Assembly: GCA_035937095.1 (NCBI GenBank) | Contig: DASYVN010000003.1 | Span: 1 to 59,836 of the forward strand | Direction: 5' to 3' | Source of the DNA: Candidatus Limnocylindria bacterium | GTDB lineage: Bacteria > Chloroflexota > Limnocylindria > P2-11E | DNA length: 59,836 nucleotides | Part shown: in pieces, positions 1 to 59,836 of the stretch | Numbering within the stretch: position 1 is the stretch's first letter | How the letters are laid out: each line of letters begins with the position of its first letter | Translations under genes and position numbers: made by a program | Notes under the pieces: generated by a model | Database searches by the model: none | Seen by the model: the letters and a program-made list of their open reading frames with translations, nothing else | Told to the model about the DNA's origin: nothing

Positions 1-1001
1 ATCGAACGGGCGTAGTCCATCCGACGCGGGCCGACGATGCCCACATATCCGACAACGCCGCTCGTTCCGCCACCGTAGCGACCGAACACGAGGCTGCAGT
101 CGAGCAGCGGCTCGACGCGGTTCTCGGCGCCGATCGCGACGTGCACCTCGCCCTCGCCGATGATCCGCGGCAGGAGCTCGGCCAGGCGGGTCCGGTCTTC
201 GAGCAGCGCGACCATCGCGCGCAGCCGCGCTGGATCGCCGGCACCGAACTCCGGCTGAGCGAGGATGTTCTGGATGCCGTCGTAGTAGACGTCGCTGGCG
301 CGGGCCGCTTCGGTCTCGGAAAGCATCCCCGCGAGCGCGCGCACGATCTGTTGCGCGACGCCGCGCTCGGACCGCGCGGCGTCGGCCAGCGACGCTGCGT
401 CCGCGCCGTGCCGCGTGTCGGTGAGGCGCTGCCCGAGGCTGCGGAGCTCGTCGGCGGTCGTGGGCTGGTCGAGGTCGAGCAGCTGCTGCCGGACCGCGCC
501 ACCCTCGAGGACCGCGACGATCAGGACCCGGCGGTCATGGATCGGCACCGCGTCGACGTGCTTGAGCGCGCTCTTGGTGCTCGCGGGCTGCGTCACGATC
601 GACGCCTCGGCGGACAGGCGCGCGAGCGTCGATGCCGCAAGCCGCAGCCACTGCGCGGTGTCGCGCTGGGCCTGCTGGAACTGGTGGCTCACGGTGAGCT
701 GCTCCTCGGGCTGGAGGGCAGTGTCCGGCATGAGGCTCTCGATGAAATAGCGATAGCCGAGGTCGGTCGGCACGCGCCCGGCGGAGGTGTGCGGGTGCGT
801 GAGGAGGCCGAGCTCCTCGAGCTCAGCGAGCTCGTTCCGCACCGTCGCCGACGACACCGGCAGGGCATAGCGGCGCACGAGCGCGCCCGACGCCACCGGC
901 TGGGCGGTCGAGATGAACTCGCGGATCACGGCGCGCAGGATGTCGCGCTGGCGGTCCGCCAGCTCGGGCAAGCTCACGCGCTCTGGGTTGTTTTCAGTCA
1001 A
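1..1001 (-). CDS. hrcA: Heat-inducible transcription repressor HrcA (3' end runs off the left window edge)
   Basis: Absent from the ORF track because it is open at the window edge. Reverse translation from 1001 gives TENNPERVSLPELADRQRDILRAVIREFISTAQPVASGALVRRYALPVSSATVRNELAELEELGLLTHPHTSAGRVPTDLGYRYF... and near the edge ...GYVGIVGPRRMDYARS, both typical HrcA blocks. Start is TTG 1001 or GTG 978. Confidence 0.85.
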   Translation of the reverse strand, partial: MTENNPERVSLPELADRQRDILRAVIREFISTAQPVASGALVRRYALPVSSATVRNELAELEELGLLTHPHTSAGRVPTDLGYRYFIESLMPDTALQPEEQLTVSHQFQQAQRDTAQWLRLAASTLARLSAEASIVTQPASTKSALKHVDAVPIHDRRVLIVAVLEGGAVRQQLLDLDQPTTADELRSLGQRLTDTRHGADAASLADAARSERGVAQQIVRALAGMLSETEAARASDVYYDGIQNILAQPEFGAGDPARLRAMVALLEDRTRLAELLPRIIGEGEVHVAIGAENRVEPLLDCSLVFGRYGGGTSGVVGYVGIVGPRRMDYARS

Positions 1002-1002
1002 A

Positions 1003-1029
1003 TTAGCACTCTCCCCCCGAGAGTGCTAA
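1003..1029. promoter_or_regulatory. CIRCE operator (HrcA binding site), perfect inverted repeat
   Basis: TTAGCACTC (1003-1011), a 9-nt spacer, then GAGTGCTAA (1021-1029). This matches the CIRCE consensus TTAGCACTC-N9-GAGTGCTAA exactly and lies directly upstream of hrcA. Confidence 0.92.
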
Positions 1030-1030
1030 A

Positions 1031-1059
1031 AGCGTACCAGCCGGAGTGGCGGTGGTCAA
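1031..1059 (-). promoter_or_regulatory. Putative sigma-A type promoter of hrcA
   Basis: On the minus strand: TTGACC (1059-1054), a 17-nt spacer, then TACGCT (1036-1031). CIRCE starts 2 nt downstream of the -10 element, the classical operator-over-TSS arrangement. Confidence 0.5.
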
Positions 1060-1135
1060 CGGTCCGCGGCCGGCGGGCAGGCAGGCACGCCGCCTGCTCG
1101 GTGACGGACGGAGATCCAAGGGAGAAGAAGCCGCC

Positions 1136-1558
1136 ATGTGGACCGAGTTCCGCACCTTCCTGGTCAAGACGAATGTGCTCGTGCTCGCGATCGCATTCAT
1201 CCTCGGCGTCGCCTTCGCCGCGGTCGTCTCGTCACTGGTCAAGGACATCATCATGCCGCCGGTCGGCATGCTCCTTGGAAAGGTCGACTTCTCGAACCTG
1301 TACATCAACCTGTCCGGTGGAAGCTACGCGTCGCTCGGGGACGCCCAGAAGGCCGGCGCGGCGACAGTCAACTACGGCATCTTCATCAACACGCTCATCG
1401 CGTTCATCATCGTCGCGTTCGTCGTGTTCCTCATCGCCAAGGCCCTCATCAAGCCGGGCCCAGCCGAAACGCCGTGCCCCTACTGCGGGATGACGATCAT
1501 GGCGTCGGCGACACGCTGCCCGCATTGCACCACTCAACTGGCGGCGCCGCTCAGCTGA
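1136..1558 (+). CDS. mscL: Large-conductance mechanosensitive channel MscL with C-terminal CxxC...CxxC tail
   Basis: Internal ATG of ORF 1046..1558, preceded by AAGGGAGAAG. The product MWTEFRTFLVKTNVLVLAIAFILGVAFAAVVSSLVKDIIMPPVG... is the MscL signature. The tail reads CPYCGMTIMASATRCPHC. Confidence 0.9.
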   Translation: MWTEFRTFLVKTNVLVLAIAFILGVAFAAVVSSLVKDIIMPPVGMLLGKVDFSNLYINLSGGSYASLGDAQKAGAATVNYGIFINTLIAFIIVAFVVFLIAKALIKPGPAETPCPYCGMTIMASATRCPHCTTQLAAPLS

Positions 1559-1563
1559 CCCCG

Positions 1564-1986
1564 CTAGTCCTTGGGAAGAGGCTCGGTCGCGGCGGGCTCC
1601 TCGGGGTGCGAGGCAAGGACGTTGCGCACGCGCTCGAGGAGCTCGTCCAGCTCGAACGGCTTGGTGAGGTAATCGGCGGCGCCGAGCTCCGTCGCATAGA
1701 GGCGCTCGGATAGGCCGAAGATGGCGGTGACGACGATCACCGGCAGCCCGCTGATGCGCCCGTCCGCGCGCAGCTCGCGCAGCACGCTGAAGCCGTCGCG
1801 CCGCGGCATCATGAGGTCGAGGATCATCACGGACGGCGACAGGTGATCCACGAGGCGCATGGCTTGATCTCCGTCGCGCGCGAGCTTCGCGTCGAGACCC
1901 TCGTCCTTGAGGAAGGTCACGATCGTGTCGCCGAGGTCCGGATCGTCTTCGACCACTAGCACGAGTGGCTTCCGCGTGCGGGCCAC
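1564..1986 (-). CDS. Stand-alone response regulator receiver (CheY-like)
   Basis: The REC motifs LVLVVEDD, ILDLMMP and TKPF are present. GTG 1986 sits 1 nt after the stop of the upstream crp-like gene; the track start at 2025 would overlap that gene by 38 nt. Confidence 0.8.
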   Translation of the reverse strand: MARTRKPLVLVVEDDPDLGDTIVTFLKDEGLDAKLARDGDQAMRLVDHLSPSVMILDLMMPRRDGFSVLRELRADGRISGLPVIVVTAIFGLSERLYATELGAADYLTKPFELDELLERVRNVLASHPEEPAATEPLPKD

Positions 1987-1987
1987 G

Positions 1988-2707
1988 CTAGACCCGGATC
2001 TCTTTGGCGAGCTTCTCGGGGTCACGGATGGCGATCTTCCGTCGCCGGATGCTGATGAGTTCGCGGCGTTCGAGGTCGCCCAGGACGCGGTTCACCGAGA
2101 CGCGCGATGCGCCCGTGAATGCCGCCAGCTCGTCTTGCGTCAAGGTGAGCTCCAGCTCTGCCGACCCACCGGACCCATTCACCTGGGCCAGATCCAGCAG
2201 ATATTTGGCCACCCGGCTCGGGACGTCCAGAAAGATGAGGTCCTCGACCCGGTCGGAGAGCCGCCGGACGGTCTTGGCGAGCGCCTCGAACACCACCTTC
2301 GTGGCCGCCGGGTGGGCCTCGACGAACGCGATGAAGTCCTCACCGGCGAGCAGCGCGCAGCGCGTGTCCTCGAGCGCCGTCGCCGTCGCCGACCGGGGGC
2401 CGTGATCGAAGAGGGCGAGCTCGCCGAAGAATTCGCCGCCGCGGAGGAGCGCGACGAGCGCCTCCTGCCCGAACTCACCGGGCAGGGCGATCTTCACCGC
2501 GCCTTCGAGCACGACGTAGAAGTGCTGCCCCTGATCGTCCTTCCGGAAGATGGTGTCGCCGCGCTTGAAGGCCTTCTGGCGCATCCGCTCGGCGAGCCCG
2601 GCCCGCTCGGCGTCGGACAGCTTGGCGAATAACGGCACCTGCCGGAGGTATTGGACGAGCTGCAGATCCGGCATCGCGGGGAACGGTACCGCACTCTTGA
2701 CGGCCAA
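1988..2707 (-). CDS. Crp/Fnr-family transcriptional regulator (cNMP-binding domain + HTH)
   Basis: It has FGELALFD...PRSATA (cNMP-binding) and TQDELAAFTGASRVSVNRVLGDLE (HTH). Start may be TTG 2707 or ATG 2674. Confidence 0.85.
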   Translation of the reverse strand: MAVKSAVPFPAMPDLQLVQYLRQVPLFAKLSDAERAGLAERMRQKAFKRGDTIFRKDDQGQHFYVVLEGAVKIALPGEFGQEALVALLRGGEFFGELALFDHGPRSATATALEDTRCALLAGEDFIAFVEAHPAATKVVFEALAKTVRRLSDRVEDLIFLDVPSRVAKYLLDLAQVNGSGGSAELELTLTQDELAAFTGASRVSVNRVLGDLERRELISIRRRKIAIRDPEKLAKEIRV

Positions 2708-2724
2708 CGCATCATTTGCGGTCC

Positions 2725-3714
2725 ATGGACGAGGTCTATATCTCGGGCGCCCTCACCGCCGTCGCTGATGGCGCACGGGCGCGCGTCTTCTACGAGCTGC
2801 TCGCGGAGATCGTGACGGGGTGCGGGCTGCGCCCGTACCTGCCCCACCAGTCGACCGATCCGGTCGCGGCGCCGGACCTTGATCCGCGCAGCGTGTACGA
2901 CATCGATCGCGCGCGCGTCGCGCGAAGCGGCCTGGTCATCGCCTACGCCGGCACGCCGGCATTCGGAGTGGGCATCGAGGTCGAGATCGCGCGCGAGCGC
3001 GGGATCCCGGTGATCCTCGTCGCCGAGCGCGACCGGACCGTCTCGCGGATCCTCCTTGGCTCGCCGGCGGTGGTCGACGTCGTGCGGTTCACCGACCTCG
3101 CCGCGCTCCGCCAGGGCCTCGGCGACGCGATCGCACGGGTGACCAAGCGCGCGAGCGAGCAGGCGCCGGACGCGGTCGTGCAGCGGTTCCTGAGCAGCCT
3201 CGGTGCGGCGCGGCAGCTCCCCGAGGCCGAGGTGGCCGCGCTCCTCCGCGTCGCCGAGCTCGACGGGGAGCCGGCCGCGGCGATCCGCCGGGCCGTCGGC
3301 GAGGGCCGGCTCTTCGGCGCGGGCCTGCGTGACCTCGTCGGTCGCCACGCGCTGCGCGGCGCGGACCTCGCGGTGTTCGTCCTGCACGACATCCTCGAGC
3401 GGCCCTTCGCCGACATCGCCCGTACCCTCGGTGCGGACCCGAGGACCGTCCGCCACCGGGTCGAGCAGGCCCGGATCAAGCTGCAGCTCGCGGCCGACGC
3501 CGACCTCGCGGTCATAGGACAATGGCTCGTGACCGAGCTCATCGCGCCCCCGACGCGCGCCCTGCAGCTCCGTCTTTTTGGCGATCAGACCGCGCCTGCG
3601 GCAGACGCCGGTCGCGGTCATCAGAAACGGGAGAACGATGAGCAAGGGCCAACGCAAGCAGAAGACCACCGGCAAGCTGGGCTGGCGGTCGAAGAAGGCG
3701 AATCACGGGCGTAA
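2725..3714 (+). CDS. Fusion protein: nucleoside 2-deoxyribosyltransferase-like (NDT/flavodoxin-like) N-domain + sigma-70 region-4-type HTH
   Basis: The N-terminus MDEVYISGAL...SGLVIAYAGTPAFGVGIEVEIARERGIPVILV matches the NDT-superfamily pattern. The C-terminal part FVLHDILERPFADIARTLGADPRTVRHRVEQARIKL looks like sigma70_r4. The last ~45 aa look non-native and overlap the small ORF at 3638, so the true stop or tail is uncertain. Confidence 0.6.
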   Translation: MDEVYISGALTAVADGARARVFYELLAEIVTGCGLRPYLPHQSTDPVAAPDLDPRSVYDIDRARVARSGLVIAYAGTPAFGVGIEVEIARERGIPVILVAERDRTVSRILLGSPAVVDVVRFTDLAALRQGLGDAIARVTKRASEQAPDAVVQRFLSSLGAARQLPEAEVAALLRVAELDGEPAAAIRRAVGEGRLFGAGLRDLVGRHALRGADLAVFVLHDILERPFADIARTLGADPRTVRHRVEQARIKLQLAADADLAVIGQWLVTELIAPPTRALQLRLFGDQTAPAADAGRGHQKRENDEQGPTQAEDHRQAGLAVEEGESRA

Positions 3715-3745
3715 GCCCGGGATGGGTCGCGGGAAGCGCAACTAG
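3638..3745 (+). CDS. Small (35 aa) highly basic protein resembling actinobacterial ribosomal protein bL37
   Basis: Too short for the ORF track. ATG 3638 is preceded by GGGAGA. The product is MSKGQRKQKTTGKLGWRSKKANHGRKPGMGRGKRN, and its KKANHGRKP core resembles the KANHGKRPN motif I recall for mycobacterial bL37. A strong hairpin terminator follows 20 nt downstream. Confidence 0.5.
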   Translation: MSKGQRKQKTTGKLGWRSKKANHGRKPGMGRGKRN

Positions 3746-3765
3746 GGCGCGATCAGCCTGAAATG

Positions 3766-3810
3766 AAGGAGCCGCCCCCCATGCGAATGGCGGGGCGGCT
3801 CCTTTGTATT
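3766..3810. terminator. Bidirectional intrinsic terminator between convergent genes
   Basis: A 13-bp perfect stem, AAGGAGCCGCCCC (3766-3778) paired with GGGGCGGCTCCTT (3792-3804), is followed by TGTATT on the plus strand. The minus-strand trail is also T-rich. Confidence 0.7.
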
Positions 3811-3825
3811 CCTGCTCGGTGGCGC

Positions 3826-4233
3826 CTATTTGCGCTTGCGGGTGCTCTTCTTCCGCCCGGTGCTCTTGCGGGCGGTCGTCTTCTTCTTGCGTGCGCCGGT
3901 GCTCTTCCGGGCGGTCGTCTTCTTGCGCCCGGTGCTCTTCCGTGCCGTCGTCTTCTTGCGACCCGTCGTCTTGCGCCCGGTCGTCTTCCGTCCGGTGCTC
4001 TTCCGCGCGGTCGTCTTCTTGCGACCGCTGCTGGAGGTCGTCTTCTTGCGACCAGCCGCGCCGCCGCTCCGCGTGGTCTTCTTTCGTCCACCGCCGCTCG
4101 TGCCGCTCGATGCGGGCATCGGCGCCGGCGGCGGGGGCGTGCCCGGAAGCGGTGACGGCCAGCTCGACGCCGGCTCTTGCTGTGATCCGGACCACGTGTC
4201 GCCGCGATTGCCCTGTTCCATTGAGTCCTCCAC
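3826..4233 (-). CDS. Lys/Thr/Arg-rich tandem-repeat protein (histone H1/Hc-like, putative nucleoid-associated)
   Basis: The product contains ...GRKKTTARKSTGRKTTGRKTTGRKKTTARKSTGRKKTTARKSTG.... All six frames are open here. This frame has nearly all G/C at third codon positions (AAG AAG ACG ACC GCC CGG AAG AGC ACC GGC) and stops just before the terminator hairpin. Confidence 0.55.
   Translation of the reverse strand: MEDSMEQGNRGDTWSGSQQEPASSWPSPLPGTPPPPAPMPASSGTSGGGRKKTTRSGGAAGRKKTTSSSGRKKTTARKSTGRKTTGRKTTGRKKTTARKSTGRKKTTARKSTGARKKKTTARKSTGRKKSTRKRK
3841..4075. repeat. About 33-bp tandem coding repeats (unit CCGGTGCTCTTCCGGGCGGTCGTCTTCTTGCGC and variants)
   Basis: I can read about 5-6 imperfect head-to-tail copies. 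They encode the RKKTTARKSTG unit of the 3826..4233 protein. Confidence 0.7.
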
Positions 4234-4316
4234 CTATTGATGCGCTCCGAGAGGTGAGGCATATCGCGTTCTCGTCATCGTCGCAAGCGGACGAGCGACG
4301 AGACGACACGCGGGGG

Positions 4317-5750
4317 TCACGGTCCGGTGCACCCGCGCTGCGCGATCGATGTCGGATCGCCTAGGGCGAGCCCGAGCTGCGCCCGCTCCGCGGTGTCCGC
4401 TGTTACGCGGAGGGCGTACGCACCGGCGAGCATCGGTGTGCCAAGCGTACCGGCGTACACGCCGTACCGATCGGTGACGGCGCGGAACGCGTAGTGCTGG
4501 CCCTGGCCGTCGACCGTCACGGCGATGCCGCTCTGCGGGCGGAAGCCGTAGGCGTACCAGATGCGCAGGCCATCTGGCCGCGCGGCGGAGACGAAGAGGC
4601 CCTGCCGGCACACCCCGAGAGCCCGGCCGGGCAGCTCGACCAGGAAGTGCGCGAGCGGCTCGCCGAGGGCGTCGGCGATCGCCGCGTCCGGCGGCCTGCC
4701 CGCGCCGATGCGCTCGAGCATCGCGACCAGCCCGGCGCGGCCGATTCGGTCCTCGAGGACGCGAACCGCTTCCGCCGCGACCCCGTAACCGTGTCCGCCG
4801 AGGTCGGTGTTGTACTGCAGCCACGACCGCTCGGAGCCGGTCATCGTGAGCGCCTCCGGATCGTTGCCGAGGATGGACAACGCGCTCGCCCGGTCGAAAC
4901 CGTAGGGGTCGCGCTCCTCGACCACGGTCGCGAGGCCCTCATCGAGCCAGGCCGGCACAGCGTCGCTTGACAACCGGTGGATGGCAACGTGGGTCAGCTC
5001 GTGACGGAAGATGGCGGTGCGGCCCGCGTTGAGGACGCTCTCGCCGTTGATCGCGATGGCGTCGATGCCGGCGAGCGTGATCCCTCCGGTCTGGCGGGAC
5101 AAGAAGCCGGCGGTGTCGGCCGAAAAACCGAACAGGCGCTCCAGCGCGTTCGCGAAAGACTGCCGGGAAGTGAAGAGGAACACCGCGGGCGGATCGCCGA
5201 AGCCGCGCGAGAAGTAGGCCTGTACCGCGGCGGCGTCGTCGAGGAGCGTCGCGTCGATCGCGTCTGCGATCGCCGTCGACATGGACGTCTCGGTCCACAA
5301 CTCGACCGCGCCCGTGCCGGTGCGGCGGAACTCAGGCCCGAGGCGCTGCCGGAGCAGGACGAGCGCGACCTCGCGCTGGAGCGCCTGCGCTGACTGCGAG
5401 CTTGCGGGCGGCGTGAGACAGAACCCCGGGGCATCGCCGGAGGCGAGCTGCGCGCAGGCATCCTGCCGGCGGGCCAACAGCATGGCCGGATCGCCGGTGC
5501 CGATCGCGGCCGGCAACGCGAGGCAGAACGAGGCGAGCGCCGCAGCGTCTTCGCAGGGGCGGGCCTGGTCGATGAACCGCCCCGGGGAGGCATCCGGTGA
5601 ACGGAATGGCGGCAGGGTCGCGCAGAACGTCAGCGCCGCGGATCCGCAATCCGCCGTCCCGGGCGCGGCCGACAACCGCGGGGCGATCCAGAGGAGCAGC
5701 GCGACGGCAACGCCGGCGGCGGCGAGGAGGGCGAGCCGGGTGCGGCTCAG
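4317..5750 (-). CDS. Membrane-anchored/secreted HExxH metallopeptidase-like protein (MA-clan like)
   Basis: It has FRHELTHVAIHRL (HExxH) and an N-terminal TM/signal segment LALLAAAGVAVALLLWIA. The track start at 5996 would overlap the upstream gene by 250 nt. I place the start at CTG 5750, which overlaps the upstream TGA (CTGA), but this is uncertain. Confidence 0.6.
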   Translation of the reverse strand: MSRTRLALLAAAGVAVALLLWIAPRLSAAPGTADCGSAALTFCATLPPFRSPDASPGRFIDQARPCEDAAALASFCLALPAAIGTGDPAMLLARRQDACAQLASGDAPGFCLTPPASSQSAQALQREVALVLLRQRLGPEFRRTGTGAVELWTETSMSTAIADAIDATLLDDAAAVQAYFSRGFGDPPAVFLFTSRQSFANALERLFGFSADTAGFLSRQTGGITLAGIDAIAINGESVLNAGRTAIFRHELTHVAIHRLSSDAVPAWLDEGLATVVEERDPYGFDRASALSILGNDPEALTMTGSERSWLQYNTDLGGHGYGVAAEAVRVLEDRIGRAGLVAMLERIGAGRPPDAAIADALGEPLAHFLVELPGRALGVCRQGLFVSAARPDGLRIWYAYGFRPQSGIAVTVDGQGQHYAFRAVTDRYGVYAGTLGTPMLAGAYALRVTADTAERAQLGLALGDPTSIAQRGCTGP

Positions 5751-6664
5751 GTCTTCGGCTCGGCCAGGAGGTACGCGCCCACGCCGATGAGCACGACCGG
5801 CACGAGGAACGGCTCGAGCGAGTCTGGGATCAGCGATGTGCCGGTCACCAAACGCCCGGCGGCGACGACGCCGAGCAGCACTGCCGGCACCAGCGGCCAG
5901 CGGCGCTGCGGCGCAAGCCCGAATGCGACGACGAATCCGATCGCGATCACGCCGACGAACGCCGGGGCCGCGGACTCCGGCCGCATTGAGATCCACGTCG
6001 GGAGCAGGAGCGCGACCCCGAACGAGATCAGCGTGACCATCGGGATGAGGTACACGTACTGGCGCCCACGAACGTACGAGATGAGGAACGCGACGCCCAT
6101 CGAGATGAAGAGATAGGACGCCGCGTTCGGCACGCCGAGCGGTTGCAACACGAACGGCACGCCGAGTGCGATCACGACGAGCCCGCCGAGCACGCCGCGG
6201 CGGCGCGGTGGTGTTGGCGCGATGACCAGAGCGGCCGGAGCCGGAGCCGGCGCCGGCGTTTCGACGACGGCCGGCGATGGAACAGCGGCGGTACCACGCG
6301 GCGAGCGGGGGCGGGAGCCCTGGAAGCGGATCTCTTCGCGCAGCACGCTCGCTTTGATCGGCTTCGTCAGGTAGTTATCGAAGCCGCTCGCAAGCCCGAG
6401 GCTACGGTCTTGATCGCTGGTGTATCCGCTGAGCGCGAGCAGTCGAGCGTCGACTCCCGCCGCTCTCATCTGCCGGGCGAGCGCGAAGCCATTCACATCG
6501 GGCAGCCCGATGTCACAGAGGATGAGGTCGAACGGCTCGGCCACGGCCCGCTCACGTCCGGCGGTACCGGTCGTTTCGGTCACGACGGTGTGTCCGTCAC
6601 GCTCGAGCGTCTGGCCGAGCAGCTCGGTGGTCGGCTCGTCGTCGTCGATGACGAGGATCCGCAT
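5747..6664 (-). CDS. Response regulator receiver fused to a multi-TM membrane domain (LiaF/PspC-TM-like)
   Basis: Internal ATG 6664 gives MRILVIDDDEPTTELLGQTLERDGH...DIGLPDVNG...TKPI (REC). A Pro-rich linker follows, then about 6 hydrophobic helices. The Arg-rich N-extension in track ORF 5747..6952 is rejected. Confidence 0.8.
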   Translation of the reverse strand: MRILVIDDDEPTTELLGQTLERDGHTVVTETTGTAGRERAVAEPFDLILCDIGLPDVNGFALARQMRAAGVDARLLALSGYTSDQDRSLGLASGFDNYLTKPIKASVLREEIRFQGSRPRSPRGTAAVPSPAVVETPAPAPAPAALVIAPTPPRRRGVLGGLVVIALGVPFVLQPLGVPNAASYLFISMGVAFLISYVRGRQYVYLIPMVTLISFGVALLLPTWISMRPESAAPAFVGVIAIGFVVAFGLAPQRRWPLVPAVLLGVVAAGRLVTGTSLIPDSLEPFLVPVVLIGVGAYLLAEPKT

Positions 6665-6669
6665 TGCCG

Positions 6670-7692
6670 CTAGCGGTAAGCGGCGCTGGACGTCTGCGGA
6701 CCGCCGGGAATCGCGCCGTCGACACGAGCGGACGGCTGTTCGCGCAGGCGGAGGAAGAGCCGAACAAAGCGTTCGTCCCACTGGCTCCCGGCGCCGGTCG
6801 CGAGCCGCCGCGTGGCCTCGTCGCATGGCAGGCCGGCGCGGTACGGACGGTCGGTGACCATGGCGTCCCACGCGTCGGCGACCGCGACGATGCGCGCGCC
6901 GATGGGGATCGAATCGCCGGAAAGGCCGTCGGGATACCCGGCGCCGTCCCACCGCTCGTGGTGATGGCGGATGATCGGCAGGTAGTGGGCGGTGCTGCGC
7001 AACGGCGCGCAGATCCGTTCCCCCTCGAGCGAATGCCCCTTCATGACCGCGAATTCCTCGGCGGTGAGCGGGCCGGGCTTCGACAGGATGGCATCGCGGA
7101 TCCCGATCTTTCCGAGGTCATGGAGCACCCCGCCGCGGTAGACGACGTCCAGGTCGTCGGCGTCGAGTCCGTACGCCTCGGCGACTCCGCGGGCGTACTC
7201 GCCGACGCGCTCCGCGTGGAGCACGGTGTAGCTGTCGCGGGCCTCGACGGCGCGGGCCATCGCGAGGAGGACCGACTCGGCCGCGTCGAGCTTGAGGTTG
7301 AGTGCGCGATCGCGCAGCAGGACCTTCGTCCGGACGAGCAGCTCCTGAGCGTCGAACGGCTTGGTCAGGAAGTCGTCGGCGCCGGCCTCGAGACCCGCGA
7401 GCCGGGTCGCGCGATCGGTGCGCGCGGTGATGAGCACGACCGGCACGAGACGTCGCAGCGGATGAGACTTGATCCGGCGGCAGACGTCGAGACCATTGAT
7501 CTTCGGCATCTCGACATCGAGGAGCACCAGGTCCGGCTCGGCGTCCGCGATCGCATCGAGCGCGGCCTGTCCGTCGGCGGCCTCTCGGACGTCGTAGCCC
7601 AGGGCAGCGAGCTGGCCTTCGAGCAGCTCACGATTCGCTTGGATGTCGTCGACGACTAGGACGAGCGGTCGCCGCTTCGCGCTCGAGATCAC
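6670..7692 (-). CDS. Response regulator with HD-GYP phosphodiesterase domain (RpfG-like)
   Basis: REC motifs (LVLVVDDIQANRELL, LLDVEMP, TKPF) are followed by HD-GYP motifs (VLHDLGKIG, HHHERWDGAGYPDGL). A GTGA overlap links it to the upstream gene. Confidence 0.9.
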   Translation of the reverse strand: MISSAKRRPLVLVVDDIQANRELLEGQLAALGYDVREAADGQAALDAIADAEPDLVLLDVEMPKINGLDVCRRIKSHPLRRLVPVVLITARTDRATRLAGLEAGADDFLTKPFDAQELLVRTKVLLRDRALNLKLDAAESVLLAMARAVEARDSYTVLHAERVGEYARGVAEAYGLDADDLDVVYRGGVLHDLGKIGIRDAILSKPGPLTAEEFAVMKGHSLEGERICAPLRSTAHYLPIIRHHHERWDGAGYPDGLSGDSIPIGARIVAVADAWDAMVTDRPYRAGLPCDEATRRLATGAGSQWDERFVRLFLRLREQPSARVDGAIPGGPQTSSAAYR

Positions 7693-8060
7693 GTTCGTTC
7701 GCCGAAGCGGCGCACGGTCGACCGCAGCGCGGAAGGGGCGATCGGCTTGGTGAGGTAATCATCGAAGCCGGCCTCGGTGCCCGCGCGGATGTGCTCGGGC
7801 ATCGCGGCGGAGCTCAAAGCCAGGATCGGCCGCTTGATGCCGGATGCGCGTAGCGAGCGGCACATCGCATTGCCATCCATGCCGGGCATCTGGATGTCGA
7901 GGAGCAGGAGATCGAACGGCTCCGCGAGGGCGCGGGCGTGGGCCGAAAGGCCGTCGCGCTCCACCGTGACGGTGTGACCGTCCGCCTCGAGCACGTCGCG
8001 GAAGAGCTCGACGTTCATCTCGTTGTCGTCGACCAGCAGGATGCGGAAGGTCGCGCTCAC
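7689..8060 (-). CDS. Stand-alone response regulator receiver
   Basis: The REC motifs ILLVDDNEMNVELF, LLDIQMPGMDG and TKPI are present. A GTGA overlap links it to the kinase gene. Confidence 0.85.
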   Translation of the reverse strand: MSATFRILLVDDNEMNVELFRDVLEADGHTVTVERDGLSAHARALAEPFDLLLLDIQMPGMDGNAMCRSLRASGIKRPILALSSAAMPEHIRAGTEAGFDDYLTKPIAPSALRSTVRRFGERT

Positions 8061-10186
8061 GCCGTGCGCCCCGCAGGCACCCGGCGCGCCGCGACGCCCG
8101 ACATCCAGCCGGACAGCCGGCTGTGGTCAATGGGCTTGGTGAGGTGGTCGTCCGCGCCGAGCGCGCGGGCGCGACCATCGTCGTCATCGATGGAGACGAC
8201 GACCACCGGGATCGGTGGCGTCGCCTGTCGGGCGACGTTGAGGACCGCCTCGCCGCGGCCATCGGGCAGGTGGAGATCCAGGACCATCGCGATCGGCGGC
8301 TCCGCGCGGATCGATGCGATCGCCGCGGCGACGGTCCGGACGACCTCGCTTCGGAGGCCATGACCGCCGGCGAGGGCGATGATGAGATCGGCATCACGGC
8401 GCTCGTCCTCGACGATGAGCACGCGATCGCCTGCGACCACCGCTCCAGATACATCGGGCAGCCGGACCGCGAACGTGGTGCCCTCGTCGATGACGCTGGT
8501 AAAGGAGATGGTCCCGCCGTGCAGCTCGACCAGCCGCCTCGTGAGCGCGAGGCCGAGGCCGGTGCCGGCAGCGTCGGACCGCTCCTCGTTCGGACGCTCG
8601 AAAATGCCGAACACCCGGTCGTGCCGGTCGGCCGGGATACCGATCCCGGTGTCCGAGACCACGAGCAGGAGATCCCGGCCATCGAGGCGGGCGTCCAGAC
8701 GGATCGTGCCCCCCGCAGGCGTGAACTTCGTCGCGTTCGACAGCAGGTTGAGGAGGATCTGCCGCACTCGGCCGGGATCGACCCAGAGCAGCGTCGGATC
8801 CGACGCGTCGACCTCGAAGACCACCGCGCGCGCGGCGGCGGCCGGCTGGATGGCCGCGACGACCGGCTCGAGCAGCGCCCCGAGCGAACTGAGCTCCGGC
8901 CGCAGATCGACGCGCCCGGCCTCGACCTTGGACAGGTCGAGGATGTCGTTCACCAGCGCGAGAAGATGGTCGCCGGCGTCGTGAACGTTGCCGAGGTAGC
9001 GCCGCTGACGATCCGTGATCTGCGGGCCGATCTGCTCGCTCAGCAGGTCCGAGAAGCCGAGGATCGCGTTGAGTGGCGTCCTGAGCTCGTGGCTCATGTT
9101 CGCGAGGAACTCCGATTTTGCCTGGCTCGCAGCGGTGAGCTCGGTGTTCGCCAGGGCCAGGGCGGCCCGATGCCGCGCAAGCCGGCGGAATCCGCGCGCG
9201 AGGAACAACGCGGCCCCGAGGGTCAACGCGAGGAACGCGAGTGACACCGAGCCCAGGCCGGTGACCAGGGGCAGCACGGCAGCGTCGAGTGCCGCCGGAT
9301 CGTCGGTGACGATCAGGTGCCACACGACGCCGGTCACGGTAGCGGAGGCGACCAGACGCCGGGCGCCAACGAAGTCGGTTTCGCGCGCGACGCTCTCACC
9401 GCGGAGCGCGGCTGCGACCGTTGGGTCGGATGAGAGATCCGCCAGTGCGTCATCGCCGATGCCGGTCGCTCGGGTGATCAGCCGGCCGCGGCCGTCCACG
9501 AGGTAGACGTCGGCGAAGACGGCGCGCAGTCGGGCGAACCACTCGCTCGCAGCCCCGAGGTCGAGGGCTGCGCCGAGGACGCCCACCGGCACACCCATTG
9601 GATCCCGGACCGGCACAACGATCGCCACGGACGGCGGTGCACCCTGCAGGACGGTGACGAACGCTTCGGAAACATACGGCTGCCAGTCGCCGCGACTGAC
9701 GCCCTTGAAGTAGTCCCGCCCTGAGAAGTCCTTGCCCAGCGTGTCGGGCGCCGGCGGCTCGATCGCGAGGTTCGTGCCCGACCGGTCGAGCACGAAGACC
9801 CGCATGACTTGCTTGGGCATGAGTGCCTTGAATGGAATGAGGTATCGCTCCAGGACCGGACCGTTGCCGCTCGCGACGGTCGCGGCCAACCCCGGGTCCG
9901 CCGCAGCGGCGATCAGGCCGTTGCGGAGCTGATCGAGCTCCGAGGCGACGAACACCGCCGCCTGATCGGCCGCCTTGTGCTCGTCGAACAGCGTCTGGGC
10001 CCGCAAACCGTCCCGCGCGGCAGCGGTCGAAGCGAGGTCGAACACGAGGAGCGGCACGGCAACGAGGAGGGTGACGAGCACGGCAGTCCGCCACGGGCTG
10101 GCGGTCAGGCCGCCTGATACGCCCATCAGCCGGAGACGCTCGCGCACGCGGGCGCTGATGCGCCCACTATTCATCGACACGGTCAA
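8057..10186 (-). CDS. Hybrid sensor histidine kinase (TM, Cache-like extracytoplasmic domain, TM, HisKA, HATPase_c, REC)
   Basis: It has the H-box FLANMSHELRTPLNAILGF and N/G boxes (LLSNATKFT, DTGIGI, GTGLGLAL), followed by a C-terminal receiver-like domain. The N-terminal periplasmic region between the two TM segments is Cache-like. Confidence 0.9.
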   Translation of the reverse strand: MTVSMNSGRISARVRERLRLMGVSGGLTASPWRTAVLVTLLVAVPLLVFDLASTAAARDGLRAQTLFDEHKAADQAAVFVASELDQLRNGLIAAAADPGLAATVASGNGPVLERYLIPFKALMPKQVMRVFVLDRSGTNLAIEPPAPDTLGKDFSGRDYFKGVSRGDWQPYVSEAFVTVLQGAPPSVAIVVPVRDPMGVPVGVLGAALDLGAASEWFARLRAVFADVYLVDGRGRLITRATGIGDDALADLSSDPTVAAALRGESVARETDFVGARRLVASATVTGVVWHLIVTDDPAALDAAVLPLVTGLGSVSLAFLALTLGAALFLARGFRRLARHRAALALANTELTAASQAKSEFLANMSHELRTPLNAILGFSDLLSEQIGPQITDRQRRYLGNVHDAGDHLLALVNDILDLSKVEAGRVDLRPELSSLGALLEPVVAAIQPAAAARAVVFEVDASDPTLLWVDPGRVRQILLNLLSNATKFTPAGGTIRLDARLDGRDLLLVVSDTGIGIPADRHDRVFGIFERPNEERSDAAGTGLGLALTRRLVELHGGTISFTSVIDEGTTFAVRLPDVSGAVVAGDRVLIVEDERRDADLIIALAGGHGLRSEVVRTVAAAIASIRAEPPIAMVLDLHLPDGRGEAVLNVARQATPPIPVVVVSIDDDDGRARALGADDHLTKPIDHSRLSGWMSGVAARRVPAGRTA

Positions 10187-10311
10187 ACGGTACTGTTCGT
10201 TTCGGCAGATGGAAGGTCTACGTAGGTATACCGAACGGCTTCAGCTCCCGCCGACTGGGGTCGGGAGGCCGCATCTGGGCCCGGCGGGTCGTCGTACCGC
10301 GCAATGACCGC

Positions 10312-11385
10312 GTGGCCGCGGCGCTCTCCGGCACGGCACGGCGGCCGCTGATCCCCGTGGGGTCCGCGCCCGAGCGACGCCGTGAGCAGCCCGGGCGCCG
10401 GCATGCCGACCTCTGGCTCCAGCTCACGCCGCGGCAGCGTCTCGTGCTCGACCGCGTGACCGCCGGTTCGTCGAACAAGGAGATCGCCACGCAGCTCGGC
10501 GTGAGCGAGCAGGCGGCCAAGCAGCAGGTTTCCAAACTGCTAACGCGATTCGGCGTCGAGAGCCGCACGGCGCTCGCGCAATCGGCGCTCGCGATCCGCA
10601 TCACGGGCCAGCGCGAAAGCGATCTGCCGTTGGAGTACCTCTTCGACCTCGCGCCGGTGGCGATGGCCATGACGAGTGGGCCGGAGCACGTGTTCCGGGC
10701 AGTCAACCGCACGTTCACCCAGCTGTTCGGGGATCGGGATGGCTGGATCGGCTACCGCCTCCGCGACCTCCTCATGGAGGCAGAGCCGGCCTTGCTGCCG
10801 CTGGTCGACGCCGCCTACCAGGCCGGCACGGGCACCCAGCAGGGCGGCGTTCCAGTGAAATGGACCGGTCGGGATGGCGCGACCGAGCGCTCGCTGATGA
10901 TCACGGTCGAACCGACCCGCAGGGCGGCGGGTGCGGTCAGCGGGCTGGTGTTCTTCGGCGTCGATGTGACCGAGGAGATCGACCTCCGGGTGCGGCTCCA
11001 GACCGCGCAGGCCCAGGAGCAGGCGATCGTCCAGCGGCTCCCGGGCCGTATCGCGGTCATCGTCGTCGACCGGGCCGGCCTGCCGGTCACGACGACCGGC
11101 CCACTAACAGAGATCCTGGGCGAGCCGCTGCAGCCCGACGTGGTGCTCGCTGCACAGGCGCCGCGGTACGCCCTCCGGTGGGCGGACACGGGTCTGCCCC
11201 TGAGCGCGGCGAACAGCCCCTCGGTGCGGGCACTCGCCGGTGAGGACGTCACGGCCGAGCTCGTCGGCCGGGTCCACCGCGATGGCCCAGCGATAAAGCT
11301 CCGGGTCTCAGCTCGGCCGATGCGAGGCGCGAACGACGAGATCGTCAGCGCGGTCCTCGTCCTCGAGGAGCTTCCGGCCGATTAG
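10312..11385 (+). CDS. LuxR-type HTH (N-terminal) + PAS-like domains regulator
   Basis: LTPRQRLVLDRVTAGSSNKEIATQLGVSEQAAKQQVSKLLTRFGV is a LuxR/GerE HTH. It is followed by two PAS-like segments (FDLAPVAMAMTSGPEHVFRAVNRTFTQLFG...). The start is uncertain. Confidence 0.75.
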   Translation: MAAALSGTARRPLIPVGSAPERRREQPGRRHADLWLQLTPRQRLVLDRVTAGSSNKEIATQLGVSEQAAKQQVSKLLTRFGVESRTALAQSALAIRITGQRESDLPLEYLFDLAPVAMAMTSGPEHVFRAVNRTFTQLFGDRDGWIGYRLRDLLMEAEPALLPLVDAAYQAGTGTQQGGVPVKWTGRDGATERSLMITVEPTRRAAGAVSGLVFFGVDVTEEIDLRVRLQTAQAQEQAIVQRLPGRIAVIVVDRAGLPVTTTGPLTEILGEPLQPDVVLAAQAPRYALRWADTGLPLSAANSPSVRALAGEDVTAELVGRVHRDGPAIKLRVSARPMRGANDEIVSAVLVLEELPAD

Positions 11386-12539
11386 TCCGGCAACAAGCGG
11401 ACGAAGACGTCATTCGCCACGAATCGACCGCGATCGGTGAGCGCAATGACCTCACCGTCGCGGCGTTCGATCACGCCGGTGCCGTCGAGCCCGCGGAGCG
11501 CGGCATCGACGCGCGCGCGGGCCGGCGCGCCGAACCGCGCGCCGTACGCCGCGAGATCGAGGCCCTCGTCGAGCCGCAATGCGAGGATCGCCGTGTCGAC
11601 AGCCGGATCCGCGGCGTCATCGTCGATGCGGCCCAGGCCGCGCTCGACGCGCGCCAGATAGTCGAGCAGGGCACCGGGCTGGCGCGTGCGCCGGCCACCC
11701 AGATGCGTATGCGCGCCCGCGCCGACGCCGAGCCAGTCGCCATTCCGCCAGTAGACGAGGTTGTGGCGGCACTCCTTGCCGGGCTTCGCCCAGTTCGCGA
11801 TCTCGTAGTGGCGATAGCCCGCGGCGCGCAGCATCTCCGCGGTCACCTCGTACCGATCGGCGAGGCCGTCGTCGTCCGGCTGCGCCGCGGCCGCGTTGCT
11901 CCGCCACCGCTCCACGGTCGGCCACCCGCCGCCGCCCCAGTTCGCGCCGCCCTCCTCGCGCTCGAGCGCGAGCTCGAGCGGGTACGCCGAGAGATGTTCC
12001 GGCGCGAGCGCGAGCGCCGCGTCGAGGTCGGCGCGCCATTCCCCATCCGGCTCGCCGGGACGGCCGAAGATGAGGTCGAGGTTCACGTCCAGTCCGAGCG
12101 ACCGTGCGGCGGCGACCGCCGGCGCGATGTCCTCCGGCGCGTGCGTGCGGCCGAGGGACGCGAGAGCGCGTTGCGAGAACGACTGCGCGCCGAGTGACAC
12201 GCGGGTCGCTCCGAGGGCGTGCCACGCCTCGAGCCGGGCGCGGTCGAGCGTCGCGGGGTTCGCCTCGAAGGTGACCTCCTCGGGCGCGAAGTCGAACCCG
12301 TCCCGGATCGAACGGGACAGCGAGGCGATCTCGTCCGGCTCGAGCAGGCTCGGCGTTCCGCCGCCGAAGAACGCCGTCGTGATGCGCGGACGGCCGAGGG
12401 CCGCGCCCTCGCGCGCGATCTCCGCGCCCAACGCCGCGAGGTAGCGCGCCCGAAGGGCGCTCGTCGCCGGTGCCGTCGCGAAGTCGCAGTACGGGCACCG
12501 CGACGCGCAGAACGGGATGTGGACGTAGAGCGACGTCAC
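11382..12539 (-). CDS. hemW: Radical SAM heme chaperone HemW (HemN-like, oxygen-independent coproporphyrinogen oxidase family)
   Basis: It begins MTSLYVHIPFCASRCPYCDFAT (CxxxCxxC radical SAM motif). The GTG start overlaps the upstream stop (GTGA). Confidence 0.9.
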   Translation of the reverse strand: MTSLYVHIPFCASRCPYCDFATAPATSALRARYLAALGAEIAREGAALGRPRITTAFFGGGTPSLLEPDEIASLSRSIRDGFDFAPEEVTFEANPATLDRARLEAWHALGATRVSLGAQSFSQRALASLGRTHAPEDIAPAVAAARSLGLDVNLDLIFGRPGEPDGEWRADLDAALALAPEHLSAYPLELALEREEGGANWGGGGWPTVERWRSNAAAAQPDDDGLADRYEVTAEMLRAAGYRHYEIANWAKPGKECRHNLVYWRNGDWLGVGAGAHTHLGGRRTRQPGALLDYLARVERGLGRIDDDAADPAVDTAILALRLDEGLDLAAYGARFGAPARARVDAALRGLDGTGVIERRDGEVIALTDRGRFVANDVFVRLLPD

Positions 12540-13042
12540 CTGATCAGACCCAGCGGATCGGGCAGCTCGGCGTCGGCGGAGAGCTCAGCGGTACGACCGA
12601 GGTCGACAAGCCATTCGCGTGACTCGTGGACGAACGCAAGGAGGTACGCCGGCCGCCACTCGGGCTCGGCGACGATCCGTTCCTCGCCGAAATCGGGCAG
12701 CAGCAGGACGTACGCGAGACCACGGTCGACGAGGCGCGCGGCGGACACGCCGAGCGAGAGCAGCTGCTCCGGCCCGCCGAGCACGCCGAGCGCGGAGGCG
12801 CGCACCGGCGCCACGACCTCGGCGAGCCGCGCGTCGCCGTCACCGGCCTCGATGGAGGCCGCGCGATGCAGCGCGATGCGGGCGGCGGCGGCATAGCGCC
12901 CCTCGAGCAGCCCGCGCGATTCACGCGACAGCCGCTCCCACACGAGCCCGCCATCGTTCTCCGCGAGCGCGCGGAGGAACGTCGACGCGAGGAGCTGCGT
13001 CGGATGCTCATACGCGACCCGATACGGACGGCGCTGGCGCAT
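12536..13042 (-). CDS. Hypothetical protein (168 aa) translationally coupled between lepA and hemW
   Basis: An internal ATG of ORF 12536..13633 at 13042 forms an ATGA overlap with the lepA stop, and its own stop overlaps the hemW GTG. The product [38 protein letters not shown]... has no family I recognise. Confidence 0.6.
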   Translation of the reverse strand: MRQRRPYRVAYEHPTQLLASTFLRALAENDGGLVWERLSRESRGLLEGRYAAAARIALHRAASIEAGDGDARLAEVVAPVRASALGVLGGPEQLLSLGVSAARLVDRGLAYVLLLPDFGEERIVAEPEWRPAYLLAFVHESREWLVDLGRTAELSADAELPDPLGLIR

Positions 13043-14844
13043 CACTCCTGCGTGATCCTGAGCACCGCGAGGAAGGCCTCCTGCGGGATCTCGACCGCTC
13101 CGACCATCTTCATCCGCTTCTTGCCCTTCTTCTGCTTCTCCAGGAGCTTCTTCTTCCGGGTGATGTCGCCGCCGTAGCACTTCGCGAGCACGTCCTTGCG
13201 CTTGGCCTTCACCGTCTCGCGCGCGATTACCTTCCCGCCGATGGCCGCTTGGATCGGCACGTCGAACATCTGCTTCGGGATGAGCTCGCGGAGCTTCGCC
13301 GTGAGCGCACGGCCGATGGCCATCGAGCGCTCGCGATGGACGATCATCGAGAGCGCGTCGACGACGGTACCGGCGACGAGGATGTCGAGCCGCACGAGAT
13401 CCGCGGCGCGGTACTCGCGCAGCTCGTAATCGAGCGAGGCGTAGCCCTGCGAACGGCTCTTCAGCTGGTCGTAGAAGTCGACGATGACTTCGGCCAGCGG
13501 CATGTCGTACGTGAGCATCGCCCGGGTCGGGTCGACGTAGCTCATGTCCGTGAGCACGCCACGCTTGCCCTGGCTGAGGTCCATGATCGGGCCGACATAG
13601 CCCTGCGGCACGATGATCGTCACCTTCATCCACGGCTCACGCACCTCGACGATCGTGGCCGGGTCGGGCAGCTTGGCCGGGTTATCGATCGCGACCTCAC
13701 CGGTGTGGGTGATGACCCGGTATTCGACCGAGGGTGACGTCGCGATGAGGTCGACGTCGTATTCGCGCTCGAGCCGCTCCTGGACGATGTCCAGGTGCAG
13801 GAGGCCGAGGAACCCGGCGCGGAAGCCGAAGCCGAGGGCCTGCGAGTTCTCCGGCTCGTACACGAGGGACGCGTCGTTCAACCGCAGCTTCTCGAGAGCG
13901 TCACGGAGCGCCGGATACTCCTCTCCAAGGATCGGATAGAAACCAGCGAAGACCATCGGCTTCGCCGGCCGGTACCCGGGGAGCGGCTCTCGGGCCGGGT
14001 TCGCAGCGAGCGTCAGGGTGTCTCCCACCCGGCAATCGGCCACCGCCTTGAGGCCGGTCGCGACGTAGCCGACCTCGCCGGTGGCAAGACGCTGGATCGG
14101 TACGGCGTTCGGCGCGAAGACGCCGAGCTCCAGGAGGTCGCTCTGCTTCTGGGTGGCCATCAGGAGGATGCGGTCGCCCTGCCGCACGGCGCCGTCGACG
14201 ATCCGCACGTGCGCGACGACACCCTTGTACGCGTCGTAGTGCGAATCGAAGATCAGGGCTCGGAGGGGCGCGTCCTGGTCGCCGCTCGGGGGCGGGACGC
14301 GGTCGACGACCGTGTTCAAGATCTCCGCGACCCCGAACCCGGTCTTGCCGGATGCGAGGAGGACCTCCTCGTCCTTGAACCCGAGCGTCGTCCGGAGGTC
14401 CTCCTTCACGAGCTCGATGTCGATGTTCGGCAGGTCGATCTTGTTGATCACGGGGACGACCTCGAGGCCCTGCTCCACGGCGAGGTACGCGTTCGCGAGG
14501 GTCTGCGCCTCGATGCCCTGCGAGGCGTCGACGAGCAGGACCGCGCCTTCGCACGCCGCGAGCGACCGGCTCACCTCGTAGTTGAAGTCGACGTGACCGG
14601 GCGTGTCGATGAGATTCAGCTCGTATGACTCGCCATCCTTCGTCCAGGCCATCCGGACCGCGCGGGCCTTGATCGTGATGCCCTTCTCGCGCTCGAGGTC
14701 CATCGAGTCCAGGAGCTGATCGCGCATCTCCCGCATCGCGACCGTGCCGGTCAGCTCGAGGATGCGGTCGGACAGCGTCGTCTTCCCGTGGTCAACATGG
14801 GCGATGACGCTGAAGTTGCGGATGCGCTGCCGCGCGTCGGACAT
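13042..14844 (-). CDS. lepA: Translation elongation factor 4 (LepA)
   Basis: It starts [23 protein letters not shown] and ends with the LepA C-terminal blocks ...[24 protein letters not shown]. Confidence 0.97.
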
Positions 14845-14867
14845 GCGAGGAGCCTAGGTGACTGCGC

Positions 14868-16421
14868 TCACCGGCGGCCGAGCCGCGCGCGCACCGCGGC
14901 GGTGATCTCGGCGAGCTCGCTCACGCGGAACACCATCGCCGCACCGACGTACGCGACGACGCCGACGGCCATGGCCACGGCGGTCTGGAGCAAGAGCCCG
15001 ACCTTCGTCTGCTGCAGGTCGACGGTGATGTTCGTGGCCCGGATGAACGCGAACATGGCGATGCCCATCAGCAGGCTCGCGGCGATGACCTTCAGCGACG
15101 AGGTGCCGAGGCCAACGACCTGGAGGCGCGCCCGCGGTGCGAGCAGCACGAGGAACAGCACGGCTTCGGCCAGGGTCGCGATCGAGTTCGCGAGTGCCAG
15201 GCCGTTGATCCCGTACGACGGCGCCAGCAGTACCGACAGGACGATGTTCGTGCCGATCGACACGAGCGTCAGCGCCAGCGGCGTACGAGTGTCCTTCGAC
15301 GCGTAGTACGCGCGGGCGAGGATCTGGATGAGCGCGTGGCCGACGAGGCCGAGCGAGTAGAACAGGAACGCTTCCTGCGTCGCCTCGCGGGCCTCGGGGC
15401 CGAACTGGCCGTACTGGAACAGGAGGTTCACGATCGGGCGGCGCAAGACGATCATCATCACGATCGTCGGCACCGTGAGGAACAGGATCCAGCGGATCGC
15501 CGTCTGGAGGATGTCGCGCATCCGGGCCTGCATCCCCTGCGCCGCGTAGTGGGCGAGGGTCGGGAACACGGCCGCGCTGATGGCGATCGAGAACACCCCG
15601 AGCGGCAGCTGCATGAGCTGGAACGCGTAGATGAGGGCGGTGAGCGAGCCCTCCGGCATCTTCGCCGCGAGGTACGTGTCGACGATGAAGATCAGCTGCA
15701 CCGCGCCCAGCGCCAGCGTGCGTGGGAGGGTGAGGCGCACGATCTCGCGGACGCCGGGATGGCCGAGATCGAGGGTGAGCTTGTAGCGCGTGCGCCGGAA
15801 CGTGAGCTCGGGGATCTGGACCAGCCACATCATGAGCGCGCCGGCGACGGTGCCCCACGCGAGGGCTTCGATACCGAGGAACGGCGACGCGAAGAGCGCG
15901 AACAGGATGATCACGAAGTTGTAGACGATCGGCGCTGTCGCGCCCGAGAGGAATTGCCGGTACGAGTTGAGGATCCCGGTGAAGAGCGCGGAGAGGCCCA
16001 TGAAGATCGGGCTGAGCAGCATGATCCGTGAGAGGTGGACCGCGGTCTCACGTTGCGCCGGGTCGGGGAACTGCGCGAGAACGGGCATGATCCATGGCGC
16101 GAGGACCCAGAGGATCGCCGAGAACGCGACCAGCGAGATGACGATCGCGTTCAGGACGCTCGATGCGACGCGCCAGGCCTCGTCCTCGCGCTCCTTGGCG
16201 AGATACCCGGTGAAGACCGGGATGAACGCGCTCGCGAGCGCACCGGCCACGAGCAGGTTGAACAGCGTGTCGGGGATCCGGAACGCGGCCCAGAACGCGT
16301 CGAGCTCCGGCGTCTGCCCGAACTTCGCGCCGATCACCGACAGGCGGAGCCACCCGAGAAGTCGGCTTGCGATGAGCGTCGCGATCATGAGCAGCGACGC
16401 CCGGCCGATGCTCATCTGCAT
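14868..16421 (-). CDS. murJ: Lipid II flippase MurJ/MviN
   Basis: The internal start gives MQMSIGRASLLMIATLIASRLLGWLRLSVIGAKFGQTPELDAFWAAFRIPDTLFNLL.... The track's N-extension would overlap rpsT and is Arg-rich junk. Confidence 0.9.
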   Translation of the reverse strand: MQMSIGRASLLMIATLIASRLLGWLRLSVIGAKFGQTPELDAFWAAFRIPDTLFNLLVAGALASAFIPVFTGYLAKEREDEAWRVASSVLNAIVISLVAFSAILWVLAPWIMPVLAQFPDPAQRETAVHLSRIMLLSPIFMGLSALFTGILNSYRQFLSGATAPIVYNFVIILFALFASPFLGIEALAWGTVAGALMMWLVQIPELTFRRTRYKLTLDLGHPGVREIVRLTLPRTLALGAVQLIFIVDTYLAAKMPEGSLTALIYAFQLMQLPLGVFSIAISAAVFPTLAHYAAQGMQARMRDILQTAIRWILFLTVPTIVMMIVLRRPIVNLLFQYGQFGPEAREATQEAFLFYSLGLVGHALIQILARAYYASKDTRTPLALTLVSIGTNIVLSVLLAPSYGINGLALANSIATLAEAVLFLVLLAPRARLQVVGLGTSSLKVIAASLLMGIAMFAFIRATNITVDLQQTKVGLLLQTAVAMAVGVVAYVGAAMVFRVSELAEITAAVRARLGRR

Positions 16422-16451
16422 GTGCGTCGAAGTATGAATAGACTCGCGCGC

Positions 16452-16718
16452 ATGGCAACGAAGAAACGCTCGGCGCTCAAGCGCATCCGCCAGGCGCCCC
16501 GCCGGGCCGAGGTCAAGGTCCTGACCCGCTCGGGCGCGCGTACGGCCGTGAAGAACGCCCGCGCCGCCATCGACTCCAAGGCCGAAGGCGCGGCCGATGC
16601 GGTCCGCGCCGCGTCGAGCGCGCTGGACAAGGCCGTGAAGCGCGGCGGCATCCACAAGAACGCCGCGGCCCGGAAGAAGAGCCGCCTCGCGAAACGCGCG
16701 GGTATGAAAAGCAGCTAG
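16452..16718 (+). CDS. rpsT: 30S ribosomal protein S20
   Basis: Internal ATG of ORF 16035..16718. The product is MATKKRSALKRIRQAPRRAEVKVLTRSGARTAVKNARAAI...GGIHKNAAARKKSRLAKR. Confidence 0.92.
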   Translation: MATKKRSALKRIRQAPRRAEVKVLTRSGARTAVKNARAAIDSKAEGAADAVRAASSALDKAVKRGGIHKNAAARKKSRLAKRAGMKSS

Positions 16719-16720
16719 GC

Positions 16721-19148
<2,428 letters not shown>

Positions 19149-19154
19149 CTCCCG

Positions 19155-20186
19155 TCAGGCGGTCGCGGCGGCGGCTTGTTTCGTCCGGAGCTTGGAGGCC
19201 ACGAACGACGTGATATCGGCGAGGCGGCAGGCATAGCCCCACTCGTTGTCGTACCAGGACACGATCTTCACCATGTTCCCGAGGACGATGGTGTCCATCG
19301 CGCTCACGATCGTCGAGTGCGGGTCGCCCTTGAAGTCCATCGAGACGAGGGGCTCCTCCGTGTAGGCCATGATGCCCTTGAGGCTGCCCTCGCTGGCGCG
19401 CTTGAACGCCGCATTCACCTCCTCCTTCGTCACCTCGCGCTTCAGCAGGGCCGTGAAGTCGACCACCGACACCGTCGGCGTCGGCACGCGGAACGCCATG
19501 CCGGTGAACTTGCCCTTGAGCTCGGGGATGACCAAGGCGACCGCGCGAGCCGCACCGGTCTCGGCTGGGACGATGTTCTCGGACGCGGCGCGTGCGTCGC
19601 GCGGGTCGTTGGCGACGGTGTCGAGGAGCTTTTGGGTCAGCGTCTTCGAGTGGATCGTGGTCAGGAAGCCCTTCTCGATGCCGAACTCGTCGTTCAGCAC
19701 CTTCGCGACCGGCGCGAGGCCGTTCGTGGTGCACGAGGCGTTCGAGATGATGTGGTGCTTCTCGGGCTCGTACGTCTCCTCGTTCACGCCGAGCACGATC
19801 GTCTTGTCCTCGTTCTTCGCGGGCGCCGAGATGATGACCTTGCGGGCGCCGGCATCGATGTGGGCCTTCGCCTTGGTCGCGTCCGTGAAGAACCCGGTCG
19901 ACTCGATGACGATGTCGATGTCGAGCCCCCTCCACGGGAGCTTCGCCGGATCGCGCTCGGCGAGCACCTTCAGCTTCCGGCCGTCGATGACGATCGAATC
20001 GGCCGACGCTGAGACCTCGCCCTTGTACGCGCCGTAGTTCGAGTCGTGCTTGAAAAGGAGCGCGTTCATCTTCGGATCGGCGAGGTCATTGATCGCGACG
20101 ATCTCGACCTCGGGATGGCGCTCGATGATCGCTTTCAGGAACTGGCGCCCGATCCGGCCGAAGCCGTTGATGGCTACACGTGTCAT
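19155..20186 (-). CDS. gap: Glyceraldehyde-3-phosphate dehydrogenase
   Basis: Internal ATG 20186 is preceded by GGGGAGAAG. The product has [28 protein letters not shown] and WYDNEWGY. Confidence 0.95.
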
Positions 20187-20214
20187 CTCGCTTCTCCCCC
20201 TGTTCAACGCGAGA

Positions 20215-21162
20215 CTAGAGGAACCACTGCCCCTTGCCCGCCGCACGGTCACGCGCGGCAAGTGCCGAGCCAACGATCGAGACGTCACCGCCGAGCGCCG
20301 AACGGACGACCCGTACCGCGGCCGCCGGCACCTTGAACGCGCGTTCGGCGATGGCCTGGCGCATCGGCTCGAGCACGTGAGACGGCTCGTGCTCGGCGAT
20401 CGACCCGCCCACCACGATGCGCTCGGGATTCAAGGCGTTCACGATGCCGACCGCGAGGTTGCCGAGCGCGGCTTCGGCGCGCGCGATGAGCACCGCCGCT
20501 CGCGCATCGCCTGCCGCGGCCTTCGCGTACACGACACTCGCCTCCGCGGCGCCGTAGGCCTCGGCGAGATTGCGTCCGGCGGCGTACGACTCGACGCAGC
20601 CGTGGCCGCCGCATCGGCACCGCATGGTGCCGCCGAGCCCGACCGGAAAATGCCCGAGCTCACCCGCGGTATTCGAGGCTCCGCGCAGCATCCGTCCGCC
20701 GGACACGATCGCGCCGCCGAGACCCGTCGAGACGGTGATGTACACGAAATCGCGCGCGCCTTTCGCCGCGCCGGCGATCCCCTCGCCGATCGCGGCCATG
20801 ACCGTGTCGCGGTCGAGAAAGACCGGCGGACCGCCAAGACCCGCCGCCACACGCGCGGCGAGCGGAAAGTTCGCGTCGGTGAACCCGGCGATGTTCTGGG
20901 TCGTGAGAATGACCCCGGTCTGGTGATCGAGCGGCCCGGGCGCCGAGAGCCCGGCGGCCACGATGTCCCCGCCGGCGACGGCCGCGGCGCCGAACGCGGC
21001 CTGCGCGCTCGCGACGAGCGCCGCGACGACGGCGCCAGGCCCGGTCTGTGGCGTGGCCCGTGCGTCACGGCCGATGAGCGTGACGTCGTCGCCCTCGATG
21101 CGGGCGACCGCGGTGCGGACGTTCGTCCCGCCGAGATCGAATCCGAGGTAGAGCGCGCTCAG
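20215..21162 (-). CDS. ROK-family sugar kinase (glucokinase-like); apparent CTG start
   Basis: The ROK zinc motif [12 protein letters not shown] and GELGH are present. The ATP-binding N-terminus [24 protein letters not shown] lies upstream of the first ATG/GTG/TTG (track start 20961). It is reachable only from CTG 21162, which overlaps the upstream TGA. Confidence 0.8.
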
Positions 21163-22817
21163 ACCTTGGGCAGTCGCCCGGCGACGTCCGGCTCGCTCAG
21201 CGCGGAGGCATCGGACCCGAAGACCTGCTGCTGTGCCGCCCTGTAGCCGCGCTTCGCCTTGTCCTTCCCGAAGGTATGCGCGGCATCCTCGTAGATCTGC
21301 GAGACGAGGATCGCAAGATACGGGAGCGCCTGCTGCTCGGGCATGTTCTCGCGATCGAGCGCTTGCGCGTCGATGCGGTCGTCGACGATCGGCAGTGGCC
21401 GGTCGATCGGGTCGGCCTGCTCGTCGACACGCATGAGGAGGTTCGCCATGCGGTCATCGAGGCGGCCCTTTCCGTACTGGCCGCTGTTGTATTCGGCAAG
21501 GAGCGCGTTCGCGAGCGAGGCGAGCTGACCGGCACGGCCGGCCGCAGCCGCGGTCGCGGCTGTGCCTGAGGTCGCCGCGTCGTGGGCCGGTTCCTCGCGC
21601 TTGAGGAAGCCGAAGAGCCCTTTCTTCTTCTCCTCCGGAGCGGGCACGGCCTCGACCTCGGGCTTCATCCGCGCCCACTCGTTGATCCGCTCATGCGCCG
21701 GTGGGGGCGGCACCACTGGGGCCGGCCCGAAGACGCCGCTCAAGGCGGCCAGCCGCTCGTCCTGCACCGGTGGGATCTCGGTCGGCGTGGCGGCCGGCGC
21801 CGGCTCGGGCTCGGGCTCGGGCTCGGTGGCAGGCGCGCTCGGAATCACGCTCATGCGCGCGTCGAGCGCCGCCGCGAGGTCGTCACGGATATCTGTCTCC
21901 GGCGCGGCCCACTGCGGCGGGCCCGGCGGCGGCTCGACCGCGTGGGGAGCGTGCGGCTCCGGCGGGGCGACCTCCCAGCTCTGGGGAGCGGGCGCCGACT
22001 GCTCCCAGCTTTGCGGTGCGGGTGCGGGCGCCGGCGCCGGTTGCTCCCATTGGTATGGCGGAGCGGACTGGTCCCAGCTCTGCGGTGCGGCTGAGGACTG
22101 CTCCCAGCTGTGGGTGGGGCTTGGACTCGGGTCGTCCGCAGGCGCCTCGGCCGGGGCCACGGCATCCCACTGCTGGGCTGTCGCCGCGTGCGTTTGGGGT
22201 GGAGCCCAGGGCGGTGCTTCCGGCGCCGGAGCGACCCGCTCGGAGGCGGGCGGGCTCCACTGTTCCGGCGCCGGGGCGGCCTCGAGAACGTCGATGAAGC
22301 CCCGCTCGACGAGGGCCGCGAGCGACGCGCGGGTCGCGAGCTTGCCGGCCTTCAGATGTTCGGCGACGCCGGTGACGTCGCGCTCGCCGTTCACCGCCAG
22401 CAAGGTCCGCCACTGATCGGACGAGAGCGTGATGTCCCCTTTGTCGGCCGCTCGCTCGGAGAGCCGGAACCGCGAGCGGTCCTCGGGGATGACCTTACGG
22501 ATCGCGATGATGCGATCGCGCTCCTCGACGGCCTTGTCGAGCAGCTGGTCCAGATCGCCCGCGAGATTCGCCGCCGGAGCGTCGGCCCAGGGGATGAACT
22601 CGAACCCACCGTCCGCCACCGCGAACACCGCGCCGAGCGCCGGCTCGCCGGCCTCCTCACCGGCGATGGCGGCAATCAGCCGCCCACCGTCGAATCCGAG
22701 CGTGCCGCCCGCGCCGTCGGCGCCGCGGACCTCGAGTTGGCCGGTCTTGCTCGTCGAATGGATGAGCTGGACGACCGTCTCAATCGGGAATGACTCGATC
22801 TCACCGCGCAATGTCAT
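21159..22817 (-). CDS. DUF4388 (PATAN-like N-domain) protein with Pro/Trp/Gln-rich repeat linker
   Basis: The N-terminus MTLRGEIESFPIETVVQLIHSTSKTGQLEVRG matches the DUF4388 pattern. The central repeats read HSWEQSSAAPQSWDQSAPPYQWEQPAPAP..QSWEQSAPAPQSWE. An ATGA overlap links it to the upstream ATPase gene. Confidence 0.7.
   Translation of the reverse strand: MTLRGEIESFPIETVVQLIHSTSKTGQLEVRGADGAGGTLGFDGGRLIAAIAGEEAGEPALGAVFAVADGGFEFIPWADAPAANLAGDLDQLLDKAVEERDRIIAIRKVIPEDRSRFRLSERAADKGDITLSSDQWRTLLAVNGERDVTGVAEHLKAGKLATRASLAALVERGFIDVLEAAPAPEQWSPPASERVAPAPEAPPWAPPQTHAATAQQWDAVAPAEAPADDPSPSPTHSWEQSSAAPQSWDQSAPPYQWEQPAPAPAPAPQSWEQSAPAPQSWEVAPPEPHAPHAVEPPPGPPQWAAPETDIRDDLAAALDARMSVIPSAPATEPEPEPEPAPAATPTEIPPVQDERLAALSGVFGPAPVVPPPPAHERINEWARMKPEVEAVPAPEEKKKGLFGFLKREEPAHDAATSGTAATAAAAGRAGQLASLANALLAEYNSGQYGKGRLDDRMANLLMRVDEQADPIDRPLPIVDDRIDAQALDRENMPEQQALPYLAILVSQIYEDAAHTFGKDKAKRGYRAAQQQVFGSDASALSEPDVAGRLPKV
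21940..22110. repeat. Imperfect short tandem coding repeats (core TGCTCCCAGCT)
   Basis: The core CTGCTCCCAGCT(N)TG recurs about 5 times at irregular spacing of roughly 30-45 nt. It encodes the (Q)SWEQS repeats of the DUF4388 protein. Confidence 0.6.
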
Positions 22818-23899
22818 GCGATGGCCTCCTCGGTCTGCTTATCGAAGACGTGGAGCTTCGACCGATCGAAGCCCACCCGGATGGCATCGCCGGGCTGGTT
22901 CTGGGTGCGGGTGTCGACGCGCGCGACGAAGGTCTGCCCGGCGGATGAGAGATGCAGCTGGAACTCGTTCCCGAGGAACTCGACGACCTCCACCTTCGCG
23001 TCGACTGGAATGTGCCCGTCCTGTCCCGCGAGGTCCCCGGCGTTGATGTCCTCGGGGCGGATCCCGACGACCACCTCGCTGCCCATCGCCCCGCCCTTGC
23101 CGGCGGCAAGCGGCGCCTGGAAGAAGCCGGCGTCCGCGACGGGCGCCGCCGCGCTGCCGGTGAGCTTGGCGGGAAAGAGATTCATCGCCGGCGAGCCGAT
23201 GAACCCCGCGACGAAGATGTTCGCCGGGTGGGCGTGGAGGTTCTCCGGCGTGTCGATCTGCTGGAGCAGGCCGTCGCGCATGACCGCGATGCGGTCGCCC
23301 ATCGTCATGGCCTCGACCTGATCGTGCGTCACGTACACGGTCGTCCGCTTGATGCGCTGATGCAGCTTCGAGAGCTGGGCGCGCGTCTCGATGCGAAGTG
23401 CGGCATCGAGGTTGGACAGCGGCTCATCCATGAGGAACACCGCTGGCTCACGAGCGATCGCTCGACCGACCGCGACGCGCTGACGCTGACCGCCGGACAG
23501 CTCCTTCGGCTTCCGCTTCAACAGCTTCTGGAGGCCAAGCATCTCGGCGACCTCGCCGACGCGCCGATCGATCTCGACCTTCGGCATGCCGCGCAGCTTC
23601 AGACCGAAGGCGATGTTGTCGTAGACGCTCATGTGCGGGTAGAGCGCATAGTTCTGGAACACCATCGCGATGTCCCGATCTTTGGGCGCGACGTCGTTCA
23701 CGAGGCGCTCGCCGATGAGGATGTCGCCGGTCGACTGCTCCTCGAGCCCGGCGATCATCCGGAGCGCCGTGGTCTTCCCGCAGCCGGAGGGTCCCACGAG
23801 GACCAGGAACTCCTCGTCCTTGACCTGCAGCGACAGGTCATTGACGGCGAAGACGTCTCCGAACTTCTTTGTCACGTGGTCGAACGTGACCGTAGCCAT
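22814..23899 (-). CDS. Sugar ABC transporter ATP-binding protein (MalK/MsiK/UgpC-like), no adjacent permease
   Basis: ATG 23899 is preceded by GGAGGGG. It has Walker A GPSGCGKTT, signature LSGGQRQRVAVGRA, Walker B FLMDEPLSNLD and a MalK-type C-terminal regulatory domain. Confidence 0.92.
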   Translation of the reverse strand: MATVTFDHVTKKFGDVFAVNDLSLQVKDEEFLVLVGPSGCGKTTALRMIAGLEEQSTGDILIGERLVNDVAPKDRDIAMVFQNYALYPHMSVYDNIAFGLKLRGMPKVEIDRRVGEVAEMLGLQKLLKRKPKELSGGQRQRVAVGRAIAREPAVFLMDEPLSNLDAALRIETRAQLSKLHQRIKRTTVYVTHDQVEAMTMGDRIAVMRDGLLQQIDTPENLHAHPANIFVAGFIGSPAMNLFPAKLTGSAAAPVADAGFFQAPLAAGKGGAMGSEVVVGIRPEDINAGDLAGQDGHIPVDAKVEVVEFLGNEFQLHLSSAGQTFVARVDTRTQNQPGDAIRVGFDRSKLHVFDKQTEEAIA

Positions 23900-23935
23900 A
23901 CATCCCCTCCGACGTGTCTGAACGGCCAAAGTATG

Positions 23936-24488
23936 TCATGGGAGGTCGGTCTCGAGTCGCGTGAGCGCGGGCCGTGGACCGCCTCGGTCGGCCGCTCCGA
24001 CATCGGGCCGTACGCGGATCGCGTCGGCGCGGGAGAGCGTCGCACCAGGCGCGAGCCGCCCGAGCACCCGAACGCGGTACGCGACCGCCCCCGGTGGTGG
24101 ATCGAGTTCGACCACGATCCGCCGATCCGCGCCGACGTGCACGAATGGCGAGTCGCGCGTCGCGAGCTGCCGCGAGCGCGCATCCCCACGCGCGTAGTAC
24201 GCGACCCGAACGAAGGCCTCCGCGACGTCCGGGTTTATCCACGGCCACCGTCAGCACGACGCCGGCAGCGCCGTCGAGCGGTCGCAGCCCGCTCTCGATG
24301 CCCCACGCCCGGCCGGTCGGGATCCCGAGGATGAGGCCGCCGACCTCGCGACCCAGGTAATCCAGGAACGCCCGCGGCGTGGTGCGGCGGAACGGACCAG
24401 GGTCGGCCGATGCGGACGATGCAACGAGGACGAGCGCCAGCCCGACCGGGGCGAGCCAGACCACACGGTGCAGTGGCGATCGACCCAC
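23936..24488 (-). pseudogene. Frameshifted gene for a small secreted protein (or a sequencing indel)
   Basis: Frame A gives MGRSPLHRVVWLAPVGLALVLVASSASADPGPF...GAAGVVLTVAVD, with a signal peptide, then degenerates into Arg-rich junk. A second frame opens at 24250 and reads (W)INPDVAEAFVRVAYYARGD...VHVGADRRIVVELDPPPGAVAYRVRVLGRL... to a stop at 23936. The switch point is about 24233-24241 (forward GGGTTTATCC). Confidence 0.5.
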
Positions 24489-24593
24489 GGTCGGACCGTA
24501 CCGGGCACCGGACGTCGTGTCGTGTCCTCCGTTCGGCCACCGGCGGGGGTCATTCGGTCACCGTGAGCGGCTACGGGGTAGCCAAGTGCGTGG

Positions 24594-27560
24594 TCAGGCG
24601 AAGTCGATCTCCCAGGTCCCGATCTCGAACGCCTCGAGCGTGACGGCCGCGGCGCCGTCGTGAAGCTCCAGCGGCGCGGCGGTGCGCACGATGTCGAGCC
24701 CGGTATTACCGAGCGCGAGATCGCCCTCGCGCAGGTCGATCGGACGCGACGCCCCGACGGGCCGCGCGAACCGCAGCGTCGCGCGCGCGACGTCCTTGCT
24801 CGGGTTCACCAGCCGAACGACGAGACCGTTGCGTGATCGCGCTCGCAGGGCCGACAGGGTGATCGCGGCATCGCCGTCGAGGGCGCACAGGGACCGCTCC
24901 TCGCCCGAGCCGGCCGCGAGCCAGGCGGGCGAGAGGAACTCGCGGATCGCGCGCGCGGCCTGGGGCAGCCGGACCGTGGCCGAAAGCGGCACCACGCAAT
25001 AGCGGAAGTTCATGTCGCCAAGGCATTGCGCGGACGGTGTCTCGATCTCCGGGCCGGCATGGCCGCGCCGCTCCGGCAGATCTCCGCGGGATAGGAAGCC
25101 CACCGCGCGGAAGAGCGTGATGGCGATCGCGCCGCCGTCGCTCTGCACCGAGTACTCGCGCAGGCCGTCGGCTCCGACGGCGATCCCGCCCACGGTACCT
25201 TCCACCGCCACGATCTCGTGGAAACAGCGCTCGGGCGTGGGGGGTTCGACCCATCCGCGCTTGCGCGGCACGCGGTTCGGCCGCTCGAGCCACGCGAAGC
25301 CGGCGCCCGCGGCGTGGGTCGCGGTGCGGAGGCCGGTCTCGCACACGACCTTCAGCCGGTGATCTCGCGACGCGTTCGTGACCGTGGCCGCGACGTCGAC
25401 GTGCGACGCGCTCGCGTCGAGCGAGATGGCGAAGCGGACGCGGTTGTCCACCAGCTCGGGCCGGCGGGCCAAACGGTCCTCCCGCAGCGACGATGGCAGG
25501 CGCAGCGCGAGATCGACCGTCACGATCGCGCGGTCGCCATCCACGCGCGTCGCCGTGTGGCCCGCGACCCCCTTCGACCCGATGGTCGGCCCGGCATACG
25601 AATACGTGTACTCGTCGCCACGGTCACCTTCGTCGATCAGGACGTTCATCCGCGCGGACCGCGTGCCGGTCCTTCGGTCGATGACGATGAAGCTCCCGTC
25701 ATCGTCCACCTCGACGCGGAGCCGCTCGTTCACGATGACGCCCGGCTCCGGCGCGCTCACCCCGTCGGTGCGACCGCGCGCCGCGGCCGCGACCCCGAGC
25801 GGGGCACAGCGCACGACGGTCGGGCGGCCCGCGACCGTGATGATGGCGTCGCGGGCCCAGGGGATGGCGCTCCAGGCGACCGGAGCGTCGCCGACCCCGG
25901 CGAGCGCCGTCGAGAGCTGTGTGACGAGACGCTCGCCGCCCGCGCGGACGCGAGCGAAGCGCGGTCGCATATCGAGGTCGTGCACCGCATCGATCGAGCA
26001 GCCGCAGATCGAATCGTGCGGATGGTTCTCCAGCAGCGTCCGCCAGAGGGACCGCAGCGTGCCGCTGGCGCCGCCACCGCTGAGCGCATCGAGCGGCTCG
26101 CAGCGCTCGAGGAGCAGTCGCTCGCAGGTGGCGTTCTCCTGCTTGATCCAGACGCGCGTGGAGTTCACCCCGCGGAGGATCGGCCGGTACTTCCCGGCGA
26201 CCATCTCGCCGTGGAACACGCCTCGCGGCGCGGGCAACGCGGCGACGAAGTCCTCGAGCGTCGCGATCTGCGCCTTGGTACGCGGCGCGACGCGCGTGAT
26301 CGCATCGACCGCGTCAGGCAGCTTCTCGAACGCGGGGGTGTGGTCCGTTCCCACCATGAAGAGGACCGCATCGCCTGCGGCGTACGGCGCGGTCTGATCC
26401 ATGATCCGCGGGAGCGTCGCACGCACGCGACGCGGCACGTCGTCGACGGGCTTCACGCCGACGGCCACCAGCGGCAGCGCGTTGTCGTAGTGCGCGACCT
26501 GATGTGACGCGAGGACCCGATCGCCTGACGGCGCCTCCCAGTGGAATTCGCTGCCGAGCTCCTCACCTTCGTCCCCCACCCCGCGCGCGAACACGTAGGA
26601 GCCGTAGCCAAAACCGCGAAGGACCTGAGGCATCTGGGCCGGGTGGCCGAACGGGTCGGCAGCGTACGCGACCCGCGACGCTCGGCCGAACGAGCCCGCG
26701 ACCCGCAGCCCTTCTTGCAGGTTGCGGACGATCGACTCGCCCGACACGAGCAGGAGATCCGCGAGGACGTACCACGGGCCGATGAGCAAGCGATCCGCGC
26801 GGACGAGCGCCTCGATACGCGGTCGGTCGGCGGGGCGCACGGCGAGGTGGTCCTCGAGCGGGATCGTTTGCCCGTCGAAGGTGAACGAGCGGAACCGCGG
26901 CTCGCGCTCGAGGAGGTCCAGCAGCGAGCCGACCATCGGCACGAGCTGCGCGCGGAAGCCTTCGAAGCGCTCGTACCACTCGCGATCCCAGTGCGTGTGC
27001 GGGACGACGAACGCCCGCCACGGGTAGAAGCGGAGCACCCAGGCGACGATCGGCGGCGCCAACAGACCCCAGACGATCCCGACGATGGCGCCACCGAGCG
27101 CATCAAGCGGGTAATGCACGCCGACGAAGACCCGCGAGAGCCCGACCGCGGAGGCGAGCAGGAGCGCGAAGGGCCGGAAGCGCGGGAAGCATTGGCCGAA
27201 GGCGACGGCCGCTCCGAAGGCCAGGGCGGTGTCCCCCGAGGGGAATGAATAGGAGGACGGCTCGGGGATGATCGCCGGCAGTGCCTCCGGGATCGCGAGG
27301 AACGGCCGCGGTCGCTGGACGAAGCGCTTCACCGTCTCGGCCGTTGCCCAGGCGAGGACCATGCCGATGACGATCGTGAGCGCGACCCAGAGGCCCCGCC
27401 GGCCCCCGCGGGTGCGCCACATCAAGATCCCGAGCAGCCACCACTGCAGACCGAAGAAGTTGAGGTACGTGATCACCATCGCGACGACGGCAATCAACGG
27501 ATTGCGCGCCGCGATGATCGCGGAATACAGCCGTTCGTCGAACGCGAGGAGCTGATCCAT
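24594..27560 (-). CDS. Fusion protein: PAP2 (acid phosphatase/lipid phosphatase) 6-TM domain + GH38-family alpha-mannosidase/mannosylglycerate-hydrolase-like enzyme
   Basis: The PAP2 motifs are KRFVQRPRP, FPSGD (D where the canonical PSGH has H) and SRVFVGVHYPLD. The GH38 N-terminal signature FVVPHTHWDREWY follows immediately, then about 750 aa of GH38-like sequence. An ATGA overlap links it to dedA. Confidence 0.85.
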   Translation of the reverse strand: MDQLLAFDERLYSAIIAARNPLIAVVAMVITYLNFFGLQWWLLGILMWRTRGGRRGLWVALTIVIGMVLAWATAETVKRFVQRPRPFLAIPEALPAIIPEPSSYSFPSGDTALAFGAAVAFGQCFPRFRPFALLLASAVGLSRVFVGVHYPLDALGGAIVGIVWGLLAPPIVAWVLRFYPWRAFVVPHTHWDREWYERFEGFRAQLVPMVGSLLDLLEREPRFRSFTFDGQTIPLEDHLAVRPADRPRIEALVRADRLLIGPWYVLADLLLVSGESIVRNLQEGLRVAGSFGRASRVAYAADPFGHPAQMPQVLRGFGYGSYVFARGVGDEGEELGSEFHWEAPSGDRVLASHQVAHYDNALPLVAVGVKPVDDVPRRVRATLPRIMDQTAPYAAGDAVLFMVGTDHTPAFEKLPDAVDAITRVAPRTKAQIATLEDFVAALPAPRGVFHGEMVAGKYRPILRGVNSTRVWIKQENATCERLLLERCEPLDALSGGGASGTLRSLWRTLLENHPHDSICGCSIDAVHDLDMRPRFARVRAGGERLVTQLSTALAGVGDAPVAWSAIPWARDAIITVAGRPTVVRCAPLGVAAAARGRTDGVSAPEPGVIVNERLRVEVDDDGSFIVIDRRTGTRSARMNVLIDEGDRGDEYTYSYAGPTIGSKGVAGHTATRVDGDRAIVTVDLALRLPSSLREDRLARRPELVDNRVRFAISLDASASHVDVAATVTNASRDHRLKVVCETGLRTATHAAGAGFAWLERPNRVPRKRGWVEPPTPERCFHEIVAVEGTVGGIAVGADGLREYSVQSDGGAIAITLFRAVGFLSRGDLPERRGHAGPEIETPSAQCLGDMNFRYCVVPLSATVRLPQAARAIREFLSPAWLAAGSGEERSLCALDGDAAITLSALRARSRNGLVVRLVNPSKDVARATLRFARPVGASRPIDLREGDLALGNTGLDIVRTAAPLELHDGAAAVTLEAFEIGTWEIDFA

Positions 27561-28207
27561 CAGTGCGTGCGGACGTGGCGCCAGATGAACAGGCCGACGC
27601 CCGCGACGATGACAGCGGCCACGAGGTAATCAAGACCCTTCAGCGTCTGCTTGATATCGGTCCAGTGGTCGCCGAGCACGACGCCGCCCCAGACGAGGAG
27701 CATCACCCACGGGATCGCGCCGAGCACCGAGAACGCAATGAACCGCCATAGCGGCATCCGGGCGATGCCCGCGGGCACCGAGATGAAGGTGCGCACGATC
27801 GGCAGCATCCGCGAGAAGAACACGGTCGCGTCGCCCCATCTCGCGAAGTGCCGCTCGGCGGCGTCGAGATCGTGGCTGGAGATGAGCACGTACTTCCCGA
27901 AGCGCTGGAGGAGCGGCCGGCCCCCGTACGCCCCGATCGCGTACGCGACCAGCGATCCGATCGTGTTGCCGGCGACGCCCGCGATCACCGCGCCCCAGTA
28001 CAACCACGGTGCGCCGGTGAGCGGCTCGGAGACGCCGCGGGCCACCGAGAACCCGGCCAGCGGGAGGATGAGCTCGCTCGGGAGGGGGATCGCCGCGCTC
28101 TCGATGGCCATCGCGACGACGACGCCGAGATAGCCGAACGCCGCGTAGGCGCGTTCGAGCAGTGGCAGGACATATCCGTCGATCGCCTCCAGCACCACCG
28201 GTATCAT
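27560..28207 (-). CDS. dedA: DedA-family membrane protein
   Basis: Internal ATG 28207 gives MIPVVLEAIDGYVLPLLERAYAAFGYLGVVVAMAIESAAIPLPSELILPLAG...FFSRMLPIVRTFISVPAG. The upstream part of ORF 27560..28516 is junk. Confidence 0.85.
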   Translation of the reverse strand: MIPVVLEAIDGYVLPLLERAYAAFGYLGVVVAMAIESAAIPLPSELILPLAGFSVARGVSEPLTGAPWLYWGAVIAGVAGNTIGSLVAYAIGAYGGRPLLQRFGKYVLISSHDLDAAERHFARWGDATVFFSRMLPIVRTFISVPAGIARMPLWRFIAFSVLGAIPWVMLLVWGGVVLGDHWTDIKQTLKGLDYLVAAVIVAGVGLFIWRHVRTH

Positions 28208-28259
28208 CGGGCTTGAGGAAAGTGGCTGGGCCGGAAGAAAAACGGTCTGGAGAGGCCCC

Positions 28260-29465
28260 ATGCGCCAAGCAGCCGATTCGGCGCTCGACGAGCGACTTCG
28301 CGACGGTGTCGCGCGGGTCGGTAGCGCCGACCTGCTCGTCGGGATCCCGAGCTTCAACAACTCGGCCACCGTCGAGCACGTGGCGCGGACGGTCGCGGCC
28401 GGCCTGCGCACGTATTTCCCGGACGCGACGCCGGTCATCGTCAACGCCGACGGCGGCTCGAAGGACGGCACGAGCGACGTGATCGCGGCCTCGACGGACG
28501 GCCTGCCCACCATCACCGGCGCCTACGTCGGTCCGCCGGGCAAGGGCTCGGCATTCCGCGCAATCTTCGAGGTCGCCCTCGAGCTCGGCGTTGAAGCGTG
28601 CGCGGTCGTCGACAGTGACCTGCGCAGCATCACCCCCGCATGGATCGATCGGCTCATCTCGCCGATCCGCGGCGGGACGGCGGACTACGTGACCCCGCTG
28701 TACGCCCGTCACAAGTTCGACGGCACGATCACGAACAACGTCGCCTATCCTCTCACCCGCGCGCTCTACGGCCTGCGGCTGCGCCAGCCCATCGGCGGCG
28801 AGTTCGGGTTCAGCCCCGAGCTCGCGCGCGACTTCGTCGCCGGAGCGGTCTTCGGTGGCCCGAACGTGTGGGACACGGACGTCGCGCGGTTCGGCATCGA
28901 CGTCTACATGACGACCACCGCCCTCGTGCGGCGCAAGCGGATCGTGCAGGCCTTCCTCGGCGCGAAGATCCACGACCCGAAGGACCCGGGGGCGGACCTC
29001 GCCCCGATGTTCACGCAGGTCGTGAGCACAGCGTTCCGGCTCGCGGTCGCGAACCCTGAGAGCTGGAGGTCCGGGCGGGGTTCCAAGGCGACGGAGATCG
29101 TCGGATCCATCGACCCGGTCGAGCCGGAGGCGGTGAGCGCGAGCGTCGAGATCCTGCGGCGCAAATACGCCGCAGGCCGCACGGAACACCAGCGGACGTG
29201 GGACCAGATCCTCTCGCGGCCGGTGCCCGGCCGCATCGATGACCGCACCTGGGCCGGCATCGTGTACGACTTCCTGCTCGCCTCGAAGCAGCGGCCGGAG
29301 GAGACCCAGCGCTACGTCGGCGCGCTCGTCCCGCTGTACTTCGCCCGCGTCGCGAGCTTCATCGAGGAGGCGAAGGACCTCGACACCGAGAAGGCCGAGG
29401 CCCTCGTCGAACGACAGGCCGTCACCTTTGAAGAGCTGAAGAAGGCGCTCGTCGACCGCTGGTGA
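28260..29465 (+). CDS. GT-A fold (GT2-like) glycosyltransferase, possibly a glycosylglycerate-type synthase
   Basis: It has ADLLVGIPSFNNSATVEHV...VNADGGSKDGT...VVDSDL (a DxD-like motif). GGAGAGG precedes the ATG. Specificity is inferred only from the neighbouring genes. Confidence 0.7.
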   Translation: MRQAADSALDERLRDGVARVGSADLLVGIPSFNNSATVEHVARTVAAGLRTYFPDATPVIVNADGGSKDGTSDVIAASTDGLPTITGAYVGPPGKGSAFRAIFEVALELGVEACAVVDSDLRSITPAWIDRLISPIRGGTADYVTPLYARHKFDGTITNNVAYPLTRALYGLRLRQPIGGEFGFSPELARDFVAGAVFGGPNVWDTDVARFGIDVYMTTTALVRRKRIVQAFLGAKIHDPKDPGADLAPMFTQVVSTAFRLAVANPESWRSGRGSKATEIVGSIDPVEPEAVSASVEILRRKYAAGRTEHQRTWDQILSRPVPGRIDDRTWAGIVYDFLLASKQRPEETQRYVGALVPLYFARVASFIEEAKDLDTEKAEALVERQAVTFEELKKALVDRW

Positions 29466-31570
29466 GCGTCAACATGAAGGAGGATGGCCTGGTCCTCGTG
29501 TCCGAGGACGACGGCAGCCTGCCGATCGGTGCGACATCCGCCTTCGGCCTCTACTACCACGACACCCAGTTCCTCTCGGGCTTCGCCCTGCGCATCAACG
29601 GACAGCCGCCGGCCCTCCTCTCGGCGAATACCGAGCAGAACTACGTCGGGGCGTTCCAGCTCGCGAACCGCGCGGCGACCCTGGACGACGGGGCGATCCT
29701 CCCGTCGCAATCGCTCTCGGTGCGGCGGACCCGGTTCCTCGTCGACGGCCTGCGCGAGCGCGTCGGCATCCTCAACTGCAACCCCGGGAAAGTGCGACTG
29801 CGCATCGAGCTCGAGTTCGACGCCTCGTTCCACGACATGTTCTCGGTGCGCGGCTACCGCGGCCTGCCCGCCAGCGTCGAGGTCACGCCCGTGGCCGCGA
29901 TCCCGAACGGCATCCGGTTCGAGCGCCTCGGTCGTGATGGGGTCCGCCGCACCACCGACGTGACGATGCGGCCCGCGCCGGACCGCATCGAGGGCCACAC
30001 CTTCATCCTGGAGCGCGAGCTCGCGCCGCAGGAGATCGTCACCTACGAGCTTGCGATCGTCCCCCGGGAGGATGGCTCGGGGGTCGCGCCCGCGCCGCGC
30101 GATTTCGATGAGGCGCTCGACGCGCTGAACGCGCGCTACCGCCGGTTCCTACGGACCTGCGCGGACTACTCGACGAGCTCGGAGTCGCTCAACGACGAGC
30201 TCCTCCTGCGAAGCGCCCTGGACCTGCGCGCGCTCATCGACGACGAGGACACCGGGCTCTACGTCACCGCAGGTATCCCCTGGTACGCCGTGCCGTTCGG
30301 CCGCGATGGGCTGATCGCGGCCTACCAGACGCTCGCGTGGAACCCGGACATCGCGCGCGGGACGCTGCGGCTCCTGGCGCGCTACCAGGGCACGAAGGTC
30401 GATGCGTTCACGGAGGAGCAGCCGGGCAAGATCCTCCACGAGCTGCGACGGGGCGAGCTCGCGCGGCTCGGCGAGGTCCCCCACCGGCCGTACTACGGCA
30501 CGGTCGACGCGACGCCGCTGTTCGCGATGCTGTTCGCGGAGACGGTGAAGTGGACCGGCGACCGGGCGTTCTGGCGGGAGCTGCTCCCCGCGGCCGAGCG
30601 CGCGATCACGTGGTGCGACACGTTCGGCGACGCTGACGGCGACGGCTACATCGAGTACGGCGCGAGCCCGAGCGACCTCCGGAACCACGGATGGAAGGAT
30701 TCTGCGAACTCGCTCTCCGACCCGGACGGGCAGCCCTCGGTGCTGCCGGCCGCGCTCGTCGAGGCGCAGGCGTATGTCTACGCCGCGAAGCGCGGGCTCG
30801 CGGATCTGTATGCGATGGACGGCGAGGCCGAGCGCGCCAGGACGCTGCGCGCGGAGGCGGCCGCGCTCGCCGAACGGTTCGAGCGCGATTTCTGGATGGA
30901 CAACGAAGGCTGCTACGCCCAGGCCCTCGATGGCAACAAGAAGCAGGTGCCGGCGGTCACGAGCAACGCCGGACATGCGCTGTGGGCCGGCATCGCTCGG
31001 CCGGACCGGGCGCGCCGCGTGGTCGAGCGGCTCATGGCCCCCGACATGTTCAGCGGCTGGGGCGTGCGGACGCTGTCGAGCACCTACCCGACATACAACC
31101 CGATGAGCTATCACAACGGCTCGGTGTGGCCGCACGACAACTCGCTCATCGCACAGGGCTTCGTGCGCTACGGCTTCCGCGAGGAGGCGAACGCGATCAT
31201 CGAGGCGCTCATCGAGGCCGGGAAGCGGTTCCCGAACGCGCGGCTGCCCGAGCTCTTCTGCGGCTTCCAGCGGGACCTGCGGTTCTCTTCGCGGCCCGCG
31301 GACTACCTCATTTCGTGCATCCCGCAAGCGTGGTCGGCAGGCATGGTGTTCCTCTGCCTGCGCTCCCTCCTCGGGCTCGAGCCGGACCTCGAGCGGCGCC
31401 GCATCGTCGTCGACCCCGCGCTCCCCGTCTGGCTCGACCGGATCGAGGTCCAGCACCTGCGGGCGTACGACTCGCTCATCTCGTTCCGCGTCCGTCGCTC
31501 CGGCCGGAGCGTCACCGTGACCGGCGGCGGCTCGCGCGTCGCGCGCGCCTCGGCGCCGGTCATCGGGTGA
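29462..31570 (+). CDS. Amylo-alpha-1,6-glucosidase / glycogen-debranching-like (GDE_N_bis + GDE_C) glycoside hydrolase
   Basis: It has GIPWYAVPFGRDGLI, GKILHELRRGE, YYGTVDATPLF and SYHNGSVWPHDN. A GTGA overlap links it to the upstream gene. Confidence 0.85.
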   Translation: MSVNMKEDGLVLVSEDDGSLPIGATSAFGLYYHDTQFLSGFALRINGQPPALLSANTEQNYVGAFQLANRAATLDDGAILPSQSLSVRRTRFLVDGLRERVGILNCNPGKVRLRIELEFDASFHDMFSVRGYRGLPASVEVTPVAAIPNGIRFERLGRDGVRRTTDVTMRPAPDRIEGHTFILERELAPQEIVTYELAIVPREDGSGVAPAPRDFDEALDALNARYRRFLRTCADYSTSSESLNDELLLRSALDLRALIDDEDTGLYVTAGIPWYAVPFGRDGLIAAYQTLAWNPDIARGTLRLLARYQGTKVDAFTEEQPGKILHELRRGELARLGEVPHRPYYGTVDATPLFAMLFAETVKWTGDRAFWRELLPAAERAITWCDTFGDADGDGYIEYGASPSDLRNHGWKDSANSLSDPDGQPSVLPAALVEAQAYVYAAKRGLADLYAMDGEAERARTLRAEAAALAERFERDFWMDNEGCYAQALDGNKKQVPAVTSNAGHALWAGIARPDRARRVVERLMAPDMFSGWGVRTLSSTYPTYNPMSYHNGSVWPHDNSLIAQGFVRYGFREEANAIIEALIEAGKRFPNARLPELFCGFQRDLRFSSRPADYLISCIPQAWSAGMVFLCLRSLLGLEPDLERRRIVVDPALPVWLDRIEVQHLRAYDSLISFRVRRSGRSVTVTGGGSRVARASAPVIG

Positions 31571-32769
31571 GCCGCAAGAAGCAGCGCGTCCTCCTCGTTC
31601 ACTACACCGCGCCGTCGATCCTCGGTGGCGTCGAGCGCGTCATGGCCGTCCACGCGCGGGCCCTCCGCGAGGCGGGCGACGACGTCGCGATCGTCGCGGG
31701 TCGCGGCAGCGCCCGGCCAGTGCGCCTCATTCGGATCGCCGAGCTCGACTCGCGGCACCCCGCGGTCCTGCGCGACTTCGCGGCCCTCGCCCAGGGAGAG
31801 ATCGCGCCGGCGCACGAGCGGCTGGTCCACACGATCGAGCGCAAGCTCCGCCTGCACGTCGCGCGGGCCGATCGGGTCGTCGTGCACAACGCCTTCACCC
31901 TGCACAAGAACGCGGCGCTCACGGAGGCTCTGGCGAACCTCGCGAGCGAGCTGCCCGGCCGCTTCGTCGCCTGGACCCACGACCTCGCGTGGACCGACGC
32001 GCAGTACGCCGGACAGCTGCATGAGGGTCGTCCGTGGTCGCTGTTCCGGACAGCGCTCACTGGAGTCCGCTACGTCGCCGTGTCCGAGAAGGCGCGCGAT
32101 GAGCTCGTCGCCCTCACCGGGATCCCGAAGTCGAAGGTCGCCGTCGTGCCGAACGGCGTCGATCCCGCAGGGCTCCTCGGCCTGTCGAAGCCGGGCATCG
32201 CGCTCGCCGAGCGCCTCGAGCTGTTCGATGCCGACCCGCTGCTCCTGCTCCCGGTGCGGATGACCCGCCGCAAGCGCATCGACGTCGCGATCGACGCGCA
32301 GGTACGGCTGCGTCGCACGTTCCCGAACGCCGCGCTGGTGGTGACCGGCGGGCCCGGAGCGCACAACCCCGCGAACGCGACGTACGCGCGCGAGCTCGCG
32401 ACGCGGGCGGGTGCCGGCGTCCACCTGCTCCACGACAAGAAGGTGCGCGTCAGCGACCGCGTGCTCAGTGACCTCTACGCGCTCGCCGACGCGCTCGTGC
32501 TCCCGTCGGCGAACGAGGGCTTCGGGATCCCGGCCCTCGAGGCGGGCTGGCACCGCCTGCCGATCGTCTGCTCGGACATCCCGGCGCTCCGGGCGGTCGC
32601 CGGCGACGACGCGACGTACGTCCCGGCGGACGCCGACGGCGCCACGCTCGCGCGGGCCATCGCGCAGCGGCTCGGGTCCGATCCGATCGCGCGGCTGCAC
32701 CGCCGCAGCCGCGAGCATGCGTGGCCGCGGGTGCTGGCCGAACACGTGCTACCTGCCATCCATGGATAG
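31567..32769 (+). CDS. GT4-family glycosyltransferase
   Basis: GTG 31567 overlaps the upstream TGA. The product has VSRKKQRVLLVHYTAPSILGGVERV... and the E-x7-E region PSANEGFGIPALEAG. The long N-extension in track ORF 30691..32769 is rejected. Confidence 0.85.
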   Translation: MSRKKQRVLLVHYTAPSILGGVERVMAVHARALREAGDDVAIVAGRGSARPVRLIRIAELDSRHPAVLRDFAALAQGEIAPAHERLVHTIERKLRLHVARADRVVVHNAFTLHKNAALTEALANLASELPGRFVAWTHDLAWTDAQYAGQLHEGRPWSLFRTALTGVRYVAVSEKARDELVALTGIPKSKVAVVPNGVDPAGLLGLSKPGIALAERLELFDADPLLLLPVRMTRRKRIDVAIDAQVRLRRTFPNAALVVTGGPGAHNPANATYARELATRAGAGVHLLHDKKVRVSDRVLSDLYALADALVLPSANEGFGIPALEAGWHRLPIVCSDIPALRAVAGDDATYVPADADGATLARAIAQRLGSDPIARLHRRSREHAWPRVLAEHVLPAIHG

Positions 32770-32775
32770 TTGGGG

Positions 32776-34578
32776 ATGAGCTTCATGAAGTGCCTCGTTG
32801 CCGTCGTCGATGCCACCCATGACCGCGGGCTGATCGAGGTCGCCGCGGCCCTCGCCGGCGATGACGGCGAGATCGTCGTCGCCTCGGTCATCGAGGTGCC
32901 CGAGGGCGACACGCTCGCCTCCGCGCAGCCGCATGCCCGCACCCGGCGGCGCGAGCTGATGGCGCTCGCCGCGCCGCGCACCGTCCGACCGCTCGTAACC
33001 GTCGCCCGGCAGGGCTGGGCGGCGATCGCCGACGCCGCCCGCGAGGAGCGGCCCGACCTGCTGCTCGTCGGCTGGCGCCGGCCGGGCTGGGACTACCTCG
33101 GCACGACGATCGAGGACCTCCTCCGCGATCCGCCATGCGACCTCGCGATCGTGAAGGGGCCGGCGGGCCGCGCCCGGCGGATCCTCGTGCCGGTCCGCGG
33201 CGGCCGCTACGCCGAGCTCGCGGCCAAGCTCGGCGTCGACCTCGCGCGCGCGCGCGGCGGGACCGTCACCCTGCTGCACGTCGCGCCCGAGGACCGGGCA
33301 TCGCGTCGGACCAGCGCGACGCTGTATCAGCTCGTCGGCGAGCGGGCCTTCGACGAACGGGTCGACGAGCTCCTCACGCGCGTCGGCGACGCCGAGCCGA
33401 TCATCACCGCCGAGCTCGCTCGCCACGACCTCGTCGTGTTCGGCGCGAGCGGCGGCGCGGAGCCGCTGGGACCGATCGCGCAACGGATCATCGGCGGGGC
33501 GAAGGCCGCGATGATCGTGCGCACCCGCACGCCGGTGGCGTCGAGCGTGTTCCTCGCCCCGACCCCGCTCCCCACGGATCGGACGGAGCGCACCGCGGCC
33601 ATCGGCGAGCTCGTCGACAAGTGGTTCGTCGAGAACACCTTCACGAGCGCGGAGTTCGCGGATCTCGCCGCGCTCCGCGCGCAGAAGGAGAAGCTGGGCC
33701 TGAAGATCTCGGTGGGCCTGCCGACGCTGAACGAAGAGGCCACCATCGCGAAGGTCATTCAGGTCATCCGCAGCCGGCTGATGGAGCGCATCCCGATCGT
33801 CGACGAGCTCGTGGTCATCGACTCGGACTCGACCGACCGCACGCGCGAGATCGCGCGCGAGCTGGGCGTGCCGGTGTACCTCCACCAGCAGCTCCTGCCG
33901 GAGGTCGGTCCCGGGCGCGGGAAGGGCGAGGCGCTCTGGAAGAGCCTGGCGGTCCTCAGCGGGGACATCGTCGTGTGGGTGGACACCGACGTCTCGAACT
34001 TCCACCCGAAGTTCGTCTACGGGCTGCTCGGACCGCTGCTCTTCCGGCCGGACATCGCCTTCACCAAAGCCTTCTATCGCCGGCCGCTCGACGTCGGTGG
34101 CGAGCTGCAGGCGACCGGCGGCGGGCGCGTGACCGAGCTCATGGCCCGGCCGATCCTGAACATGTTCTTTCCCGAGCTCTCCGGGATGATCCAGCCGCTC
34201 GCCGGCGAGCAGGCCGGGCGCAGGAGCCTGCTCGAGCGCCTCCCGTTCTTCTCGGGCTACGGCGTCGAAACCGGCCTGCTCATCGACGTGCTCCGGATGG
34301 CCGGGCTGCGGGCGCTCGCGCAGGTAGACATGAAGCAACGGATCCATCGCAACCAGTCGCTCCTCGCGCTCTCGAAGATGTCGTTCGAGATCGTGCAGGT
34401 CGCGATGAAGCGGTTGGGCGACGGGCGTGGGGAGCGGCTCCTTGACGACGCGAACCTGACGATGAAGCTCATCTCCCCAACGGCCGAAGGCTTCCACCTC
34501 GAGGTCCAGGACATCAGCGAGATCGAGCGGCCGCCGATGATCAGCGTGCCCTCGTACCGGGAGCGGTTCGGCCGCTAG
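32776..34578 (+). CDS. gpgS: Fusion protein: two universal stress protein (USP) domains + glucosyl-3-phosphoglycerate synthase (GT81, GpgS)
   Basis: The N-terminal part has MKCLVAVVDATHDRGLIEVAA... and RRILVPVRGGRYAELAAKLGVDLA.... The C-terminal part has VGLPTLNEEATIAKVI, VIDSDSTDRT, GRGKGEALW, VDTDV, GGGRVTEL and QPLAGE, which are GpgS-type blocks. Start is TTG 32770, ATG 32776 or ATG 32785. Confidence 0.85.
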   Translation: MSFMKCLVAVVDATHDRGLIEVAAALAGDDGEIVVASVIEVPEGDTLASAQPHARTRRRELMALAAPRTVRPLVTVARQGWAAIADAAREERPDLLLVGWRRPGWDYLGTTIEDLLRDPPCDLAIVKGPAGRARRILVPVRGGRYAELAAKLGVDLARARGGTVTLLHVAPEDRASRRTSATLYQLVGERAFDERVDELLTRVGDAEPIITAELARHDLVVFGASGGAEPLGPIAQRIIGGAKAAMIVRTRTPVASSVFLAPTPLPTDRTERTAAIGELVDKWFVENTFTSAEFADLAALRAQKEKLGLKISVGLPTLNEEATIAKVIQVIRSRLMERIPIVDELVVIDSDSTDRTREIARELGVPVYLHQQLLPEVGPGRGKGEALWKSLAVLSGDIVVWVDTDVSNFHPKFVYGLLGPLLFRPDIAFTKAFYRRPLDVGGELQATGGGRVTELMARPILNMFFPELSGMIQPLAGEQAGRRSLLERLPFFSGYGVETGLLIDVLRMAGLRALAQVDMKQRIHRNQSLLALSKMSFEIVQVAMKRLGDGRGERLLDDANLTMKLISPTAEGFHLEVQDISEIERPPMISVPSYRERFGR

Positions 34579-34810
34579 TTGAGGTTCCCGGCCATTTCTG
34601 GCACTGCTTCAGATCCGGTCGCGGAGGTCGTCGGGCCAGCTCCAGAGATCGTCGCGTGCGGGCACGCCGCTGAGCGTCCTCGTGATTCGCCCACGATTGC
34701 GGCTCGACACGTCGAGGGATGCCGTCCGCGAACCGCCTCGACAACGGGTCGAGCACGAGTGCCAGAAACCACCGGGAATCTCAGCTCGTTGAACTCCTCC
34801 CAGCGGTCCG

Positions 34811-35467
34811 TCACAGCCCGAGCACGGAGCCAGTGGGCTGGGCTGCGGTCACCGCATGCGATATGCAGTCGGTCGGCAGGATCCGCAGCCGCCCGGAGCG
34901 CGATCGCGGCGCGCCTGGTCGCTCGTGAAAGAGGCGCCGCGTCCGCGCAGGCACCCTGGCGCATCCGGGTGCGGCGATCGACCCGGCCGGTGGTCGAGGG
35001 GTGCCGTGGCGTGGTCCGGTCCGCCGGACTCCAGGCGCGGGGCAGGCCGCGGGCCAGGCGGCGTCGACGGGCGCGCTCCAGGAGCGGCTCGCGGTCGCAC
35101 TGATCCGAACGGGCGCGCACGTACATATGTCGGCCCAGGAATCCGCGGTTTCACTGAGCATTTGCGGCGATTCACTGTTCCCGTAGAGGAACGCGTACGG
35201 GAACACGTACGGGAACACCGCAGGCGGACCCGATTCGCCTGGCGCTCGGCTGGCGGTGTCGGGGCGACCGGACCGATCGGCGAGCGCACCGCGACGCCGG
35301 CGCCAGCGGTACCCGGTGGTGCGGCTGACCCCGATGGGCGTGGCTGCGCGGCGCACCCCGACCCGCTCCGCCGCAGCCAGCAGCACCGTGCGGCCCCACT
35401 GGTGTCGTTCGAGCGCGCCGGACCAACGACTCCCTCCGGCTGGTGGTGTGTTGTCAGCACCGCACAC
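34811..35467 (-). pseudogene. Degenerate IS481/IS3-type transposase N-terminal fragment
   Basis: ...ERHQWGRTVLLAAAERVGVRRAATPIGVSRTTGYRWRRRRGALADRSGRP... (35263-35410) resembles the HTH plus 'leDRSsRPh' linker of IS481-type transposases. Downstream the sequence breaks into several frames. There is no intact DDE domain. Confidence 0.4.
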
Positions 35468-35642
35468 GTGAGTCGGGGCCTCTCCTTGTGACGACGGTCA
35501 GGAGGAGTGCAGCTAGTGCCGCGCGGTCGAGCTGCCGTTCGCGCCACAGTGGTGGCCGGCGGGCTGTGGGGTCCGCTCGCGGTGCCATTTCTCTGGCAGA
35601 GATCGCGGCGCTAGACCGTCGGCGAATGCGCGGTCCGGCTCG

Positions 35643-37484
<1,842 letters not shown>

Positions 37485-37513
37485 CGATCAAGCCTAAGGG
37501 CTTGGCTCCGCCG

Positions 37514-39325
37514 CTACGGTCGCGTCTCGGTCTCGACCTCCCACAGTCGCCGCATCTCATCCGAGCTCGCGAGCAGCTCATCGAGCGAGCCCTGGGCCTC
37601 GACGCGCCCGTCCTTCAACACCACGATCCGGTCGGCACGACGGAGCGCGGGCCGGCGATGCGAGACCGCGAGGATCGTCGGCCATTCGGCGGGCGGCTGC
37701 GCCGGATCGACGAGCCGCTCCCACAGCGCGCGCTCGGTCTCCACGTCGAGCGCGCTCGATAGATCGTCGACGACCAGCAGGTCCGCGTGACGGACGAATG
37801 CCCGGGCCGCCGCGACGCGTTGGACCTGCCCGCCCGATAGCCGAACCCCGCGCGAGCCGACCATCGTGTCGATCCCCTGGGCGAGCTCGGGGATATCCCG
37901 CTCGAGCACCGCGGCCCGCACGGCGTCGGCCAGGCGCGCATCGTCCGCGAGGCCCAGAAGGATGTTCGCCCGCACCGAATCACTGAACAGCCGCGGGACC
38001 TGCGGGACGTAGGCCGACCGAGGTGGCCCGAAGAACGCGCCCGGATCGACCACCGGCGCGCCGTTCCACAGGATGACGCCGGACTCCGCGGGCAGCAGTC
38101 CGAGCAGCACGCGGAGCAGCGTGGTCTTGCCGGCGCCGATCCGGCCGGTGATGACCGTGAAGCTGCCGCGCTCGAGGCGCAGCGACACGTCACTGATGCC
38201 CGGGGCAGCGGCATCATCGTGCGATCGGCCGAAGCGATACCAGAGGTGTGCCGCCTCGATCGCGCGCAGGTCGCCGCCCGACCGCATGACCGGTGTCGAG
38301 AGCGGGCCGCGCAGGAACAGCGGCGTGCGCGCGACGAGTCCTGCGGCATCCACGCCCGATGACTCCCCACGCATGAGCGCGAGCATGCGCCGCACCGAGA
38401 CGTTGAGCTGCTTCCATTGCGTGAGGAACAGTCCGGCGAAGCCGGTGAACTCGGTCACGAAGCCGAGATACGACACGAACAGCGCGAAGTCACCGACGGT
38501 GAAGCTGCCGCTGCGCATCGACTGGGCTCCGAGCAGCAGGATCAGCCCGGTCCCGAGATTCACGGTGTTCCAGTAGATCGACTGGGTGACCAGCTGCACC
38601 CCGCGCTCGCGCAGGAGCGCGCGGCGGCGTACGTCGTTCAGGCGGCGGAAGTGCTCGACGACGCCGCGCTCGGCGCGCGCGAGCTGAACCGCCTGGACCG
38701 CGCCGAAGATCTCGCCGAGCGCGCCGGTCACGCGGCTCGTGGCTACCTGGCTCGCCGACCGCGTTTGCCGCAGGCGGTTGGTCGCGACCTGCGCGACCAG
38801 GATGATCGCGGCCAGCGGAGCGAACACGAAGATCGCGATCGTGGCGTTGACCCGGATGAGGATCGTCATCGCCGCGGTCGCGAAGACGAAGTTGCCGATC
38901 ATGTCGATCGTCCAGTCCGCCCCGTTCTCGGCATGCTCGACGTCGTCGCGGAAGACGCTCAACGCCTCGCCCGGCGTCCGGTCCAGCGATCGGGCTCCGG
39001 GGCGACGGAGGACCTCGGTGAGCATGTTGCGCTGCAGGACGCCGGTGACCCCGAAGCGGAATCCCACGTCGATCATCCAGCCGATGAGCATCGCGGCCGC
39101 GTGAGCGATTCCCGCACCGACGAAAAGGGCGGCGAGCCAGAGGATCGCCGGGACGTCAGCAGTGCCGCGCTGCAGCGCGTCGAACGCCCGCTGCGCCACC
39201 AGCCCCGGGAGAAGCTGCGACGCGTAGACGCCGATCCAGGCGACGGCGTCGGCGAGATAGTTCCCCTTCCGGTAGGTCGCCATCCGCCAGAGGAACCGAC
39301 CCGTGCCGATCGTGTCCTCTTTCAT
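37514..39325 (-). CDS. ABC exporter, fused permease/ATPase subunit (heterodimer partner 2)
   Basis: Internal ATG 39325 lies 8 nt after the upstream stop. It has a 6-TM domain, then Walker [12 protein letters not shown], signature [14 protein letters not shown] and Walker [13 protein letters not shown]. Confidence 0.9.
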
Positions 39326-39332
39326 GAGTGGG

Positions 39333-41075
39333 TCATGTAGCGAGCACCGGCTCCAGGCCGCTCCGGAGGAGCGCGGAGAACCGCGAGGCCGGGTCCGCCG
39401 CAAGCGCCACGCGTGGTCCGTGTTCGACGATCCGACCCTCCTCGAGGATGAGGATCTCGTCGCAGCGATCCACCGTCGCCAGCCGATGCGCGATGACGAT
39501 CGCCGTGCGATGCGCGAGCAGCGCGTCGATCGCCTGCTCGACATGGCGCTCCGTGACCGGGTCGAGCCGCGACGACGCTTCGTCCAGCACGACGAGCCCT
39601 GGATCGCGGAGGAACGCGCGCGCGAACGCGAGAAGCTGAGCCTCGCCGGCCGAGAGGCCGCCCCCTGTCATCGCCGCACCGAGGGGATCCGTCGGCGATT
39701 GGTCTCGCAGCCACGTCCCGAGCCCGATGCCGTCGACGACGGCCTCGAGGCGGGCGTCATCGATCGTGTCATCGAAGAACGTGAGGTTGTCGCGGACCGA
39801 GGCGCTGAAGAGCTGCACGTCCTGACTTACCAGCGTCGCGCGCGTACGCACCGCGCCGAGCGAGGCGTCGCGAAGGTCGACGCCGCCGAGCCGCACCGCG
39901 CCGGTCGTCGGGTCGTAGAACCGGAGCAGCAGCCGGGCCAGCGTGGTCTTTCCGCTCCCGGTGCGGCCGAGGATCCCGAGCACGCGGCCGGGCGCGACAC
40001 GCAGCGACAGGTCGTGAAGCACGAGGTCGTCGTCGTAGCCGAATGACACCGCATCCAGCTCGACACCGAGCGGGCCATCAGGGAGCGTCTGTTGCCCGTC
40101 GACGAGCGCCGAGCCGGTCCGGAGCAGCTGGTCGACGCGCCCAAGGCTGGCGATGGCCCGCTGCATGTCCTCGAGCTCGCGGCGGAACGACTCGATCGGC
40201 CGGCGCAGCAGCTCCGTGTAATAGAAGAGCAGGTAGACGGTCCCGACGGTGATCGCGCCGACGGTCCAGAGGTAGCCGCCAACGGCGAACGCGACGGCGT
40301 TGCCGACCGCGAACGTGAGGATCGTCGACGCCCAGATGACCCCGACGCCGAACATCGCGCGGCGACGCGACGCGAGCCACTCGCGATGGTGGAGGGCGAG
40401 GCCGTTGAGGATGTGCGTCTCCGCCCCGCTCGAGCGGATGTCCTCGGTGCCGCCCAGCCGCTCGCCGAGGAACCCGTAGATCTGCGCGGACGTTTCGCGC
40501 ACGCGGCGCCATCCACCGACCGCGATCGTCCGCAGCGGCCCGAGGAGCAGCCCGACCGCCAGGACCGCGAAGCCCGTCAGCGCGACGCCCGCGCGCCAGT
40601 CCTCGATGGCGACGACGATGAGCACGCCCACGAGCAGTACGAGATTTCCGAGCACGTTCACGATGAATCGAGAGAAGAACCCCGCGAGCGCGGTGACGTC
40701 GCCGTCGATCCGCTCGATCAGCTCACCCGGCGTCCGGGCCTTGTGGAAGCCCAGATCTAGGTTCAGGCAGTGCAGCGCGAGGTCCGCCCGCAGCGCGTTG
40801 GTCGCGATCCAGCCGATGCTCTCGCCAAGGTACGTCGCGAGCGCGGCCGCGATCTGCTGGCCCAAGGCAAAGGCGACGAACAGGATGGCGATCCGCACGA
40901 GTACGTCGAGATCGGCGCCACCGATCGCGCCGTCGATGAACGAACGCAGCAGCTGCGGGGCGATGAGCTGGAGAGCGATGCTCGCCCCGACGAGGAGTCC
41001 GAGGACGGCGAGATGACGCCACTGCGGCCCGACATACCGCGCGAAGAGATCGAGGGATCGATGACGCGTTCGCAT
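39333..41075 (-). CDS. ABC exporter, fused permease/ATPase subunit (heterodimer partner 1)
   Basis: It has a TM domain, then Walker [12 protein letters not shown], signature [14 protein letters not shown] and Walker [13 protein letters not shown]. Confidence 0.9.
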
Positions 41076-41087
41076 CGGCGAAGTTTC

Positions 41088-41735
41088 TCACTCGAGCGCG
41101 GCGATGGTCTCCGGAAGCCCAGAAAGGTCGCGCAGGATACGGTCCGGCGTCGTCGTCAGCCCCTCGCCGTGCCGATCGATGAACACCGTGCGGTAGCCGA
41201 GCGCGGCCGCCGGCAGCATGTCGTGGTACTGGCTCGCGCCGACGTGCACGGTCTCGGCCGCCGTCGCGCCGGTCAGCTCGGCGAAGCGCGTCCAGTGACC
41301 CGCCGCCGGCTTGTAGCTGCCGACGTCCTCGGCGGTGACGACCAGGTCCGGCGTGATCCCGAGCTTCGGGATGGACGTCGCGATGAGGTCACGATCCACG
41401 TTCGAGAGGATGGCGATCCGCCGCCCCGCCGTCCGTAGCGCCCGCAACGCCCCAGGGACCTCCGGGAACGCGGCCCAGCGGGGCAGCGAGGCCGGCAGCG
41501 GCGACGGCCGCTCGATCCCGTGCTTGCGCAGGAGCGCCGTGCCCGCGCGGTCCAGCACGTCGTGATACCGCAGGTACGCTCCGCTCTCCACCGACGCCTC
41601 GGTCTCGATGTACTCGCGCGCCAGCGCGTCGCGGTCCACGTCAGCCGCGAGCAGTGGCAGGAGGGCATCGGTGATGCCGCCCTCCCAGTCGATGAGCGTG
41701 CCGTAGCAGTCAAATGTGCACCAGCGGATCGCCAT
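41088..41735 (-). CDS. HAD-superfamily hydrolase (2-haloacid dehalogenase-like subfamily)
   Basis: It starts MAIRWCTFDCYGTLIDWEGGI (HAD motif I DxYGTL) and has ILSNVD and a VGSYKP-type motif. Confidence 0.85.
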   Translation of the reverse strand: MAIRWCTFDCYGTLIDWEGGITDALLPLLAADVDRDALAREYIETEASVESGAYLRYHDVLDRAGTALLRKHGIERPSPLPASLPRWAAFPEVPGALRALRTAGRRIAILSNVDRDLIATSIPKLGITPDLVVTAEDVGSYKPAAGHWTRFAELTGATAAETVHVGASQYHDMLPAAALGYRTVFIDRHGEGLTTTPDRILRDLSGLPETIAALE

Positions 41736-41776
41736 GCTGGCAAACGATAGGTCGAGCAGGCCCCAGAATCAGCCGC

Positions 41777-42691
41777 GTGGAAGCGAGGCTCTGGCCTCTA
41801 AACGCCCTGATCGCTCTCCTTAAGGGTGACGGCGGATGGCCGCGGCCTCTGGGCGACTTGGGCTTCGCGCTTCATCGAATTGAACTCCCCGTTGTCACTT
41901 CGGCGGGCGGGATCGTGATAGATGTCGTCGCAAGCCGAGACCATCCGGCCGCGTTGCTTGCCTGTGAAGGCAAGAGCGGCAATAACGTAGAAGAACCGCA
42001 GGCAATCAAGTACAAAGCGTTGACTACAGACGACGTACGGCGGCTCACCGGGCGCGTCAGCGGGCCGACCCACGTTGTCTACGCATGCTTTGAGGCATCG
42101 CTTGCTCGGATCCGGCTGGGACTTGCGAAGGTTGGCCTCGACGCGAACATTCTCACCATCAGCGAGCGACGGGCGCAGCTGATTCCGTCAGAAACCGGGG
42201 CAGAGTTGGCGTTCGAGGAACTACTCCCTGGCACGCCACCTCCGCGGTACATCCCTGTCGATGGCGACAGTCCGGACGAGGAGTATCGCGAAGTTCTGCT
42301 GCCCGCCATTGTCGCAAGCGCGGCGCGCTCCATCGATCGACTGACGGTTCAAACGCTATGCGAGAGCACCATGCCTATGTGGACGCATGTCGGCCGCGAC
42401 CAAGCCCGTCGTGTGCACGAACGCTCAGTCGACGTGCTGACTCGTTTGGCCGCCACGGCTGAATTCCGAAATTTCTTCTCGATCGAACCAGGCGGCAGAG
42501 ACCTATCGGCCGCGGTCGTACGAATTCTCAGAACGCCGGCCGCGTTCGATCCGCGTGGGGAGACCCAGGGCTGGCAGGGAATACAGCGCCGGGCAACCAA
42601 AGTCATGCGCGGACGCGGAATCCCGGTGTCGCCGGGCCAACTATCATTCGAAGACTTGGCGCAAGCAGAAGGCGTAGGACCGGACGAATGA
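41777..42691 (+). CDS. Island gene A: hypothetical protein with RecB/Cas4-like PD-(D/E)xK nuclease motifs in the N-terminal ~110 aa
   Basis: ...HRIELPVVTSAGGIVIDVVASRDHPAALLACEGKSGNNVEEPQAIKYKAL... carries hhhD (IVIDVV), ExK (EGK) and QxxxY (QAIKY) in canonical order and spacing. Many codons end in A/T, unlike the neighbours. Start is uncertain: GTG 41777 is chosen because ATG 41714 would overlap the divergent HAD gene. Confidence 0.6.
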   Translation: MEARLWPLNALIALLKGDGGWPRPLGDLGFALHRIELPVVTSAGGIVIDVVASRDHPAALLACEGKSGNNVEEPQAIKYKALTTDDVRRLTGRVSGPTHVVYACFEASLARIRLGLAKVGLDANILTISERRAQLIPSETGAELAFEELLPGTPPPRYIPVDGDSPDEEYREVLLPAIVASAARSIDRLTVQTLCESTMPMWTHVGRDQARRVHERSVDVLTRLAATAEFRNFFSIEPGGRDLSAAVVRILRTPAAFDPRGETQGWQGIQRRATKVMRGRGIPVSPGQLSFEDLAQAEGVGPDE

Positions 42692-43776
42692 AGAACATGC
42701 GCGCCATGACCCGTGACGACGTCACCGAACAGTTCAGCCTCGCTATGTCTGGTCAGCCACGCGAGTACGCGCTTGGGCGCTCGACCGGGACAATCAAGAC
42801 CTATGCGATTGAAGCAAACGTGGGAGGCACAGTCGAGCACGCGCTGAAACGCGTCTCTGCGCTGGCGAAGGCAGTCGACCTCAAGTTTGCGCAACTCCAG
42901 GACGAGTCCCTAGCGGTGATTCATTCCGACGACGAAACACTCGTCGTAGATGTACTCGACAGCCGTTTCTGGCTGGTCCATACGACAGCGAAGGCTGATT
43001 TTGCGAAGTCCATCCTCCGTAACGCGGTCTGGGCCGATCGTGATCTCGACTGGTGCTGGCTACCTAAGGACCTAGTCGCAGCCATTGGTAAAGCTGGCGA
43101 AGTCGCTTGGTTTCGGTCTGACTTCGCAAGTGACGAGTTAACCCCTGGGCGGGGACAACGGGCTCGGCGCTTGAGAGTGCAGTTGGAGGGGGATCGCGCC
43201 TACGAACTCCTTGACGTGATCAGCGACAATCCGGATTACCGCCACGCCGCCTCACTCACCGCCGTCGCCATCAGAACGTCACAGCGCGGCTTTGGTCATC
43301 TCGAAGAGATCGCCGACTACAAGGCCCGCTTCGTCGGCCATGGCGACTCGTTTGAACTTCACGTCGGGCTTGTAAGCCAGGTGATTCGTTCGTACTCGCA
43401 GATCGTGCGCGATCTCGAGCGGACCTACGCCTTGAAGTGGTCTGCCGCCGATGGTGGCGGTGCCAATCTCGAGGGTCAGGTCATAACCCTGCGCTTCAAG
43501 AAGCAGATCGAAGACTTCGATCGCTTCTTGAGCGGCCTGTTCTCTTGCCGCGAGCCTTTCCGCCTCTGGGGCGTTCCGAAACGCATAAGTGACTCGGCAG
43601 CCATAGTCGACGCAGTCGACTTACATGTCGGATCCGTTCTCCGAATGGATGTCCTTGCTGATGGTCTGCGGGTCTACCTCAGCGACGACAACTGTGGAAA
43701 CAGCGTCACTCGGCTGCTAGCCAATTTGCAGCACCGGTATGACGCCACGATCGAAAGTCCGGTGAAGGCAAACTAG
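42688..43776 (+). CDS. Island gene B: hypothetical 362-aa protein, no recognisable domain or P-loop
   Basis: ATG 42688 overlaps the gene A stop (ATGA). The sequence looks like a normal protein (…VVDVLDSRFWLVHTTAKADF…, …AVDLHVGSVLRMDVLADGLRVYLSDDNCGNSVTRLLANLQHRYD…). This is the lowest-GC stretch of the window (about 52-58% in hand-counted 60-nt lines). Confidence 0.65.
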   Translation: MKNMRAMTRDDVTEQFSLAMSGQPREYALGRSTGTIKTYAIEANVGGTVEHALKRVSALAKAVDLKFAQLQDESLAVIHSDDETLVVDVLDSRFWLVHTTAKADFAKSILRNAVWADRDLDWCWLPKDLVAAIGKAGEVAWFRSDFASDELTPGRGQRARRLRVQLEGDRAYELLDVISDNPDYRHAASLTAVAIRTSQRGFGHLEEIADYKARFVGHGDSFELHVGLVSQVIRSYSQIVRDLERTYALKWSAADGGGANLEGQVITLRFKKQIEDFDRFLSGLFSCREPFRLWGVPKRISDSAAIVDAVDLHVGSVLRMDVLADGLRVYLSDDNCGNSVTRLLANLQHRYDATIESPVKAN

Positions 43777-44987
43777 CTTTGTAGACGCTCCGCGATCTTC
43801 GCGATGAGCCGGCGCGCGACCTCGCGCTTCGACAGGAGCGGCAGGGCCTCGGCCCCGTCCGCGCTCACGAACGTGACCTGGTTCGTGTCGCCGCCGAATC
43901 GCGAGCCGTCGGCCGTCACGTCGTTGGCGACGACGAGGTCGAGCCCCTTCTCCCGCAGCATCCGCGACGCCTCGGCGACGGCATCGCCGGTCTCGGCCTT
44001 GAAGCCGACGACGAGCGTCCGCGGATCGCGCTTGGCGATGACCGTCTGAAGCACGTCGGGGTTCCGCAGGAGCGTGAGCCCGACCTCGTCGCCCTGCTCG
44101 TGCTTCTTGAGCTTGCGGTCCGCCGGGTGTGCCGGGCGATAGTCGGCGACGGCGGCGGCCATGATCACCGCGTCCGCGCCCGGGAGGGCGGCGAGCACGG
44201 CATCGCGCAGCTCGGCGGCCGTCTCGATCGCGACCATCGTCACCGCGGCCGGGGGTCGAAGGGCCGTCGGCCCGCTCACGAGGGTGACCTCGGCGCCGGC
44301 ACGCTGCGCGGCCGCGGCGATCGCGTAGCCCATCTTCCCGCTCGACCGGTTCGTCAGGACGCGCACGGGGTCGATCGGCTCGAGCGTCGGGCCGGCGGTG
44401 ACGATGACGCGCTTGCCGGCGAGCGCCGATGAGGTCGTGAGCGCGTCCTTGATGGCGGCGCCGATGGCCTCGAGCGACGCGAGCCGGCCGTGGCCGATGA
44501 GTCCCGACGCGAGCTCGCCGCTCTCCGGCTCGACGATCGCCGCGCCGCGATCGCGGAGCGTGTCCACGTTCGCCTGCGTCGCGGGGTTCGCCCACATGTG
44601 CGTCTCCATGGCCGGCGCGATGACGAGCGGCGCGTGCGCGGCGAGCACGGTCGTGCCGATGAGGTCGTCGGCGAAGCCGTGCGCGAGCCGCGCGATCGTG
44701 TGCGCGGTGGCCGGCGCGATGACGACGACGTCGGCCTGCTGCCCCATCGCGACGTGTCCGGCCGCCCGATCGTCGAACGTGCCGAACATCTCGATCTCGA
44801 CGGGGCGGTACGTGAGCGCTTGGAACGTGAGCGGCTGCACGAATTGCGTCGCACCGGGCGTCATGACCACCTGCACGGTCGCGCCGGCCTGGGTCATCCG
44901 ACGAGCGAGCTCGACGACCTTGTAGACGGCGATCGAACCGGTCACCGCAAGGACGATGAACTTGCCCCGCAGCACTTCGGCGTTCAC
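43773..44987 (-). CDS. coaBC: Bifunctional phosphopantothenoylcysteine decarboxylase / phosphopantothenate-cysteine ligase
   Basis: It has FIVLAVTGSIAVYK (flavoprotein domain) and a CoaB domain (VTAGPTLEPIDPVRVLTNRSSGKMG). A GTGA overlap links it to coaX. Confidence 0.95.
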   Translation of the reverse strand: MNAEVLRGKFIVLAVTGSIAVYKVVELARRMTQAGATVQVVMTPGATQFVQPLTFQALTYRPVEIEMFGTFDDRAAGHVAMGQQADVVVIAPATAHTIARLAHGFADDLIGTTVLAAHAPLVIAPAMETHMWANPATQANVDTLRDRGAAIVEPESGELASGLIGHGRLASLEAIGAAIKDALTTSSALAGKRVIVTAGPTLEPIDPVRVLTNRSSGKMGYAIAAAAQRAGAEVTLVSGPTALRPPAAVTMVAIETAAELRDAVLAALPGADAVIMAAAVADYRPAHPADRKLKKHEQGDEVGLTLLRNPDVLQTVIAKRDPRTLVVGFKAETGDAVAEASRMLREKGLDLVVANDVTADGSRFGGDTNQVTFVSADGAEALPLLSKREVARRLIAKIAERLQS

Positions 44988-45760
44988 GCGGCGTTCAGCT
45001 CCCAGAGCAGTCGCAGCCCCTCGAGCGTCAGGTCGTCGTCGACGCGCTCGATCTTCGTGGTGAGGGGCGCGATGGTCGAGGCGAGCCCACCCGTCGCGAT
45101 GACCTTCGCCGTGCCGCCCGGCAGCTCGGCGACGATCCTCGCCAGGAGCCCGTCAACGAGACCGACGTAGCCGAACATGATCCCGCTGCGCAGGCAGTCG
45201 GCGGTGTTCTTGCCGATCGCGTCCTTCGGCGCGATGAAGCCGACGGCGAAGAGCCGCGATGCGCGCGAGAACAACGACTCCGCCGAGACCTCGAGACCGG
45301 GCGCGAACGCGCCTCCGAGGAAGTCACCGTCGGCGCTCACGACGTCGAAGTTGGTCGTGGTACCGAAGTCCACGATCACGAGCGGGCCGCCGTACCGGCG
45401 ATGCCCGGCCAGGGTGTTCGCGATCCGATCGGCGCCGACCTCCGACGGATTGTCGACGCGCAGCCGCACGCCGGTCTTGACGCCGGGCCCGATGACCACG
45501 GCCTTCCCTTCCATGTACCGGTCCGCGAGGCGGGTGAATGCTTGCGTGAGCGGCGGGACGACGCTGCCGAGCACGAGCGCGTCCATCGCCTCGAGCGACA
45601 GATCCTTCTGGCCGAGGAGCGCGTCGAGGGTCACGGCAAGCTCGTCCTCGGTCCGATCGTGATCGGTCGCCGTCCGCCACGTGGCGATCAGCTGCGATCC
45701 GCGATACGCGCCGATCACAACGTTCGTGTTCCCGGCGTCGATCGCGAGAAGCGTACCCAT
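44984..45760 (-). CDS. coaX: Type III pantothenate kinase
   Basis: It has MGTLLAIDAGNTNVVIG, VDFGTTTNFD and ATGGLA. Confidence 0.93.
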   Translation of the reverse strand: MGTLLAIDAGNTNVVIGAYRGSQLIATWRTATDHDRTEDELAVTLDALLGQKDLSLEAMDALVLGSVVPPLTQAFTRLADRYMEGKAVVIGPGVKTGVRLRVDNPSEVGADRIANTLAGHRRYGGPLVIVDFGTTTNFDVVSADGDFLGGAFAPGLEVSAESLFSRASRLFAVGFIAPKDAIGKNTADCLRSGIMFGYVGLVDGLLARIVAELPGGTAKVIATGGLASTIAPLTTKIERVDDDLTLEGLRLLWELNAA

Positions 45761-45855
45761 GGTGGCCTAGTCCTGTTCAATCTCGCGGCTTCGCCGCGGA
45801 GACACGCGCAGGGCTGGTTGAACTCGCTCGTCGCGGCGACGCCGCTCCTCGCTCG

Positions 45856-46377
45856 TCAATCTGAAGGCTCGGTCGCCCCGGTACGCAGGCCGTGCTTCGC
45901 CTTCTTCGCGAGGGCCTTCGCGACGTTCGCCGGGACGAGGCCGTCGACGGGCGCACCGAACGCAGCGAGCTCCTTCACCCGCGACGCGGACACGAAGAGG
46001 TACTCCGGGGCGGTCATCAGGAAGACCATCTCGAGGTCCACGGCGAGGCGACGGTTCATGTTCGCCATCTCGAACTCGAACTCGAAATCGGACAGGGCGC
46101 GGATCCCGCGGATGATGAACATCGCGCCGACCTCGCGCGCGAACTCGACCTGGAGGCTGTCGAACGTGCGGACCTCGACGTTCTTCAACTTGACGCAGGC
46201 CTCCTCCATGAGGGCGACCCGCTCGTCCGCCGTGAAGACCGTCTTTTTGGAGAGATTGCGGCCGACGCCGATGACGACACGGTCAAAGAGCCGTGCCGCA
46301 CGGCCGACGATGTCGAGATGCCCGTTCGTCGGTGGGTCGAACGAGCCGGGGTAGATGGCGACGCGTGGTGTGGTCAC
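45856..46377 (-). CDS. coaD: Phosphopantetheine adenylyltransferase
   Basis: It has VAIYPGSFDPPTNGHLDIVGRAARLFDRVVIGV. Confidence 0.95.
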   Translation of the reverse strand: MTTPRVAIYPGSFDPPTNGHLDIVGRAARLFDRVVIGVGRNLSKKTVFTADERVALMEEACVKLKNVEVRTFDSLQVEFAREVGAMFIIRGIRALSDFEFEFEMANMNRRLAVDLEMVFLMTAPEYLFVSASRVKELAAFGAPVDGLVPANVAKALAKKAKHGLRTGATEPSD

Positions 46378-46423
46378 GTGGTCGCGCCTCCTTGTTATCG
46401 GTAGTGCACGCCGCGCGATAAGC

Positions 46424-46681
46424 CTACCTCTTGGTCAGCGCGACTCCGGAGAGGAGCAGTCCGGCAGCGAGCGTGATCGCCGCGGCGATGGTGGCAATGT
46501 CGGCGGCGATGCCATGGACGGCGATGCCGGCCAAACCCGAGCCCACCAGGCCGCCGGCAATGGCGGCGCCGGCCCGGCCGCGCGCAGCGGCGAACGGGAG
46601 CACGAACACGAGCCCGAGCACGATGCCGCCGAGGGACGCGAAGAGGCCACCGATGAGCGCGCCGGCGATGGCGCCGCCCAG
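46424..46681 (-). CDS. Possible small glycine-zipper membrane protein (GlsB/YeaQ-like?)
   Basis: The C-terminal part of ORF 46424..47107 reads LGGAIAGALIGGLFASLGGIVLGLVFVLPFAAARGRAGAAIAGGLVGSGLAGIAVHGIAADIATIAAAITLAAGLLLSGV. Start is unclear (CTG 46681 or GTG 46621). Several frames are open here. Confidence 0.35.
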   Translation of the reverse strand: MGGAIAGALIGGLFASLGGIVLGLVFVLPFAAARGRAGAAIAGGLVGSGLAGIAVHGIAADIATIAAAITLAAGLLLSGVALTKR

Positions 46682-46701
46682 CCACCAGGGGAGCCGGCCG
46701 G

Positions 46702-48036
46702 TTAGATGCCCGCGCTGAAGATCTGCCACTCGTCGGGTACTCCCTTCAACTGTCGGGCGCCCCGCGGCTCGAAGTGCAACCCCGACCCTGAGACGAGATC
46801 GCGGACCGTGCTCGTGACGAGAACCTCGCCCGGAGCCGCCTGCTCGCGCACCCGCGATCCGATGATCGTGGCGATCCCCCCGATCTTGCCCGCGATGATC
46901 TGACATTCGCCGGTGTGCACGCCGGCCCGGATCGCGATGCCGAGGTCCCCGACCGCATCGCGGACCGCGATGCCACAGCGCACCGCGCGTGCTGGACCGT
47001 CGAACGACGCGTAGAAGCCGTCGCCCGCCGTGTCGATCTCCTGACCCCGGAAGCGGGCAAGGTGGGTGCGGACGACCTGATGGTGCCGCTCGACGAGCGC
47101 ACGCCACGCGCGGTCGCCGAGCTCGGCAGCCTTCGCGGTCCCATTCACGATGTCGGTGAACAACACCGTCGCGAGGAACCGATCGGCGTCCGGCGCGGAA
47201 CGAGCGCCGGTCAGGAATTCCTGGATCTCCCCGATGATCTCGGCTTCATGGGAGACGTACCAGAGGTGATCTCCGCTCGGCAGCTCGACGTACCGCGCGG
47301 CCGGAATGTGGGACGCGAGATATCGTCCCTCCTCGACGCGGACGTCCCGGTCGCCGTTCGCTTGCAGCACGAGCGTCGGCACGCGGACGAGCGGAAGGAT
47401 CGCGCGGACGTCGACGAAGGAGTTCATCCGCATGAGCGCGGCTGCGGCGCCTGGGCTCGCGCTCCGCCGAAGGTACGTCGCGAACCACTCAGCGAAGGGC
47501 ACGTCTCCCGCGGCGCTCGGCGCATAGAAGCTCATGTCGACCGGGCCGCCCCACTGGCGCTCCGTCTCGCTGACCGCTGCCATCCGATCGTCGAAGGCCG
47601 GCGCCCAGGGGTAGTCCTCGGATCGCAGCCGCTTCGCGAACGCGCCGTACGTGATCAACGCCTGGGTCCTCTCAGGGTACGTCGCCGCGAAGACGATGCA
47701 CATGCATCCACCTTCTGAATGGCCGAAGAGAGCGGCTCGCTCGCTGCCGACCGCGTCCATGACCGCGCGTAGGTCGTCCATTCGGGTCTCGATCATCGGT
47801 AGCTCCGTGACGCCGACGCGATCCGAGAGCCCGGTTCCGCGCTTGTCGAAGAGGATGAGCCGGCAGAACGACGCGAGATCCCGGAAGACCTGCGCGAGCC
47901 GCGGCTGCTCCCACATCAACTCGATGTTCGAGACGAAGCCGGGCACGTAGACCAGATCGAACGGCCCCTCGCCGACCACCTGGTAGGCGATGTTCAGCTC
48001 GCCGCTCTTCGCGTACCGCGTCTCCGGGACGTTCAG
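46702..48036 (-). CDS. Alpha/beta-hydrolase + class III adenylate/guanylate cyclase fusion (LipJ/Rv1900c-like architecture); apparent CTG start
   Basis: The hydrolase part has FDKRGTGLSDR and GHSEGG. The cyclase part has ATVLFTDIVNGT, DTAGDGFYASF and AGVHTGE. The typical family N-terminus (L)NVPETRYAKSGELNIAYQVVGEGPFDLVYVPGF begins upstream of the first canonical start (GTG 47979). It begins at CTG 48036, which overlaps the hutI TGA. Confidence 0.85.
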   Translation of the reverse strand: MNVPETRYAKSGELNIAYQVVGEGPFDLVYVPGFVSNIELMWEQPRLAQVFRDLASFCRLILFDKRGTGLSDRVGVTELPMIETRMDDLRAVMDAVGSERAALFGHSEGGCMCIVFAATYPERTQALITYGAFAKRLRSEDYPWAPAFDDRMAAVSETERQWGGPVDMSFYAPSAAGDVPFAEWFATYLRRSASPGAAAALMRMNSFVDVRAILPLVRVPTLVLQANGDRDVRVEEGRYLASHIPAARYVELPSGDHLWYVSHEAEIIGEIQEFLTGARSAPDADRFLATVLFTDIVNGTAKAAELGDRAWRALVERHHQVVRTHLARFRGQEIDTAGDGFYASFDGPARAVRCGIAVRDAVGDLGIAIRAGVHTGECQIIAGKIGGIATIIGSRVREQAAPGEVLVTSTVRDLVSGSGLHFEPRGARQLKGVPDEWQIFSAGI

Positions 48037-49295
48037 GCCACCTGCCTCCCTCCGGCGTAGACCTCGCGCACCAATGGTGCGCCGAGCCGATAGCAGAGGT
48101 CGCGCTCGTCGTCGGTCTCGAGGATCAGCAGGTCCGCGCGCCGGCCGGTGACGAGCGCGCCGGTCCGCTGGCCGCGGCCGAGCGCGTGCGCCGCGTTGAT
48201 GGTCGCCGCGACGATCGCCTCATGCGGGGTGAGATGGCAGAGTGTGACCGCGAGGGCGATCGCCGTGGGCATGCCCTCGAGCGGTGACGTACCCGGGTTG
48301 TGATCCGTCGCGATCGCGACCGGCACACGCGCGGCAAGGAATCGCCGTGCGTCGGGCGGCGCGTAGCCCACGAAGAACGCGCTGCCTGGGAGCAGCACGG
48401 CGACGGTGTGCCCGATGCGCGCCAGCACGCGCATCCCGTCCGCCGAGACGTTCGCGAGATGGTCGGCTGATCGCGCCTGCAGCCGCGCCGCGAATGCGGC
48501 GGCGTTCACGTCGTGCAGCTGGTCGGCGTGCATCGTCACGGCGAGTCCCAGGGCCTGCGCGGCCTTCATCACCGGACGCGCATCCTCGGGCTCGAACACG
48601 CCCTTCTCGATGAACCCGTCCACCGCCTCCGCGAGGTGCTCCGCGGCGACCGTGCCGACCATCGCCTCCGCGGCCTTGAGGAAGTCGCGCCGCTCCACAC
48701 CCCGCGGCAGCGCGTGCAGCGCCAGGTACGTCACGGCGACATCGATCGCGGCTTCGGTGCGGATGCGCGCGATGAGTCGGAGCTGTCGCAGCTCCTCGTC
48801 CGGATCGAGGCCGTAGCCGCTCTTGATCTCGATCGTCGTCGTGCCGAGGGACACCGCACGGGCCAGTCGCGCGCGCGTGAGCGCGAGGAGCGTCTCATCG
48901 GAGGCCTCGCGCGTCGCGCGCACCGTCGCGTGGATCCCGCCGCCGCGCTCGAGCACGGCGAGGTAGTCGGCGCCGCTGTGGCGCGTCGTGAACTCGTCCC
49001 ACCGCTCGCCGGCGTAGCAAAGATGGGTGTGCGGATCGACGAGCCCGGGCATCACCACGCGGCCGGCGACCTGACGCTCGACCGCCCCCGCGGTGAGCTC
49101 GTACTGCTGCCAACCGTCGCCGTGACCCGTCCCGAGGATGGCGCCATCGCGCGCCGCGACCCAGCCGTCATCGATCGCGCCGACGTCGCCGGCGGCCGGT
49201 CCGACCCGCGGCTGCTCCGTGCGGAACGGGGCCAGCGTCAGGAGCCGCGCACCGCGGACGAGCAGATCGGCCTGCGGGCGCTCCATATTCATCAC
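48033..49295 (-). CDS. hutI: Imidazolonepropionase
   Basis: It has PGLVDPHTHLCYAG, the amidohydrolase fold motifs and TDHNPGTSP. Confidence 0.93.
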   Translation of the reverse strand: MMNMERPQADLLVRGARLLTLAPFRTEQPRVGPAAGDVGAIDDGWVAARDGAILGTGHGDGWQQYELTAGAVERQVAGRVVMPGLVDPHTHLCYAGERWDEFTTRHSGADYLAVLERGGGIHATVRATREASDETLLALTRARLARAVSLGTTTIEIKSGYGLDPDEELRQLRLIARIRTEAAIDVAVTYLALHALPRGVERRDFLKAAEAMVGTVAAEHLAEAVDGFIEKGVFEPEDARPVMKAAQALGLAVTMHADQLHDVNAAAFAARLQARSADHLANVSADGMRVLARIGHTVAVLLPGSAFFVGYAPPDARRFLAARVPVAIATDHNPGTSPLEGMPTAIALAVTLCHLTPHEAIVAATINAAHALGRGQRTGALVTGRRADLLILETDDERDLCYRLGAPLVREVYAGGRQVA

Positions 49296-49338
49296 TGCGC
49301 CTTCGGCGCATCCGCCGCAGGCGCTCTCACGCGGGAGC

Positions 49339-50232
49339 TCATTCGAGGAAGCGAGCTTCGATGACCCGATCGCGCGCGAAGCCGTCGAGCTTGAGCGCGT
49401 CCTCTGCGGCCGCGAGCGCCGCGTCGAGCGGGATCAAGCCGATGAGCTCGCCGCGCAGGATGGCCACGCCGGCCGCCCTGGCGCGCGTCTCGACCTCGTG
49501 CCAAACGCGCGGCAGCGACGTGACCGTGTGGTCGAGCAGGTTCATCGAGACCTGCGCGCGCGGTGGATCCGAGAGCATGAAGCCCTTGGCCTGCACGGCC
49601 GGCAGGCCGCCGGATGATTCGCGGATCTCCTTCGCGATGCGCTGCGCGAGCTTCAGGTCCATGGTGTCGAGCTCGATGTTGAACGCGATGAGCGGAGGCC
49701 GCGCGCCGATGACGATCGCGCCTGCCGATGGGTGCAGCGCGCGCGGGCCCACGTCGGGCACGTGCGTCGTCTCGAGAAGCTCGGCGAGGCCTTCGTACTC
49801 GGGCTTCCGGATGTCGGGAAGCCGAACGCGCTCGGGCCGGGTCGCGGCCATCGCGTAATAGAAGACCGGGACGCCGTGCTTCGCCGCGACGGTCTCGCCG
49901 ACGCGCCGCGCGATCGCGACGCAGTCGGCCATCGTCACCCCGGCGAGCGGCACGAACGGCATCACGTCGACGGCGCCGAGTCGCGGGTGCTCGCCCGTGT
50001 GACCGCGCATGTCGAGGATCCGGTACGTCGCGTCGATGAGCGCGAGGGCCGCGCTCTCGACCGCGTCGGGATCGCCGGCGAAGGTGAAGACCGAGCGGTT
50101 GTGATCGGGATCGCTGGTGCGGTCGAGGAGCCGGACCCCAGGTGTCGCGGTGATCACGTTGGCCAGGCCGTCGATCACGTCGAGGCGCCGGCCCTCGCTG
50201 ATGTTGGGAACGCATTCGACGATGCCTGCCAT
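49339..50232 (-). CDS. ftcD: Glutamate formimidoyltransferase (FtcD N-domain type)
   Basis: It has MAGIVECVPNISEGRRLDVIDGL...DPDHNRSVFTFAG. Confidence 0.9.
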   Translation of the reverse strand: MAGIVECVPNISEGRRLDVIDGLANVITATPGVRLLDRTSDPDHNRSVFTFAGDPDAVESAALALIDATYRILDMRGHTGEHPRLGAVDVMPFVPLAGVTMADCVAIARRVGETVAAKHGVPVFYYAMAATRPERVRLPDIRKPEYEGLAELLETTHVPDVGPRALHPSAGAIVIGARPPLIAFNIELDTMDLKLAQRIAKEIRESSGGLPAVQAKGFMLSDPPRAQVSMNLLDHTVTSLPRVWHEVETRARAAGVAILRGELIGLIPLDAALAAAEDALKLDGFARDRVIEARFLE

Positions 50233-50258
50233 ATCCGCGAGAGCGTACCGGGCGTGGG

Positions 50259-50678
50259 TCAGTCGGCCGGGGGCGTTCCGGCCTCACGGAGGCGGAGGGT
50301 TAGGGCCTTCATGATGCTGTGCGCGATGTCGGTGTCCTGGTGAATGACGTTCTGGAACTCACGGGGCCCGAGCACCAGGCAGCGGCTCGGTGCGGACGTC
50401 GTCACGGTCGCGGTGCGCGGGCCGCCATCGACGACCGCGATCTCGCCGAAGAAGTCACCGGGCATCATCTTGGCGATCTTGCGGCCCTTGCGGGTGACAT
50501 CGGCGGCGCCGGAGAGCAGCACGAAGAAGTCGCCGCCGCTCTGGCCTTCCGTGCAGAGCACGCGGCCCTCAGCGAAATCCATGTCCTCGACCTGGGTGAC
50601 GATGAAGCTGATCTGCTTGTTCGTGCAGTGCGCGAAGAGCGGGACGGCCTTCAGCCTCGCGGCGCGAGCGTCGGCCAC
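50259..50678 (-). CDS. Stand-alone cyclic-nucleotide-binding (CNB) domain protein
   Basis: It has LFAHCTNKQISFIV...GDFFGEIAVVDGGPRTATVT. Confidence 0.85.
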   Translation of the reverse strand: MADARAARLKAVPLFAHCTNKQISFIVTQVEDMDFAEGRVLCTEGQSGGDFFVLLSGAADVTRKGRKIAKMMPGDFFGEIAVVDGGPRTATVTTSAPSRCLVLGPREFQNVIHQDTDIAHSIMKALTLRLREAGTPPAD

Positions 50679-50681
50679 GCG

Positions 50682-51122
50682 CTAATGCTTCGCGCTCGCC
50701 TCGTCCTCGCGTTCGGCGTTGCGTAGCCGTTTCGTGAGCACGGGCAGCAGGGCAAGGGCGATCTGGGGATGGCTCTCGAGGATCCCGCGGAAGTGCCAGC
50801 GCTGGATGCCGAGGCACGTGGTCGGCTCGAGCGCGCGGACCGTCGCCGAGCGCGGGAACTCGTCGAGGAGGGCCATCTCGCCGAAGACCTCGCCTTCCTT
50901 CATTTCGGCGAGCTTGCGGACATGGCCGCCGCGATCCTGGAACGCCTCCACGCGGCCCTTCTTGATGATGAAGGCGCCCACCCCGGTGTCGCCCTGGCGG
51001 ACGACGTCCTGTCCCGGTGTGTACGTCTGCTCGACGGCGGCGTTCGCGACCGCCTCGAGCGACTTGCGGTCGAGGTTCTCGAAGAGCCGCACATGCTTCA
51101 GGAATTCGACGTTGTCCGCCAT
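50682..51122 (-). CDS. Stand-alone cyclic-nucleotide-binding (CNB) domain protein
   Basis: Internal ATG 51122 gives MADNVEFLKHVRLFENLDRKSLEAV...GEVFGEMALLDEFPRSATVR. Confidence 0.85.
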   Translation of the reverse strand: MADNVEFLKHVRLFENLDRKSLEAVANAAVEQTYTPGQDVVRQGDTGVGAFIIKKGRVEAFQDRGGHVRKLAEMKEGEVFGEMALLDEFPRSATVRALEPTTCLGIQRWHFRGILESHPQIALALLPVLTKRLRNAEREDEASAKH

Positions 51123-51171
51123 GCGGCGGGAGCATAGCCGACGGCCTGACTGGCCCGATACTGGGGCGGCC

Positions 51172-52038
51172 GTGTCGTTCAAGGTCGAAACAGCGACCGA
51201 TATCGCGTCCTGTGCGCTCACCGTGCCGATCCAGGACGAGGTCTGGAGCGGCGACGTGGCCGTGCCCCCGCAGCTCATGCTCGCGATCGTCCACAACGGT
51301 GGCTTTGTCGGGTTGGGCTACGTCGACGGCGATCCACGCCCGGCCGGCTTCGTGTTCGGCTTCCTCGGGATCTACGACTACCACTTCCGTCATCACTCGC
51401 ACATGCTCGCCGTGCGTCCCGAGCACCGCGGCTCCGGCCTCGCGCTCGCGCTCAAGGAAGCGCAGCGCGATCACTGCCTCGATCAGGGCATCGAGATCAT
51501 GGCGTGGACCATGGATCCACTCGAGGCCCTCAACGCGCGGTTCAACTTCGGCAAGCTCGGCACGTACGCCCGCGAATATCACCGCGATTTCTACGGCGAG
51601 ATGCCCGACAAGCTCAACGCGGGACTCCCGTCGGACCGCTTCTACGTCGAGTGGCCCATCGGCATGGACCGCACGTACAAACGGCTGCGCGGTGAGGACC
51701 ACCCGCCGGCGCTCGAGGGCGCCGAGGCCGAGGGGGTGCGCTACCTCCTGCGTGCCGATGGCGACCGGCCGACGACGCGGGACGTCCCGAGCGGCGAGTC
51801 CCATCTCCTGGTCGAGATCCCTCCGGACTTCCAGGGCATCAAACGGCGCGACGCGTCGCTCGCGCTCGAATGGCGCACCGCCGCGCGCGGCGCGTTCGAA
51901 GGCGCGTTCGGCCAGGGCTACGCTGCCGTCGAGTTCCTGCGTGCGGCAGACGGACGAGGTGCGTACTTGCTAGTGCCGCAACCGCCTTTGAATGGGGCTC
52001 GGCCGGGGCCGGCGCAGCCGGGCCCGGCCGCACGATAA
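51172..52038 (+). CDS. GNAT-like acyltransferase (partner of the NSAR/OSBS enzyme)
   Basis: An in-frame GTG 51172 within ORF 50719..52038 gives VSFKVETATDIASC...HMLAVRPEHRGSGLALALKEAQR (GNAT motif A-like R-x-x-G-x-G/A). The upstream part of the ORF is antisense junk. Confidence 0.7.
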   Translation: MSFKVETATDIASCALTVPIQDEVWSGDVAVPPQLMLAIVHNGGFVGLGYVDGDPRPAGFVFGFLGIYDYHFRHHSHMLAVRPEHRGSGLALALKEAQRDHCLDQGIEIMAWTMDPLEALNARFNFGKLGTYAREYHRDFYGEMPDKLNAGLPSDRFYVEWPIGMDRTYKRLRGEDHPPALEGAEAEGVRYLLRADGDRPTTRDVPSGESHLLVEIPPDFQGIKRRDASLALEWRTAARGAFEGAFGQGYAAVEFLRAADGRGAYLLVPQPPLNGARPGPAQPGPAAR

Positions 52039-52044
52039 GACGGG

Positions 52045-53157
52045 ATGAAACTAGAACGGGTCGAGCTCTTCACCCTGCGGCTGCCGCTGAAGCGCGCGTA
52101 CGAGACGAGCGGCTCGCGCGAGACACACCAGACGCACGTCCTCGCCCGCGTCGAGAGCGAGGGCGCGGTGGGCTGGGGTGAGAGCGTCGCGCCGGAGCAG
52201 CCGTGGTATTCGGGTGAGACGCCGAAGACCGTCTGGTACGCCCTGGATGAGGTGATCCTGCCGCAGCTCTTGGGTGCAGAGCTCGCCGGCCCGGCCGACA
52301 CGGACGAGAAGCTCGCGTGGATCCGCGAGCACCGCATGGCCAAGGCCACGATCGAGATGGCCATCTGGGATCTCTTCGCGAAGCGCGAGGGCGTGTCGCT
52401 CTCGAAGCTGCTCGGCGGCACGCGCGCCCGCATCCGCTGCGGCGTCGCGATCGGCATCCATCCCACGATCGAATCGCTGGTCGAGACGATCGAGCACGAG
52501 CTCGCCGGCGGCTATCAGCGAGTGAAGCTCAAGATCAAACCGGGCGCCGATGGCCACGTGGCGGAAGCCGTCCGCAATCGCTTCCCCGACCTCAAGTTCA
52601 TGCTCGACGCCAATTCCGCCTACACCCTCGCCGATATCCAGCTCTTCAAACGGATCGACGCGTACCACCCGATGATGATCGAGCAACCGCTCGCGAACGA
52701 CGACATCGTCGACCACGCCGAGCTCCAAAAGGAGATCGCGACGCCGATCTGCCTCGACGAATCGATCCATACGAGCGAGGACGCTCGGAAAGCGATCGAC
52801 ATCGGGGCGACGAAGATCATCAACATCAAGGCCGGACGCGTTGGCGGCCACGCGTCGGCGAAGCGCGTCCACGACGTCTGCGCCGAGCGCAACGTGCCAG
52901 TGTGGTGCGGCGGGATGCTCGAGTTCGGGATCGGCCGCGCCCACAACGTCCATCTGGCGTCGCTTCCGAACTTCAGCCTTCCGGGCGACGTGAGCGCGTC
53001 GGAGCGCTACTTCGAGACGGAGATCATCGGTGAGCCGTTCACGGTCGCAAAGGACGGGACGATGACGGTACCGACCGGACCGGGCATCGGTGTCACCGTC
53101 CTCGAGGAGGCTATCCGGACGCTCGCGCTCCAGACGAAGGAGTATCGGCCGGGCTAG
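52045..53157 (+). CDS. Enolase-superfamily o-succinylbenzoate synthase / N-acyl(succinyl)amino acid racemase
   Basis: It has KLKIKPG (KxK), LDANSAY, MIEQP, CLDES and IKAGRVGG, the catalytic/metal ligand pattern of the OSBS/NSAR subgroup. Confidence 0.9.
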   Translation: MKLERVELFTLRLPLKRAYETSGSRETHQTHVLARVESEGAVGWGESVAPEQPWYSGETPKTVWYALDEVILPQLLGAELAGPADTDEKLAWIREHRMAKATIEMAIWDLFAKREGVSLSKLLGGTRARIRCGVAIGIHPTIESLVETIEHELAGGYQRVKLKIKPGADGHVAEAVRNRFPDLKFMLDANSAYTLADIQLFKRIDAYHPMMIEQPLANDDIVDHAELQKEIATPICLDESIHTSEDARKAIDIGATKIINIKAGRVGGHASAKRVHDVCAERNVPVWCGGMLEFGIGRAHNVHLASLPNFSLPGDVSASERYFETEIIGEPFTVAKDGTMTVPTGPGIGVTVLEEAIRTLALQTKEYRPG

Positions 53158-53626
53158 GCGCCGGCTCCGGCGGCCAGACGATCACCTCGTCGATCACCGT
53201 GCCGAACGCGTCCACCAGACGCACGTAATCGCCGCGCTCCCAGATGAGCTTCGCGGCGCCCAGCGGGCCACCCACGTACACGTGCTTCCGTCCGGACGTC
53301 AGGTCATCGGCCAGCGGGTGCATCGCCGCGCGGATCCGCGAGCCCGAGTGGATGCGATAGATCTCGCCGGCGCGCACGAACGCGGGCGAGCCCCACGTGT
53401 AGATCCACTCCCACTCGAGGGGCTTCGCGATCTCGACCTTCCACAGCGGCCGAAGATGCTGGACGCGCCAGTTGGCGATGTCGCTGTCGAGCACGACGGC
53501 GATCTCGACCCACTCGAGGTTCGCGTCATCGAGGCTCGTGCCGGCGGGTGCCTTCTTGATAGACAGGATGCGGGCCTTGTTCGCTTCGACCGGCTTGAAG
53601 TCGCTCACGAGGCCGAACGCTAGCAT
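53111..53626 (-). CDS. Small cytoplasmic lamin-tail-domain (LTD)-like protein
   Basis: Internal ATG 53626 gives ...ILSIKKAPAGTSLDDANLEWVEIAVVLDSDIANWRVQH...FVRAGEIYRIHSGS, which resembles the LTD pattern (nEfvEl.N...vdlsGW.l ... l.aGe...v.sg). Its 3' end overlaps the convergent 52045..53157 gene by 47 nt. Confidence 0.5.
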   Translation of the reverse strand: MLAFGLVSDFKPVEANKARILSIKKAPAGTSLDDANLEWVEIAVVLDSDIANWRVQHLRPLWKVEIAKPLEWEWIYTWGSPAFVRAGEIYRIHSGSRIRAAMHPLADDLTSGRKHVYVGGPLGAAKLIWERGDYVRLVDAFGTVIDEVIVWPPEPAPSPADTPSSGARASG

Positions 53627-53663
53627 CCGCACCGGAACGCGCGCACCTGACGGAGGGACGAGG

Positions 53664-54494
53664 TTGACCGAGCACACCCGCGCGCTGCTCGCGGAGATCG
53701 CGGGCACCTTCATGTTCTTCGTGATCGGCGCCGGCGCGATCGTGACGAACGTCGTGGCCGGCTCGCCGCCCACCGGGCTGCTCGCGATCGCGTTCGCGCA
53801 CGGCCTGGTGCTCGCCATCGCGGTGTCCACGTTCGGGTCTATCTCCGGCGGGCATTTCAATCCCGCCGTCACGCTCGGGCTCGCGATCGCGCGAAAGCAC
53901 CCGTGGTCGCGCGTGCTCACGTATTGGGCGGCGCAGCTCATCGGCGCGCTCCTGGCTGGACTCGCGCTCCGGCTCATCTTCGAGCCGTTCCTCGCGGCGG
54001 CGACGCAGACCCACTACGGCACGACGACCGTGAATCCGGCGATCGGCCCTGGTCTCGCGATCTTCATCGAGGCCGTGCTCACGCTGTTCGTCGTGTGGAC
54101 CGTCTTTGGCACGGCCGTCTCGCCAGATGCCCCGAAGATCGCAGGCTTCGGCATCGGCCTGATTGTCGCGGCCGACATCCTCATCGGTGGACCGCTCACC
54201 GGCGCCGCGATGAATCCCGCGCGCTGGTTCGGCCCGGCGATCGTCTCCGGATACCTGGACAACTGGTACGTGTACTGGATCGGTCCGTTGATCGGCGCGG
54301 CGCTGGCCGGGCTGTCCTACCGCTACGTGTTCGGACCGCCCGAGGAGCGCGAGCCGATCAGGTTGCCTGATCCGGCGTACGGGGTGCCGTCCTCCGGTCG
54401 TCCGGCCGCGGCTCCGCCGTACCCCGTGCGCCCGACCCCGGCTCCGCCGCCGCCGGACGAGGCCCCTTCGAACGATCGGACCGAGCGGCTCTAG
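53664..54494 (+). CDS. MIP-family channel (aquaporin/glycerol facilitator) with Pro-rich C-terminal tail
   Basis: TTG 53664 is preceded by GGAGGGA. Two NPA boxes are present (GGHFNPAVTLG and AAMNPARWFGPA). Confidence 0.9.
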   Translation: MTEHTRALLAEIAGTFMFFVIGAGAIVTNVVAGSPPTGLLAIAFAHGLVLAIAVSTFGSISGGHFNPAVTLGLAIARKHPWSRVLTYWAAQLIGALLAGLALRLIFEPFLAAATQTHYGTTTVNPAIGPGLAIFIEAVLTLFVVWTVFGTAVSPDAPKIAGFGIGLIVAADILIGGPLTGAAMNPARWFGPAIVSGYLDNWYVYWIGPLIGAALAGLSYRYVFGPPEEREPIRLPDPAYGVPSSGRPAAAPPYPVRPTPAPPPPDEAPSNDRTERL

Positions 54495-54506
54495 GCGTCG
54501 GGCGCC

Positions 54507-54878
54507 GTGCGCGAGATCACCACAGAGGGCTTCCGGGTGGGCATCCCTTTGGCCGCGTGCGTCGTCGTGCTTGCGGATGTCGGTCTGACACCGACCTTCT
54601 CCTGGGTTCCGGAGGTGCCCCTTGTTCTCATCGCCCTCGCGGTCCCAATCGCAGCGTTCAGCATCGCTGGGATGCGCGCCGGTACCCGGTCCCGCACTTG
54701 GGTCGCCGGCGCGTTGGCGGGGGCGATCACAGGAACGATCGGCGGCGCGGCCGGCGGCCTGGCTTACGTGGCGTTCGGCAAGCCGTTGCTCAACATCGCC
54801 GTAGGCACTGTCGCCGGTGCGCTTGGCGGTGCCATCGTGGGCGCGGGAAGCGCGTGGTCAACCCTCAGGCGGACGTAG
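54507..54878 (+). CDS. Hypothetical small membrane protein (Gly-rich helices)
   Basis: It has three or four hydrophobic segments (PLAACVVVLADVGL, LVLIALAVPIAAFSIAG, AGALAGAITGTIGGAAGGLAYVAF, IAVGTVAGALGGAIVGAG) and no recognisable family. Confidence 0.5.
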   Translation: MREITTEGFRVGIPLAACVVVLADVGLTPTFSWVPEVPLVLIALAVPIAAFSIAGMRAGTRSRTWVAGALAGAITGTIGGAAGGLAYVAFGKPLLNIAVGTVAGALGGAIVGAGSAWSTLRRT

Positions 54879-55041
54879 GGGCCGTCGTTCGCGTTCCCAG
54901 CACGACCATTTCAATCAGTCGGGACAATCGGCATCACGGAAAATCCGAATGCGGGGGACCCAATGACCGGCGGACGTGCTGACTGCGGCGTGCAGATGGC
55001 TACAGATCGGGCGACGCGCGGGGAGAATCTCCCCACGTCTC

Positions 55042-55075
55042 GGTGAGGGGCGAGGGATTCGAACCTTCGACCAAG
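55042..55075 (-). other. tRNA 3'-end remnant (T-arm + acceptor 3' strand), probable displaced att-site half
   Basis: The minus strand reads GGTCGAAGGTTCGAATCCCTCGCCCCTCACC: a TGGTC-like variable end, a T-stem/TTCGAAT loop with one stem mismatch, and a 7-nt acceptor strand. There is no matching 5' acceptor strand or anticodon stem upstream. A hairpin GGGGAG-AAT-CTCCCC (55021-55035) lies just 3' of it. Confidence 0.5.
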
Positions 55076-55268
55076 GGACTAGAAGTTTGCCGCTAGCGTC
55101 CGACACGATCCGCGACTGTCCACCAGGTTGACAACTAGGGCCGTTCCGGTACGCCACCCGCTGGAACCTGCACGCGGGCGCGGGCCAGCTCCACCAGAAC
55201 GTCGCCGGACCGATCGCCAATGCGCCGATCATCGGCAGGCCTGCAAAGCGTCGGGACGCCTCTGGGCG

Positions 55269-58200
55269 TTAGGTGGCGATCGGCGCCGGCCCGCCCACCG
55301 GGATCGCGAAGCTGAATGTGCTTCCCCTGCCGGGCGCGCTCTCGACCCACATCCGGCCGCCGTGGAGCTCGATGAATCGCTTGGCCAAGGTGAGGCCGAG
55401 GCCGGTGCCCTCGCGGGACCGATCGCTCGGCTTGCCGACCTGCTGGAACTCGTCGAAGACCTTGGGCTGATCCTCCGGGGCGATGCCGATGCCGGTGTCG
55501 CGGACCGCCACCTGGACCTCGCCGTCGCCTCGCCCCGCACGCACGCCGATCGTGCCCCCGTCGGGGGTGAACTTTACCGCGTTGGACAGCAGGTTGAGGA
55601 GCACCTGGCGGATCTTGCGCTCGTCAGCGACGACCGTCCCGAGGTCAGTGGGGACATCCGCTGTGAGCGCGATCCGGTGGCTGGCCGCGCGCTCGCGGAC
55701 GAAGGCGAGGGCCCCATGGATCGTCTCGGCCAAGCCGAACTCGCTCGGCTCGAGCTCCATCCGCCCGGCCTCGACCTTCGAAAGGTCGAGGATCTCGTTC
55801 ACGAGGTCCAGGAGATGGCGGCCGGAGCTGGCGATGTCCCGGGTGTAGTCGGCCTGGCGCTCGTTCAGCTCGCCGAACAGCCGCTGCTCGAGGACGTCGG
55901 AGAACCCGATGATCGCATTCAGCGGCGTCCGGAGCTCGTGGCTCATGTTCGCCATGAACTCGCTCTTGTGCCGGCTGGCCGCCTCAAGCTGCCGCGACTT
56001 ATCCTGGATCTCGTTGAGCAGGCGGGTGTTCTCGATCGCGATCACCGCTTGATCGGCGAAGCTCACGACGAGCTCGATCTCCTTCGCGGTGAAGAGCTTG
56101 ACCTCCTGGCGCCCGATCACAAGCACGCCGATCGGCACGCCCTCGCGAAGGAGCGGCACGCCAAGGCGCGTGCGAATGTTCACGTTGTCGGGGGGAATCG
56201 ACCGATAGCGGGGATCGGTCTGCACGTCCTCGACCTGGTCCGGCCGGCCTGACCGCGCCGCGCGTGCGACGACCCCCTCGCTCTGGTCCGGCCGGACCGT
56301 GATCCGTCGCAGAGTCTCCCTCGCCGCTTCGTCTGGGTTCGAAGTCGCGGCGAATCGGTACTCCTCGCCCTCCAGCCGCCAGATCGTGCCCACGGAGCCG
56401 TTTGTGAGTTTCGTCGCACTCTCGATGACCGTGTCGAGGACCCGCTGCAGATCGAACGCCGAACGGCTGATGACCTTGAGGACCTCGCCCGTCGCCGTCT
56501 GCCTCTCGAGCGCCTCCTTCGTCTCGTTGAACAGCCGAACGTTCTCGATCGCGATCACCGCCTGGGACGCGAACGTTTCGACGAGCGTGATCTGCTGCGT
56601 CGTGAAGGGCCCCGGCTCGCGACGGCGGAGCTGAACGACCCCGATCGCCCGTCCATCCTTCAGTAAGGGCGCGGCGAGGAAACCGCGGTATCCATGTTCC
56701 TTCGCGAACGCCTTCCCTTCGCCGTACTCCTCGTCGCTGAGCGCCTCCATGTCCGGTGCATGGAAGGTCCGGCCGCTGGCGAGGACGTGGGCGGTCACCG
56801 AAGGCGAGCTCACCGGGAACGAGGTGAACGACCACGCGATCGGTCCGTGATGCGCAATCAGGACGAGCTCGTCGCCGCGCACGAGCCCCACCCCCGCGTC
56901 CTCGGCGCCGCAGAACAGCGCGGCGCTCTTGGCGATCGTGTCTAGCACCGGCTGGATGTCCGTCGGCGAGCTGGAGATCACCCGGAGGATCTCGCCGATG
57001 GCGGTCTGCTGCTCGAGGGCCTCCTTCGTCTCGTTGAACAGCCGGACGTTCTCTATCGCGATCACGGCTTGGTCGGCAAAGGATTGCACGAGCGCGATCT
57101 CCCGATCGTTGAAGGGCTTGACCTCCGTCCGCCGCAGGGACAACACGCCGATGGCAACCCCGTCGCGCAGGAGCGGCACGCCGAGGATCGTGCGAGTGCC
57201 TTGCGCCCGGGTGAGCTCGAGCCACTTCGGGCTCGCAGCAGGGTCAGCGAGGGCATCGGCGACTTGGACCGGTCCAAGCGCCCGAGCCGTGCGCGCGGCG
57301 ATCGACGTGCCGGTCGCAACGGAGCTGACCAGGTCCAGCTGCGTCGCCCGGAGCTCCGCGGTCAACCCGTACGCCGCGATCGACCGATAGTTGTCGCCTT
57401 CGAGACCGAAAATCACGCCACTTCGCGCGTTGGACAGCCGCGCAGCAGTTTCGATGAGGGCCTCGAGCACCGGCGCGAGGTCGAAGGTTGAGCGGCTGAT
57501 GACCCTGAGCACGTCGGCAGTCGCGGTCTGCCGCTCGAGTGCCTCTTTCGTCTCGTTGAACAAACGCACATTCTCGATCGCGATGACCGCCTGATCAGCG
57601 AACGCCCGAACAAGATCGACCTGATGCTCGGTGAACGGTCGGACCTCTGTGCGCCGCAGGAGGACCGCGCCGAGCGCAACGCCCTCCCTGAGCAGCGGCG
57701 CCGCGAGCGTCGTCCGATGGCCTAACCGCTGGGCGAGCTCACGGCCGACGGGATACTCCTCCTGCTCCGCGAGGAGGTCCTGGACCTGGATGGTGCGCTG
57801 CTCGACGATCGACCGGCCCACCACGCTCCTGCGGTCGACCGGCACCTCATGAACGCCCGACACCGAGATCTCGCCCTCGTGCGCCGCCACGTAGAACCGT
57901 GCCTCGCGGACGAGGGCGATCGTGGCGTCTTCGGCGGCGCAGAACTTCGCGGCGCTTGCAGCGATCGCGTCAAGGACCGGCTGCACGTCCGTCGGCGACT
58001 GAGAGATCGCGCGCAGGATGCTGGCGATAGCGGTCTGCCGCTCGAGGGCTTCCTTCGTCTCGTTGAACAGCCGCACGTTCTCGATCGCGATGACCGCCTG
58101 ATCGGCGAACGTTCGCAGCAGATCGATCTGCTTCTCGGTGAATGCCCGCGGCTCGCGTCTCCGCAGGGAGATCGTTCCGATCGCGGAGCCTTCACGAAGG

Positions 58201-59132
58201 AGCGGCGCGGTAAGGCCGGCTCGGCCCCCGACTGCGCGCATGGCCGCTGCCCCGCGCGGGTACTGATCGGCCTCGGCAAGGATGTCCGGTGTATGCAGGA
58301 CCCGGCCTTCCATAAAGGCACGACCGTTGAGCGATGTTCCATCGATCGGCAAACCGCGGCTCGTCCTACCGCTCGGCCGGAGCGGTACGGGGCCGAAGTG
58401 GGCGACCGCGCGAAGGAGCGGTCCATCAGGGAGCATCACGGTGGCGTCCTCGGCCTGGCAGTAGCGAGCGGCGTTCTCAGCGATCGCGTCAAGTACAGGC
58501 TGGATCTCCGTCGGCGAGCGCGAAATGACCCGGAGGATCTCGCTGATCGCCGTCTGCCGCTCCAGCGACCCCTTCGTCTCGTTGAAGAGGCGCACGTTCT
58601 CGATCGCGATCACGGCCTGGGCGGCGAAGGTCTGCAGCAGCTCGATCTGCTTCGGCGTGAACGGCCGAACCTCGGTCCGCCGGATCGCGATGCCGCCGAT
58701 GGCCACGCCGTCCCGCAGCAGCGGCATCGATAGTGCGGTCCGGTGGCCCCAGCGACGCTGCAGTTGCACGCTGATCGGATACTCGGTGGGATCAAGGTCG
58801 GTGGCCGCGTCGCGGGTGTGGATTGCCAGCCGATCGACGATGCACCGTCCGATGACCGATTCGCGGTTCAGCGGCAGCGACTCATCCGGTTCCAATCCTG
58901 GGATCGGGCCGAAGTGGGCCGCCTGCCTCAGGACGTCCCCGTCCACGCGGTAGACGTGCGCGTCGCTCGCTCCGCACACCCGTGCGGCGTTCTGGGCGAT
59001 GGCGTCGAGCACGGGTTGGACGTCGGTCGGCGAAGTGGCGATGACCTTCAGAATGTCGCTCGTCGCGGTTTGCTGCTCGAGCGCCTCGCGTAACTCCTGC
59101 CGCGTGGCCTCGAGTTCATTGGGCAGGTCCAC
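55269..59132 (-). CDS. Cytoplasmic sensor histidine kinase with six tandem GAF domains + HisKA + HATPase_c
   Basis: The unit ...LERQTA.(S/A)(D/E)(I/V)L(K/R)VIS(R/S)SP.D(I/V)QPVLD.IA..A...C.A..A....... ...LG.RT.L..PLLR.G..IG.(I/L).LRR.EVRPFT..QI.L...FA.QAVIAIENVRLFNETKEALE occurs six times. The H-box FMANMSHELRTPLNAIIGF and the N/G boxes follow. Start is GTG 59132 or the upstream track start 59219. Confidence 0.9.
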   Translation of the reverse strand: MDLPNELEATRQELREALEQQTATSDILKVIATSPTDVQPVLDAIAQNAARVCGASDAHVYRVDGDVLRQAAHFGPIPGLEPDESLPLNRESVIGRCIVDRLAIHTRDAATDLDPTEYPISVQLQRRWGHRTALSMPLLRDGVAIGGIAIRRTEVRPFTPKQIELLQTFAAQAVIAIENVRLFNETKGSLERQTAISEILRVISRSPTEIQPVLDAIAENAARYCQAEDATVMLPDGPLLRAVAHFGPVPLRPSGRTSRGLPIDGTSLNGRAFMEGRVLHTPDILAEADQYPRGAAAMRAVGGRAGLTAPLLREGSAIGTISLRRREPRAFTEKQIDLLRTFADQAVIAIENVRLFNETKEALERQTAIASILRAISQSPTDVQPVLDAIAASAAKFCAAEDATIALVREARFYVAAHEGEISVSGVHEVPVDRRSVVGRSIVEQRTIQVQDLLAEQEEYPVGRELAQRLGHRTTLAAPLLREGVALGAVLLRRTEVRPFTEHQVDLVRAFADQAVIAIENVRLFNETKEALERQTATADVLRVISRSTFDLAPVLEALIETAARLSNARSGVIFGLEGDNYRSIAAYGLTAELRATQLDLVSSVATGTSIAARTARALGPVQVADALADPAASPKWLELTRAQGTRTILGVPLLRDGVAIGVLSLRRTEVKPFNDREIALVQSFADQAVIAIENVRLFNETKEALEQQTAIGEILRVISSSPTDIQPVLDTIAKSAALFCGAEDAGVGLVRGDELVLIAHHGPIAWSFTSFPVSSPSVTAHVLASGRTFHAPDMEALSDEEYGEGKAFAKEHGYRGFLAAPLLKDGRAIGVVQLRRREPGPFTTQQITLVETFASQAVIAIENVRLFNETKEALERQTATGEVLKVISRSAFDLQRVLDTVIESATKLTNGSVGTIWRLEGEEYRFAATSNPDEAARETLRRITVRPDQSEGVVARAARSGRPDQVEDVQTDPRYRSIPPDNVNIRTRLGVPLLREGVPIGVLVIGRQEVKLFTAKEIELVVSFADQAVIAIENTRLLNEIQDKSRQLEAASRHKSEFMANMSHELRTPLNAIIGFSDVLEQRLFGELNERQADYTRDIASSGRHLLDLVNEILDLSKVEAGRMELEPSEFGLAETIHGALAFVRERAASHRIALTADVPTDLGTVVADERKIRQVLLNLLSNAVKFTPDGGTIGVRAGRGDGEVQVAVRDTGIGIAPEDQPKVFDEFQQVGKPSDRSREGTGLGLTLAKRFIELHGGRMWVESAPGRGSTFSFAIPVGGPAPIAT
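56028..58616. repeat. Six about 510-520-bp tandem coding repeats (GAF units) sharing an about 70-nt near-identical junction block
   Basis: The core (G/A)TTCTCGATCGCGAT(C/G)AC(C/G)GC occurs at 56028, 56541, 57048, 57570, 58077 and 58596, at spacings of 513/507/522/507/519 nt. Each is embedded in ...CTCGAG.GCCTCCTTCGTCTCGTTGAACAGCCG.ACGTTCTCGATCGCGATCACCGCCTGATCGGCGAA. Confidence 0.85.
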
Positions 59133-59325
59133 GTTCGAACTCGACGGCGGTCGGGAAGGCCGCGAAGGTCGCGTCGATCCAGGCCTGCCGGGCCGCCTCG
59201 GCGCGCTTCCGCTTTCCACCGCTGCGCGCAGTATCGTCCGGCCCGCAAGTCACGCTTTGGTGAAGTGATCGGGAGAGCCCCTCTCGGATAACTAGACATC
59301 CTCTGGCAGGAGATCGGGGGCTTGA

Positions 59326-59655
59326 TGTCGCGAGGAACGGCTCCGAGGAGGCGCGGCGTGGCGCGACCTTGACCTCCTGTTCGCCAACGAGCTGGGCGGG
59401 CCGCTCAACGCCTCGAACCTCTTGCGTCGGAGCTTCCGGCCGCTCCTCGAGCGCGCTGGCCTTCCTCGAATCCGATTCCACGACCTTCGCCACACCGCGG
59501 CGACCTTGCTCCTCGGACTCGGGCGGCACCCGAAGGTCGTCTCTGAGATGCTCGGCCACTCGCAGATCAGCGTGACCTTGGACCTCTACAGCCACGTCAC
59601 GCCGACGATGCAACGCGAGGCCGTCCAAGCACTCGACACGCTGCTCGGTTCGTAG
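59326..59655 (+). pseudogene. Tyrosine recombinase/phage integrase, C-terminal catalytic fragment only
   Basis: The fragment reads ...AAWRDLDLLFANELGGPLNASNLLRRSFRPLLERAGLPRIRFHDLRHTAATLLLGLGRHPKVVSEMLGHSQISVTLDLYSHV... and carries HxxR, LGH and the catalytic Y. An in-frame TGA at 59323 and the lack of any N-terminal SAM-like/core-binding or box I region upstream show it is truncated. Confidence 0.75.
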
Positions 59656-59688
59656 ATTGGCTACACGCGTGGCTATAGCGCCATCGAG

Positions 59689-59711
59689 TCGCGCGACGGA
59701 TCGCGCGATTT
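59689..59711 (+). terminator. Hairpin + T-tract downstream of the integrase fragment
   Basis: TCGCGCGA (59689-59696), a CGGA loop, then TCGCGCGA (59701-59708). The 8-mer is self-complementary, so the two copies can pair. TTT follows. Confidence 0.45.
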
Positions 59712-59742
59712 CCGGTGAGGGGCGCGGTGTGCGAGTTCACCT

Positions 59743-59776
59743 CATAGTGGACAGATGTCTCGGGACATAGTGGACA
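59743..59776 (+). repeat. Two direct copies of CATAGTGGACA flanking a short palindrome
   Basis: CATAGTGGACA occurs at 59743-59753 and 59766-59776. GATGTC-TCGG-GACAT lies between them (ATGTC/GACAT inverted). They sit 25-58 nt upstream of an SD+ATG at 59801. Confidence 0.6.
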
Positions 59777-59800
59777 CCCTTCAAGGAGAGGGGTGGGGCG

Positions 59801-59836
59801 ATGGGGCTGGGACGGTACGTCGTCGATGCGGTCGTG
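59801..59836 (+). CDS. 5' end of a gene running off the right edge (possibly an IS-type transposase/HTH protein)
   Basis: AAGGAGAGGGG is followed by ATG 59801. Only MGLGRYVVDAVV is visible. The RY(V/L)VDAVV start reminds me of some actinobacterial IS481-like transposases, but 12 aa is not enough for an assignment. Confidence 0.3.
   Translation, partial: MGLGRYVVDAVV

Follow-up and report, generated by a model that had tools for sequence, protein, structure and literature searches.

Two overlapping plus-strand genes, here called A and B, lie between a HAD-family hydrolase gene and coaBC in a Candidatus Limnocylindria MAG and form a real, selected and mobile nuclease–partner module. The module is most likely an undescribed methyltransferase-independent defence. 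On balance, we consider it probable that A and B are one horizontally mobile two-protein system directing a nuclease against phages or invading DNA. This function, together with the effector and sensor roles given to the two proteins below, we infer from context alone, by guilt by association.

The window, i.e. the whole stretch of 59 836 nucleotides that was analysed, contains gene A at 41777..42691 on the plus strand (304 aa, GTG start; MJECL32 family, PF27326; predicted PD-(D/E)xK nuclease, winged helix and tail) and gene B at 42688..43776 on the same strand (362 aa; MJECL33 family, PF25924 and phrog_22469; approximately three alpha/beta modules). The open reading frame of A, which ends at 42691, can begin at an in-frame ATG at 41714, which overlaps the HAD gene, or at a GTG at 41777; the GTG was taken as the start because the N-terminus 'ME.RL.PLNA' is conserved among homologues. 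A preliminary description of this DNA had placed the start of both the island and A at 41736. A divergent intergenic spacer of 41 bp (41736..41776), running from the start of the HAD gene (41088..41735, minus strand, GC3 0.92) at 41735 to the start of A, forms the left edge of the island. The ATGA in which the start codon of B overlaps the stop codon of A was found at 42688..42691 (plus strand; translational coupling), and a 4 nt overlap was also seen in most loci of other genomes with the order A->B. At the right edge the convergent TAG stops of B (plus) and of coaBC (43773..44987, minus strand, GC3 0.94) overlap in a CTAG palindrome at 43773..43776, leaving no intergenic DNA, as previously stated; the sister lineage L003 has an identical layout. 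Between ∼34.5 and 50.7 kb, A and B are the sole credible plus-strand genes, and the earlier picture of two plus-strand genes inside a minus-strand block was thus borne out. It was likewise correct that no integrase or transposase is present in the flanking genes; in addition, no tRNA or Rfam family was found on the contig and no att-like direct repeats were found at the island edges. Promoter and terminator scans of the island were at chance level, with no sigma-70-like promoter in the left spacer. No other defence genes were found near the pair in the window or in the Longimicrobiales clade, where the pair sits among housekeeping genes.

The pair had been described as a low-GC island of horizontal origin, and both points held. 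GC in 300 nt windows was 0.56–0.63 in the island against 0.70–0.76 in the flanks, and GC3 was 0.66 for A and 0.68 for B against 0.86–0.94 for every neighbouring gene; in 58 of 64 loci the pair had a lower GC3 than the genes around it. An empty-site comparison, as had been proposed, showed that relatives with an approximately 70% identical CoaBC lack the pair and carry a 205-aa gene of host GC at that site. The distribution of the pair is patchy across phyla, does not follow phylogeny and extends to plasmids. Given this composition, absence from the CoaBC-matched relatives and patchy distribution over phyla and plasmids, A and B are foreign in this genome. The acquisition was not recent, since the dS of A and B against L003 is 0.70–0.96, at least as large as that of the flanking genes; dN/dS in the same comparison is 0.031 for A and 0.028 for B, against 0.07–0.23 for flanking housekeeping genes. 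Recent transfer as the cause of the 95% protein identity with L003 was rejected on the grounds of this dS, which points to purifying selection instead. As a separate observation, the GC3 of the pair is still 0.65–0.68, against 0.9, after a dS of ∼0.7–1, so that foreign codon usage has persisted without drift towards that of the host; this AT-shifted usage might itself serve a purpose, such as xenogeneic silencing or the control of expression.

Gene A was aligned with 64 homologues (65 rows including the A of the window), among which E36, D49, E64-x-K66 and Q75xxxY79 are near-invariant. The motifs IVIDVV, ACEGK and QAIKY, on which a PD-(D/E)xK assignment had been based, were confirmed: D49 is conserved in 57 of the 64 homologues, E64 in 63, and K66, Q75 and Y79 in 59 each, and with E36 included each of the six candidate catalytic residues is kept in 56–63. 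The corresponding codons are located on the plus strand at 41882–84 (E36), 41921–23 (D49), 41966–68 (E64), 41972–74 (K66), 41999–42001 (Q75) and 42011–13 (Y79), within a predicted PD-(D/E)xK-like nuclease domain comprising residues 1–150 (41777..42226, plus strand; assigned from conservation, the AF2 model and Foldseek). The literal pattern 'PD..(E/D)CK..QxxxY' occurs in archaeal and Halobacterium homologues, with PE replacing PD in Bacillus. In the AF2 model (pLDDT 88, pTM 0.79) helix 3–16, strands 31–41, 44–55 and 58–66, helix 73–80 and strand 98–105 succeed one another in an order that fits the alpha-beta-beta-beta-alpha-beta PD-(D/E)xK core; D49 is on strand 44–55 and E64-x-K66 on strand 58–66. 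A Foldseek search with this model returned AF1548 (the best match, E 6.7e-3), the DrdV nuclease, Bax1, SfsA, Can2, Cdn1 and the R2 RLE domain; the matches to PD-(D/E)xK nucleases are weak (E >= 6.7e-3, TM <= 0.37), and the weak structural neighbours also include the C-terminal half of UvrC. By its catalytic signature and modelled fold, A is predicted to be a PD-(D/E)xK-type endonuclease joined to a winged helix, in agreement with the original assignment. The narrower likeness to RecB/Cas4 stood at the motif level, where QxxxY follows ExK, and failed beyond it: no profile match was obtained, and the four-cysteine Fe–S cluster of Cas4/AddB is absent from A, which has three cysteines, none of them invariant (C104 is present in 33 of 64 homologues). 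Membership of the Cas4/RecB family was rejected accordingly. Against Pfam, A had no match up to E 1 and its homologues had none up to E 10, except for a marginal match to Hjc (E 0.22).

The C-terminal ∼190 residues of A, previously unrecognised, could be divided into a MarR-like winged helix (wHTH) and a conserved tail. The former, putatively DNA-binding, comprises residues ∼167–250 (42275..42526, plus strand; Foldseek and AF2); many MarR-family structures align there with TMt 0.3–0.37, and the pLDDT exceeds 87. The tail (residues 255–304; 42539..42688, plus strand) has low predicted order (pLDDT 45–66) and follows the pattern G-E/R-T-Q-x-W/Y-Q ... RGR ... Q-L-S-F/L-E/D-D-L, in which G261, T263, Q264, Q267 and Q288 are kept in 47–57 of the 64 homologues; it was left unaligned in the clade with the order B->A and in archaeal forms. 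It may be a peptide through which A docks to B or to a host factor. Reading its Q-L-S-F-E-D-L as a beta-clamp or PIP-box motif was set aside as speculation, the consensus being matched only in part.

B had been regarded as an orphan. By homology it belongs to Pfam PF25924 (MJECL33), a family of 767 clusters at 50% identity: 342 homologues were found, all 120 among the matches listed carry PF25924, and B is 95% identical to one such carrier (P0001). MJECL33 itself was matched by tblastn with E 9e-26 and by the B profile with 2.7e-64, and the unknown-function PHROGs family phrog_22469 with E 1e-35. A belongs, on the same kind of sequence evidence, to PF27326 (MJECL32), which is carried by its homologues P0127 and P0128 (E 1e-70); the A-family profile matches MJECL32 (4e-12) and the partner genes in Halobacterium (4e-19) and Bacillus (3e-10). 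Membership of both families was set by homology to carriers, the Pfam copy that was scanned being one without these two models.

The AF2 model of B (pLDDT 92.5, pTM 0.91) consists of approximately three alpha/beta modules, for which Foldseek found nothing closely similar in the PDB or BFVD (TM <= 0.37); in both databases the modules weakly resemble TBP-like folds. Thirty columns are invariant, including E42, D88, R93, W95, H98, D121, PFRLW 290–294, VDLH 310–313, C336, N338, R342 and NLQ 346–348. No sensor, NTPase or modified-base-reader domain could be recognised in B with Pfam or Foldseek. Two other candidates were discarded. An HsdS-like specificity subunit was suggested by a single sub-threshold PADLOC match to Specificity_I (E 0.02, 12 bits); Foldseek returned no HsdS structure, and the secondary structure is patterned differently. 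A second PD-(D/E)xK nuclease in the first domain of B was rejected, the ExK motif being missing.

A survey of B homologues for an adjacent A, as had been recommended, showed the two genes adjoining in 58 of 65 species-level genomes, in 51 as A->B, usually with a 4 nt overlap, and in seven as B->A; the latter order also occurs on archaeal and Bacillus plasmids. MJECL32 and MJECL33 are themselves neighbouring genes on the 58 kb extrachromosomal element of M. jannaschii. The distance matrices of A and B are correlated with a Mantel r of 0.87, a value reached by none of 500 permutations, and one natural A–B fusion of 655 aa (P0155) was found. These data uphold the claim of one functional unit: A and B are inherited, selected and exchanged together. 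The mean pairwise distance is 0.65 for B and 0.70 for A, so that B is the more conserved. In this survey, which covered loci with B, seven of the 65 genomes had B without A, as did Thermostaphylospora; as it persists without A in several genomes, B is not strictly dependent on A. Frameshifted or truncated family members occur in other genomes (L040, L060, L063, L069 and L070). The pair occurs on plasmids of methanogens and in Actinomycetota, Chloroflexota, Myxococcota, Gemmatimonadota and Bacillota. Relatives of B were found neither in a phage database (tblastn) nor in IMG/VR, a result that is neutral for a reading as defence.

The same survey revealed clear defence-island and mobile-element neighbourhoods in other genomes. 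The pair lies directly downstream of co-directional hsdM-S-R in six independent loci, L006 (on the same contig as L071), L072, L013, L024, L025 and L027, and downstream of hsdM-S in L010; elsewhere it follows an Eco57I/MmeI-type enzyme, Type III Res and Mod, SNF2-NOV_C or an SMC-like ATPase. Solitary B genes were found after hsdR-M-S (L055) and beside GmrSD_N and HEPN (L028). Neighbours identified with PADLOC models were REase_I, MTase_I, Specificity_I, HmaA, JetA/B, DrmA/D, BrxH, PD-Lambda-3_B, IetA, ShosA and an MkoA-like helicase, and the systems represented across loci are Type I, IIG and III restriction–modification (R-M), Hachiman, Wadjet, OLD, GmrSD and toxin–antitoxin (TA) genes. In a raw tally, the genes within three positions of the pair included Type I R-M in at least five loci, together with HmaA, JetA/B, DrmA/D, BrxH, PD-Lambda-3_B, IetA, ShosA, the MkoA-like helicase, GmrSD_N, HEPN, OLD and Hachiman. 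Hachiman and MazF are near the pair on a B. cereus plasmid, and integrases and transposases are frequent near it in other genomes. On the M. jannaschii element the neighbours are HsdR, PIN, EVE/YTH (MJECL36), an OLD-type endonuclease and VapBC (PMC8868631). Known defence genes are thus recurrent neighbours of the pair across unrelated genomes. In most loci, the window included, R-M genes are absent within 3–6 genes on either side, so that A–B must be capable of acting, or at any rate of persisting, on its own.

The statement that the pair matches no named system also held for PADLOC-DB v2.0.0 (2023), which gave no match to A and only the sub-threshold Specificity_I match to B, without Foldseek support; an NCBIfam scan of A and B gave no match, and profile searches of both against PDB sequences gave zero matches. 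No description of A or B was found in the literature on PF25924/PF27326, MJECL32/33, phrog_22469 and TBP-like anti-phage proteins, which discusses only the neighbouring YTH/EVE reader MJECL36. PF27326, PF25924 and phrog_22469 are homologous to A and B and share the adjacent-pair architecture; these accessions carry no function. Their archaeal (MJECL32/33) and Bacillus forms have the order B->A, whereas the clade of the window has A->B and an A with the extra conserved C-terminal tail.

Hachiman (HamA and HamB), Shedu (SduA) and Lamassu (Mrr/Cap4-type effectors) combine a PD-(D/E)xK effector with a non-catalytic or sensor part, occur in defence islands and have no cognate methylase. A–B resembles them in its predicted PD-(D/E)xK effector with a partner, in its defence-island setting and in the lack of a cognate methylase, but no PADLOC HMM of theirs matches A or B; the partner B belongs neither to the helicases nor to the SMC ATPases, and its fold matches no solved defence protein. 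Mrr-type Type IV enzymes (winged helix plus PD-(D/E)xK) share with A its two predicted domain types and the independence from a methyltransferase; in A, however, the nuclease precedes the wHTH, partner B is nearly always present and there is no Mrr_cat or Mrr_N Pfam match. The archaeal PD-(D/E)xK-fold protein AF1548 (PDB entry 1Y88; E 6.7e-3, probability 0.87), which ranks first among the structures matched by the A model, differs in its C-terminal domain and has no known partner protein (TM 0.26/0.37, 15% identity). TBP-like domains of the toxin–antitoxin defence proteins RnlA/LsoA (RNase LS; e.g. the N-terminal domains of RnlA) and of TBP, Iml3 and AdoMetDC weakly resemble the B modules, but TM does not exceed 0.35, a HEPN domain is missing from B and the fold is a common small one, giving no evidence of homology. 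The PrrC anticodon nuclease and the Campylobacter rlo genes lie within or are appended to Type I R-M operons, as A–B does in at least six loci, but their sequences and folds are unrelated and most A–B pairs are not beside R-M genes.

In the proposed mechanism A and B would form a complex, as the translational coupling and the natural fusion suggest, possibly with docking through the conserved disordered tail of A. A would be the DNA-cleaving effector, placed on DNA by its winged helix, and B, with its three alpha/beta modules and many invariant polar residues, would be the sensor, specificity or gating subunit that keeps A off self DNA until foreign nucleic acid, modified DNA or a phage protein is recognised. 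A cognate methyltransferase for host protection is absent from most loci, including this one. In a stronger form, which we put forward tentatively and at slightly less than even chances, MJECL32/MJECL33 would be a previously undescribed bacterial and archaeal immune system in which a new-fold B of three TBP-like modules licenses a PD-(D/E)xK–wHTH nuclease and which could work without a methyltransferase or NTPase, either alone or as a back-up on Type I, IIG and III restriction operons.

A restriction-linked role is rather unlikely, although several loci fit it. Here A–B would work with or guard a resident R-M system, like PrrC and the rlo genes in hsd loci; B would sense that the restriction complex is inhibited, or that DNA is unusual (modified), and would release A as a Type IV-like or anti-anti-restriction second line that is not autonomous. 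The position of the pair as the co-directional tail of hsdM-S-R and hsdM-S operons and behind Type IIG and III genes, the solitary B genes in L055 and L028, the Mrr-type repertoire of A (wHTH plus PD-(D/E)xK) and the lack of a methyltransferase in the cassette itself all agree with such a role. It is at odds with the majority of loci that have no R-M genes nearby and with the finding by Pfam and Foldseek of no SRA, EVE/YTH, DUF262 or similar modified-base reader in A or B; Type I R-M genes are, moreover, the commonest members of defence islands anyway. An addiction module, with A as toxic nuclease and B as antitoxin stabilising plasmids or islands selfishly and without a primary immune role, is less probable still. 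A translationally coupled two-gene cassette on plasmids and beside TA genes, its stand-alone insertion among housekeeping genes, and the fixed stoichiometry implied by overlap and fusion would suit an addiction module. At ∼360 aa, however, B is large, and with 30 invariant columns it is the better conserved of the two proteins, unlike typical small and fast-evolving antitoxins; both proteins exceed 300 aa, unlike the small toxin and small labile antitoxin of Type II systems, the gene order flips between clades and B persists without A. A dN/dS of 0.03 on both genes at a chromosomal site, at dS ∼0.7–1, suggests benefit to the host.

A function outside immunity, in DNA repair, recombination or element maintenance (e.g. 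as a structure-specific nuclease with an accessory factor of mobile elements), appears very improbable. Bax1, SfsA and the C-terminal half of UvrC among the structural neighbours of A, the marginal Hjc match, the occurrence of the pair on large plasmids and near integrases and, more speculatively, a C-terminal peptide that could dock to a replication or repair hub point towards it, while the patchy distribution off the phylogeny, the foreign codon usage, the lack of the pair at the same site in close relatives and a neighbourhood made up overwhelmingly of R-M, defence and TA genes, and not of genes for replication or repair, argue against it. That A and B no longer have a function, as inert passengers or as the decaying remains of an old insertion, is effectively refuted: the chance-level promoter and terminator signals and the frameshifted or truncated members elsewhere would allow it, but both open reading frames are intact with all conserved residues kept, and a dN/dS of ∼0.03 at dS 0.70–0.96 between two lineages is incompatible with neutral decay.

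If the defence reading is validated, prokaryotic immunity would gain a compact nuclease system of two genes that has neither an NTPase nor a methylase, and two Pfam families and one PHROG, at present without a function, would acquire one. The very low dN/dS together with the undrifted foreign codon usage poses a small puzzle about how acquired genes are kept and regulated. Its recurrent position at the 3' end of restriction operons makes the pair a case in which layered defence can be tested, and the fold of B, which has no close solved relative, could reveal a new means of foreign-nucleic-acid recognition or of nuclease gating.

The window is a complete contig of 59.8 kb from a Candidatus Limnocylindria (Chloroflexota) MAG. 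In it, gene A and gene B occupy the plus strand between a HAD hydrolase gene (41088–41735, minus strand), the left neighbour of A, and coaBC (43773–44987, minus strand), the right neighbour of B. Both open reading frames given in the preliminary description were recovered, with gene B (42688–43776; annotated by NCBI as a hypothetical protein, HEV2009438.1) overlapping gene A by ATGA. Their coordinates stood except for the start of A: the frame, which ends at 42691, can be opened at 41714 or 41777, and the start was placed at the GTG at 41777 (304 aa; the HAD gene begins 41 bp away) on the basis of the conserved 'ME.RL.PLNA' opening of A homologues. At the right edge of the island B and coaBC converge, their TAG stops sharing a CTAG palindrome and leaving no spare DNA, as had been stated. 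The low GC content reported for the island was borne out (0.56–0.63 versus 0.70–0.76 in the flanks), as was its codon composition (GC3 of 0.66 for A and 0.68 for B versus 0.86–0.94 for every neighbouring gene), and A and B are the sole credible plus-strand genes across ∼34.5–50.7 kb of the window, again as described. The plus strand also has a 116-aa ORF (46355–46702, GC3 0.72) flanked by coaD and the adjacent minus-strand gene, but this probably does not represent a genuine third plus-strand gene of the block.

No tRNA or Rfam family was found on the contig and no att-like repeats at the island edges; promoter and terminator scans of the island gave matches at chance level. At its end the contig carries a short ORF (59422–59652) with a tyrosine-recombinase-like motif (FHDLRHTAATLLL), probably part of an integrase gene, separated from the island by ∼16 kb that include housekeeping genes. 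An imperfect tandem repeat at 3846–4032 (78–79% matches; ∼5.6 copies of a 33 nt period or 2.7 of a 63 nt period) falls in a dubious 136-aa ORF with the repetitive translation 'LRxVLFFRPVL'.

Local Pfam, NCBIfam and PADLOC searches gave nothing significant for either protein. The designation of B as an orphan was nevertheless abandoned, because it belongs to PF25924: a word-indexed search returned 342 relatives, all 120 of those listed carrying a precomputed assignment to this family, which is named 'MJECL33' in gene tables. An exhaustive profile search of 1.84 billion representatives extended the family to 767 clusters at 50% identity, with uniform lengths of ∼350–400 aa. MJECL33 itself, on the 58 kb extrachromosomal element of M. 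jannaschii, was recovered by tblastn with B (E = 9e-26), as were additional family members on plasmids of Halobacterium, Lysinibacillus, Metabacillus and B. cereus. A match to phrog_22469, a PHROG family without an assigned function, was likewise obtained with B; no relatives were found in the phage database or IMG/VR. The AF2 model of B (pLDDT 92.5, pTM 0.91) comprises approximately three α/β modules; no solved or predicted viral structure comes close to it (TM ≤ 0.37), its sole and weak likeness being to TBP-like folds (Iml3, TBP, AdoMetDC and RnlA N-terminal domains). Thirty columns are invariant and many of these are polar (E42, D88, R93, H98, D121, D311, H313, C336, N338, R342, N346 and Q348).

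Far fewer relatives were obtained for A (nine by single-sequence search and 24 by profile search), and part of these carry PF27326, named 'MJECL32'. At the archaeal and plasmid loci B has an A homologue next to it (E = 4e-19 to 3e-10), so that A and B have their counterparts in two neighbouring genes of the methanogen element; these homologues display a literal 'PD..(E/D)CK..QxxxY' motif, the Bacillus copy having PE instead of PD. Both genes are hence members of Pfam families already catalogued, neither with an assigned function. The AF2 model of A (pLDDT 88) has three parts. The N-terminal α/β domain places D49 and E64-x-K66 on two successive strands and Q75xxxY79 on the helix after them; E36, D49, E64, K66, Q75 and Y79 are each kept in 56–63 of 64 homologues (alignment of 65 rows including the A of the window). 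The C-terminal region, previously given as unknown, could be divided into a winged helix at residues ∼167–250, matched by many MarR-type structures in Foldseek, and a tail (255–304) that is predicted with low confidence yet contains a conserved G-E/R-T-Q-x-W/Y-Q ... Q-L-S-F/L-E/D-D-L pattern. Foldseek also matched A to several PD-(D/E)xK nucleases (AF1548/1Y88, DrdV, Bax1, SfsA, Can2, Cdn1 and R2 RLE), each time weakly (E ≥ 6.7e-3). The presence of the PD-(D/E)xK motifs proposed earlier was confirmed; the accompanying Cas4/RecB label was dropped, as A shows neither a profile match to those families nor their Fe–S cysteine set.

The B profile retrieved 65 species-level genomes, and in 58 of them an A homologue adjoins B, in agreement with the adjacency that the preliminary description had proposed to score. 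The order is A→B in 51, mostly with a 4 nt overlap, and B→A in the seven of a divergent clade (Longimicrobiales, Dehalococcoidia and Tepidisphaeraceae). Pairwise distances of A and B are correlated (r = 0.87), a value matched by none of 500 Mantel permutations. One representative, the metagenomic protein P0155 (655 aa), is an A–B fusion with QALRL, and hence no Y, at the QxxxY motif of its A part; the fusion may be genuine, or a frameshift or sequencing error may have produced it. B occurs without A in seven of the 65 genomes and in Thermostaphylospora, at loci that are likewise defence islands. At locus L055, in one Candidatus Aldehydirespirator genome, a solitary B (10004–11056) comes straight after hsdR-M-S. 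On the opposite strand, at a distance of ∼2 kb, the stretch 13119–15484 holds a second, divergent B-like gene (434 aa) and, after it, a 355-aa gene that has no Pfam match and may be a diverged A.

In other genomes the pair recurs beside restriction and defence genes. It forms the co-directional tail of hsdM-S-R operons at six independent loci (L006, on the same contig as L071, and L072, L013, L024, L025 and L027). At locus L010 (2723–8088) the order is hsdM-hsdS-A-B, no hsdR was detected in the six genes upstream or five downstream of B, and A–B might stand in for the restriction subunit. Elsewhere the pair comes after an Eco57I/MmeI-type enzyme, Type III Res and Mod, SNF2-NOV_C or an SMC-like ATPase, and at L007 a giant DEAD-MZB-S24 protein is encoded downstream. 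A Pfam census of the pair's neighbours up to three positions away (355 genes) was compiled in three sets; the first two were headed by HsdR_N, HsdM_N, Methylase_S, ResIII, integrases, DDE and Mu transposases and PIN, and the third, mostly from Longimicrobiales, consisted of housekeeping genes. PADLOC labels nearby included REase_I, MTase_I, Specificity_I, HmaA, JetA/B, DrmA/D, BrxH, PD-Lambda-3_B, IetA, ShosA and MkoA-like. The association with defence islands and mobile elements that was to be checked was found in other genomes, the third set being the exception. On the B. cereus plasmid the pair is flanked by MazF and Hachiman, and on the M. jannaschii element it is surrounded by HsdR, PIN, MJECL36, an OLD-type endonuclease and VapBC (PMC8868631). 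MJECL36 (4401–4835 of that element), three genes upstream of MJECL33-MJECL32 and in the same island as the OLD-type endonuclease, is a YTH/EVE-like reader of modified nucleotides whose structure has been solved (PDB 2P5D).

In a sister lineage (L003/L004) the island occupies the identical position and has identical boundaries (GC3 0.65 versus 0.91). On comparing 41777–43776 of the window with L003 9090–11086, protein identity was 95% for A and B and 84–92% for the flanking genes, dS was 0.70 and 0.96 for A and B and 0.44–0.56 for the flanks, and dN/dS was ∼0.03 for A and B and 0.07–0.23 for the flanks. As dS is not below that of the flanks and dN/dS is ∼0.03, the island is older than the split of these lineages and has been under very strong purifying selection; the foreign composition taken earlier as a sign of horizontal acquisition was upheld and the age of the insertion corrected. 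GC3 of the island is still 0.65–0.68 in both hosts, whose own genes are at ∼0.9, despite this divergence, and selection for AT-richness or low expression may have kept the codon usage from drifting; in 58 of 64 loci the pair has a lower GC3 than its neighbours (mean gap 0.11). More distant relatives, with CoaBC ∼70% identical (L076–L079), keep CoaD-CoaX-CoaBC-HAD and allow the comparison of the interval that had been proposed: A and B are absent, and a co-directional 205-aa gene of host GC, translationally coupled to coaBC (e.g. L076 7191–7811), takes their place. In L080 (7191–9315) a 472-aa gene is present in addition. The content of the coaBC–HAD interval differs from relative to relative, as if it were a local hotspot of gene replacement.

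The pair is mobile, co-inherited and strongly selected, it is found recurrently near restriction and defence genes, and in A the PD-(D/E)xK signature is intact and accompanied by a winged helix. With moderate confidence, we favour a defence system in which A and B would form a complex with A as its DNA-cleaving effector, and in which gating or targeting of A by B would limit cutting to foreign or abnormal nucleic acid, this role of B being proposed because most loci have no accompanying methyltransferase. A role as a restriction-linked back-up, or one of a Type IV-like kind, is considered rather unlikely; a toxin–antitoxin or addiction module appears improbable, and a function in repair or element maintenance somewhat more so. 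That the genes are inert remnants is contradicted by the dN/dS of ∼0.03 and is highly improbable.

The pair belongs to no PADLOC v2 system, in line with the earlier failure to match it to a named one, to no NCBIfam family and to no family of solved structures detectable by sequence, and no description of it was found in the published literature. The proposed defence system would resemble methylase-independent nuclease-effector systems such as Hachiman, Shedu and Mrr-type enzymes, but its components differ from theirs and the partner B has an unfamiliar predicted fold. The preliminary reading was largely right and the feature is real; with this putative function, the pair is a worthwhile candidate for experiment.
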